Source of the DNA: Eledone cirrhosa
Taxonomy: Eukaryota
Assembly (NCBI GenBank): GCA_964016885.1
Contig: OZ024740.1
Location: 62,434,001 to 62,498,000 of the forward strand
Direction: 5' to 3'
DNA length: 64,000 bases
The notes under the pieces were generated by a model that worked only from the letters and a program-made list of their open reading frames with translations, made no database searches and was not told the origin of the DNA. Below, one piece after another: positions 1 through 64,000 of this stretch. Positions within the stretch are counted from its first letter, which is position 1; each line of letters begins with the position of its first letter. A program made the position numbers and the translations under genes.

Positions 1-256
1 GTGGTAGGCCATATTTGGAAGTAATAGCGTTATGGGCCAAGTGACTGTAAGTGGTGTTGTCGACTTCGTAAACATTATTGGTTTTGTCGGAAAGAACGAA
101 AGTGTTATTAGAAGACCTAAATTTCTTAATATCATTTCTAAGTTTAGTTTGAAAGGTGTTAGGGTGATTGCAAACGGAAATGTTAGCAACTAAGTCAAGA
201 AGGTGCTCTACCACTACGGATATTACCTTCCAGTGTTCTACCGCTATATATATATA

Positions 257-665
257 TGTTTTTTTTCTTCCCATCCCTAAATTTTTTCCGTTTCTTCGTC
301 TTCCCACTCTCCTCTATCTTTTTATTTCTTCTTTTACTTCTCATTCTATCTTCTGATGATGAATTACCGCCCAAAACGTTAAGACACTTTTCCTTCTATA
401 TCAAGCATTAAACTGATATTTTTATTGATTGTACTATAATGCTTAATATAGTAGGAAAAGGGTCTTAACGTTTTGGGTAATAGTCCTTCATCTGAAGATA
501 AATGCGAAATAAAAGAAGAAATGGAAAAGTAGAGAGGAAGAAGAGGAGGGAACGGAAAGAAAAAGAATTTAGAGAAAAAGCACGTGTCTTCAACCAGTCA
601 TTTTGTGGAAATGCTGATCAGTGAGTATCTTAAATAGTAGAGAGGTTTTGAAAGGGAAATAATCC
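257..665. mobile_element. Inverted (tail-to-tail) pair of Penelope-like terminal-repeat remnants, each with a decayed minimal hammerhead motif
   Basis: About 257-412 (+) is the reverse complement of about 438-585. Both arms carry TCTT-C(T/A)GATGA...AAAC-GTT-AAGA (349-384 +, 463-498 -). The same family recurs at 1441-1545 (-) and 16220-16475 (+). Short HHR-bearing repeats in inverted arrangement are typical of PLE pseudo-LTRs. Confidence 0.6.
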
Positions 666-842
666 TTGTATATTTTGAGTAGAAGTATGTGTCTGTGTGT
701 TAGTTTGTTTGTCTGCTGAAAGAGGTGATTGGGTGTGTTTTAGACTGTAAGAAAACTAGCTGCTAAGAGAATGTAGAGTGCCAATGAGCGCACGCGAGTT
801 GACCAAGGCAGGGAGATATACGTATGTATGTAAAATTCTGCG

Positions 843-1068
843 TGTACACACACACACGCATGCACACACACATGCGCGCGCACACACACACAGACACACA
901 CACGCACATATGGACACACACACGCACACATGCACACACACACATACACGCACACACACATACACACACACATGCGCGCGCGCGCACACACACACACACA
1001 CAGACACACATACACACACATGCATACAAACGCGCACACACACACATGCGCCGCGCGCGCACACACGT
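843..1068. repeat. Imperfect (CA)n/(CG)n microsatellite
   Basis: Direct reading; explains the HT/CV low-complexity ORFs at 740-1265. Confidence 0.95.
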
Positions 1069-1440
1069 AGGGGGGGGGGGGGGTTGGCGTAGTAAATGTT
1101 GGAAACGTTCAACACCAACGGCCTCCCAGCACCGGAACTGGGTGTCACGTAAATACAACCGCATGCACCCTCAAGCGAGAGCCAATGAGGGTTGTATCTC
1201 TGTGGTGGTTGATGCTTGAGGGCGTGTATATGTGTACGTGCATACATGCACGCATACGTGTACATCTTAAAGTGTAGGGGCAGTGGAGGTGGTGGGAGAG
1301 GTATAGTTGGCGTTATAACGATTGTTGAGGCAGATGTTTGCTCGGAGAGGGAGAGAAGTAATTATGCACAAGAAGGTCGCTGAGATTACGGGCTGAAAGG
1401 TGGGTTAGGAAAGAAACCAGAGGAAGCACGTTTGATATAG

Positions 1441-1476
1441 TCTTAGCGTTTCGGTCACTAGACCTTCATCACAAGA
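1441..1476 (-). ncRNA. Minimal type I hammerhead-like motif, degenerate (C3 changed to G; GCT at the cleavage triplet)
   Basis: Minus strand reads TCTT-GTGATGA-A-GGTC-TAGT-GACC-GAAAC-GCT-AAGA; stems I and II pair perfectly. Confidence 0.55.
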
Positions 1477-1547
1477 TAGAGAGTAAAAAGAGGAAGTAGC
1501 GGAAAATTATTTTTGGAGAAAAAGCACCTGTGTGTTCAGTCAGCCAT

Positions 1548-1594
<47 letters not shown>

Positions 1595-1853
1595 TTTTAC
1601 TGATTTCAGACTGTGGCCACACTGGGGCACCACCATGATTTAGTCACTTATTTGTTTCTTTAAGTTTGCATCTATTCCCGAAGACGCAAAAAAGTTGAAC
1701 AGAGGCAATTTATTCCGCCTCCTAAGGTAATGTACTCGACTTCGCTATTTTATAGTAACTAGGAATTCTGATGGCTTTTCGTAAACTTATCAGTTTATAG
1801 AAATATTTACATTTCTTTACTAACCAGTTTTACGCACGCACACACACACACAT

Positions 1854-1885
<32 letters not shown>

Positions 1886-2682
1886 TGATCCATTGACTCG
1901 AGTAGTAGTAGTAGTACTTATTATTATTATCTACAGCAGCCAAAAGTAATATGTTACATGAAGACACATAAATAGGCAGAGCGTAAGAAAAATTTAGTCA
2001 AGACCAAATAGGCATTAAATCAAAATATTTCCTTGGTTAAGAGAATTGAAAAAGAAAACATCTTCCAGTCTAAATAACTCTATAAAGAAGAACAGATATA
2101 GGTCAAAAGTATGGTAGATTTCAATGTTGCACATTGGTAACAAGAATTACTACTGAACAAAGCAGCTGGTACAAACAGATGTATGAGCTTTTAAGGTTAT
2201 AAGAAACATTGATAACAAATTAAAAAAAATCAATGAATAGCTAGTAGCAGAGACACGAGGTGGGGGCTTGATTTCTATATGTCTCACATTCTCAGCAACC
2301 TTTTCGTTCCTTCTCTCATCTTGGATGCCGCAGAGGAATTTCATTGCATTCTTAGAGAATAAACAACTAACTGAAACACCGTAATTTATAGATAAATTAT
2401 AACTTTTAGCCTGTGGGACTCAAGACGTTTCTGGGATCAGGGCAGCTATAACGACCTTTTTTGTCATCGTTGGTGGTTTACTTTATTAGATATCAGGTGT
2501 TGTTTGTCTATTCCAGCGCATTAACCTCCCTATCATCTGTGATAAAATCAACTTGGCTTGCCTCCAATGTTTTTAGAGGAAAATACCAAAATTCCCGCTC
2601 TACGAGAGAAACTGCTTTTTATGAATGTTTATATCTAAACTATAATAAAGTAATAAGCGCGGGACTGCGTACGGTTTATAAT

Positions 2683-2811
2683 TTCTTCTTCTTCTTCTTC
2701 TTCTTCTTCTTCTTCTTCTTCTTCTTCTTCTTCTTCTTCTTCTTCTTCTTCTTCTTCTTCTTCTTCTTCTTCTTCTTCTTCTTCTTCTTCTTCTTCTTCT
2801 TCTTCTTCTTC
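2683..2811 (+). repeat. (CTT)n microsatellite, about 43 units
   Basis: Direct reading; source of the poly-F and poly-E ORFs. Confidence 0.97.
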
Positions 2812-2940
2812 TCTTACGACCATACCGTGTAATGAAATATGCAAGCTACTGCAATTTTCACTACCTCCCCTTTCTTACACAACACCCCTCGGCTGTTGCT
2901 ATGTGTGTGTTTATGTACGTATGTGTAGAAATTCATATAC

Positions 2941-5900
2941 ATCTTTATACAGCCCTTTACGTCGGTCAGTCCATGCACATAAGCTTACTCCCACATCAAC
3001 ACTCCATCTTTATACAGCCCGTTACGTCGGTCAGTTCATGCACATAAACTTACTCCCACATCAACACTCCATATTTATACAGCCCTTTACGTCGGTCAGT
3101 TCATGCACATAAGCTTACTCCCACATCAACACACCATCTTTATACACCCCTTTACGTCGGTCAGACCTTCCACATAGGCTTACTCCCACATCAACACTCC
3201 ATCTTTAAAAAGCCGTATACGTCGGTCAGTTCATGCACATAAGCTTACTCCCACATCAACACTCCATCTTTATACACCCCTTTATGTCGGTCAGTCCATC
3301 CACATAGGCTTACTCCCACATCAACACTCCATCTTTATACATCCCTTTACGTCGGTCAGTCCATGCACATAACCTTACTCCCACATCAACACTCCATCTT
3401 TATACAGCCCTTTACGTCGGTCAGTTCATGCACATAAGCTTACTCCCACATCAACACTCCATCTTTATACAGCCCTTTACGTCGGTCAGTTCATGCACAT
3501 AAGCTTACTCCCACATCAACACTCCATCTTTATACACCCCTTTACGTCGGTCAGTCCATCCACATAGGCTTACTCCCACATCAACACTCCATATTTATAC
3601 AGCCCTTTATGTCGGTCAGTTCATGCACATAAGCTTACTCCCACATCAACACTCCATCTTTATACACGCCTTTACGTCGGTCAGTCCATCCACATAGGCT
3701 TACTCCCACATCAACACTCCATCTTTATACAGCCCTTTACGTCGGTCAGTTCATGCACATAACCTTACTCCCACATCAACACTCCATCTTTATACAGCCC
3801 TTTACGTCGGTCAGTCCATGCACATAATCTTACTCCCACATCAACACTCCATCTTTATACAGCCCTTTAGGTCGGTCAGTTCATGCACATAACCTTACTC
3901 CCACATCAACACTCCATCTTTATACAGCCCTTTACGTCGGTCAGTTCATGCACATAAGCTTACTCCCACATCAACACTCCATCTTTATACACCCCTTTAC
4001 GTCGGTCAGTCCATCCACATAGGCTTACTCCCACATCAACACTCCATCTTTATACACCCCTTTACGTCGGTCAGTCCATCCACATAGGCTTACTCCCACA
4101 TCAACACTCCATCTTTATACATCCCTTTACGTCGGTCAGTCCATTCACATAACCTTACTCCCACATCAACACTCCATATTTATACAGCCCTTTATGTCGG
4201 TCAGTTCATGCACATAAGCTTACTCCCACATCAACACTCCATCTTTATACAGCCCTTTACGTCGGTCAGTCCTTCCACATAGGCTTACTCCCACATCAAC
4301 ACTCCATCTTTATACAGCCCTTTACGTCGGTCAGTTCATGCACATAAACTTACTCCCACATCAACACTCCATCTTTATACAGCCCTTTACGTCGGTCAGT
4401 CCATGCACATAATCTTACTCCCACATCAACACTCCATCTTTATACAGCCCTTTAGGTCTGTCAGTTCATGCACATAACCTTACTCCCACATCAACACTCC
4501 ATCTTTATACAGCCCTTTACGTCGGTCAGTTCATGCACATAAGCTTACTCCCACATCAACACTCCATCTTTATACAGCCCTTTAGGCCGGTCAGTTCATG
4601 CACATAAGCTTACTCCCACATCAACACTCCATCTTTATACAGCCCTTTACGTCGGTCAGTTCATGCACATAAGCTTATTCCCACATCAACACTCCATCTT
4701 TATACAGCCCTTTACGTCGGTCAGTTCATGCACATAAGCTTATTCCCACATCAACACTCCATCTTTATACAGCCCTTTACGTCGGTCAGTTCATGCACAT
4801 AACCTTACTCCCACATCAACACTCCATCTTTATACAGCCCTTTACGTCGGTCAGTTCATGCACATAAGCTTACTCCCACATCAACACTCCATCTTTATAC
4901 AGCCCTTTACGTCGGTCAGTTCATGCACATAAGCTTATTCCCACATCAACACTCCATCTTTATACAGCCCTTTACGTCGGTCAGTTCATGCACATAACCT
5001 TACTCCCACATCAACACTCCATCTTTATACAGCCCTTTACGTCGGTCAGTTCATGCACATAACCTTACTCCCACATCAACACTCCATCTGTATACAGCCC
5101 TTTACGTCGTTCAGTTCATGCACATAAGCTTACTCCCACATCAACACTCCATCTTTATACAGCCCTTTACGTCGGTCAGTTCATGCACATAAGCTTATTC
5201 CCACATCAACACTCCATCTTTATACAGCCCTTTACGTCGGTCAGTTCATGCACATAACCTTACTCCCACATCAACACTCCATCTTTATACAGCCCTTTAC
5301 GTCGGTCAGTTCATGCACATAACCTTACTCCCACATCAACACTCCATCTGTATACAGCCCTTTACGTCGTTCAGTTCATGCACATAACCTTACTCCCACA
5401 TCAACACTCCATCTTTATACAGCCCTTTACGTCGGTCAGTTCATGCACATAACCTTACTCCCACATCAACACTCCATCTTTATACAGCCCTTTACGTCGG
5501 TCAGTTCATGCACATAACCTTACTCCCACATCAACACTCCATCTGTATACAGCCCTTTACGTCGGTCAGTCCATGCACATAAGCTTACTCCCACATCAAC
5601 ACTCCATCTTTATACAGCCCGTTACGTCGGTCAGTTCATGCACATAAACTTACTCCCACATCAACACTCCATATTTATACAGCCCTTTACGTCGGTCAGT
5701 TCATGCACATAAGCTTACTCCCACATCAACACACCATCTTTATACACCCCTTTACGTCGGTCAGACCTTCCACATAGGCTTACTCCCACATCAACACTCC
5801 ATCTTTAAAAAGCCGTATACGTCGGTCAGTTCATGCACATAAGCTTACTCCCACATCAACACTCCATCTTTATACACCCCTTTATGTCGGTCAGTCCATC

Positions 5901-8900
5901 CACATAGGCTTACTCCCACATCAACACTCCATCTTTATACATCCCTTTACGTCGGTCAGTCCATGCACATAACCTTACTCCCACATCAACACTCCATCTT
6001 TATACAGCCCTTTACGTCGGTCAGTTCATGCACATAAGCTTACTCCCACATCAACACTCCATCTTTATACAGCCCTTTACGTCGGTCAGTTCATGCACAT
6101 AAGCTTACTCCCACATCAACACTCCATCTTTATACACCCCTTTACGTCGGTCAGTCCATCCACATAGGCTTACTCCCACATCAACACTCCATATTTATAC
6201 AGCCCTTTATGTCGGTCAGTTCATGCACATAAGCTTACTCCCACATCAACACTCCATCTTTATACACGCCTTTACGTCGGTCAGTCCATCCACATAGGCT
6301 TACTCCCACATCAACACTCCATCTTTATACAGCCCTTTACGTCGGTCAGTTCATGCACATAACCTTACTCCCACATCAACACTCCATCTTTATACAGCCC
6401 TTTACGTCGGTCAGTCCATGCACATAATCTTACTCCCACATCAACACTCCATCTTTATACAGCCCTTTAGGTCGGTCAGTTCATGCACATAACCTTACTC
6501 CCACATCAACACTCCATCTTTATACAGCCCTTTACGTCGGTCAGTTCATGCACATAAGCTTACTCCCACATCAACACTCCATCTTTATACACCCCTTTAC
6601 GTCGGTCAGTCCATCCACATAGGCTTACTCCCACATCAACACTCCATCTTTATACACCCCTTTACGTCGGTCAGTCCATCCACATAGGCTTACTCCCACA
6701 TCAACACTCCATCTTTATACATCCCTTTACGTCGGTCAGTCCATTCACATAACCTTACTCCCACATCAACACTCCATATTTATACAGCCCTTTATGTCGG
6801 TCAGTTCATGCACATAAGCTTACTCCCACATCAACACTCCATCTTTATACAGCCCTTTACGTCGGTCAGTCCTTCCACATAGGCTTACTCCCACATCAAC
6901 ACTCCATCTTTATACAGCCCTTTACGTCGGTCAGTTCATGCACATAAACTTACTCCCACATCAACACTCCATCTTTATACAGCCCTTTACGTCGGTCAGT
7001 CCATGCACATAATCTTACTCCCACATCAACACTCCATCTTTATACAGCCCTTTAGGTCTGTCAGTTCATGCACATAACCTTACTCCCACATCAACACTCC
7101 ATCTTTATACAGCCCTTTACGTCGGTCAGTTCATGCACATAAGCTTACTCCCACATCAACACTCCATCTTTATACAGCCCTTTAGGCCGGTCAGTTCATG
7201 CACATAAGCTTACTCCCACATCAACACTCCATCTTTATACAGCCCTTTACGTCGGTCAGTTCATGCACATAAGCTTATTCCCACATCAACACTCCATCTT
7301 TATACAGCCCTTTACGTCGGTCAGTTCATGCACATAAGCTTATTCCCACATCAACACTCCATCTTTATACAGCCCTTTACGTCGGTCAGTTCATGCACAT
7401 AACCTTACTCCCACATCAACACTCCATCTTTATACAGCCCTTTACGTCGGTCAGTTCATGCACATAACCTTACTCCCACATCAACACTCCATCTGTATAC
7501 AGCCCTTTACGTCGTTCAGTTCATGCACATAAGCTTACTCCCACATCAACACTCCATCTTTATACAGCCCTTTACGTCGGTCAGTTCATGCACATAAGCT
7601 TATTCCCACATCAACACTCCATCTTTATACAGCCCTTTACGTCGGTCAGTTCATGCACATAACCTTACTCCCACATCAACACTCCATCTTTATACAGCCC
7701 TTTACGTCGGTCAGTTCATGCACATAACCTTACTCCCACATCAACACTCCATCTGTATACAGCCCTTTACGTCGTTCAGTTCATGCACATAACCTTACTC
7801 CCACATCAACACTCCATCTTTATACAGCCCTTTACGTCGGTCAGTTCATGCACATAACCTTACTCCCACATCAACACTCCATCTTTATACAGCCCTTTAC
7901 GTCGGTCAGTTCATGCACATAACCTTACTCCCACATCAACACTCCATCTGTATACAGCCCTTTACGTCGGTCAGTTCATGCACATAACCTTACTCCCACA
8001 TCAAGTCTCCATCTTTATACAGCCCTATACGTCGGTCAGTTGTAACACATAAGCTTACTCCCACATCAACACTCCATCTTTATACACCCCTTTACGTCGG
8101 TCAGTCCATCCACATAGGCTTACTCCCACATCAACACTGCATCTTTATACAGCCCTTTACGTCGGTCAGTCCATGCACATAACCTTACTCCCACATCAAC
8201 ACTCCATCTTTATACAGCCCTTTACGTCGGTCAGTTCATGTACATAACCTTACTCCCACATCAACACTCCATCTTTATACACCCCTTTACCTCGGTCAGT
8301 CCATCCACATAGGCTTACTCCCACATCAACACTGCATCTTTATACAGCCCTTTACGTCGGTCAGTTCATGCACATAACCTTACTCCCACATCAACACTCC
8401 ATCTTTATACAGCCCTTTACGTCGGTCAGTTCATGTACATAACCTTACTCCCACATCAACACTCCATCTTTATACAGCCCTTTACGTCGGTCAGTTCATG
8501 CACATAAGCTTACTCACACATCAAAACTCCATCTTTATACAGCCCTTTACGTCGGTCAGTCCATCCACATAACCTTACTCCCACATCAACACTCCATCTT
8601 TATACACCCCTTTATGTCGGTCAGTCCATCCACATAGCCTTACTCCCACATCAACACTCCATCTTTATACAGCCCTTTACGTCGGTCAGTCCATGCGCAT
8701 AACCTTACTCCCACATCAACACTCCATCTTTATACAGCCCTTTACGTCGATCAGTTCATGCACATAACCTTACTCCCACATCAACACTCCATCTTTATAC
8801 AGCCCTTTACGTCGGTCAGTCCATGCGCATAACCTTACTCCCACATCAACACTCCATCTTTATACAGCCCTTTACGTCGGTCAGTCCATGCACATAACCT

Positions 8901-11900
8901 TACTCCCACATCAACACTCCATCTTCATAAAGCCCTATACGTCGGTCAGTTCATACACATAAGTTTACTCCCACATCAACACTCCACCTTTATAAACCCC
9001 TTTACGTCGGTCAGTCCATCCACATAGGCTTACTCACACATCAACACTCCATCTTTATACACCCCTTTACGTCGGTCAGTTCATGCACATAAGTTTACTC
9101 CCACATCAACACTCCATCTTTATACAGCCCTTTACGTGGGTCAGTTCATGCACATAAACTTACTCCCACATCAACACTCCATCTTTATACAGCCCTTTAC
9201 GTCGGTCAGGCCATGCACATAATCTTACTCACACATCAACACTCCATCTTTATACAGCCCTTTACGTGGGTCAGTTCATGCACATAAGTTTACTCCCACA
9301 TCAACACTCCATCTTTATACAGCCCTTTACGTCGGTCAGTTCATGCACATAAACTTACTCCCACATCAACACTCCATCTTTATACAGCCCTTTACGTCGG
9401 TCAGTTCATGCACATAAGCTTACTCACATATCAACACTCCATCTTTATACAGCCCTTTACGTCGGTTAGTCCATGCACATAAGCTTACTCCCACATCAAG
9501 TCTCCATCTTTATACAGCCCTTTACGTCGGTCAGTTCATGCACATAAGCTTACTCCCACATCAACACTCCATCTTTATACAGCCCCTTACGTCGGTCGGT
9601 TCATGCACATAAGCTTACTCACACATCAACACTCCATCTTTATACAGCCCTTTACGTCGGTCAGTCCATCCACATAACCTTTCTCCCACATCAACACTCC
9701 ATTTTATACAGCCCTTTACGTCGGTCAGTTCATGCACATAAGCTTACTCACACATCAACACTCCATCTTTATACAGCCCTTTACGTCGGTCCGTCCATTC
9801 ACATAATCTTACTCCCACATCAAGACTCCATCTTTATACACCCCTTTACGTCGGTCAGTCTATGCACATAAGCTTACTCCCACATCAACACTCCATCTTT
9901 ATACAGCCCTTTACGTCGGACAGTCCATGCACATAACCTTACTCCCACATCAATACTCCATCTTTATACAGCCCTTCACGTCGGACAGTCCATGCACATA
10001 ACCTTACTCCCACATCAACACTCCATCTTTATACAGCCCTTTACGTCGGTCAGTCCATGCACATAACCTTACTCCCACATCAACACTCCATCTTTATACA
10101 CCCCTTTACGTCGGTCAGTCTATGCACATAACCTTACTCCCACATCAACTCTCCATCTTTATACAGCCCTTCACGTCGGACAGTCCATGCACATAACCTT
10201 ACTCCCACATCAACACTTCATCTTTATACAGCCCTTTACGTCGGTCAGTCCATGCACATAAGCTTACTCCCACATCAACACTCCATTTTTATACAGCCCT
10301 TTACGTTGGTCAATCCATGCACATAAGCTTACTCCCACATCAACACTCCATCTTTATACAGCCCTTTACGTCGGTCCGTCCATTCACATAATCTTACTCC
10401 CACATCAACACTCCATCTTTATACAGCCCTATACGTCGGTCAGTTCATGCACATAATCTTACTCCCACATCAACACTCCATCTTTATACAGCCCTTTACG
10501 TCGGACAGTCCATGCACATAAGCTTACTCCCACATCAACTCTCCATTTTTATACAGCCCTTCACGTCGGACAGTCCATGCACATAACCTTACTCCCACAT
10601 CAACACTTCATCTTTATACAGCCCTTTACGTCGGTCCGTCCATTCACATAATCTTGCTCCCACATCAACACTCCATCTTTATACACCCCTTTACGTCGGT
10701 CAGTCTATGCACATAACGTTACTCCCACATCAACACTCCATCTTTATACAGCCCTTTACGTCGATAAATTCATGCACATAACCTTACTCCCACATCAACA
10801 CTCCATCCTTATACAGCCTTTTACGTCGGTCAGTCCATGCACATGAGCTTACTTCCACATCAACACTCGATCTTTATACAGCCCTTTACGTCGGTCAGTC
10901 CATGCACATAATCTTACTCCCACATCAACACTCCATCTTTATACAGCCCTTTACGTCGGACAGTCCATGCACATAACCTTACTCCCACATCAACTCTCCA
11001 TCTTTATACAGCCCTTCACGTCGGACAGTCCATGCACATAACCTTACTCCCACATCAACACTTCATCTTTATACAGCCCTTTACGTCGGTCCGTCCATTC
11101 ACATAATCTTACTCCCACATCAACACTCCATCTTTATACACCCCTTTACGTCGGTCAGTCTATGCACATAACGTTACTCCCACATCAACACTCCATCTTT
11201 ATACAGCCCTTTACGTCGATAAATCCATGCACATAACCTTACTCCCACATCAACACTCCATCCTTATACAGCCTTTTACGTCGGTCAGTCCATGCACATG
11301 AGCTTACTCCCACATCAACACTCCATCTTTATACAGCCCTTTACGTCGGTCAGTCCATGCACATAATCTTACTCCCACATCAACACTCCATCTTTATACA
11401 GCCCTTTACGTCGGACAGTCCATGCACATAACCTTACTCCCACATCAACACTCCATCTTTATACAGCCCTTTACGTCGGTCAGTCCATGCACATAACCTT
11501 ACTCCCACATCAACACTTCATCTTTATACAGCCCTTTACGTCGGTCAGTCCATGCACATAAGCTTACTCCCACATCAACACTCCATCTTTATACAGCCCT
11601 TTACGTCGGTCAATCCATGCACATAAGCTTACTCCCACATCAACACTCCATCTTTATACACCCCTTTACGTCGGTCAGTTCATGCACATAACCTTACTCC
11701 CACATCAACACTCCATCTTTATACAGCCCTATACGTCGGTCAGTTCATGCACATAAACTTACTCCCACATCAACACTCCATATTTATACAGCCCTTTACG
11801 TCGGTCAGTTCATGCACATAACCTTACTCCCACATCAACACTCCATCTTTATACAGCCCTTTACGTCGGTCAGTTCATCCACATAAGCTTATTCCCACAT

Positions 11901-14900
11901 CAACACTCCATCTTTATACAGCCCTTTACGTCGGTCAGTCCATCCACATAAGCTTACTCCCAGATCAAGTCTCCATCTTTATACACCCCTTTACGTCGGT
12001 CAGTCCATGCACATAACCTTACTCCCACAGCAACACTCCATCTTTATACAGCCCTATACGTCGGTCAGTCCATGCACATAAGCTTACTCCCACATCAACA
12101 CTCCATCTTTATACATCCCTTTACGTCGGTCAGTCCATGCACATAACCTTACTCCCACATCAACACTCCATCTTTATACAACCCTTTACGTCGGTCAGTC
12201 CATCCAAATAAGCTTACTCCCACATCAACACTCCATCTTTATACATCCCTTTACGTCGGTCAGTCCATGCACATAACCTTACTCCCACATCAACACTCCA
12301 TCTTTATACAACCCTTTACGTCGGTCAGTCCATCCAAATAAGCTTACTCCCACATCAACACTCCATCTTTATACAGCCCTTTACGTCGGTCAGTCCATCC
12401 ACATACACTTACTCCCACATCAACACTCCATCTTTATACACCCCTTTACGTCGGTCAGTTCATGCACATAACCTTACTCCAACATCAACACTCCATCTTT
12501 ATACAGCCCTTTATGTCGGTCACTCCATGCACATAACCTTACTCCCACATCAACTCTCCATCTTTATACATCTCTTTACGTCGGTCAGTTAATGCACATA
12601 AGATTACTCCCACATCAACACTCCATCTTTATACATCCCTTTACGTCGGTCAGTCCATTCACATAACCTTACTCCCACATCAACACTCCATCTTTATACA
12701 GCCCTTTACGTCGGTCAGTCCATGCACATAACCTTACTCCCACATCAACACCCCATCTTTATACAGCTCTTTACGTCGGTCAGTTCATGCACATAAGCTT
12801 ACTCCCACATCAACACTCCATCTTTATACAGCCCTTCACGTCGGACAGTCCATGCACATAACGTTACTCCCACATCAACACTCCATCTTTATACAGCCCT
12901 TTACGTCGATAAATCCATGCACATAACCTTACTCCCACATCAACACTCCATCCTTATACAGCCTTTTACGTCGGTCAGTCCATGCACATGAGCTTACTCC
13001 CACATCAACACTCCATCTTTATACAGCCCTTTACGTCGGTCAGTCCATGCACATAATCTTACTCCCACATCAACACTCCATCTTTATACAGCCCTTTACG
13101 TCGGACAGTCCATGCACATAACCTTACTCCCACATCAACACTCCATCTTTATACAGCCCTTCACGTCGGACAGTCCATGCACATAACCTTACTCCCACAT
13201 CAACACTTCATCTTTATACAGCCCTTTACGTCGGTCAGTCCATGCACATAAGCTTACTCCCACATCAACACTCCATCTTTATACACCCCTTTACGTCGGT
13301 CAATCCATGCACATAAGCTTACTCCCACATCAACACTCCATCTTTATACACCCCTTTACGTCGGTCAGTTCATGCACATAACCTTACTCCCACATCAACA
13401 CTCCATCTTTATACAGCCCTATACGTCGGTCAGTTCATGCACATAAACTTACTCCCACATCAACACTCCATATTTATACAGCCCTTTACGTCGGTCAGTT
13501 CATGCACATAACCTTACTCCCACATCAACACTCCATCTTTATACAGCCCTTTACGTCGGTCAGTTCATCCACATAAGCTTATTCCCACATCAACACTCCA
13601 TCTTTATACAGCCCTTTACGTCGGTCAGTCCATCCACATAAGCTTACTCCCAGATCAAGTCTCCATCTTTATACACCCCTTTACGTCGGTCAGTCCATGC
13701 ACATAACCTTACTCCCACAGCAACACTCCATCTTTATACAGCCCTATACGTCGGTCAGTCCATGCACATAAGCTTACTCCCACATCAACACTCCATCTTT
13801 ATACATCCCTTTACGTCGGTCAGTCCATGCACATAACCTTACTCCCACATCAACACTCCATCTTTATACAACCCTTTACGTCGGTCAGTCCATCCAAATA
13901 AGCTTACTCCCACATCAACACTCCATCTTTATACAGCCCTTTACGTCGGTCAGTCCATCCACATAAACTTACTCCCACATCAACACTCCATCTTTATACA
14001 CCCCTTTACGTCGGTCAGTTCATGCACATAACCTTACTCCCACATCAACTCTCCATCTTTATACATCTCTTTACGTCGGTCAGTTAATGCACATAAGATT
14101 ACTCCCACATCAACACTCCATCTTTATACATCCCTTTACGTCGGTCAGTCCATTCACATAACCTTACTCCCACATCAACACTCCATCTTTATACAGCCCT
14201 TTACGTCGGTCAGTCCATGCACATAACCTTACTCCCACATCAACACCCCATCTTTATACAGCTCTTTACGTCGGTCAGTTCATGCACATAAGCTTACTCC
14301 CACATCAACACTCCATCTTTATACAGCACTTTACGTCGGTCAGTCCATCCACACAAGCTTACTCCCACATCAACACTCCATCTTTATACAGCTCTTTACG
14401 TCGGTCAGTCCATGCACATAACCTTATTCCCACATCAACACTCCATCTTTATACAGCTCTTTACGTCGGTCAGTTCATGCACATAAGCTTACTCCCACAT
14501 CAACACTCCATCTTTATACACCCCTTTACGTCGGTCAGTTCATGCACATAACCTTACTCCCACATCAACACTCCATCTTTATACAGCCCTATACGTCGGT
14601 CAGTTCATGCACATAAACTTACTCCCACATCAACACTCCATATTTATACAGCCCTTTAGGTCGGTCAGTCCATGCACATAACCTTATTCCCACATCAACA
14701 CTCCATCTTTATACAGCTCTTTACGTCGGTCAGTTCATGCACATAAGCTTACTCCCACATCAACACTCCATCTTTATACACCCCTTTACGTCGGTCAGTT
14801 CATGCACTTAACCTTACTCCCACATCAACACTCCATCTTTATACAGCCCTTTACGTCGGTCAGTTCATCCACATAAGCTTATTCCCACATCAACACTCCA

Positions 14901-16067
14901 TCTTTATACAGCCCTTTACGTCGGTCAGTCCATGCACATAACCTTACTCCCACATCAACACCCCATCTTTATACAGCTCTTTAAGTCGGTCAGTTAATGC
15001 ACATAAGCTTACTCCCACATCAACACTCCATCTTTATACAGCCCTTTACGTCGGTCAGTCCATGCACATAACCTTACTCCCACATCAACACTCCATCTTT
15101 ATACAGCCCTTTACGTCGGTCAGTCCATGCACATAACATTACTCCCACATCAACACTCCATCTTTATACAGCCCTTTACGTCGGTCAGTTCATGCACATA
15201 AGCTTACTCCCACATCAACACTCCATCTTTATACAGCACTTTACGTCGGTCAGTCCATCCACACAAGCTTACTCCCACATCAACACTCCATCTTTATACA
15301 GCCCTTTACGTCGGTCAGTCCTTCCACATAACCTTACTCCCACATCAACACTCCATCTTTATACAGCCCTATACGTCGGTCAATTCATGCACATAAACTT
15401 ACTCCCACATCAACACTCCATATTTATACAGCCCTTTATGTCGGTCAGTCCATGCACATAACCTTATTCCCACATCAACACTCCATCTTTATACAGCTCT
15501 TTACGTCGGTCAGTTCATGCACATAAGCTTACTCCCACATCAACACTCCATCTTTATACACCCCTTTACGTCGGTCAGTTCATGCACATAACCTTACTCA
15601 CACATCAACACTCCATCTTTATACAGCCCTTTACGTCGGTCAGTTCATGCACATAAGCTTACTCCCTCATCAACACTCCATCTTTATACAGCACTTTACG
15701 TCGGTCAGTCCATCCACACAAGCTTACTCCCACATCAACACTCCATCTTTATACAGCCCTTTACGTCGGTCAGTTCATGCACATAAGCTTACTCCCACAT
15801 CAACACTCCATCTTTATACAGCCCTTTACGTCGGTCAGTCCATCCACATAAGCTTACTCCCACATCAACACTCCATCTTTATACACCCCTTTACGTCGGT
15901 CAGTCCATCCACATAAGCTTACTCCCACATCAACACTCCATCTTTATACAGCCCTTTACATCGGTCAGTTCATTCACATAAGCTTACTGCCACATCAACA
16001 CTCCATCTTTATACAGCCCTTTACGTCGGTCAGTTCATGCACATAACCTTACTCCCACATCAACACT
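2941..16067. repeat. 65-bp tandem satellite, about 200 copies, with higher-order blocks
   Basis: Monomer ATCTTTATACAGCCCTTTACGTCGGTCAGTTCATGCACATAAGCTTACTCCCACATCAACACTCC. Phase is kept throughout except for one 1-bp deletion near 9700. Confidence 0.98.
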
Positions 16068-16219
16068 CTCTCAGCAGCCCGTCGCCGGTCTCCTTCTCCT
16101 TCAAACATAAGAACACATATTTACGCGCACACACACGCACTTACACGCACGCCCACACACGCATGCACACACACCAACACACGCACACATGCTCACATGT
16201 CGACCCCACATATACATTG

Positions 16220-16475
16220 ATTACCTTCCTTTCTAAACCTCTCTAACGCGGAAAATGCCCCCTTGACCAGCTACTCTTCAAGATGGCCGACTGAACACGC
16301 ACGTGTGCTTTATCTTCCTCCTTTTTTTCCTCATTGCCGTTCCTTCCTGTCATCACTCTTTGCTTTCTATTTATCTTCTATTTCTAACTGTATTTGCTGA
16401 TGATAGACTAGTGTCTGAAACGTTAAGACTCTCTTTCTGCTATTTCAAGCGTTAAACTAATACATTTCTTCCATC
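16220..16475 (+). mobile_element. Penelope-like terminal-repeat remnant with a minimal hammerhead core at 16393-16428
   Basis: TTTG-CTGATGA-T-AGAC-TAGT-GTCT-GAAAC-GTT-AAGA; the surrounding sequence matches the reverse complement of 438-665. Confidence 0.65.
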
Positions 16476-16512
16476 TAATGTGTCGCTGTTTCACTATTTC
16501 TGTTTACCTTAT

Positions 16513-16672
<160 letters not shown>

Positions 16673-16885
16673 GTACACACATTTATATATATATACTGAT
16701 ATATATATTATAATTGAATATAAAAGAAAGACAAACACAGACATATACATATATGTGTTCACATCGCAAGGGACCAGATTCGCTAAGGTGAAAAGAATAC
16801 TAACTATAGACAATAGGGTTTGCCAGATTCAATTTAAGAATAAATCAAGAAAATAAATACAAACCGGAATTGTGGTAACTACCAA

Positions 16886-16966
16886 TCACCCAGACAGCTT
16901 TTGGTACTGCTGTTTCGCAATATTAATTGTGAATAGGAATGCCAATTCTTGCTCATCAGTGGGTGA
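16886..16966 (-). ncRNA. Canonical type I hammerhead ribozyme
   Basis: Minus strand: TCACCCA (stem I), CTGATGA, GCAA...TTGC (stem II, extendable by AATTG/CAATT), GAA, ACAGC-agtaccaaaa-GCTGT (stem III), C, TGGGTGA (stem I partner). All core nucleotides are present; the cleavage triplet is GUC. Confidence 0.88.
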
Positions 16967-17523
16967 AGAATTAGTATCCTAACCACTTCTAAGTATATTA
17001 AGGAACTGAATAGTGTGCGTATATATAACAACGCACATGGTATCTGAACTTAGCACGTATCACAAACTTACACCACTAAAAATAGCAGCCAGGTTTATTC
17101 GACATTTGAATTAGCTCAACAAATTAACGGAGCCGAATATATCAAAGGTATATATTGAGATAGGAACTCATATTAGTCTCTTACAATAAAATAGCTCTAG
17201 GAAAGAACACATATATGTATATATCTGTGTTCGTCTTTCTTTTATATTCAATTATAATATAAGGCTCGGAAAAATCTCTTTCCTAAAGCTATTTTATTGT
17301 AAGAGACTTTATAATAAATGTTCGGTGAATCCATACGTACATATATATATGTGTGCATGTATGTATATATATATATACATATATGTATACCGACGTACAG
17401 TAGTATATATATATATACATACTACTGTACGTCGGTATACATATATGTATGTACGTGTACATACTTATATTTAAGTAACAGCCGTACTAAGAGTGGGAAA
17501 TGAAATTTCCTTTCATTTTTTCC

Positions 17524-17526
<3 letters not shown>

Positions 17527-17590
<64 letters not shown>

Positions 17591-17600
17591 TCTCCCCCTC

Positions 17601-17641
<41 letters not shown>

Positions 17642-17665
17642 TTATATATATATATATATATATCT

Positions 17666-17729
<64 letters not shown>

Positions 17730-17780
17730 ATATATATATATATATGTGTGTGTGTGTTTGTATGTGTGTGTGTATGTTTG

Positions 17781-17831
<51 letters not shown>

Positions 17832-17842
17832 ATATGTGTGTA
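17527..17842. repeat. Compound (TA)n/(TC)n/(TG)n microsatellite
   Basis: Direct reading. Confidence 0.95.
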
Positions 17843-18237
17843 TAACTACAAACACAACCAAACTTTATATTAAATATTAAACGACACTACTCAACATCTT
17901 TTTGGTTATTTGTTTTTGTATATACAATATTTGATAGATATAGCACATGACTGTCTACGCATCGAAACAGAAAATTGACACGTTGCAACTGTCGCCATAA
18001 GTCCTGATACTAATGTTTGCTATGATTCTTTTGTTATCTTATCTCATCTTGACCGTGTTCAAGTGTGTGTACTTATTAGTTTGTGTGGTGTGTATGTGCG
18101 AGTGTGTGCGCGCGCGCGTGTGTGAGTGTGTGTGTGTACGTGCGTGCATGTGTGTGTGCGTGTGAGTGTGTGTGCGTGTGAGTATATGCGCGTGGTGTAT
18201 CAAAATGCTCGTTTGAGACGTGTTTATATGTTGTATC

Positions 18238-18302
<65 letters not shown>

Positions 18303-18352
18303 TTACAAATTAGTGAATGACATAAATACATATTTAATGACATTAATGTGGT

Positions 18353-18466
18353 CTGAGTTCAAATCCCGTCGAGGTTAACTTTGCCTTTCATCCTTACGGG
18401 GTCGATAAAATAAAGTACCAGTAATGTACTGGGTAATTGCTGGCCTTGTGCCAAAAGTCGAAACAA
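18353..18466 (+). mobile_element. tRNA-derived SINE, 5'-truncated copy
   Basis: CTGAGTTCAAATCCCGTCGAGGTTAACTTTGCCTTTCATCCTTACGGGGTCGATAAAATAAAGTACCAG with B-box GTTCAAATC; five copies in the window. Confidence 0.85.
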
Positions 18467-18589
18467 TTAATGTATAATAAGACATATCAAGGTTTAACAA
18501 GAGACAGTCTGTATAGAATGTAAGAATATATAGTTCGTTAGAGTATCATATTAAAATTTAACAAAAATTTAATAAAAAATTTAATAAAA

Positions 18590-18730
18590 ATTTTATAAAA
18601 ATCATATAAATTTGATAAAAATCATATAAATTTGATAAAAATCATATATACTTGATAAAAATCATATATACTTGATAAAAATCATATATACTTGATAAAA
18701 ATCATATATATTTGATAAAAATCATATATA
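18590..18730. repeat. 20-bp tandem repeat (ATCATATATACTTGATAAAA), about 7 copies
   Basis: Direct reading; lies in the left arm of the foldback at 18715-18975. Confidence 0.9.
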
Positions 18731-19036
18731 TTTCCCTCATATGTATCCTTCACAAATCATGAATACATTTCACCAAATATCGGTGCAGTTGGTATTTTGA
18801 TAACACCATGTGCTTCTCTCGTCTTCAGTTCTGTATGTTAACGGGTGTAAGTTTAGATAGATTGATTCCCTCACTGAAGATCCAGATCGATTATTTAACT
18901 GCACCGATATTTGGTGAAATGTATTCATGTTTTGTGAAGGATACATATAGGGGAAATATATATGATTTTTATCAGGTATTTATATTTAAAACTTTTGTTA
19001 AATTTTGATACGATACGATACTATACTATACGATAC

Positions 19037-19039
<3 letters not shown>

Positions 19040-19083
<44 letters not shown>
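19040..19083 (+). repeat. (AAT)n tract at the left boundary of the retrotransposon stack
   Basis: Direct reading; preceded by ATACTATACGATACT, which recurs before the (AAT)n tract at 23441. Confidence 0.95.
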
Positions 19084-19084
<1 letters not shown>

Positions 19085-19719
19085 TCCTCTCCTCTGTCTA
19101 CACTATATAGAACAGCCAAACTCACCAACACCAGAAACTAGATACACCACCCACCCCATCACCTGTGTACACTAAACACAACAGCCAGATAACGGCATTT
19201 TCACCACCACCGCTCACTACGGCCATCATTACCACCATTATCCCATCACCGCCGCCACCACCCCTTCACTCCCTCACTGCTACCACCGCTACAGCACCAT
19301 CACTACAGTAATACGCTCACATCACCGCCACCACTGCCTCGGTATTGACATCACCACCACCACTGTCTCAGTATCGCTACCGCCGCCAGTCCTCCACTTC
19401 TCCCGGCTGGCTGCTGCCACCACATTATAGAATCCCTACTGCTAAAAAAGAGGAAGGCATCAAAATATATAGATAGACTCAAAAGAAAAAAGAAAAAACA
19501 AACAACAAAACCAAAGCAGCACAGCAACAACAGCAAAAAACGAGAAAAACAAACAGAGAAAAACAAAAACAACCCCCCCCCCCAAACGTAAAGAAAATAA
19601 GAATGAAGAGAGAAGCAGGCGGACGGACAGAGAAGAGGGGGGGAAAAACTAAAACTTAAAAAACAAAAACTAAGTCAGACATTCGAACACTACATTACAC
19701 TGAAACTTATGCTTATTCA

Positions 19720-22700
19720 TTTTTGGGGCCCTTTCTGCCTGTGTGTTTGTTTGTTTATGTGTGTTCGTATACAGCGTGGTGATAATGCCACACAAGGGCC
19801 AAGTGGAATGGCGGATCCACAGATGGCTATGTAACCATACATTCGCCAATCCTCGATAAGACTGTTTAAATATCGAACATAAACAGTTCGAATAACGGTG
19901 AAATGGAGACTAGAACGTCATGTGACAGACTCTCACCCAACAGGTGCCCCCTGGCTCAGCAGCAGGAACCTGACTGTCAACCAAATACTGCTGATGTTGG
20001 AGGAAGGAGAAGAAGGAAAGGAGCCAGACCAACTGGACGAAAGAATTGAATAGAACTGTTATGCAATGTTACCTGAAAAGTAACCCCAAGGAGAGGGGCT
20101 ACAGGAGACGGATGCATAACATCTGGAACGAGATTGGTTTATTTAAATTAGATGAACAAAAATTGGCCGGGCAGGCTCGGGTAATAAGAACTAATGGGTG
20201 GATAAGCGAGCTGGAACTGGAGGAACTGAGCAGAGAGAATGGCTTGGAGATGGCGGGTGTAGTATGCCAGACAAGCGAGCCAGTGGGAAATGAAGGTGAA
20301 GAGGTCCTGAGAACGGAGGAACCACCCGAAGCAGACAATGATCTGAATACTGAGATAAATAATACCTGGAACAGAGATACGGCCACTGAGGAGATGAATG
20401 CTGACGGGCTAGGACAAGATTCGGTTGACATCCTAAATTTAGTGGTAGATGAATTGAACAATGATAGTGGGAGACCTATGAATCTAAGATTTGTAGACAG
20501 GAAAAAGTTAAAAGAAACAACAGCTAAGGTAAACAAAGTCATCCCATACCTTGAGGCGAGGAGCCTTCACCAGTGCAACAATATCCTCAAAGCAACAGCA
20601 AATACGGTGAGGAAACTACTTGGTATAAAAGCGAGAGGAAACAACAGACAAGAAAGAGCAGAGCCGTGGTGGAAGAAGCGACTGAGTGGGCAAATCGGGG
20701 AAATGAGAAATGACATAGGAAAGCTTGAGTCACTACTGAATGGGACACTAAAAAACATAGGCACTAAAAATAGACTGGAAATAAAATACAAAACTAGGAG
20801 GAAAAAGCTAAATATTATCATAGAGGAACTGAAGCAACGCATTGTAGCAAAGAGTGCAAAAATCAGGCGATACGAGAACAGAGTCAGTCAGTATAAACAG
20901 AACCGCATGTTCGACAACAACCAGAAGATGCTGTTTGGACAGCTTGAGGGGAAAGAAAGAGGCAACGACTTGATCCCTGGGGCGGAGCAAACTAAAACAT
21001 TCTGGAGAGGAATATGGGAGCAGGATGTTAGACATAATGTCCAGGCAGGGTGGATTGAGACAGTACAGAGGGAGATCGGTGAGCAGGCACAACAACAAAC
21101 TGATTTGAGTATCACAGTTGAAACTCTTAAGGGGCAGGCCAAAAAACTAACCAACTGGAAATCACAGGGCCCAGATGGTGTGCAGGGGTATTGGATTAAA
21201 CATTTAACATCCCTCCACCCGAAGCTGACGGCCATGTTCAATGACTGCTTGGTGTCGGGTGAGGTGCCAGAGTGGTTGACAAAAGGTACCACAGTTCTGA
21301 TAATGAAAGACCGAATCAAGGGTAATGATGTTACCAACTATAGACCTATCACATGTCTGTCCGTAATGTGGAAACTGTTGACGAGCATTGTGTCTGAGGA
21401 AATCTACCATCACCTCCACACAAACAACTTGTTACCGGACGAACAGAAAGGATGCCGAAAGAAGTCACGTGGTACAAAGGACCAGTTACTTGTTGATAAG
21501 ATGGTAATGGGGAATTGCAGGAGGAGACACACTGATCTTGCCATGGGATGGATAGACTACAGAAAGGCATTTGACATGGTGCCTCATTCTTGGATCACCA
21601 AAAGCCTGGAGATCTTCAGGGTGGCAGATAACATCAGACAGTTGCTGGGCAGGAGTATGGGGTCCTGGGAGACAGAGTTGACATCAACTGGAGTATCCTT
21701 GGGAAGCGTGAAGATCAAGAGAGGTATCTTCCAGGGAGATAGCCTGTCCCCTCTGTTGTTTGTCCTTGCCCTGATGCCCTTGACCATTATGCTGCGAAAA
21801 GTGAGAGCAGGATACAAGTTGGGAAGGGGAGAGCTTACCATCAATCACCTCCTCTTCATGGACGATCTTAAGCTCTTCGGGAAAAGTGAGAAGGAGTTGG
21901 ATGTGCTTGTTGACACTGTCCGTATTTTCAGCAGTGATATATGTATGCAGTTTGGTATTGGTAAATGTGGAGTCATTGTGATGAGGAGGGGTAGGTTGAG
22001 CAGAAGTAACGGGATCCAGATACCAACAGGTGAGATGATAAAGGAAATTGACTCTGAGGAAGGATACAAGTATTTGGGCGTTCTGGAGGCTGATGGCATA
22101 AAGAACAAAAAAATGAAGGAATTGTTAAGAACTGAATACATTCGGAGAGTAAGGAGCGTATTGAAGTCACATCTGAACAGCAGAAATGCCATAAGCGCAG
22201 TAAATTCCCGAGCTGTGTCTATTATTAGGTACAGTGCGGGAATTCTGAGATGGAATGTTGCTGAACAAAAAGAAATGGATAGGAAGACTAGGAAGCTATT
22301 GACTATCTACAACATGTTCCACAAGAGGAGTGATGTCGATAGACTCTACCTAAGGAGATCTGAGGGTGGAAGAGGTCTTATCAGCATAGAGGACTGTGTT
22401 CGGATGGAGAAAAACAACCTATACAAATACGTGACCTATAGTAAGGAGCCAATGCTCAGAACTGTACTGAAGGAGGGGACAGTAGGCCAGGGGATGTCCA
22501 AGGAGGAAATAACATCAAGGAGGAAGAGCAGCCTTAAGGGAAAATCCCTTCATAGTACCTTCTTTGAGAAAACTGAATTTAGAGATCCACAGACATGGAA
22601 CTGGTTGAGAAGAGGAGACCTCAAAAAGGCTACAGAAGGAATGCTAATGGCTGCGCAGGAGCAGGCCCTCAAAACGAAGTGGTTGAAGCACCATATTTAC

Positions 22701-23395
22701 AAGGAGGAGGCTAGCCCACTGTGCAGGATCTGTGGAGAGAGAGAGGAGACTGTGGCTCACATTGTGTCCGAGTGTAAACACCTAGCCCAGACCCACTATA
22801 AGGGCTGGAAACACGATGTGATGGGCAGGGTGATCCACTGGCACCTGTGCAAAGTAAACAATTTACCACATTCTGAGAAATGGTATGAGCATAGGCCAGA
22901 GGCGGTGATGGAGAAAAATCAGGTGAAGGTGCTGTGGGATTTTAGGATACAGACGGACAAAAAACTGGAACACAATAGACCTGACCTGGTGGTTGTGGAC
23001 AAAGAAAAAAGATCGTGTCTGATTGTGGATGTGGCCTGCCCATTCGACACGAGAGTGCAAGAGAAGGAGAGGGAGAAAATTAACCGATACCAGGACCTAA
23101 AGTGGGAGGTGAAAAGGATTTGGAACTGCCATGAAGTCAAAGTGATCCCGATTGTCATAGGCGCACTGGGGACTATCTCCAAAAGTTTCCAGGGATGGTT
23201 AAAGAAAATCGGCCCCTTCACGCTTTTTGGAACGCTTCAAAAGGCATGCTTGCTTGGAACAGCAAGAACCCTCCGATACGTCCTGAATATCTGAGGCTGC
23301 AGGTAGTGGCTTGATATTCAATCCAACGGACTTTCCAGTTAACCAACATCAATGACTGAGATTCAAGGAATAACAACAATAATAATACTATAATA
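19720..23395 (+). mobile_element. Near full-length R4/Dong-clade non-LTR retrotransposon (RLE type); 5' boundary approximate
   Basis: Single long ORF with RT, CCHC and restriction-like endonuclease; about 75 bp of 3'UTR; AAT-rich tail at 23369-23397. Confidence 0.9.
20046..23294 (+). CDS. Dong/R4 protein: reverse transcriptase, CCHC zinc finger and PD-(D/E)XK restriction-like endonuclease (1082 aa; probably starts at ATG 19903 across one frameshift)
   Basis: RT motifs GPDGVQG, NYRPITCL, WIDYRKAFDMVPH, GIFQGDSLSPLLF, HLLFMDDLKLF; CRICGEREETVAHIVSEC; KHD; RPDLVVVD...IVDVACP...EKINRYQDL. An upstream frame from ATG 19903 joins by a 1-nt shift between 19995 and 20030. Confidence 0.93.
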   Translation: MNRTVMQCYLKSNPKERGYRRRMHNIWNEIGLFKLDEQKLAGQARVIRTNGWISELELEELSRENGLEMAGVVCQTSEPVGNEGEEVLRTEEPPEADNDLNTEINNTWNRDTATEEMNADGLGQDSVDILNLVVDELNNDSGRPMNLRFVDRKKLKETTAKVNKVIPYLEARSLHQCNNILKATANTVRKLLGIKARGNNRQERAEPWWKKRLSGQIGEMRNDIGKLESLLNGTLKNIGTKNRLEIKYKTRRKKLNIIIEELKQRIVAKSAKIRRYENRVSQYKQNRMFDNNQKMLFGQLEGKERGNDLIPGAEQTKTFWRGIWEQDVRHNVQAGWIETVQREIGEQAQQQTDLSITVETLKGQAKKLTNWKSQGPDGVQGYWIKHLTSLHPKLTAMFNDCLVSGEVPEWLTKGTTVLIMKDRIKGNDVTNYRPITCLSVMWKLLTSIVSEEIYHHLHTNNLLPDEQKGCRKKSRGTKDQLLVDKMVMGNCRRRHTDLAMGWIDYRKAFDMVPHSWITKSLEIFRVADNIRQLLGRSMGSWETELTSTGVSLGSVKIKRGIFQGDSLSPLLFVLALMPLTIMLRKVRAGYKLGRGELTINHLLFMDDLKLFGKSEKELDVLVDTVRIFSSDICMQFGIGKCGVIVMRRGRLSRSNGIQIPTGEMIKEIDSEEGYKYLGVLEADGIKNKKMKELLRTEYIRRVRSVLKSHLNSRNAISAVNSRAVSIIRYSAGILRWNVAEQKEMDRKTRKLLTIYNMFHKRSDVDRLYLRRSEGGRGLISIEDCVRMEKNNLYKYVTYSKEPMLRTVLKEGTVGQGMSKEEITSRRKSSLKGKSLHSTFFEKTEFRDPQTWNWLRRGDLKKATEGMLMAAQEQALKTKWLKHHIYKEEASPLCRICGEREETVAHIVSECKHLAQTHYKGWKHDVMGRVIHWHLCKVNNLPHSEKWYEHRPEAVMEKNQVKVLWDFRIQTDKKLEHNRPDLVVVDKEKRSCLIVDVACPFDTRVQEKEREKINRYQDLKWEVKRIWNCHEVKVIPIVIGALGTISKSFQGWLKKIGPFTLFGTLQKACLLGTARTLRYVLNI

Positions 23396-23439
23396 ATATA
23401 TATACGATACTATGATATATATACGATACTATACGATAC

Positions 23440-23485
<46 letters not shown>

Positions 23486-23727
23486 TTTTCTTTATTAACC
23501 ACAAGGGTTCACATAAAGTAGACATTAAGGACAGTACAGGACAATACAGGACGGTATAAATGGGCATTTCTGCGTGTAAAAAAACAGAGGTTGAAATAAA
23601 ATAACAAAGAAAAATTCCCCAATAGGGGGGAGACTTCCAAGGGACATTTGTGGAGAAAGCCCATTAAAAGACCACAGTGGCCCTGACCACCAGGGCAAGT
23701 GCCCTCTCCCAGTTTTCCACCTTTAAT

Positions 23728-26700
23728 TTACAGACACATACTCAGAGAAGGCCCATTCATTCGGGCCATACTTGCTTCTCTCACCCATCTTTCAACAAAA
23801 TGCTGGGAAGAGAGCACTTCCCTCTCTACCCTGATTTTCCTTTTCAAATGAAATTTGAAAAAGTTAATCAGGGCATCACCGAAGAGGTAAGTGCTCGTCT
23901 TCAGCTCTTTCAAACGTGTCCACCATACTATCTCTTTCGCCATGGCCACCAGACAGATAAAAACTGCCTGCCCTTCCAGGCTAAAGGAAGGGGGCGGGGC
24001 AATCCTCACGATGGACTCAGCTGATAGCTGGATCAGTCCTACACGTGACAGCAGGTGTTCGACATAAACCCACAAGTCAGCAATTTTCGGACACTGGACG
24101 AGTGCGTGCAGGACGGTTTCGTCGCCCTGCGCGCATCTCGGACATGCCCGGCTGACGGCACCTCCATGCCTGTAGAGTTTATCCCGAACAGGCAAAGCTC
24201 CTCGGTAGCACTGCCAGGCCAGGGATTTCTGGAAGTTGTCCATAGGCCCCGGCCCGAAAGTCCTTCCGAAGAGATTGGCTAGTTGATTTTCGTCGACGCC
24301 TAGAGTTTCTCCAAGTACGTCGTCGCTCTTCCCCTCCACTAATCCCCTATAGAACGCCAAGGTGGAGTTTCCACCGATCACATTGCCCGATTGGTCGAGG
24401 GCTGTGAGCGCCTGAAGACATTCCAGTCTCCAAGCGCTCCCTCTCGGTCTTCGCTTGACCCAGGACTGCAGCTCCGTCAAGGAGACGAGCTGGGGAAAAA
24501 CGTGTCTTGCAAACGGCGACCACACCTGATCACCGTCGAGGAAGAGGTGGAGATGTCGTAGCCTGAGCGCGTGTCTGCGCATCATCAGCCACGGCATGCC
24601 CAGCCCTCCACGTAGCGGGTGTTGACAGCAAATGGACCGCCTGACCATCGGAGCGCGTCCCTTCCACAAGAAGCGAAAGAGCAAACGCTCCAGCGCAGTC
24701 AGGCGGGGCTTAGGACAAGGTACGACGGTCAGGCGGTAGTAGATGACGGACGCGATATACGCGTTAGCCACCTCCGCTCGACCTTTCAGGGATAGCTTCC
24801 TCTCGGCCCATTTCTGGGTGAGAGAAGCCACTCTGCTCGTCACTTCGTCCCAGTGTTTGTCCGTCTGGAGGTCCGGACCGAACCAGATCCCGAGCAATTT
24901 AACTGGTCCGTCCGTCCAGCGCCCGACGACGCTGTTGGACGGCATGGACCTGCCTCTCCAGGTGCCGAGCTGCAGGCCCACTGACTTTTCCTGGTTGATC
25001 ATTGCTCCTGTCACCGCTTCGTATTCTCTTAGTGAAGTGCCAATCGCCTCGATGTGTTTGGCGTTCGACACCACTACGGTGACATCGTCCGCATATGCTG
25101 ACACCGATCTTCCGCATCCTAGTTTGCGCGGGACCCCCCCCACTCAACGTCTCCAGTTTGTGCAGTAATGGCTCGAGAGTCAATACATACAAGAGGGACG
25201 AGAGGGGACATCCTTGGCGGACCGAGCGCATGATGTTGAACGGTTCCGAAAGGTGACCGTTCACTCTCACCACAGAGCAGATGTCGCTGTGCATGGCAGC
25301 CATCCAGCCTCTGAAGACGGGCCCAAAGCCAGCCGCCCCCAGGACTGCCGCTAGGTAACGATGGTCGACCCTATCGAAAGCTTTCGACTGATCTAAATTG
25401 ATCAAGGCCCCCACCGTGCCAGGTTCCCTAGCTACCCTCTCTACGATGTATCGCATGAGGTGGAGGTTGTCGTGGATGGATCTGTCGGGAATGGCGCATG
25501 TCTGCGCCTCTCCCACCAGACCACCAACGACAAGCGCCAACCTCTTTGATAGCACCTTGGCCAAAATCTTGAACTCTGTGTTTAGCAGAGTTATGGGCCT
25601 AAAATTATCTATGCTATCCCCCTTGTTCGGATCCTTTCTCAGCAGTGCCACCGCTCCTCGGCTCACAGAGCTGGGAATTCTCCCGTTCTGTTGCCAGTTG
25701 CAGTAGACGTCCGCCAAGAGGCCTCTGAACAAGTCTGGCATCTGTACGTAAAGTTCATAGGGCAGACCATCCAAACCAGGCGATTTACCCATTGTGCAGC
25801 TAATCATTGCCTCCCGTACTTCAGCGGCTGTTATCGGCTTTTCGCAACACTCCGCCTCAGTGGCCGAGAGCCGCGGCAGTCCGTCGAGGTAGACGCTAAA
25901 GTCCATCCCTCGATCCGGCCCGCCGCTGCCACCGAACAACTGAGCGAAGTGTCGCTGAAAAGCTTCACACATTTGCCCGGGATTGAGTAGCATGCGCCCG
26001 TCGTGGTCCATCAAAGACCGGATCGTGGCTTTGTTTCCACGATGCGCCTCCGTCACTCGGGCCCATTGAACGGCTTTCGTCCCCTCGTGTCTGAGAGCAT
26101 GCACCCTAGCTCTGACAACGCAGCCTTCGTGTTTTGCATTGAAGAATTGGTCAAGGGCCAATTTCGCCGCAAGCACGTCGGTAGCGATGCCTTTGGTAAG
26201 CGCCTCGTCTAATTTTCTAACTAATTCTCCCTCTGCTCTATTTTTCTCTATTGCTAAAGCCTTACTAAACCTAATGGACTCTATTCTAATTGCTCTTTTC
26301 TGAGCAAACCACCACTTGTTGTTGACGATGGCCCCCGTCAACGCCCGCTTAACTAGTTCGCTAATGTGGTCTCTGTAGGCCTTGCGCGCTGGTAAGGACG
26401 CGTTTAGCTTCCAGTAGCCGGGTCCTCGTCTATGAAGCCTATCTAAGTCAAGTACACAGATCACGAATTTGTGGTCCGTGTAGCTGACTATCTTGAATTG
26501 TGGACAGCCTATGCTAGATCTATCTATTTCTCTACAAAATACTCTATCTAGATATGATCTGGATGACCATACGCGATTTGTCCAAGTCCACAGTGGCACA
26601 TTCGGGAAATCCAACGGTATCTGTCAGACAGTTCAAAATGCCTGAGCAGGTTGGTGAGGCTCTTGCACCCTCCTCCCCTATCCGCTAATCCCACACAGTC

Positions 26701-27151
26701 CCAGCGTGCATCTAAGATCCCGTTCCAGTCGCCCACTAACACTAAAGAGCGGGACGTTCCAAGAAAGGTCTCCAGACGCTGGAAGAAATCAGGCCGCCCT
26801 GCTCCTGTCGGGGCATAGACGGCCACTAGCCTGAAAGCTTGCCCGTCTCCGCTGGTCACGTCTAGCACCACCAACTTACCTTCTGAGTCCAGGAAGATGG
26901 CCCGTATGGCGAGATCCAAACCTCTCCGAAAAAGCACAGCAACTCCTTCCCCCCGATCCAGGACGGCTGGGAGATGCGTACACATCGTAGCCGCCGAAGA
27001 TCGGTGCGAAGGCCCGTGCTTCGGAGATTCTGGTCTCGCTGATGGCCACTACATCTATGTTTAGTGACCTGAGGTCGTTGAGCAGGTGGCCCTGCTTCCA
27101 TGACGACCCCAAGCCACGCGCATTTATGCTGCCTATTCTGAGTGAGGTCAT
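23728..27151 (-). pseudogene. ORF2 of Tx1 copy A (APE endonuclease, RT, C-terminal zinc finger) with three frameshifts near 26950, 26612 and 25140
   Basis: ORF pieces 26876-27232, 26548-26985, 24899-26614 and 23728-25143 together reproduce the intact ORF at 29677-33096 almost residue for residue. Confidence 0.92.
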
Positions 27152-27185
27152 GTTGAAATGGAGTGGAAAAGATGGGAAAGACCAC

Positions 27186-29144
27186 TTACCGTACTTCTCG
27201 TAGAGGAAGGATGGTTTGTCCATCCTTTTCACTGCTTGTGGCCTTCTCCAGAAGGATATCCTTATAAATCCTCCTGGAGAGTGTTTGTCGGAAGTCTCCG
27301 ATGTCTTTGGGGAATTTTTGTTTTAGTGTCGTGTACATTTTCTGTGTGATGCGAGTGATTTGTATGTGTGGAGGTGGTGTGAACTTTTGGGTTGTTGTGT
27401 AGTCTTTTTCTGTGATGCTGGTGTTGTGTTGCATGTAGTGTAATAATTGGTTGTTGTTCAAATTTAATGCTGTGTAGTGTGTATCGTTTTGGTTGTTTTG
27501 TTTTGTTTGCGTTTGTTGTGGGTTTGTTTCTATTACGCTTTTTGGTGACTTTTGTGGTGTTGGTGATGGTGGTGTTGGGGTTAATGATGGTGATGGTGTT
27601 GGTGTTTGTGGTGATGGGGTTGGTGATGCTGGTGTGGATGGTGGCATATCTGTCTTAACTTTCTTGTTCGATAATTTATTTGTTTCCCTCTGTATTTTGT
27701 TTTTTGAGGGGGAAGGATGAGAATTTTTTCTTTTTTGGTTTCTTTTTTTTTTCTCTTTTCCTGATACCATTTCCCACTCCTCGTCGTCACAATCTATCTC
27801 CAGTTGCGATAAGCCGGGGAGTGGAAAATCCTCCACAGGCGTTGGTTTTGGTTGTGTCGTGGTGGATGGTGTAGGCGCTGGTGCTAGTTCTGGGGCGTTG
27901 GGTGGTGGTGGTGTTGGTTTTGCTACTGTTGCTGGGGTTGTTGCTGTTACAGTTGCTTCTGTTGTTGCTGCTACAGTTGTTGCTGCTATTTCTGCTGCTG
28001 GTGGTGTTGATGATTGAGTCACTGGGGTGGGTAAGAGAGGTGGCCTCAACCTTTTAGCCTGAGGGCAGAAAGCCCTTAGGTGGGTTCCTTCACCACAAAC
28101 GACACACCTAGGTCTTCTGCCCTCGACGATTACGGTGAGGTGGCTGCCGTCAGTGAGGTCTATTACCTCTGGGATCTCTTCAATGCTTTTATGGTCCGCT
28201 TGGATCAGGAGCTCCATCCCATATCCGGACTAGTTCTCCTGCTTTTCTTTTGCTATTTCTATTATTTTGGTGCTGGCCTCGATGCCGGCGAGGACGGCAG
28301 CCATTAGCCAGGGAATTTCGCTGGCCGGTGGAACGTGGGTCACCCTGATCTTTACAAGTCTCTGTCCACAATAGCTTGGGATGAGTGTGAGGTCGTCACT
28401 TCTTAATGGGGCCATGGAGTGTTCTCTGGCCTCCTGTGGTGTTTCAAAGAACACGTCCACGGTTCCATATTTCTGCCTACGTCTGATGTGGGTTTTTTTG
28501 GCCACACATGTCCCAAAGCTTTTTGGATTTGGGACTCAGATGCCCGTTCCACTCGGCGCGATTTTATGTTTATTGTCCGATAAGACACGGTGCATAGGCG
28601 ACGTTATTCCATTTTATTAGGTGTGTGTGTGTGGGGGTGGTGGGGGTGGGGGGGGTGAGGCTGACCCTGTACCCATCTTTCTTTACCATTCCATTGGCTT
28701 CATCTAATTCTTCCTGAGTTACCTGAATCGCTTCGCACGTTTTTGCTACTTTGGCAAAACTCAGGGTAGTTTTCTTAATTTCATTGTTGCTGTTGTTATT
28801 ATCGTTATTTTTGCTATTGTTAATTTTAGTTTCAGTTGTGGTGGTGGTGGCGTCAGTGGTGTCCCGTGTGGAATAGTTCATTTTGGTTGAATTCATTTCG
28901 ATATCATGAGTTAATTTTTTTTTTCTTTTGTTTCTGTTGTCGCTGTAGTGGTGGTGGTGGTGGTGGTGGCGGCTTTAACACCTGCAGTCATTGGTAATGG
29001 CGGGAAATGAACGTCTGCCTGAGACAAATTAAAAATATTGCTACTGCTTACAATTCCAGTGCTGGGAAACGTAGCAATGTTTACAATGGTGGTGTCGGTG
29101 TGAGGTGTTGGATTGTGAGGAAGGAGTGAATCTGAGTCATCCAT
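27186..29144 (-). pseudogene. ORF1 of Tx1 copy A (gag-like, zinc knuckle CVVCGEGTHLRAFC), several frameshifts
   Basis: Pieces 28911-29144, 28570-28896, 28403-28588, 28230-28505 and 27186-28217 align with copy B ORF1 (SFAKVAK, KSRRVERA, KYGTVDV, PSYCGQ, VEGRRP). Confidence 0.85.
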
Positions 29145-29360
29145 TATTTTTCAAAGAAAAAATTTTTGTTTGATAATTATAAAAAGTTTAAATTTTGGGC
29201 TCAAGGCCCCAATATTTTTGAGTGTCCTTTTCAGAAATCAATTTATGTGCACTTATATATAGTTAACAATAAAAATTTTCCATAAATGGCAATTTTAAAT
29301 AACTGAAAATAATAAACCTTTGCGGAGCTCACGATGATACGATTTACTACGTAGGTCGCC

Positions 29361-29416
<56 letters not shown>

Positions 29417-29676
29417 TTTCTTTATTAACCACAAGGGTTTACATAAAGTAGACATTAAGGACAGTGCAGGACAATGCAGGACGGTACAAATGGGCATTTC
29501 TGCGTGTAAAAAAAAAAAAACAGAGGATGTAACAAAAATAACAATGAAAATAACAATGAAAAATTCCCCAATAGGGGGGAGACTTCGGAGGGACATTTGT
29601 GGAGAAAGCCCAGTAAAAAGCCACAATGACCCTGACCACCAAGGCAAGTGCCCTCTCCCAGTTTTCCACCTTTAAT

Positions 29677-32600
29677 TTACAGATATATGCTCAGAGTAGG
29701 CCCATTCACTCGGGCCATTCTTGCTTCTCTCACCCATCTTTCAACAAAATGCTGGGAAGAGAGCACTTCCCTCTCTACTCTGATTTTCCTTTTCAAATGA
29801 AATTTGAAAAAGTCAATCAGAGCATCACCGAAGAGGTAAGTGCTCGTCTTAAGCCCTTTCAAACGTGTCCACCATACTATCTCTTTCGCCATGGCCACCA
29901 GGCAGATAAAAACTGCCTGCCCTTCCCGGCTAAAGGAGGAGGGCGGGGCAATCCTCACGATGGACTCAGATGATAGCCGGATCCGTCCTAAACGCGACAG
30001 CAGGTGTTCGACATAAACCCACAAGTCAGCAATTTTCGGACACTGGACGAGTGCGTGCAGGACGGTTTCGTCGCCCTGCGCGCATCTCGGACATGCCCGG
30101 CTGACGGCACCTCCATGCCTGTAGAGTTTATCCCGAACTGGCAAGGCTCCTCGGTAGCACTGCCAGGCCAGAGATTTCTGGAAGTTGTCCATAGGCCCTG
30201 GCCCGAAAGTTCTTCCGAAGAGATTGGCTAGTTGATTTTCGTCGACGCCTAGAGTTTCCCCAAGTACGTCGTCGCTCTTCCCCTCCACTAATCCTCTATA
30301 GAACGCCGAGGTGGAGTTTCCACCGATCACATTGCCCGATTGGTCGAGGGCTGTGAGCGCCTGAAGACATTCCAGTCTCCAGGCGCTCCCTCTCGGTCTT
30401 CGCTTGACCCAGGACTGCAGCTCCGTCAAGGAAACGAGCTGGGGAAACACGCGTCTAGCAAACGGCGACCACACCTGATCACCGTCGAGGAAGAGGTGGA
30501 GATGTCGTAGCCTGAGCGCGTGCCTGCGCATCATCAGCCACGGCATGCCCAGCCCTCCACGTAGCGGGTGTTGACAACAGATGGACCGCCTGACCATCGG
30601 AGCGCGTCCCTTCCACAAAAAGCGAAAGAGCAAACGCTCCAGCACAGTCAGGCGAGGCTTAGGACAAGGTACGACGGTCAGGCGGTAGCAGATGACGGAC
30701 GCGATGTACGCGTTAGCCACCTCCGCTCGACCTTTCAGGGATAGCTTCTTCTCCGCCCATTTCTGGGTGAGAGAAGCCACCCTGCTCGTCACCTCGTCCC
30801 AGTTTTTGTCCGTCTGGAGGTCCGGACCGAACCAGACCCCTAGCAATTTAACCGGTCCGTCCGTCCAGCGTCCGACGACGCTGTTGGACGGCATGGACCT
30901 GCCTCTCCAGGTGCCGAGCTGCAGGCCCACTGACTTTTCCTGGTTGATCATTGCTCCTGTCACCGCTTCGTATTCTCTTAGTGTAGTGCCGATCGCCTCG
31001 ATGTGTTTGGCGCTCGACACCACTACGGTGACATCGTCCGCATATGCTGACACTGATCTTCCGCATCCTAGTTCGCGCGGGACTCCCCTCAACGTCTCCA
31101 GTTTGTGCAGTAATGGCTCGAGAGTCAATACGTACAAGAGGGACGAGAGGGGACATCCTTGGCGGACCGAGCGCATGATGTTGAACGGTTCCGACAGGTG
31201 ACCGTTCACTCTCACCACAGAGCAGATGTCGCTGTGCATGGCAGCGATCCAGCCTCTGAAGACGGGCCCAAAGCCAGCCGCCCTCAGGACTGCCGCTAGG
31301 TAACGATGGTCGACCCTATCGAAAGCTTTCGACTGATCTAAATTGATCAAGGACCCACCCGTGCCAGGTTCCCTAGCTACCCTCTCTACGATGTATCGCA
31401 TGAGGTGGAGGTTGTCGTGGATGGATCTGTCGGGAATGGCGCATGTCTGCGCCTCTCCCACCAGACCACCAACGACAAGCGCCAACCTCTTTGCTAGCAC
31501 CTTGGCCAAAATCTTAAACTCTGTGTTTAGCAGAGTTATGGGCCGGAAATTGTCTATGTTATCCCCCTTGTTCGGATCCTTTCTCAGCAGTGCCACCGCT
31601 CCTCGGCTCACAGAACTGGGAATTCTCCCGTTCTGTTGCCAGTTGCAGTAGACGTCCGCCAAGAGGCCTCCGAACAAGTTTGGCATTTGTACGTAAAGTT
31701 CATAGGGCAGACCATCCAAACCAGGCGATTTACCCCTTGTGCAGCCAGTCATTGCCTCCCTTACTTCAGCGGCTGTTATCTGCTTTTCGCAACACTTCGC
31801 CTCAGTGGCCGAGAGCCGCGGCAGTCCGTCGAGGTAGACACTAAAGTCCATCCCTCTACCCGGCCCACCGCTGCCCCCGAACAGCTGAGCGAAGTGTCGC
31901 TGAAAAGCTTCACACATTTTCCCGGGATCGAGTAGCATGCGCCCGTCGTGGTCCACCAAAGACCGGATCGTGGCTTTGTTGCCACGACGCGCCTCCGCCA
32001 CTCGGGCCCATTGAACGGCTTTCGTCCCCTCGTGTCTGAGAGCACGCACCCTTGCTCTGACAACGCAGCCTTCGTGCTTTGCATTGAAGAATTGGTCAAG
32101 GGCCAATTTCGCCGCAAGCACGTCGGTCGCAATGCCTTTGCTAAGCGCCTCGTCTAATTTTGTAACTAGTTCTCCCTCTGCTCTATTTTTCTCTATTGCT
32201 AAAGCCTTACTAAATCTAATCGATTCTATTCTAATCGCTCTTTTCAGAGCAAACCACCACTTGTTGTTGACGATGGCCCCCGTCAACGCCCGCTTAACTA
32301 GTTCGCTAATTCGGTCTCTGTAGGCCTTGCGCGCTGGTAAGGACGCGTTTAGCTTCCAGTAGCCGGGTCCTCGTCTATGAAGCCTATCTAAGTCAAGCAC
32401 ACAGATCACGAATTTGTGGTCCGTGTAGCTGACTATCTTGAATTGTGGACAGCCTATGCTAGACCTATCTATTTCCCTACAAAATACTCTATCTAGATAT
32501 GATCTGGATGACCCTATGCGGTTTGTCCAAGTCCACATTGGCACATTCGGGAAATCCAATCGGTACCTGTCAGACAGTTCAAAACGCCTGAGCAGGTTGG

Positions 32601-33096
32601 TGAGGCTCTTGCACCCTCCACCCCTATCCGCTAATCCCACACAGTCCCAGCGTGCATCTAAGATCCCGTTCCAGTCGCCCACTAACACTAAAGAGCGCGA
32701 CGTTCCAAGAAAGGTCTCCAGACGCCGGAAGAAATCAGGCCGCCCTGCTCCTGTCGGGGCATAGACGGCCACTAGCCTGAAAGCTTGCCCGTCTCCGCTG
32801 GTCACGTCCAGCACCACCAGCTTACCCTCTGGGTCCAGGAAGATGGCCCGTATGGCGAGATCCAAACCTCTCCGAAAAAGTACAGCAACTCCTCCACCGG
32901 ATCCAGGACGGCTGGGAGATGCGTACACATCGTAGCCGCCGAAGATCGGTGCGAAGGCCCGTGCTTCGGAGATTCTGGTCTCGCTGATGGCCACTACATC
33001 TATGTTTAGTGACCTGAGGTCGTTGAGCAGGTGACCCTGCTTCCATGACGACCCCAAGCCACGCGCATTTATGCTGCCTATTCTGAGTGAGGTCAT
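29677..33096 (-). CDS. ORF2p: apurinic-like endonuclease, reverse transcriptase and zf-RVT-type C-terminus (1139 aa, uninterrupted)
   Basis: APE motifs SINARGL, ISET, GGVA, VYAP, VGDWN, YLDRVF, TDH; GPGYWKLN; RT motifs KSPGLDG, NFRPITLLN, LDQSKAFDRVDH, VRQGCPLS, AYADDV; GGLG; CPRC...ETVLHALVQC. Confidence 0.96.
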   Translation of the reverse strand: MTSLRIGSINARGLGSSWKQGHLLNDLRSLNIDVVAISETRISEARAFAPIFGGYDVYASPSRPGSGGGVAVLFRRGLDLAIRAIFLDPEGKLVVLDVTSGDGQAFRLVAVYAPTGAGRPDFFRRLETFLGTSRSLVLVGDWNGILDARWDCVGLADRGGGCKSLTNLLRRFELSDRYRLDFPNVPMWTWTNRIGSSRSYLDRVFCREIDRSSIGCPQFKIVSYTDHKFVICVLDLDRLHRRGPGYWKLNASLPARKAYRDRISELVKRALTGAIVNNKWWFALKRAIRIESIRFSKALAIEKNRAEGELVTKLDEALSKGIATDVLAAKLALDQFFNAKHEGCVVRARVRALRHEGTKAVQWARVAEARRGNKATIRSLVDHDGRMLLDPGKMCEAFQRHFAQLFGGSGGPGRGMDFSVYLDGLPRLSATEAKCCEKQITAAEVREAMTGCTRGKSPGLDGLPYELYVQMPNLFGGLLADVYCNWQQNGRIPSSVSRGAVALLRKDPNKGDNIDNFRPITLLNTEFKILAKVLAKRLALVVGGLVGEAQTCAIPDRSIHDNLHLMRYIVERVAREPGTGGSLINLDQSKAFDRVDHRYLAAVLRAAGFGPVFRGWIAAMHSDICSVVRVNGHLSEPFNIMRSVRQGCPLSSLLYVLTLEPLLHKLETLRGVPRELGCGRSVSAYADDVTVVVSSAKHIEAIGTTLREYEAVTGAMINQEKSVGLQLGTWRGRSMPSNSVVGRWTDGPVKLLGVWFGPDLQTDKNWDEVTSRVASLTQKWAEKKLSLKGRAEVANAYIASVICYRLTVVPCPKPRLTVLERLLFRFLWKGRAPMVRRSICCQHPLRGGLGMPWLMMRRHALRLRHLHLFLDGDQVWSPFARRVFPQLVSLTELQSWVKRRPRGSAWRLECLQALTALDQSGNVIGGNSTSAFYRGLVEGKSDDVLGETLGVDENQLANLFGRTFGPGPMDNFQKSLAWQCYRGALPVRDKLYRHGGAVSRACPRCAQGDETVLHALVQCPKIADLWVYVEHLLSRLGRIRLSSESIVRIAPPSSFSREGQAVFICLVAMAKEIVWWTRLKGLKTSTYLFGDALIDFFKFHLKRKIRVEREVLSSQHFVERWVREARMARVNGPTLSIYL

Positions 33097-33131
33097 GTTT
33101 AAAATAGAGTGGAAAAGATGGGAAAGACCAC

Positions 33132-35229
33132 TTACCGTACTTTTGGTAGAGGAGGGATGGTTTTTACATCCCTTTTCACTTGATCGTCTGGTGAAGGGAC
33201 CGTTGAATCGTCCCTTCGGCTGGTCGTCGGCTCTTCTAAGAGAATGTCTGAGTATACTCTTCGATTGATGGTTCCTCCTAGGTCCCTGAAATCACCAACT
33301 GCGTTGGGGAATTTCGTTTTAATATTTGTGTATTGTTTCTGTGCTATTTTTAGCAGTCTTATGTTAGTTGGCGTTTTGATTGGTGCTGGTATTATGTAGT
33401 CCTGTTGTGAAATGTCTGTGTGTTCAATTATGTAAGTCATTAGTTTCTTGTTGTGTGTATTTATTGCCGTGCATTTGTTTTTCTGGGGGTGGGGTGTGGT
33501 TCTGCTATTTTCTTGTCGTTGTTGCTGGGTGTGTGTGTTTTGTTGTTGTGTTTGCGATGTTGGTGCTTGTGGTGGTGGTGTTGAAGGTGTTGTTGCCGGT
33601 GGGGTTGTCGCCGGTGGTGATGGTGGCGCTAGTGTGGGTGGTGATGGTGTTGGTGTTGTTGCTGCTGTGGGTCTCTTTGCAGTAGACTTTACCCTTTTCT
33701 CATTTCTTTCCTCACTTTTCAAAGGCGACGATGCGCTGCTTCTGCGTTTGTGCCTTCTTACGACCTTTTGCCATCTCTCTCCCACCTCACACTCCATGTC
33801 TGATTCTGTGAGGTCGGGGAGGGGTACCAACTCCACTCTTTCACTTGTTGTTGTTGGTGATGTTTGCACTGGAGTCTCTGTTGCAGCTGCATTTGGTATT
33901 GCTGTTGTTGTTGTTAGTATTTCCACTGCTGCTGCTGTTTTTGATTTCCGTGGAGTGGGTATGGGTGCCACGGGCCTATCGTTCCTGGTTGCCGCTTGTC
34001 CTGTTGCTGGTAGCCGTGGAGCCGGATTCGGAAGGAGGGGGGTTTTCTCCTTTCTCAGGGTCTTCTCGTTGCAGAAGGCCCTGAGGTGAGTCTTCGATCC
34101 ACAGCGAAAGCATTTCGGGCGTTTGCCCTCAACACTTATGGGAAGTTGAGTGCCGTTATCGAAGTCTATCACATCCGGGATAGCTTCGATGCACTCCTGG
34201 TTGGTTTGGATTAGCATCTCAATGGAGGAGCCGACCCAATCTTCTCTTACTTTTTTCTGTACTTGCAGTACAGTTGTTTTGTCCTCGATTCCGACGAGGA
34301 CAGACGCGGCCAGCCAAGAAGGGGTCATTCCGGGGGGGGACGTGGGTCAGTTTGACCCTCACAATTTTTTGCCCACAGTAGGAGGGCACCAACACCATTT
34401 CCTCGCTCCTTAGGGTCACTACTGATTGGGCCTTTGCCTCCTGGGGTGTGGCAAAAAGTACGTCTACGGTGGCATATTTTTTGCCTCGGGTGATGTGCGT
34501 TTTCCGCTGCCACACAGACCCCAAGGCTTTTTGTATTTGGGCCTCTGTGGCTCTTTCCACCCTACGGGATTTTGTACTTACTGTACGGTACGTGACCGTA
34601 CAGTGCTCTTGGGTTTCGAAAAAATTTTTCGCTGCCTTGCAGATTGCTCGGTGTCCGTTCTTTGTCACCATCTTCTTCGCTTCCTCTAATTCCTCATTTG
34701 TTATGAGGATTGTTTCCAAATTTTTCGCAATACCTGCAAATGAGATTGGTTTTTCTCTGCTGTTGTTGTTGTCGTCAGAGCTGCTGGTACTTTTGTTGTT
34801 GCTGCAGGTACTACGACTACTGCCTCCGCCGCTGTTGCTGTGGTTGTTGTTGGTGTTGCTGCTGCTAATGCTGTTGTTGTTTATGCTGCTGGTGATGCTG
34901 TTGCGGCTGCTACTGTTGTTTTCATTGTCACTGTTGCTGTTGTTATTACGGCTGCTACTGCTATTATTCCTGACGTCAGACGAATGAACTGGGTTTTCGT
35001 ATTTCCCGCACACCTGTTTCGTCGCTGTCGTCGTCGTCGTGGAGAAACCTTGCACGCTTTGCACGAGACTTTTATTTTCTTTCGTCGCTTGCGAAAGAGA
35101 AGGGAGGGAGAGAGACACATTTAAAGAAGGGAGGGAGAGAGACAATCTTCTCTCTGCTGTAGTGACGATTGAGGAAAAAGAAGACGGAATGAGTGGGAGT
35201 GACCTATGCAAATTCTTTTTCGTAGCCAT
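33132..35229 (-). CDS. ORF1p of Tx1 copy B, about 698 aa if one base is removed from the G8 run near 34333-34340; CCHC knuckle CFRCGSKTHLRAFC
   Basis: ORFs 34219-35229 and 33132-34328 join as HVPP-GMTPSWL after deleting one C on the coding strand; copy A reads HVPP-ASEIPWL here without a shift. Confidence 0.82.
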
Positions 35230-35470
35230 GTTGTTTTTTTGTTAAAAATAAATATTGGGTACAAAACCCCAATAAGCAGTTATTTAACCACGAAAGGCCA
35301 AATAACGGGCAGAAAGACCCCTCTCACGAGGAGGAGGGTGTTTTTGTCTACAAGTTGGTCTAAGTTTTAAACAATTTACAATTGTTAAAGCGTTCAAAAT
35401 TTACAATACCTTACAGAGCCGAGCCTCCGTCAACCATAGCATTCAATAATAATAATAATAATAATAATAA

Positions 35471-35807
35471 TGTGGATGTAGCCTGCCCATTCGACACGAG
35501 AGTGCAAGAGAAGGAGAGGGAGAAAATTAACCGATACCAGGACTTGAAGTGGGAGGTAAAAAGGATTTGGAACTGCCATGAGGTCAAAGTGGTCCCGATT
35601 GTCATAGGCGCACTAGGTACTATCCCAAGGATGGTTAAAGAAAATTGGTCCCGCCCCGCTTTTTGGAACACTTCAAAAGGCATGCTTGCTGGGAACAGCA
35701 AGAACCCTCCGATACGTCCTGAATATCTGAGGCTGCAGCTAGTGGCTTGATATTCATTTCAACAAACTTTCCAGTTAAATAACATCAATGACTGAGACTT
35801 AAAGAAC
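35471..35807 (+). mobile_element. 5'-truncated copy of the same Dong/R4 family
   Basis: Matches 23024-23370 (VDVACPFDTRVQEKEREKINRYQDLKWEV... plus 3'UTR) with an internal deletion of about 10 bp; (AAT)n on both sides. Confidence 0.95.
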
Positions 35808-35840
<33 letters not shown>

Positions 35841-35842
<2 letters not shown>

Positions 35843-36073
35843 AATTATTGTGTACGGTGCTCAGGTGCACTACAACTCGTCAAAGGTGCATGTATAGTAC
35901 ATAGAATAATATACAAATGTCAGGGAAGTGAATAGTGTATGAGTCATGATATACATGTGTGTATGTGTATGGAGGGGGAACATTAGGTGTAGTGTTGGCG
36001 AATCTAGGGAAGCATGGAGGTTTTAAAGGATGCAGTGTCTCGACAACAAACAACTGATACAGGTAGTTTTTTC
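35841..36073 (-). mobile_element. 3' end of a CR1-type LINE fragment (distal part) with an (ATT)n tail
   Basis: Minus strand continues ...WN|KLPVSVVCCRDTASFKTSM from the piece at 41521-41720, then a 3'UTR and (ATT)n at 35808-35840. Confidence 0.75.
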
Positions 36074-36478
36074 TTTAGAATGTTAGTATCAGTATATAAA
36101 TATTATTAAAAATGACAATAAATGCAGGTGAGTGTTGTGACATGGTTTTACTTCACAGAAGTCAAATAAATTAATAGAAATAAATTTTACCACATGTTGA
36201 TGGTCAGTTGCCGGCGCAGGAATTGCGAGAGGAGTCATCTCTTGACAAGGTCTGAAGTGTTCATCTTGTTGCGGCGTAGGAAGTGAGAGGTCTAATGCGT
36301 TGATGTTCTTAATATATATAGTCCCCAGGGGGACGCAACTCTATTTAGTACATGGATCTGCCACTGGGGGTCGCGGCCGTCACAAAGGGATGCAACTCCG
36401 CTACAGTACCCTCCTCCAGACGATAGGCGAAAAGCCTGAAGGTAACTGTAGCGAACCCACAAGCATGGGCTCCCAGCA

Positions 36479-36699
36479 CAGGCATGAAATATTAACGCAA
36501 AGGTACATGTATAAATCAGGCATGAAATAGTAACGAAAAGGTACATGTATAAATCGGGCATGAAATAGTAACAAAAAGGTACATGTATAAATCAGGCATG
36601 AAATAGTAACGAAAAGGTACATGTATAAATCGGGCATGAAATAGTAACAAAAAGGTACATGTATAAATCAGGCATGAAATAGTAACGAAAAGGTACATG
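36479..36699. repeat. 38-bp tandem repeat (about 5.7 copies) in the Gypsy 3'UTR
   Basis: GGCATGAAATAGTAAC(G/A)AAAAGGTACATGTATAAATC(A/G), with alternating variants. Confidence 0.93.
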
Positions 36700-36879
36700 T
36701 GTACACAGTAATACAATAAAGAGAAAAACAAAAAAGGCGCCAGTGGCCAGTTCACATGAAAACAGTTTGGCAGAGTTTTTTGGGCCAGTGGACTCTTCGA
36801 CCGGAACGGGTCGTGGTCTTGTATGTAGGTGAAGGTGGGGCAGAAGGAGCAGGTATATGCACAATAGAGAAAGAATGGG

Positions 36880-39740
36880 TATTTGTGGCTCAGGTGTATG
36901 AGCGTCATTGTATGCCCTTTTTAGTCTATCCACCGAAATTGTCTCTCTGGACCCCTTAATGTCTACAGTGAAATGTTTTTCAGTACGTGCTAACACACGG
37001 TAGGGTCCAGAGTGCGGTTGTGTGAGGGGTGGAGTAACCGCATCGTTTCTGACGAATACATGTGTCCACGAGGCAATATCCCTCGGGACTGCAGCTTTAA
37101 TAGTTTGTTTCCTAGTATTCATGGTCGGTAAGTCCTGAAAATAGGAGCGCAAACGAGATACGTAGGAAACAGGGTCCTGGAAAGCAAGATCAACAGGGGC
37201 AAGAATTTGCCCAGGCAACGCTAGAGGAGCACCATACAGTAATTCAGCCGGGGAGAACCCAAGGTTCTCCTTTATTGATGACCGAATTCCTAACAACACA
37301 ATAGGAAGGTACTCGCTCCAACGTTGAGAGTCTGGATAGGCGCGAAGAGCGGTCTTTAATTGGCGGTGGAATCGTTCCACCATTCCGTTTGAAGCAGGAT
37401 GATAAGCTGTGGTCCGAATCTGTTGAGCACCAATGATCTTTGTGAGCTCAGAGAAGAGATGAGACTCAAATTGTCTACCACGGTCTGTGGTGACTGTAGT
37501 TGGTACCCCCAAAGCGGGTAATCCACCCTGATACCAGGGCACGCGCTACAGTCTCAACAGTAATATCTTTTAAGGGGATGGCTTCAGGCCATCGCGAAAA
37601 ACGATCGATACAGGTCAAGAGGTACGAATATCCACTACTGAATGGCCAAGGTCCAACGATATCAATGTGGATGTGTTGAAACCGAGAATCTGGAGTACTG
37701 AAAGTACCAAGTGGAGTCCGGATGTGTCTGTGGATTTTAGATCTCTGACACTGTGTGCAGGAACGGCACCAGACAGTAATTTCTCGCCTCATATTGAGCC
37801 AGAAAAATCTAGCCGTTATAAGCTTTACTGTGGCAGAAATTCCTGGGTGAGAAATGCTGTGCAAAGCAAGGAACACAATTCGAAGGTGAGTCTCAAGAAC
37901 AAATGGTCGTGGTGAATCCGTAGATAAATTACATAGAATCTGCCTGTCGGTGGTCGACAAGGGCAGATATTTGAAGATGCAAGTCGCAAATTCGGCAGAA
38001 AGAGTATCCAACGATTGGAGTGCAGGTTGGTCTGCAGCTAAACGACCTAAGTCGATCTTCTGGGATGACGAGATGGAGCTGATTGGCAAACGTGACAATG
38101 CGTCTGCAGCTATGTTATGCGAGCCAGCAATGTGCTGGATATCATTTGTAAATAGCGAAACGTAATACAGGTGCCTTGTCTCTCTGGGCGAATATCTGTC
38201 GGCTTTAGCCCTCAAAGCGAAGGTCAGAGGTTTGTGGTCGGTTAAAACAGTAAAATTTCTCTCCTCAAGAATATGAGAGAAATGTTTCACCGACAGATAT
38301 TTGGCTAATAATTCCCGCCCAAACGTGCTGTAACGCGTTTCTGCTGGTTTCAGCTTCCTTGAGAAAAATGCCAAAGGTTGTTGGTTTTCAGCGTAGGACT
38401 GCTGTAAAACTGCTCCCACAGTGGTATCAGATGCATCAACACAAAGCGAAAGCTTGGCCTCTGGTACCGGTGGGCTAGCAAAGATGAACTAGCGACTGCT
38501 GTCTTGGCAGTCTGGAAGTCTTGAAGCTGTCATTGTGTCAAGGAAATATCCTCATTCTTCTTACGACGATTTTTCAAAATGTCAGTAAGGGAAGATAGCA
38601 AATTAGCACAATGAGGAACGAAACGCCTATAGAAATTGATTAGGCCTAAAAAGTGACGCAACTGGTGAAGTGTAGTAGGCGGAGGTAAATCCTGTATGGC
38701 TTGGACTCGCTGAGGGAGCGGCCTAATACCTTCGGCGTCGATGAGGTGGCCTAAAAAATTTAGAACCGAAAACACACTTTGCGAGATTCACACGAACGCG
38801 GTAATCCTGAAGTCGCCGAAATAAGAGATGCATGTGGCGCATATGCTCTTCCGGAGAGGAACTAGGGGCGAGAATATCGTCTATGTAAGCATAAATGAAG
38901 TCCAGACCACGAGTGACTTCGTCTATGAACCGCTGAAAAGTGCTAGCGGCGTTCCTGAGTCCGAAAGGCATTTGGTGGTAGGCTCGCACTAAATCTATTT
39001 TTGAGAAAATCTTACACCCCTGCCATGAAGATGCGAAATCCTGGAGATGGGGTATGGAAAACCTATCCGGGACGGTCATAGCATTTAACCTCCTATAATC
39101 ACCAGTGGGTCTCCAGTCGCCGGACATCTTGGGCACCATGTGTAACGGTGAAGCCCAAGGACTCGTAGATGGGCGAATAATGCCCAGCTGCAGCATATGG
39201 TCGAACTCGGACCGTGCTGCCTTTAATTTGTCCGCCGGTAAGCGGCGTGGACTCGAAAACACTGGAGAACCGGTGGTGGAAATGAAATGTTCAGTTGAGT
39301 GTGTTGGCTCAGTGGCTCGAAAATTTCCATCGGTGAGCTCCGGGAAAGAACTTAACGAATGGTAGGCGTCTCCAGCGGCAGCGATGAAGAATATGGGGCT
39401 GACTGTTGGAGCATTGGCTTTCCGGCCACGGACGTCCACAGTCAAAGAGAAGTTGTGGAGGAAATCCGCTTCTAAGATAGGGTATGGCAAATCGGCAACC
39501 GTAAAAATCCACTTAAAATCCCTACGAAGATTTAGGAATTTGAGAGGAAGCGAGATTTGTCCATACGTCTTTATAGACGAGTGATTAACGGCCTGCAGAG
39601 TAACGGATGACTCTACGAGGGTATCTTTCAGGCAATGGACCGGCCAAATACTACAGGAGGCTCCTGTATCCACGAGGAAACGTCTTCCCAACATAAGGTC
39701 CTTAATGAAGAAATGACGGATGGTGGCTTTATGTTGAGGT
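36880..39740 (-). pseudogene. Gypsy pol (protease, RT, RNase H, integrase), multiple frameshifts
   Basis: FLVDTGAS; [28 protein letters not shown]; VDASD, FFSRKL, TDHKPL, ADALSR; HSISHPG...[33 protein letters not shown]. Confidence 0.92.
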
Positions 39741-39759
39741 CAACTGCCCCCATCAGCGG

Positions 39760-40549
39760 ACCTCTTTGGCGTTTCCCGACTTAGGAAACGAGCAAGGTTG
39801 CACGAAGTGGTTCGCGCTCTCGGCAAATCGCTCATGGTACCAGCATAAAGATGAGCTGGTGACTTGGAGCGGCGTCTAAAAGATTGAGATCTCCCGCGGC
39901 TGCGGGGCGCGAACGGGTACCACACCAGACCTTCATCTTCTGGAGCTCCAGGGTGAGTTCCTGAATGGCCCTCTGCATTGCCATAAAAGCTGAGCTCTCT
40001 GTAGGAGCTGCCGCGCAGATGGCATGGCCAAGTGTGGCCTGAGCTGGTTGGGAAACAGCGGCAAGGGCTTCGCTGCCTCCAGCACCCGTAACTTCGAAAA
40101 CTTTGTCCGTGGAGGCGACAAGCTGATCCACCGTGCAAGTATCCCTAATGGGGGCCAAAATTGCCTGTACGTTGGTCGGTAGGCGCGAGACGAACAACTG
40201 CTTCAGCATGGCAGTTTCCGCTACCGACCCCTCCGTTAGGTCCTTCATTCTCCTTAGGAGGTTCGATGGGGTGCCATCACCGATATGCTCCAGAGCCCTA
40301 AATCTTTTTTTCTGCGGACTGTGCAGTCCGGCTGAGTATTTCAGCCTTCAGGGACTTGTACGTCGCGTCGGTGGGTGTCTCTAACACCAGGTCCTTAATT
40401 GCTGGGATAAATGCCGGCGGAATTGCACTAAGGACCAGAGGACGTTGTTGTGCTTCGTCAATTCTGTTGGCCTCGAAAAATGCTTCGAGATGGGCGAACC
40501 ATAACCTTACGTCGCCCGTGTACGTAGGTAGAACAGAATGAGATGCCAT
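39760..40549 (-). pseudogene. Gypsy gag, frameshifted
   Basis: Lies between PBS and protease; MASHSVLPTYTGDVRLWFAHLEAFF... and LKQLFVSRLPTNVQAIL resemble gag of invertebrate Gypsy elements. Confidence 0.75.
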
Positions 40550-41097
40550 TGGTATACCGTAGGTAATCTGCAGAAAATCGTTTCCGTTTGGAAAAATGTC
40601 CCCTACACAAGGGAAAAGGAAAAAAAAATCGCTTGTTTTTCTCTGTTAAACAACTGGACAGGAAAAAGAATGCTTCCGAGACAACATGTAAAGGAGCCAC
40701 TAACCGAGCGATGTCATTAACAAGGTATAGGCAGGGAATTTAAAACTAAAACCAACATGGCGGACTATTTCGCGCCAAAAACACTATTGACGGAGAAGAA
40801 ATTCGCCATCTTGTTATCCTCAAACATTTTAGCCAGAGAAAAGAAGCAAAGGAGAAAAAACATTCATACAATTGTTGTTTTGTGTTTGTGTGTAAATAAA
40901 TGGAATGTTTGCTTTCCACATATGAGGAGTTTGATTGTAAAACGTTATAGATAAAGATGCTGAAATCAGTAAAATACATCCAGATCGGAATGAAGCGTGT
41001 TGTTCTGTATTAAATATTTTCTTCTTTCTCTTTTTTTTTTATATACACATGGTACCGTTTCCCATTCTTTTTTTTTTTTTTTTTTTTTTTTTAAAAA

Positions 41098-41110
41098 CGT
41101 CAGGTCACCA
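41098..41110 (-). promoter_or_regulatory. Primer binding site, probably tRNA-Trp
   Basis: TGGTGACCTGACG lies 1 nt after the 5' LTR and resembles the tRNA-Trp PBS TGGTGACCCCGACG. Confidence 0.7.
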
Positions 41111-41520
41111 ATTTAGAATGTTAGTATCAGTATATATATATTATTAAGAATGACAATAAATGCAGGTGAGTGTTGTGACATGGTTTTACTTCACAGAAGT
41201 CAAATAAATTAATAGAAATAATTTTTACCACATGTTGATGGTCAGTTGGTCACAACTCCCAGACTGGAGTGTGTAGAGAAGAACAGAAATCTTCTCTTGG
41301 AAAGGTTCAAGTGTTTCTTTAGGCTGCCGGCGCAGGAATTGCGAGAGGAGTCATCTCTTGACAAGGTCTGAAGTGTTCATCTTGTTGCGGCGTAGGAAGT
41401 GAGAGGTCTAATGCGTTGATGTTCTTAAATATATAGTCCCCAGGGGGACGCAACTCCATTTAGTACATGGATCTGCCACTGGAGGTCGCGGCCGTCACAA
41501 AGGGACGCAACTCCGCTACA

Positions 41521-41720
41521 GTTCCATGCTGCAGCAACTCTGAGCGTGAAAAAATGTTTCCGAAAGTCATGGGAGCTGTGCTGTTTTCTGACTTTGTGGG
41601 CATGTCCACGTGTGTTAGACACATGGAAATCAAAAAGGTACTCAGGGTTGTTGTTGGCAAGATGGTTAATAATTTTGTGGGTGTTTACAAAGTCAGTTGC
41701 CAGGCGTCGGAGCTTCAATG
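41521..41720 (-). mobile_element. CR1-type LINE ORF2 C-terminal fragment (proximal part, interrupted by the Gypsy)
   Basis: LRRLATDFVNTHKII...SNTRGHAHKVRKQHSSHDFRKHFFTLRVAAAWN matches the CR1 C-terminal pattern TRGH...FFxxRVxxxWNxLP. Confidence 0.8.
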
Positions 41721-41837
41721 TATGTAACGAATAATGTATTCTTATATTCTATATAGATTGTCTCCTGTTAAAATTTGATATGTTTTATTGTACATTGATA
41801 TCATTAGATATTTATGTGTATAATATACACATAAATT

Positions 41838-41916
<79 letters not shown>

Positions 41917-42182
41917 TAATTCACTATTTTATAATGTTTAAATGCTCAGATATATCCTTTGAATTTTTTCATTGAGCTGATTTTGGGAGACAAGACACAT
42001 TTTCAAGATTATCTCAAACATGACATCTATAACTTGAATGTATTATATATATATATAATTATTTTCTACGGACTAGGGTGAAGAAAGACTGGATATATTT
42101 TATGTAATAATTCCTCAAACTTGCAATTTTATATATTTTAAGAATATATCTGAGCATTTAATCATTACAAAATAGTGAATTA

Positions 42183-42241
<59 letters not shown>

Positions 42242-42466
42242 TGTATATATATATATATGTAATTTATGTGTATATTATACACATACATATCTAATGATAT
42301 CAATGTACAATAGAACATATCAAATTTTAACAGGAGACAATCTATATAGAATATAAGAATACATTGTTCGTTACATACATTGAAGCTCCGACACCTGGCA
42401 ACTGACTTTGTAAACACCCACAAAATTATTAACCATCTTGCCAACAACAACCCTGAGTACCTTTTT
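41634..42466. repeat. Long inverted repeat (foldback), arms about 330 bp, spacer about 170 bp
   Basis: 41634-41963 is the reverse complement of 42136-42466, including internal (TA)n tracts. Confidence 0.9.
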
Positions 42467-43128
42467 GTATATTATTATTATTTTGTATATATTATTATTA
42501 TTACTACTATCGTAATTTATTATAATATAACATTGAAATATGAGGAGAATCCGAAGCAGACAGCAACTGAGCTTAACTTAACTAAAATTGTGTTATTTGT
42601 TTTATTATGTCCCTGATTTACACAACTCTATAATTGGAATCATTAACGTAACTGTTCTACTTACTGAAACACTCAGTTTTAATCTTCAATTCCTAAAATT
42701 AACCCTAACTCCAACTTATATACATTTCTTATTGGAATCTTTTTCTCTACTTGATATGTTCCTGCCCCTCCCCCGCCAATATGTTGTATGCTTTCCGTGA
42801 GTGCATAGACTTTGGCTTGACCCAGGCGAATTACCATTCTCTGTAACACGATATTCTCCCCCTCATTGGCCTACTGTCCGAGGCTGCTGGTGTTGGGCGG
42901 TAGTATTGATTCGCCAAGTGAATTTTACATCCCCATATCCACTAGCAAACTAGTAGGGAAGATTTGTTCAAAATAACCTCAGTCAGAGGCGGGCGAGCAC
43001 TGTAGCAACATACTACTACGGCTGGCTCTAGGTCAAAGCATAGCACACACTTTTTTCTCTTTGTTTTTCTTTGCTTGTTTCCTTAAAGCTTACCATCATT
43101 TCCTCGGTATACATCTATTACGCAATTT

Positions 43129-43184
43129 ACTCCTGATGAAGTCACCGGGCTCTTACGGAACTTGGCCACTGAAATGTGTATAGT
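43129..43184 (+). ncRNA. Degenerate type I hammerhead motif
   Basis: ACTC-CTGATGA-AGT...ACT-GAAATGTGTA-TAGT. ATGTGT can be read as CpG-decayed palindromic ACGCGT (inference). Confidence 0.45.
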
Positions 43185-43519
43185 GTTTATAGTAATTAAA
43201 ATTAGGGAAATTAAACACATTTGGCCTCCCCTCATTTCACTTTATATGGCCTTTTGATCGATAAAAGGCCTTGGGCGCGCTGCTGATCGCTTTCGATGTC
43301 CTGTTTTAAGCACCGAAACATCTATGATCTGTAGTTAACAGCTGATGAAGGGGTTCTTCGCTTGTTTCGTCCATATTACCATCTTAAACTTTGTTTACAG
43401 TAAGCACACTGTCCGCTTCGTTTCTTGTAATTATATATATATACTAGCATCCAGATATATATGTTTATAGCTGACGTATCTAGCTTCGCTTGGATACACA
43501 GACGATAAGCCATCTGTGT

Positions 43520-44490
43520 AGTATAGTATTACTGTTGAAAATATGTAGTACAGTATTACTGTTAAAATATATATAGTATAGTATTACTGTTGAAAATATA
43601 TAGTATAGTATAGTATCACTGTTCAAAATATATAGTATAGTAATACTGTTGAAAATATATAGTATAGTATAGTATTACTGTTGAAAATATATAGTATAGC
43701 ATAGTATGACTCTTGAAAACATATAGTATAGTATAGTATTACTGTTGAAAATATATAGTATAGTATAGTATTGCTGTTGAAAATATATAGTATAGTATTA
43801 CTGTTGAAAATATATAGTATAGTATTGCTGTTGAAAATATATAGTATAATATTACTGTTGTAAATATATAGTATAGTACAGTATTATTGTTGAAAATATA
43901 TAGTACAGTATTACCGTTGAAAACATATAGTACAGTATTACTGTTGAAAATATATGGTATAGTATTACTGTTTAAAATATATGGTATAGTATTACTGTTG
44001 AAAATATATATTATAGTATTACTGTTGAAAATATATAGTACAGTATTACTGTTGAAAATATATAGTATAGTACAGTATTACTGTTGAAAATATATATTAT
44101 AGTACAGTATTACTGTTGAAAATATATAGTACAGTATTACTGTTAAACATATATAGTACAGTATTACTGTTGAAAATATATAGTACAGTATTACTGTTGA
44201 AAATATATAGTACAGTATTACTGTTAAAAATATATAGTACAGTACATCACTGTTGAAAGTATATAGTATAGTATTACTGTTGAAAGTATATAGTATTACT
44301 GTTGAAAGTATAGTATTACTGTTGAAAATATATAGTACAGTATTACTGTTGAAAATATATAGTATAGTATTACTGTTGAAAATATATAGTACAGTACATC
44401 ACTGTTGAAAGTATAGTATTACTGTTGAAAATATATAGTACAGTATTACTGTTGAAAATATATAGTATAGTATTACTGTTGAAAATATGT
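43520..44490. repeat. AT-rich minisatellite, unit about 27 bp (GTATTACTGTTGAAAATATATAGTATA), variants about 20-32 bp
   Basis: Direct reading; unit length varies by TAGTA pentamers. Confidence 0.93.
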
Positions 44491-44660
44491 ACACGAATAT
44501 ATAATTATGTATATATATAATTAATTAAAAGTTGGTTAGAAACGAAGTCAATGCAGACAGGCAGCCAGACAGAGAGAAATTATAAGGGTGCGACGTTATA
44601 GCTAGGTATCTATTTAAAGAGACATAGTAAGAGAGAGAGGAATGTCGTATTATGTATATT

Positions 44661-44785
44661 ACTAGCTGAGGTACCTAGCTTCGCCAGAGTTAACAAATGA
44701 TAAGAGAAGACCGGCAGAAGAGAAAACGTCTGTATTGAATGCATTGTCTTGTTTACAGTGTGTGTGTATTGTGAGTATGTTTGTG

Positions 44786-44862
<77 letters not shown>

Positions 44863-45745
44863 GCGTGTGTGTGTGTGTGTGCGTGGGCGTGCGTGTGTGT
44901 GTGTAAACCACCGTTGGAATCAGAGACATAGGCCGCGAAACACGATCATCACTGACAACGAACACGCAGAGAGAATCCCTTATGGTTGATTCCCAACCTG
45001 CTAGAAATAGCAGTCAGGTTGGTTAGCATACGTGGTATGTCTTTCTTCTTCTTTGGTGTTATAAAATTACTTTCAGTAAACTTTCCTGGATATACTCTTA
45101 TCCCAATCCTGTACATACTTTCCGATTGTCATTTTTCGTTTTTTTCGTGTGATACACGAAGGAACCAAACAACAAACATCTCTCTTTTATATCTCTTTTA
45201 TTTGTTCATTCAAAATATTTTTCAGCTAATTCTGTCGTACAATATACATCAGCAATCGTTATCTAATATTTAAAACATATGAATAGTTGCAATATATGCA
45301 CCATATCAAACGATATGAGAATTGAATACCATACTAAAGCGCCAGTAAGCTTGCTAAGAATCTGCAGATAGAAATGTTAATAAATACATTTGGCTTGGGT
45401 AAACTTTAAGATGTTCTTTCATTGTAGGTTTCTTTTCTCAGCCAGTACGTTAAAGAAAATTGATAGTTACAACAATAAAGGTTGAACAGAGAACACATTT
45501 TTAAACAAACTTTACAATAATTTGTACAACCATAATGGAAATTCCAAGTAACAGAAAATACATAAATTACATTGTTAGAGCCTCAGAGTATACAATATTT
45601 TTTGTTCGACCCTCGGGAGCAAAGATGAAGAGATTGTTTGGCGAGCTCACTCTAGAGCATCTATGGTTTTCCCAGATGAAGGCCAGACACTTTTAGGGTT
45701 TGACCCTGAGCTTTGTTGAGGTTAATCGCGAAGCTTAGCCTCTCT
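44661..45745 (-). mobile_element. Helitron 3' remnant: RepHel helicase C-terminus (45567-45745) and a probable 3' hairpin-CTAG terminus (44661-44690)
   Basis: Minus strand translates RLSFAINLNKAQGQTLKVSGLHLGKP, then after a gap CSRVSSPNNLFIFAPEGRTKNIVYSEALTM* (PIF1-like motifs V/VI). Terminus reads CTGGC-GAA-GCTAG...CAGCTAG|T. Linking the two parts is inferred. Confidence 0.75.
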
Positions 45746-45949
45746 GTTGCTCTAGTAACATTTTTTCTTCTGGAAAATCTGATCTAGCAGCCAGGCTAGG
45801 ACATTTTGGGTGGCATATCGGCAGTAACAATGACGATAAGCCGTCTGTGCTTTCGTGAAATAAATACGTTTGTTATAATAATTTTTCTTCTGGAAAATCT
45901 GATCTTGCGACCAGGCTAGGACTTTTGGGGTGGCATATCGGCAGTAACA

Positions 45950-46577
<628 letters not shown>

Positions 46578-46578
<1 letters not shown>

Positions 46579-46880
46579 TGTTGATGTGGAGGTTTCCGGT
46601 GTTGTTTAGAATTTTTCGAGTTTTAATATCAATTGCTCGGATTTCGTCTATCGTCCAATCGAGTATTCCAACGTTGGTGACAGGTACAGCAAGCACATTG
46701 GGAGCCACTGTGTTATTGTGCACAGAGAGTTCCGATGACCATATTTTTCTTAATCAGGTGTAATATTCCCTGGTTAATCGTTCCTTATTACAAAGACCAT
46801 TATAGGATATATTCTCATCTATCCCCAGGTATCTGTAGCAGTCCTCGTGAGACATCGGTGAAATAGTTAGGCCATTGATA
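46578..46880 (-). mobile_element. Internal fragment of a second R4/Dong-like RT (thumb region)
   Basis: YRYLGIDEN...ERLTREYY...KIWSSELS...[21 protein letters not shown] parallels YKYLGVLE...GILRWNVAEQKEMDRKTRKLL in the ORF at 20046. Confidence 0.8.
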
Positions 46881-46915
46881 ATGTATGTATGTATGTATGT
46901 ATGTATGTATGTATG

Positions 46916-46946
<31 letters not shown>

Positions 46947-46983
46947 GTAAATAGTAATGTATGTATGTAAGTATGTAAGTAAA

Positions 46984-47434
46984 AAGGCAAAGGGGCTCTT
47001 AAGAGTCAATAGCCATCCAAAATCACCGGGAGAGATGACCCCTTAGCCTTTGTCAAGGCAGAATTCTAGGAGAAGGAAAACTCTGATATAACACCTGCAA
47101 CCCTGATGGTATCCAATGATGTTGACTTGTTCTTCTTTTTGGTAAATATCATCTTGGTTAAGAGAGTGGGACTGGCTTTGTGCAGTGCCTTTGCTCACTA
47201 TAAAAGCTTCACGGCACAGGCATTGCTTTATATCTGGAGATCTCTCTGCACTTGTCGTCACATGGTACCATGGGCCCAGCACTATGTGTCAATAATTGTC
47301 ACAAGTGTAGTGTTTGTACCAGAGTTTTCAAGTCGCTGGCTGGACTAAAAAGTCACATTCGTTCAGCGCATTGGTAGGGGTTCTACATGGATATAAAGTA
47401 GTGGCCGTACTCGAAAACGAGTTGGCAGCCACCA
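46984..47434 (+). mobile_element. RTE-derived bipartite non-autonomous element, copy 1 (5'-truncated)
   Basis: Near-identical to 48061-48510; contains CTAGGAGAAGGAAAACTCTGA (RTE 5'UTR-like), a C2H2-coding remnant and the 3' hairpin ACTCG-AAAA-CGAGT. Confidence 0.7.
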
Positions 47435-47454
47435 AGTAAATATGTATGTAATAT

Positions 47455-47803
47455 ACGCGGGGACATAGAAATAATCGGGCTGGATACCCGATCGCGCGGT
47501 TAAACCACTGGAGGTAAAGGACCCCTAGCCTTTCTCAGGGCATTCTTCTAGGAGAAGGCAACTCAGGAAACTGGGATAACTCCGACATAAAACCTGCGAC
47601 TCAGTAGTTACCGATGATGTTGATATTTTCCTCTTTTCGGGTTATAGCTACTGTCGCTCAGAGAGTGGGATTGGCTCAGTGCACAGTCTTTCCTCACTTA
47701 AAAAAATCTTCACGAACAGGCATTGCACGATAGCATTAATTGATAATTATTAATAATGTTATATCGTGCAATGGCCATACTCGATAACGAGAGGGTAGCC
47801 ATC
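47455..47803 (+). mobile_element. Related but diverged RTE-derived bipartite element
   Basis: CTAGGAGAAGGCAACTC...AAACCTGCGAC...GATGATGTTGA...AGAGAGTGGGATTGGCT, then 3' GGCCATACTCGATAACGAG...GCCATC and (ATGT)n. Confidence 0.6.
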
Positions 47804-47889
47804 ATGTAAAATGTATGTAGGCGTATATGTATGTATGTATTTATGTATGTATGTATGTATGTTTGTATGTATGTATGTATGTATGTATG

Positions 47890-48510
47890 TTTGTTGCCAG
47901 TTTAGTCGCCAACGACCCGACCATGAGACAGGTTGTACTGGGATACATGTTACCAGTAGCACCAACTGGTGACCTGACATAGTCACCCTCCTCACCAAGG
48001 TTTCTTGGTGAGGAGGGTGACTTTGGACATCCTGCAGGACTAAAAACAAAACCTGTCAAAGGGCAAAGGAGCTCTTAAGAGTCAATGGCCATCCAAAATC
48101 ACCGGGAGAGATGACCCCTTAGCCTTTGTCAAGGCAGAATTCTAGGAGAAGGAAAACTCTGATATAACACCTGCAACCCTGATGGTATCCAATGATGTTG
48201 ACTTGTTCTTCTTTTTGGTAAATATCATCTTGGTTAAGAGAGTGGGACTGGCTTTGTGCAGTGCCTTTGCTCACTATAAAAGCTTCACGGCACAGGCATT
48301 GCTTTATATCTGGAGATCTCTGCACTTGTCGTCACGGGGTACCATGGGCCCAGCACTATGTGTCAATAATTGTCACAAGTGTAGTGTTTGTACCAGAGTT
48401 TTCAAGTCGCTGGCTGGAATAAAAAGTCACATTCGTTCAGCGCATCGGTAGGGGTTCTCCTACATGTATATAAAGTAGTGGCCGTACTCGAAAACGAGTT
48501 GGCAGCCACC
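47890..48510 (+). mobile_element. RTE-derived bipartite non-autonomous element, copy 2 (longest), flanked by (ATGT)n
   Basis: Structured 5' part fused to the last ~35 codons of an ORF ending CSVCTRVFKSLAGIKSHIRSAHR* (C2H2 finger typical of RTE C-termini), then a short 3'UTR and an (ATGT)n tail. Confidence 0.75.
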
Positions 48511-48763
48511 ATGTATGTTTGTATGTATGTATGTATGTATGTATGTATGTATGTATGTACATTCGATCGCAGCGCTGTTAGTTGCTATCGTGTGTGTGTG
48601 TATGTATAGATATGTTTATGTGTGTGCGTGTATGTGTATATATATATGTATATGTATATTATTATTGTTGTTGTCGTTATTATTATTGTTGTTATTATTA
48701 TTATTATTATTGTTATTAATGTATATGTGTGTGTGTATATGTATGTGTGTATATATGTGTATG

Positions 48764-48814
<51 letters not shown>

Positions 48815-49032
48815 CTTTTTTTTAATTTTTATTTTCTTTTTTATTTATTTATTAATTTTTTTTTCTCCTCGTGCAATGGCCATAATCGATAACGAGGGGG
48901 CAGTCATCATCATCATGTATGTATGTATGTATGTATGTATGTATGTATGTATGTATGTATGTATGTATGTATGTATGTATGTATGTATGTATGACTATGT
49001 GTGAGTGTATGTATGTATGTATGCATGTATGT

Positions 49033-49931
49033 TCTTCTGGTTTTATAATTTTACAAAGTTTTACCAATAGAGAGAGAGTCGGTTTCTAACATAGACACAA
49101 GACTCTCTCATTGGAATTTACACAACATCAACTAGGTAGATATGTATGTATGTATGCATGCATATGTAGATATGGATGTTATTGTATGTGTGGATGTGGA
49201 TATTTTGAGTTGTATGTGTGCATGTGTATATGCTTTGCATCTGTATATGTGAATATGCAGTTATTAGATGCAAAATATTTGGAATGTTTTACATATTTTT
49301 ACTGTTCCATTAACGGATTGTACTTGTAATTTCCTAACTAGTTGTGTTCTTTCTGTTCCTGTGAAGCCTAGCTTCTCAAGATTTGTATTGAGGCACTTAC
49401 TAATATATCCCAGTGCCCCAATAATCACAGGCATAAATCTGAAGGTGTAATCAGGGTAGAGTATCTGCAGATTTCTCATCAGTTCTGCATAAATATTTTC
49501 CTTTTCACTAATCTTTGATATTATATTGGCATCTGCTGGGCAGCTAATTTCCACTACTGTGCATGCTTTCTTCTCCCTGTTCCATATCATAATATCTGGT
49601 CTGTTATGCCTGCATTTTATTGGGGTTTTTACTGGAACATTCCACCAGTACTCTTTCATATTATGTACATGGATGTCTTCCACATTGTTGTAGCTTTTAA
49701 TGTGTTTATTATGGGGGCTATCTTTTTTACGAACTGCATTGTACAGTGTTTTGGCCACTGCATCATGCCTCATAGGTAGATAGTACCACGATGACATCTT
49801 TGGACAGCTGCTGATGACATGGGTGAAATCCTCGATGTTAGTTCTGCAGAGTCTGCACATGTTATCACATCTAGGTGTTTTGCCTGCATCCCTATCTCTT
49901 TTGTGAATCAGGTATTTCGTGCTAATCTGAG
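49033..49931 (-). mobile_element. 3' portion of a second R4/Dong-like family (CCHC and RLE) ending in (CATA)n
   Basis: CRLCRTNIEDFTHVISSC, RHD, HNRPDIMIW...VVEISCP...EKENIY, PVIIGALG; stop at 49264; the 3'UTR runs into CATA repeats at about 49032. Confidence 0.88.
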
Positions 49932-50634
49932 GAAGGAACCCACGAGGTGGCGTGGCTGTTGTAGCGTTTGTCGCTGGCCATTGTCCACGGAAATGCCTTT
50001 GCCATTTTGTCCGCGGGGCGCAGCTGAAATACCACTCTGACCTAGTTGTAGAGTTTCTCACCCTCTCCCCTTCTCCCTTTTTTTCTTCTTTAGTTCTAGC
50101 AGTCCTTGCTCTTTTCCTCCTTTTCCTCTCATTTATGACAATTTTAGTACTTTTCAATTCGCTTGAGTGCCTCAATCTGTTCTTACAGGATCTTTGTTAA
50201 GACATTCAAGCTGCTCAGTATTACTGGAAATTTAACATCGCTGATGATGTGGATAGGCTATTTTCTCACGCAAGGAGGGTAGCCAGGAACTAAAATCCAT
50301 ATTAACACCATACGAAACCCAGATGAAGCAACTCTGTCCTGTCATTATGGACAATTATTTTCATGATGAAATTTAGGTCTCTTGTAATAAAGAATTTAAA
50401 AAGAATATTTTATCCAGTTAAGTATGATGCACAGAATAAAAGGAGTTTATATATATATATATATATATATATAATCCCATATTTAACACATCTATTAGCA
50501 CCAACCTACCCTCTACCTTCTTTAGAATAATAAATAAGCACTTTCCAGATTCACATAGATACAGCAAAATCCTTAACACTAAATCTATTAGACTATCTTA
50601 CTCCACTGCACCAAACATAGAAGCACACATTAAG

Positions 50635-51249
50635 ATGCTTAACGCTAAAAAGATACGTAACAACATCGGAACACAAATTTATAACTATAACAATACAATT
50701 ACCATCGACCACAACAGAATATCTAATACACAACCACCCACTAGAAAGCAAACAAAACGTAACACACTTGTACGAGCATCGAAGCCCACCAATAATGCCA
50801 AAGTCGCCCATGACAAGAATTGTAATTGCCACCTACCTGAAATCTGTCCATTACATAATGAATGTATGCAGTCTAACCTGGTTTACCAATGCACAGTGGA
50901 ATCAGACAACCAGAAATGGTATTACATCGGAGCGACTGGGAATACATTTAAATCTCGTTGGTACCGTTACGCAATGAAACATTCCCAGCATCGTTATGTA
51001 ACTACCCTTGCGAACAAGACCTGGCAACTGAGGGAAAGTAATCATCAATACACTCTGAAGTGGAAAAAATTATCGAACGCGCCCCCATATCGGAGTGGTA
51101 TGAGAAGCTGTCGGTTATGTGACCTTGAACTGTTCCACATTTTGAGTTCGGAGAATAAGTTACTCAACAATAAAATCGAAAGATCAATTTATTGTAACCA
51201 TAGACTCAAAGAACAGTTTTCGCACTACAAGTACAAATCGAACCCTTAA
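50635..51249 (+). pseudogene. Penelope-like GIY-YIG endonuclease C-terminal region (probably Naiad/Chlamys type)
   Basis: CNC...CPL...C...NLVYQCTV...YYIGATGNTFKSRW...TTLA...W...CRLCDLE...LLN...CNHR. Confidence 0.85.
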
Positions 51250-52073
51250 CCTCTTACTACCACCTGACAAACTGCATATACTTAGACTTTCTACCCTTTT
51301 ATTGAATCTAACCCCTTTAATTACCCACAATAACAAATGCCTATGTCCATCCCTTCTACTTCATTCCTTTTTCTTTTTTTGTTTCTTCTTTTCTTTTCTC
51401 CCTTTTTTGCTATCTTTTCTTTCCTTTTCTTTTCTTTTTATCCCCCCCCCTTCTTTATTTTTATTTATATATATATATTTATATCCCCCCCCCCCCTCTA
51501 TCCCTCCCATTATAAACAATTTAATTCTCTTTAACTCCCTACACTGTAAATTGATGACATCAAGTCTACGAATCTAAACTGATCGAGGAATCCTTCCACC
51601 TTTACCCCTCCCTCCATCTCCGTTTGTCACTCTACTTCCTAATTCTTATCCCCTTCCTCTCTCTCTCTATACAACTCGGTTTGTCACTCTACTTCCTAAT
51701 TATTCTCCCCCTTCCTCTCTCTCTATACTAGTAAATGCAATTCCAAAAAAATGTTTTTTATATATTAAGAACCTTTTACGAGTAACTTATTCATTATTTT
51801 GAAAATTTGGAGGTGAACAACAATTATTATTGAGTGGCTGCTATTTGCAGTATAGCGATATAAGGTTGCACTTACCAATGAAACGGTCGTAAATACCTGG
51901 ATAAAATCCTTTTTTTAATGCTTACCTGTGTTTTCTCTTTTATTCTTTATACTCCAAGATTGAACGCGATGTTTACAAACTTGTGGAGTTACCCCTAACC
52001 GTACGATGAAACCGTCCATGAAACTGGCTATCTTAACCACGAACTGGATTACAATAAGCAATTTTCTGTTTCC

Positions 52074-52137
<64 letters not shown>

Positions 52138-52388
52138 TTGCGAGGTTTTTTATATGAAATCGTGTGTCGAAACAAATATTGTTATACTTGGGGAGGGTCA
52201 TATTTGTGTAATAATACTGCCAGAATTAATAACAGAACACACTCACTGTTTGGTTGGTTTTCGCTTCTGTGTCTTTTATATCGGTTAATTTAATTTATTC
52301 GGTACTCAATGTTACTATTGACTGACCAACGGTCAAAAATACAGATACAATATAGACACAAACACATATATATAGTCTAACAAAGTTC

Positions 52389-52421
52389 TTTCGTTGCACA
52401 TCTGCAACATCGTCAGTGGTG
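52389..52421 (-). ncRNA. Hammerhead core with intact stem II; stem III and the stem I partner are missing
   Basis: CACCA-CTGACGA-T-GTTGCA-GATG-TGCAAC-GAAA, just downstream of the GIY-YIG ORF. Confidence 0.55.
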
Positions 52422-52991
52422 CTATTATGTTTCCTCCTGTTGTATTTTATGCCTACGCCATCTTTATTTAGTTTGTTTAAATAAACAGACTAATGTCTCC
52501 CAAAGTTAACTATATCCCATTTAAGAATGCATTTTATATTTTTACTTTTTAAGTCCCAAACCAATTTAGCTAGAGAGGTAGTGTTTCTTAGTTTCTCATT
52601 CTTAAAAGAATGGATGTGCGAGTAGAATCTCGCCTTCAAGAAAATAGTGGTTCCTATGTAATTATATATGTTTTTATTGGTGAAGACCTCACATTTATAT
52701 ACCACGTTATTTTTAAGACAATGTCTCCTAAGGGGGCAATAATCGGGGACTCTACAATTGCAGTCCATTCTTTCGTGGTGACTACTATTAAATCTACTAT
52801 GTTCAGTTATATTATCATTTACCAAACCATTAAATATAGGCAGACAGCCTAAATTATCGGCTTCACTAATTAGGTTATTATTGGCTCTCTCACTATTACT
52901 AAATCCATTATTTGAAATGCTGGGATGTTTTGTGTGGGTATCTGGGTTAGCGAAAATAGCTCGAATATTTCTATTATTATAGAGTGCTAAG

Positions 52992-53205
52992 AGCAGTGGA
53001 TTGGCAGTATCGGCAGAGAGTCGGAGACCATGCTTTGCAGCATAGAGTTATGGTCCTTTACGATCTGAGTTCAAATTCCACCGAGGTTAACTTTGCTTTT
53101 CATCCTTACGGGGTCGATAAAATGAAGCACCAGTAACCTACTGGGGTCGATTTAATCGACTTTCCCCTGCCACTAAATTACTGGCCTTGTGCCTATACTA
53201 GAAAT
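52992..53205 (+). mobile_element. tRNA-derived SINE, near full-length, inserted in the PLE
   Basis: Same body as 18353; flanked by a ~20-bp duplication ATTATTATAGAGTG(C/T)TAAGA. Confidence 0.88.
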
Positions 53206-55003
53206 CATTATTATAGAGTGTTAAGATGTTGGCCAGTTTAAGTGTAATCAAGAAGGATAGTTTAACGGTGTTTTTGTTAGTTACTTTGAAATATTTATGT
53301 TCAAACGGCAAGTTTCCCTCGACTATCTCAAAGAATTGCCTGGGTATATTAGATGCGATTTGGGTTCCATATGGATGGTTGAATCAGTTGCATTTTTTCT
53401 TCTATTACTCTCTTTCTTAATTACTAGATTCTGCATGTTAGCTATAGGTGGACCATTTCTATTATTAGGATTATCATGGCAGTGGTCTGGAATAACTTCA
53501 ACATTTCTATCGCGAGAGTCACTATATAGGTTAGGTTTACGAAGTGGTTGACTACTGCTTACACTATAGTTCATATTCCTAATTTCATATTTAGTATTAG
53601 AAGGACCAGTAGATGGGTCGTTAGTTTGGAGATCAACCTTACTGGCGTTACAGCTACCTTTTAATGCTCCGTTTTTTTTCTGTTATTAGACCTATTAGAT
53701 TTCACTAAGTTTCCAGACCCATTATTACAGCTATTATTGTAACGTGTCATATAGTTATTTTTGCAAGTTATCGTTCTTCTAGAAGTATATATGTCCTGGA
53801 TGAAGTATATCTTCTCCGTATAGCCTAATCCCGCAAGAGCTTCATTGAGCATTAAAGTCGAAAGTCTGCTCATTATCTGAATGTCTGGAAAGCCTACTTG
53901 ATACAATTTTAACGATAGCTCTAATACTTTCTTTCGGGTGTTTGGAGTTCCTATCTATAGTAGAGGGATTCACCAGGCTTGTGGAAAGGTCTATATGATT
54001 CCGTGTTTAAGTCTAATATAACATCTAAGAATTTAACTACTCTAGTGTTATTATCTATGGTTATACCCAAGTTGAAGAATTTGTGCATATGCTTTTTAAT
54101 CCTCTCGAGCCTGGAGTTGCTAATATCTATGAAAAAAAAAAGAAAAAAGAGAATCATCTCTGTATACGCCACCTTTCATAGCGGGGAATTCCTGTATTAG
54201 CCCAACTAGATCGGTGACATGCGCAGAGTCACCCGACCCCATAGTAATATCGAAGTTATTTGGATGATTATTCTTTGTCCAGAAGCTACCATCAAATCCA
54301 ATTATAGTACGTCTAGTGACCAAGATAATGCCTATTTCTAACTTAATGATACTGGCGTATTTTTGGGCCATCCTAAGGGCTTTCTTTATTAGGTCTGGGG
54401 AGATAGAAGCATAATAATTGTTTATATCAAATTGGACAAACTTGATATTCTTCTTCCTATCGAGGTAGCTAAACCACTCACATAAGTTAAGCGTTACCTT
54501 TTTATTAATGGTCGAAATAATTCTATCTAGGATATTCTTGCTAATTCTACCCACGTCTGAAGTTGTTGGGCATATAAACCTGATAGACGGGTTGTTATTT
54601 AAGTTATTTTTATGCTCCTTAACTGTGAACCTAGAGATTTTCGGGTAGTAAGGTTCAGTGTACCTATGTATCTATCAAGATCTAATTGTTCTACCAAATT
54701 TTTACCCTGTCTATTGATCTTTATTAAATTCTTCTGGGTTGTTTTTCTATAATTTTTATTTAACTCTCTCTATATAAAGGATTTGTAGGTGTCAAAGTTC
54801 ATGCTATAAATGCTTTTTTGTTGTTTTATCGGTTGGGACCTGTATCATCTTATGGATTTATACTAGAGTTTAGTTATATATATGTTCTATGAATAAAATA
54901 ACCGTACTGTGAGTGGATCGTAACCATTGGATTAACTCCAGATTATCTGCACCCTTCGCAACTGTTGATTATCAATTCGCATTAAGTCTAAGCTTTACTT
55001 TGC

Positions 55004-55243
<240 letters not shown>

Positions 55244-55719
55244 TATATGTATGTAGTGATAAATGTTTTCAGTAATATATAGAATAATAAATACATAAAG
55301 TGTATAATTGGCAGAATAAGTAATAAAATACTATTTATCGTTTGAATAAATCCTAAATTATTCAGGCTTATTTATGATTTGAATCTAGCGCGTTCATCCT
55401 TCCCAAATATAAAGTAAGGTTTTGTTTAAAAGTATATCGTTTTTTATTCACAAGGCATTGGTCATCCCATGTTTATAGTACAAGGCCTTTATCCAATGAA
55501 AATTTCTAAGGGAAAGCAACGCATGGTTTAAGTTTAAGGATTAAGGTAATGCTGCTGAGGAGGAATATAAATAGATTTTACTAAATTAATTAAAAAACAT
55601 AACATAGTAAAAACTAAAACCTTTAGATAAGGCAGGAAATTTACTGAAAGACGGAGAATGTGGAGGTTGTTTGGAATATTCTCATAATTTTGCACACTTG
55701 CCAAATATCTGAAGAATCA

Positions 55720-56072
55720 CACATACTAAAAAACACAATTGCTATAAAAATAAAAAGAAACTCTTGCTTAAAATCAAAAGAATTACACTCACTAAAAATA
55801 TCACAAGCTGAAAATGAGAGTAGCTAAAAATTACACTTTAAAAATCACATTCACTAAAAATGAAACTAGCTAAAAATCACACTGTTTAAAAATCTGGCTT
55901 CCTAAAAATCACATTAGCTAAAATCAAACGAATCACTCTAATTCAAAACCACATTAGCTATAAATAATACTATCTAAAAACCACATTAGCTAAAACTTAT
56001 ACAACCCCAAAACCACATTAGCTAAAACTTATACAACCCCCAAACCACATTAGCTAAAATTTATACAACCCC
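55720..56072. repeat. Degenerate CTAAAAATCACA-type repeats ending in three 32-bp tandem units
   Basis: CCACATTAGCTAAAACTTATACAACCCCAAAA at 55981, 56013 and 56045. Confidence 0.75.
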
Positions 56073-56082
56073 TAGTGATAGA

Positions 56083-56460
56083 TACTAGAGACGGTGGAGA
56101 TCCTGGTCGTGGGTTCAATCCTGGTCAAGAGGTACATGTAACCTTTTTCACTTTTTATTTTACATTCCATAGAAAAAAACTGAAAAAGTTTACCGGGAAC
56201 CCTACTCCCGACCAGGATCGAACTTCAGACCAGGATCACCGCCGTCTATGATTCCTCCAGCTAGACCACAGAGACAGCTATAAAAGTATAGTGAAAATTG
56301 ATAATTATAAACCTACTTTCAAAATCAAAGTTCAAAAGTTGTGGTGTCGTTCATGGCTTTCCTAGAGCTATTGGTCATATTTAGGGTTGACTTATCAATC
56401 TTCTGGTTCTTAGGTAATATGACAGAGAGAAAGAAAGAGAGAGAGAGAGAGAGGGGGGCG

Positions 56461-56531
<71 letters not shown>

Positions 56532-57166
56532 AGAGGAGGAGAACTGAGGTGCAACAGAAATGAAACATGGATTACAGGTTAAAATTTAGTCTAGATAGAT
56601 GAGAAGCAAAACGAGGATGTAGTTTATTGAATACTCAAATGATTTAGAAGTCGACATTACACCCAAATGATTTAGAAGTCAACCTTAAGTAGGAGCAATA
56701 ACATTAAGAAAGACATGAACAACACCACATGATTTTGTTTTGAAAATTTTGAAAGTAGGTTTATAAATATAAATTTTCATAAGATTTTTGTAGTTGTCTC
56801 AGTGGGCTAGTGGTAGGTACTAGAGACGGTGGAGATTCTGGTCTCGGGTTCAATCCTGGTCAAGAGGTACGTGTAATCTTTTAAGTTTTTTTATACAACC
56901 AGAAAAAAAAACTGAAAAGGTTTCCTGGGAACTCTACTCCCGACCAGGATCGAACTTCAGACCAGGATCACTGCCGTCTATGATTCATCCAATTAGGCCA
57001 CCGAGACAGCTACAAACATGTAGTGAAAATTGATAATTATAAACCTACTTTCAAAATCAAAGTTCAAAAGTTGTGGTGTCGTTCATGGCTTTCCTAGAGC
57101 TATTAGTAATATTTAGGGTTGACTTGTCAATCTTCTGGTTCTTTGGTAATATGACAGAGAGAAAGA

Positions 57167-57199
<33 letters not shown>

Positions 57200-57395
57200 T
57201 GAGAGAGAGAGAGAAGAAATGGGGTGCAAAAGAAATGAAACATGGATTACAGGTTAAAATATAATCTAGATAGATGAGAAACAAAACGAGGATGTAGTTT
57301 ATGGAACGCCCAAATGACTTAGAAATCGACCTTACATCCGAATGATTTAGAAGTCGACCTTAAGTAGGAGCAATAACATTAAGAAAGACATGAAA
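56083..57395. repeat. Direct duplication (period about 735 bp) of a unit containing two oppositely oriented tRNA-like sequences and a (GA)n tract
   Basis: TACTAGAGACGGTGGAGAT...GGTTCAATCCTGGTC at 56083 and 56818; reverse-oriented relatives at about 56200-56280 and 56935-57012. Confidence 0.8.
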
Positions 57396-57930
57396 CAAAG
57401 TGGTTTCAAACCAAACTCCTTAATCACATAACTACCTAAAGGAATTCTAACTTAGAATATTATACTAATTAAAAGAGTTGAAGGATACTTCTCGACAAAA
57501 AATAGAAAATCATGGGTGAAAGCTTAAGAAAATGAGTCGATGTGTAAAGAACAAATTTATTCAACACATATATATCCTTTACCCACTACTGATGAAATAT
57601 TGGAGTGGATGCGTTTTGGAAAGAAATTTAGTAAACTTGACATAAGATGGGAAATCCATTATCAAATAGTTTTTCAAAGGATAGTGTTAAATTACAACAT
57701 TCATTAGCCACAATGAAATGTATCAGTCTAAGAGAGAATTTTGGAACTTGCTTCACGACTGAAATGTTATGGAAAAAAGAGATCGAGATAATAGTACCAC
57801 ACCTGATAAAGAGCCTCATGAGATGGAAATGTTGATGTAGTGTGTATAGCTGGCTGATCTCCAGGGCAAGGCTTTTGCCATCGTGTCCGCAGAGCGAGTT
57901 AAGATAAGCCGTCTAGCCAAGGGTGTAGAG

Positions 57931-58196
57931 CAGTCATGGGCAACCTTTTTCGTGAAGCGGGCCGCATGAGATATGGCTCATCATCAGGTGGGCCGCAATC
58001 AGGTTGTTTTGATTTGTTTCTTCAGAATTCGTACACGTTTTTTTCCTCGATCGTAAAAAATGATAGAAAGATAAATTATGACTGAAAAGTTGGGGGTAAA
58101 GAAATCAGAAAGATTTCACTTAGGTTACTTAGGTGAGCCATTCAGAAAGCTTCGCGGGCCTTATGCGGCCCGCGGGCCGCAGGTTGTCCATGACTG
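57931..58196. mobile_element. hAT (Charlie-like) MITE, 266 bp
   Basis: TIRs CAGTCATGGGCAACCT and AGGTTGTCCATGACTG; perfect 8-bp TSD GTGTAGAG at 57923-57930 and 58197-58204; subterminal GCGGGCCGC motifs. Confidence 0.92.
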
Positions 58197-59386
58197 GTGT
58201 AGAGTTTGCCTCCTCCCTATTTCCCCCTTCTCTTTTTTCTTTTGCTTTTCCCTTTCGTTTTGTCATTCATAAATAATATATTATAGTAGATACTTTAAAC
58301 TACATTATTGCATTTGGTTTTACACAGGAATCTTCTGTTTAGTTTTCATACCGCATTATGTCCAATGGTCAATGGTCGGCAAATATGCGATGAACAGTCA
58401 TGACATACATGTATGTGTTTATGTGTGTATGAATATATGTATGTAATTATTGTTCATTAACATACTTTTTCATTTACGGTCTCGTTAATAATGCGATCCC
58501 AGAGACCAGCGTATGGAGGTGAGGTTGGCTCGGTCTTCCACACAGAAATATATAAGGAAAATTCAAAAATGCATTAAATTACTTGGCGAATAATTAATTT
58601 GGAATCATAAGTATATTCAATTTAGGAACAGAGTAATTTCTGAAACAAAAATAAAAATTGAAATTATTACAGAATTTCCATCTCCAAAAAATATATTCCA
58701 ATTGCGAAGCTTAATACAATTTTGTATGGAAATGATGAGAAATAGATTAATTTTGTCAAACATTTTGAATTGACTACCACATAGAAAATGTAAGTAAATA
58801 TTAAATAGACCACCACGTGCAATTAGCTGAGCCTTCTACAGGAACGTAAACGTTAAACGCAATTCTTAAGGAGATCCAACATGACACAGTGTGTGATAAG
58901 GCGGGCCTTATGAATTATAGGTATAGTCCATCCGAGGGGATTCCAAACAGTTCCGCCTACCCAATCTCACCCATTAGTCTTATAATTTATTATATTATAT
59001 TTGGCAAGAATTGAGAAAGCAAACATAGAAATTGTCAGAGAAAGATAGACACATTTGAGGGGAAGAACGATTAGTAAAATAGTAGAGGGTTAAATTCGTT
59101 AATTTCAATATATTTTCTGATGATGTTAGTAGCAAGCCGTTCTTCAGTAGGATTCAATTTTTATTGGAAAATTGATTTCAGCTATTTTGTGTGTTTCTTT
59201 GTATCCAAAAGCGCCTGGCCACCTGCATGTTCGATCAGAGCCTAAATTATACTACTTTCTTAATGAAAAACTTCACGTACATTGGGCTACAATTTCTGTC
59301 TCATTGTGATCTCATTCCGTATTTGGTATTCAATTTCTTCTTGATGGAAATTTATTATATTTCTTATGTTAAGTATATTAATTAAA

Positions 59387-59415
59387 CTAGCAGAAAAACC
59401 TCCCTTCGGGTGGTT
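59387..59415 (-). mobile_element. Probable Helitron 3' terminus
   Basis: Minus strand CCACCC-GAA-GGGAGG hairpin followed by TTTTTCTGCTAG|T. Confidence 0.45.
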
Positions 59416-59675
59416 TCTGCTAGCATGTGTAGTGTTCATATTGATATTATATGCAAATATATGCATGTAGATATAATACGTCAAGTAATTGAGAATATGC
59501 ACAGAAATTGAAGAGAGAGACTGTGTCACACTGCCTTCTTTTAATCAGTAAAGTAATCTAATGATACATTTAAAAAAGAGGATATTATATATAAACTGCA
59601 TTACGGTGAAATGTTATGAAAACGAAAAAGGAGAAAATTAGCGATAGAAATATAAACATTATATAACGATGCAGC

Positions 59676-59830
59676 CCTTTATGATCTGAGTTTAAATCCC
59701 GCTGAGGTTAACTTTGCCTTTCATCCTTACGGGGTCGATAAAATAAAGTATCAGTCACGCACTGCGGTCGATTTAATCGACTTTCCCATCCCCCAAAATT
59801 GCTGGCCATGTGCCTATATAAGAAACCATT
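59676..59830 (+). mobile_element. tRNA-derived SINE copy
   Basis: Same body as 52992-53205. Confidence 0.85.
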
Positions 59831-60656
59831 ATATAGCGATGCAAATATATGAACGTTTATATAAGCGATGTGATATAGCGTCCGGACGCTAACCGGAAGT
59901 GTAGACACTTGAACATTTTAAAAGAAGTGAATCTTAAAATAAGCAATCATTATATATAAGAATATTTATGTTTAATCAAGAGCTACGAAATTTAGTACAT
60001 AAATTATGTAATAATTAATTCATTATTTATTCAAAGTAATCCAACTTATTTTATTAACGAAATAAAAAATATATTCAGGACACAGTCCCGGACTCCCCCC
60101 TTTATCATAATATGATAGCATATATCATATTTGTTTTCAACATTGAATTCAGTTTCTACTACAATATTTAGCGTCAGAATATTTGCAGATAGAACTGTTT
60201 CGATATTGTGTCTTACAGGTAAAAATCAATTTATAAGCACGTTAATTATATTACATTTGGTGAAAGAAATCGACAAATATAGACAGAAAGAAATGTTTGA
60301 TAAACATAATGGGGTTCATTGTTAATTTCAGATCAGATAGTGAGGAAGGTGAGTTCACATACAAGTGTAGAGTCGTTAAAACAATCTCACTATATTTTCA
60401 TCTGCTGACATAAATGGCAATGACCTAAAGGATGAAAGACAAATAACAAAACAACGGAAACACCGTTCACTGTAAATATTGTTATTTTATTGAAAAAATG
60501 ATAAATTATGAAAATTTAATCATGCTATCGTGACGAGGAGTTTTTATTTACATAAGTAAGAGCTACAGTAATAAATGACGAAGAAACTTCACACGAATGT
60601 AAAGAAGTGTTTTATGAAAAACGTAGAACTTAATCATTATTTATACTAGCATTATA

Positions 60657-60769
60657 CTGAGTTCAAATCCCGCCGAGGTTGACTTTGCCTTTCATCCTTA
60701 CGGGGTCGATAAAATAAAGTACCAGTAATGCACTGGGTGATTGCTGGCCTTGTGCCTAAAGTAGAAACA
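60657..60769 (+). mobile_element. tRNA-derived SINE, 5'-truncated
   Basis: Same body; flanked by a duplication ATTATTTATACTAGCATT. Confidence 0.88.
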
Positions 60770-60963
60770 ATTATTTATACTAGCATTGTCAGATACCATT
60801 AGTGGCTACAAACGATTCTTAAACAAGCGATGGGCTATGCTAAATAAAGAATTCTGGGAGAGCATGTCAAAGACGAAGACAGATGACTGCAAGAATTGGG
60901 TTACGTTTTAAAACAAATATTTATTATTCATTTTTTACGGTATTCTATACCTCATTATTTGAA

Positions 60964-61146
60964 AGGACGGTCGATTGGCAGTATAGGTAGAGGGTCGGAT
61001 ACCATGCTTTGCAGCAAAGAGTTGCGAAGATCTAAGTTCAAATCCCGTCGAGGTTAACTTTGCCTTTCATTCTTACGGGGTCGATAAAATAAAGTACCAG
61101 TAATACACTGGGATGATTGCTGGCCTTGTGCCAAAGGTAGAAACAA
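60964..61146 (+). mobile_element. tRNA-derived SINE, near full-length
   Basis: Head and body match the 52992 copy; ATTATTTGA on both flanks. Confidence 0.88.
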
Positions 61147-61269
61147 TTATTTGATCAAATTTACACACGCTTTTGTTTCATTTTCATTTATAATATAAGC
61201 TCCCAAAATACTGTTGTCCGTAACGAATAAAATAAACTAAAGAACTAAAGGTACACAACTTTATTTAGT

Positions 61270-62050
61270 TTCGGACTGGAATGTGCGTGCTGGGTAAATA
61301 TACCTTTGAACTCATTGGCTGTTGAGTCCATATAGTTACCCTGGAAATCATCTGGAGGTGGTTCTATAAACTACAGCCTTTGAGAGGCAGTATCTTCCCA
61401 AAGGATAGTTGGTAGGGTGTGTGTGTTGGAGCCTGTGTGGTCTGTACTGTTTTCTGTTATAACGTGCAATATTTGAAGCAATGTTTTCTAAACAGGAGTA
61501 GCTGCCCTTAATACTATTTGAGCTGAATATCTTATGGTACTTAGAACTATCTGAAAAGTGTTTTCTGATTAGGGACACGAAGTCCTTAGCTATATTCATC
61601 GTTACCTCTAGATTGAATAGAGGAGTCAACCCTGTTATTATTCTTCTCGCTGTTTTAGAGATGGGCAGGGTATCCTCCATGCATACTATTTTTTTTCTAT
61701 GAATTAACTCCTCGCTAGTGTCCCGTTGTAATGCGGTGCAGCCCTGTCAAAGATCTCTCTAACGGATGTTAGGCTTGAGATTATCCAGTTAAACCCGTTT
61801 ACAAGATTCCTTAATATGGCTGGGAGTGGTTAGAGTGCCTACGTATATATACCGTTTCCTCATTGGGCTTCATATATCAGTATTGTGGTCCTGAGTGATG
61901 TAAAAAAAAAAAAATCGATTTTGGTGAAGTTGGTGGTAACTGTGATGTTTAGGCCGAAATATTTGAAGATACTTCTAAGATATTTTCCGAGCTTATCCAT
62001 AGTGTGGCCGTTCATATGGCTTGAGATTGCTAGGCTAACGTCTTTGTACA
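61270..62050 (-). mobile_element. Decayed Penelope-like element fragment (RT thumb to GIY-YIG)
   Basis: PLFNLEVTMNIAKDFVSLIRKHF...KYHKIFSSNSIKGSYSCLENIASNIARYN...CLSKAVVYR, homologous to the 53230-53400 and 52490-52825 pieces. Confidence 0.75.
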
Positions 62051-63012
62051 GGGCTGAATAATTATACTATATCTCTCAAACAATTCAGAAATGTTCATAC
62101 TCTCACTGACAAAACAAAGAAGATCTACAAAACGAACACCACCATCGGACTCCCGATTAACACCATCACCAATATACACCGCACTCCACCCCACACAAAA
62201 AACCAAAGCTAAAACATATGAAGACGTAAACGAAGGAACTATCCTCTCTTCTTAAGACAGACGATCATGTAGACTGCTTCACCTTTAGTTCCCGCCCTAC
62301 CTCACCCTTAAGGATCACAAACCTTTTTTCAAATTGAAATTGAAAAGCATGGTGAAGAAATTTCTAAGTTTACGTGTAGCGTATTACAAATATATATCGG
62401 TATTCAATAAATGAAAACATAAACAAACGGAAATATAGATAACAGTGTAAGTCTAACAGAAAAAAAAGAAGGTATTTTTAAAAATATAATTTTATCAAGA
62501 TAGTCATAATGGAAAACGTGTTTCTGCAAAATTTCATTAAAGCATGCACATATAGGAGCAGAGTGGTGGTGGTGGTGAATAAACTGCAGTAATACCTGGT
62601 GTATGTGTGTATGTGTGTATGTGTGTATGTGTGTGTATGTGTATATGTGTGTGTGTGTATTTATGTTTATACAGCTTAATTTATTGCATCGACTGATTAT
62701 CATTAACCTAAGTAATGATGATATAAATAGATAACACACACACACACACTCATACACACAAACACGCACATACACACACACCTATATATACACAGACACA
62801 CACACATACACACAGACACACATACACAAAGTCACACAGACACACACAGTCACAGACACACACACACACACACACACCATGGAGTGATAGATAGATAAAT
62901 AGGTAAATAGATACATAGAAAAAATAGATAAATATATATATATATATTGTTATACTTGGGGAAGGTCATATTTGTGTAATATTGCCAGAATTAATAACTA
63001 ATTCATCGCCGC

Positions 63013-63044
<32 letters not shown>

Positions 63045-63406
63045 AAGAGAGAGAGAGTGAGAGAGAGAGAGAGAGAAGGCAACAGCGTGAGATAGATCTA
63101 AAGAGACAGTAATACAGATATAACTGGCATGTATTGCGTTTTGGGAAAAAAAACCCACAACAAACAAAACCAGAAACAAAACACGACTACATAACGTTTC
63201 CTGTTGCTTTGTGCTTTTTAACTAATAAAAAAAAACTTCTTATAATCAGTACCAAGACATCATAGCGTGACAGACGGACAAAAAAAAACAAAAAAACAAA
63301 ACAAATGCTATACAATTAATATGATATAGATTTTTACTTTTGGTGACGTAAGACACAGTTTTTAGACCTCCTGATAAGTAAGTCACCATGAATCCAGTTA
63401 ATTATA

Positions 63407-63601
63407 CGAGGGTTGGCTGAAAATTTGATAGGCTGAGCAAGATACTCTCATGGAATGACCAAATGAGGTTTATTTATCAACCTAGTCCCTGGAAAAAAAT
63501 GCTGTTATTAATAAGAAAAGTTGAAATTAATGCAAGCAAGATTTCACAGTTGTAGCATCATTCCTTCATGGACAGCATATGAACTTTTTAGCCGACCCTC
63601 G
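63407..63601. mobile_element. Tc1/mariner-type MITE, 195 bp
   Basis: TIRs CGAGGGTTGGCTGAAAA and TTTTTAGCCGACCCTCG, flanked by TA on both sides. Confidence 0.82.
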
Positions 63602-63699
63602 TAATACTGTATTCTAACAGAAGCTCAAGTTCTCAAATTTTAGATGGAGGAAGTTTATAGTGGATTATTTTGACTTTAGTACTCTCGTGACGCTGAACT

Positions 63700-64000
63700 C
63701 CGCTGAACTTAGACTGCGTATTAACATGTGATATCTTTCTCCACAAAGTTCGATCACCAGCAGCAGAGTTCAAGCAGCAAAGATCAACTCCAGTCCATGA
63801 ATTGACATTGTCAAGCCATCGTTTTGGCTGCCGGCCTCTTCTGCTTCTCTTACCAGCCAACCTTCCTTCCAGGCATAACCTACTCACACCACGAGTTGAT
63901 CTTTTTATATGGCCGTATAGTTTGAGTACTCTTGACTTGACAATTGATGTAATTGGTCTAAGTTTGGTAATGTTGAGCAGCTCACTGATACAGATACGGT
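63700..64000 (-). mobile_element. RTE-type LINE ORF C-terminal fragment (runs off the window end)
   Basis: IVKSRVLKLYGHIKRS...LEGRLAGKRSRRGRQPKRWLDNV...DRTLWR matches the RTE C-terminal pattern GHxxR...G.R.RGR...RW.D...DR..WR. Confidence 0.8.

Follow-up and report, generated by a model that had tools for sequence, protein, structure and literature searches.

The locus described here raises the question of why non-LTR retrotransposons of two endonuclease classes, one restriction-like (RLE) and one APE, follow one another over 17 kb with (AAT)n tracts at their junctions, and whether these tracts are the sites into which the elements insert or only the tails that they leave. The stack lies in a 64,000-nucleotide stretch of Eledone cirrhosa DNA (contig OZ024740.1, positions 62,434,001 to 62,498,000), referred to as the window; it is real, and it is one instance of a genome-wide pattern and no one-off. 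The junctions make it very probable that R4/Dong-like and Tx1-like elements both insert into (AAT)n, in opposite orientations and likely via nicks on opposite strands, which would lead to mixed stacks. The observations that carry this reading are that the copies have target sequence at either flank, that their orientation is strict, that the pieces differ in age and that the host site is tractless in its paralogs.

Composition and history of the stack

All five tracts given in an earlier note on this DNA were recovered in the same places, as shown in Table 1, the first being (ATA)15.3 at 19038-19083 and the second being AAT-type at 23369-23398 and 23441-23484, and because the background of AAT tracts is 0.12–0.13%, five successive tract junctions are not attributable to chance. 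The second tract is present but impure, as the left boundary motif recurs within it as ATACGATACTAT(AAT)14. The order and strands of the elements, with Dong (+), two Tx1 copies (-) and a truncated Dong (+), were borne out, and the two Tx1 copies described as full length are so, although frameshifts interrupt both ORFs of the left copy and ORF1 of the right copy. The roughly 640 bp that had been left unassigned between the leftmost tract and the first element (19084-19720) were considered as a separate element, which was rejected: in the other copies fetched they run on colinearly into the Dong body, and they are the Dong 5′ UTR. The stack does not end at 35840, and the run of elements goes on rightward with a CR1 3′ end at 35841.

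Table 1. Features of the stack and of its host sequence (positions counted from the first letter of the window)
Feature	Positions	Strand	Remarks
Older dispersed foldback-type repeat, left part, host of the whole insertion	18466..19016	.	Resumes at ~41718
Left boundary: GATAC/TATAC slippage repeats and (AAT)15	19008..19083	+	Lacking in paralogous host repeats
R4/Dong-like element, family 1	19084..23368	+	Domain search, colinearity with other copies
Dong tail, scrambled junction, duplicated left boundary motif with (AAT)14	23369..23484	+	98% identity
Tx1-like element, 5′ module A (TxA)	23485..29360	-	Full length, frameshifts in ORF1 and ORF2
(AAT)18 separating TxA 5′ end from TxB 3′ end	29361..29414	+	
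Tx1-like element, 5′ module B (TxB)	29415..35444	-	ORF2 open; ORF1 split by one frameshift
TxA/TxB identity switch, approximate	TxA 27233, TxB about 33180	-	~80 bp upstream of ORF2 start
(AAT)9 separating TxB 5′ end from truncated Dong	35445..35471	+	
5′-truncated Dong 3′ end, 336 bp, other subfamily	35472..35807	+	~90% identity to large copy
(AAT)11 joining Dong tail to CR1 tail	35808..35840	+	
CR1-type LINE 3′ end with (ATT)n tail, likely tract founder	35841..36073	-	
LTR retrotransposon: RT, RNase H and integrase pieces, broken frames	36074..41520, ends approximate	-	Splits CR1 fragment
Remaining 5′ part of CR1 fragment	41521..41720	-	5′ junction tractless, rejoins host repeat

The large Dong copy carries an open frame at 19995-23294 (+) of 1099 aa with RT, a CCHC-type finger and a PD..D..K endonuclease motif, preceded by a 5′ UTR from 19084 to about 19900; full copies start ~254 bp farther upstream, directly after (AAT)n, and these ~254 bp are lacking from the copy in the window. 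The domain search of this ORF returned RVT_1 and a weak zf-RVT, with Exo_endo_phos absent, and the best solved relatives were R2 proteins, including a weak match across the endonuclease stretch. A single ORF with RT, C-terminal CCHC finger and PD-(D/E)xK endonuclease, without APE, was thus observed together with insertion into TAA/AAT repeats, as in the R4/Dong clade, to which we provisionally assign these elements by motifs, domain layout and target. No named R4/Dong relative appeared among the 120 listed of 284 matches, the clusters or the Atlas rows. An HDV-like ribozyme, which is not obligatory for this clade, was sought at the Dong 5′ end, and neither Rfam in six loci nor a simple home-made descriptor that lacked a positive control gave a match; an Rfam scan of the window likewise had no match at gathering score. 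The AAT target is also used by a second R4-type family, whose protein is 39% identical to that of family 1.

The Tx1-like ORF2 contains Exo_endo_phos (APE), RVT_1 and zf-RVT domains, with L1-type endonuclease structures as its best structural matches, and the open ORF2 of TxB, which starts with an ATG near 33096 and ends at 29677 (-), retains APE, RT and zinc finger. Two ORFs, the second with APE, RT and a C-terminal zinc finger, agree with the Tx1 layout, as does a CX2CX4HX4C knuckle in ORF1 of both modules A and B, for which a Pfam search returned no match; a CCHC zinc knuckle in ORF1 is typical of Tx1 rather than of mammalian L1. The Tx1 label itself is presumed from domain layout and motifs, the close relatives bearing no names. 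From ~80 bp upstream of the ORF2 start to the 3′ end TxA and TxB share ~96% identity, whereas their 5′ UTR and ORF1 share only about 50–60%, and they therefore represent one ORF2 lineage with two 5′ modules. Several further Tx1-type 5′ and 3′ ends occur in AAT tracts. In public sequencing runs TxB was detected at single-digit depth in X4 and X5 and as one read in X22, and because of such depths its many organism labels were not read as signs of host range or transfer. No RNA run was among the holders listed, and contigs from such runs cannot bridge the stack.

The history of the site can be read from the host repeat, of which 19 of 19 other fetched copies have no (AAT)n at this point and continue with sequence that matches the window from 41718 onward. 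The tract was probably seeded by the tail of the CR1 fragment directly right of the stack, and the simplest order places CR1 first, with its tail as the tract, and the specialists after it. This fragment, which is presumably CR1 as judged from its motifs, belongs to a family that has the CR1-type RT and C-terminus in translated longer copies, a short tandem-repeat tail and no target specificity, all traits of the CR1 clade. The segments 19018-19081 and 23421-23484 are 98% identical over 64 nt, and this duplicate of the boundary motif around the large Dong is likely a target-site duplication with slippage; its occurrence on both sides fits insertion into a pre-existing tract with ~60 bp duplicated. 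The distances of the pieces to their nearest sampled relatives are unequal (0.7% substitutions for the large Dong, 2.4–2.8% for TxA, 0.8% for TxB, and 2.0 and 2.6% for the others), which fits separate insertion events.

Tract flanks and orientation of the two classes

The 5′ and 3′ flanks and the orientation of sampled copies were tabulated as the earlier note had proposed, and the tabulation supports an AAT target. The copies are the best 30–40 matches of 133–1951 candidates, a sample biased towards young copies, and the counts are not copy numbers. For Tx1 (from each search the best 30 of the 40 matches scored, window copies excluded), the 3′ end adjoins a tract in 29/29, the TxA 5′ end in 28/29 and the TxB 5′ end in 29/29, giving an (ATT)n flank at 86 of 87 ends. 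Random truncation points provide a stricter separation of target from tail than full copies, and for 5′-truncated Dong copies the tract was observed at the 5′ junction in 27 of 31 rows and, in a second sample anchored on the 3′ end, in 18 of the 23 scored, 16 of its 39 loci extending past the 1.5 kb fetched. Truncated Tx1 copies had a 5′ tract in 10/23 raw rows; after three duplicates and two interrupted full copies were removed and three extra copies added, 21 distinct ones were obtained, of which 11 have a 5′ tract, 7 are fusions with an R4 piece and 3 adjoin other DNA. The truncated CR1 control family, which has (ATT)n as a tail only, showed a 5′ tract in 1/30, while in 400 kb of background (40 evenly spaced 10-kb genome samples) tracts of at least four AAT units covered 0.12%, and a tract of at least 3 units within 6 bp upstream on a given strand was met at 0.13% of random positions. 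Since the tracts at 5′ junctions far exceed both the CR1 control and the background, the tract is a target and not merely a tail, and the concern of the earlier note that most 5′ flanks might be free of AAT was not borne out in either class.

The sense strand of Dong has (AAT)n at both ends and that of Tx1 has (ATT)n, and 177 of 182 tract-joined pairs (counted over overlapping loci, with a few double counts possible) obey the rule that unlike classes stand head-to-head or tail-to-tail and like classes head-to-tail. These pairs, together with the 5′ flank counts, uphold the claim that an RLE family and an APE family use the same trinucleotide in opposite orientations. Under target-primed reverse transcription opposite orientation corresponds to opposite strands nicked first, and the two enzymes would therefore nick opposite strands first. 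The phase ATTATT was observed at the 5′ junction in 40/44 TxA and 37/41 TxB motif matches, and as the 5′ junctions of full-length copies have the phase ATT|G, the Tx1 nick is probably at the TpA step; nick strand and phase are deduced from the junctions, and the cleavage chemistry is one that we infer. The tracts flanking Dong and Tx1 have medians of 7.5–11 units on both sides against 3 for the CR1 tail, in line with the proposal that each insertion regenerates target on its flanks. No convincing target duplication in unique sequence was recognised within 140 bp of other copies, in 53 Tx1 and 44 Dong rows.

In the course of events suggested by these junctions, a randomly inserting CR1 copy would leave a short (ATT)n tail; Dong, with sense (AAT)n, would nick the T-rich strand and prime on its own (AAU)n-ended RNA; and Tx1, with sense (ATT)n, would nick the A-rich strand and prime on (AUU)n-ended RNA. 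With every insertion, copying of the tail, duplication of the target and slippage would provide both flanks with a tract, by which the targets would multiply, and local duplications may have been added in some arrays.

Among the other explanations of the stack, it is very unlikely that a single class targets the repeat while the other is mobilised by the enzymes of that class or carries the tract within read-through transcripts of its own: the 5′ tract in just 11 of the 21 distinct truncated Tx1 copies and a short motif near +26 to +40 that is similar in the 5′ ends of Dong, TxA and TxB speak for it, but trans-mobilisation by one enzyme predicts one orientation and not two, a tract at the RNA 5′ end is impossible at random truncation points and was yet found there for both classes, and open-frame copies exist in both. 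Still less probable, and largely refuted, is the explanation by which the tracts are only 3′ tails with slippage and the elements cluster passively in repeat-rich regions of low selection. CR1 and a SINE here bear (ATT)n tails and the genome is microsatellite-rich, as that explanation would have it, yet the 5′ tracts of full and randomly truncated copies lie far above control and background, passive clustering predicts no orientation rule, and AT and AC repeats, which are far commoner than AAT in the genome samples, are missing from the junctions.

The arrangement was observed at dozens of checked places, a three-element stack was met in 1/40 of the evenly spaced 10-kb samples, and four of the eight tracts of at least 5 units in these samples adjoin the Dong or Tx1 families. 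At G000:C4:222.06-222.13 Mb at least 11 TxB-type copies stand head-to-tail, of which ten were compared and differ by 4–86 substitutions, eight having both frames open; because of the sampled three-element stack and this array, the 17-kb stack is not exceptional. At two loci, G000:C3:57.46 Mb (3703 bp) and the C4 array (488 bp), blocks with 0 differences flank a divergent insert, and they may reflect tract-to-tract target duplication, recombination or assembly error. Such blocks would fit an assembly artefact or a microsatellite tandem duplication as the source of the stack itself, which is the least probable of the explanations, as the two Tx1 copies are ~4–5% apart in ORF2 with unlike 5′ modules, the Dong copies are ~90% alike, the host repeat and the CR1 halves stay colinear to either side, and each junction type is found again on other chromosomes. 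The probable origin from a CR1 tail, the second R4 family, the further Tx1 families and the commonness of stacks were missed by the earlier note.

Tractless fusions of Tx1-like and R4-like copies

The seven truncated Tx1 copies without a tract beside R4 are located at 7 distinct loci, where each is fused head-to-head to a truncated R4 copy, mostly with 1–5 nt of microhomology. Three other candidates had been excluded, namely L260 as a low-complexity match, L353 as degenerate and without an outer tract, and L336, which retains about 3 AAT units. Where the neighbour is a truncated R4 copy, 7/13 truncated but 0/30 whole Tx1 copies lack the tract (P 5e-5). A single tail-to-tail fusion was met against seven head-to-head ones despite both kinds of neighbour being equally common (47:48; P 0.03), and most fusions therefore arise at insertion. 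A dispersed mobile family of Dong/Tx1 fusions was considered and rejected, the L076 junction being present twice only, both times in the C4 array (40 scored of 587), and the L025 junction once among 40 scored of 4630 candidates.

The explanation to which we give slightly better than even chances is a later Tx1 insertion beside R4, 5′-truncated, with loss of the short tract and joining by microhomology. The microhomology at the junctions agrees with it, the shortness of the tract means that a modest deletion in a later Tx1 insertion yields the same picture, and three truncated Tx1 copies have lost the tract beside non-R4 DNA. The tests of fusion partner type gave P 0.04–0.41, with no significance once ambiguous cases were included, which is also in its favour. 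In L025 the identity to the nearest genomic match is 98% for the Dong half and 99% for the Tx1 half (bit scores give an estimated ~7/351 versus 3/577 differences, P about 0.05), so that Dong looks like the older of the two halves; the nearest-copy identities of the two halves agree in L017, L279 and L263 and disagree in L025, L238 and L076. Against later insertion stand the findings that none of the tractless junctions seen involves an intact partner end and that 13/13 tractless Tx1–Tx1 joints, which lie in ORF2 or the 3′ UTR, are forward jumps of 37–533 bp resembling internal deletions.

A more tentative explanation, which we consider possible though rather unlikely, is dual priming, in which Dong and Tx1 RNAs would be reverse-transcribed inward from the two sides of one break and joined. 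It is conceivable because, with priming on opposite strands, the end produced by one enzyme would be the primer of the other, and its expected traits (two 5′-truncated halves from different RNAs, head-to-head, with tails outward and inner microhomology) were observed at the 7 loci. Sequential insertion with a small deletion fits the fusions at least as well. Twin priming of one RNA is excluded because the halves come from unrelated families.

Comparison with known systems

Dual priming was postulated for primate L1, with two mRNAs priming on two nicks and an internal microhomology junction, and it could not be separated there from twin priming, as one family only was involved (PMC2837659); unlike in that case, the fusion halves here derive from unrelated families, which makes the fusions a natural test bed for dual priming. 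If dual priming were true of them, they would be its first natural proof, between RLE and APE elements; no RLE/APE fusion was found in the published literature searched. In Octopus vulgaris, Dong-R4 and L1-Tx1 are described as recently active, with 1129 and 421 insertions (PMC13282606), and their activity is also cited to PMC8967140; by term search, the words 'target' and 'nested' do not occur in the main text of PMC13282606.

Both the targeting of TAA by Dong and the convergence of RLE and APE elements on one target are known already in the sources cited, whereas (AAT)n as a Tx1 target, shared in opposite orientation, is probably unreported: no AAT-targeting Tx1 was found in the published literature searched, although one might already be listed in Repbase. 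As far as that literature reaches, (AAT)n is added to the known targets of Tx1-type APE elements. The locus suggests a three-step ecology in which LINEs that insert at random seed tracts, two specialist classes enter them from opposite strands and the insertions renew the target, and which can explain local piles of retrotransposons in a 3-Gb genome. A pair of unrelated endonucleases reading one repeat on opposite strands would also be useful for work on structure and specificity.

The Dong-like elements resemble Dong of Bombyx mori, Anopheles gambiae and the snail Biomphalaria glabrata in the TAA/AAT microsatellite target (PMC3812793) and in the single ORF with RT and a C-terminal restriction-like endonuclease. 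They differ in that the target here serves two families with 39% protein identity, and in that no HDV-like 5′ ribozyme was found by the searches above, whereas Dong of B. mori, a member of the R4 lineage, self-cleaves at its 5′ end by such a ribozyme (PMC3774820). The Tx1-like elements resemble Kibi, Koshi and the crocodilian Tx1 families, which are specific for (TC)n, (TTC)n, (TTCC)n and (TTTC)n (PMC4494074), in being Tx1-like APE elements on microsatellites, but the target here is (ATT)n/(AAT)n and not the (TC)n or (TTC)n of Kibi and Koshi, as seen at the Tx1 ends counted above, and it is common to an RLE family in opposite orientation. A precedent for APE and RLE lineages on one target is provided by Keno (Tx1, APE) and Utopia (RLE), which evolved in parallel towards the same U2 snRNA gene target (PMC4640811); that pair has identical 3′ flanks and hence a single orientation within a gene, whereas the elements described here stand in opposite orientation in a repeat that their insertions regenerate.

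Tandem repeats in the window, and further sequences adjoining the tracts

The window harbors several tandem repeats and one local rearrangement, together with a SINE-like repeat that is abundant and recurs at many loci (see the table). The 65-bp-unit satellite displays a strong C/G strand skew. In the stack loci, which do not represent an unbiased sample, the SINE-like repeat frequently carries an (AAT)n tract on its 5' side as well (end clusters 6 and 7), and this repeat may be mobilised by Tx1. Further recurring ends adjoin tracts at L025, L052, L057, L258, L265, L266 and L296 (end clusters 14 and 21), and perhaps these represent additional AAT-associated families.

Tandem repeats, local rearrangement and SINE-like repeat in the window
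Feature	Position	Description
SINE-like repeat	18345-18475	(ATT) tail
Satellite, ~13 kb	2940-16068	65-bp unit x202, 93% matches
38-bp tandem repeat	36441-36741	within LTR element
27-bp tandem array	43519-44488	
Local inverted duplication	41620-42470	spans the CR1 fragment's 5' junction plus the host repeat

A short motif at the 5' ends of both classes

Comparison of the first 70 nt exposed a short motif of the RCTCY..RYAWR type at +26 to +40 in the RLE element Dong and in the two Tx1-type elements, TxA and TxB, with a background of ~2% per 50 bp for a motif that was defined post hoc, from sequences already inspected. The checked 5' ends of the second R4 family, which also resides in tracts, are without it. 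The motif is possibly an internal promoter element common to both classes.

Long identical blocks and a partly inverted Dong copy

The inserts at G000:C3:57.459-57.479 Mb (L166-L168) and in the array of TxB-type copies on C4 (L153, L155) are bracketed by identical blocks (3703 bp; 488 bp), and the inserts between them differ from their neighbours by ~50 substitutions. On these sequences, the blocks may represent very long tract-to-tract target duplications. At L270:4584-9162, a Dong copy has 2.76 kb at its 5' side inverted, with a tract at the outer end, a twin-priming pattern known from L1 and displayed here by an RLE element.

A possible expansion and the 5' modules of Tx1

In the public sequencing run X6, 61,662 contigs match TxB (window 29415-35444) versus 903 for Dong, where contig depth does not equal copy number, and these matches suggest a very large and diverse Tx1 expansion in another organism. 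The Tx1-type copies exhibit multiple distinct 5' ends (window 27233 and 33180; loci L012, L022, L092, L119, L126 and L314). TxA and TxB have ORF2 in common, whereas their 5' UTR/ORF1 modules differ, with the switch at approximately these two window positions. Module replacement occurs in mammalian L1, which the difference between TxA and TxB resembles.
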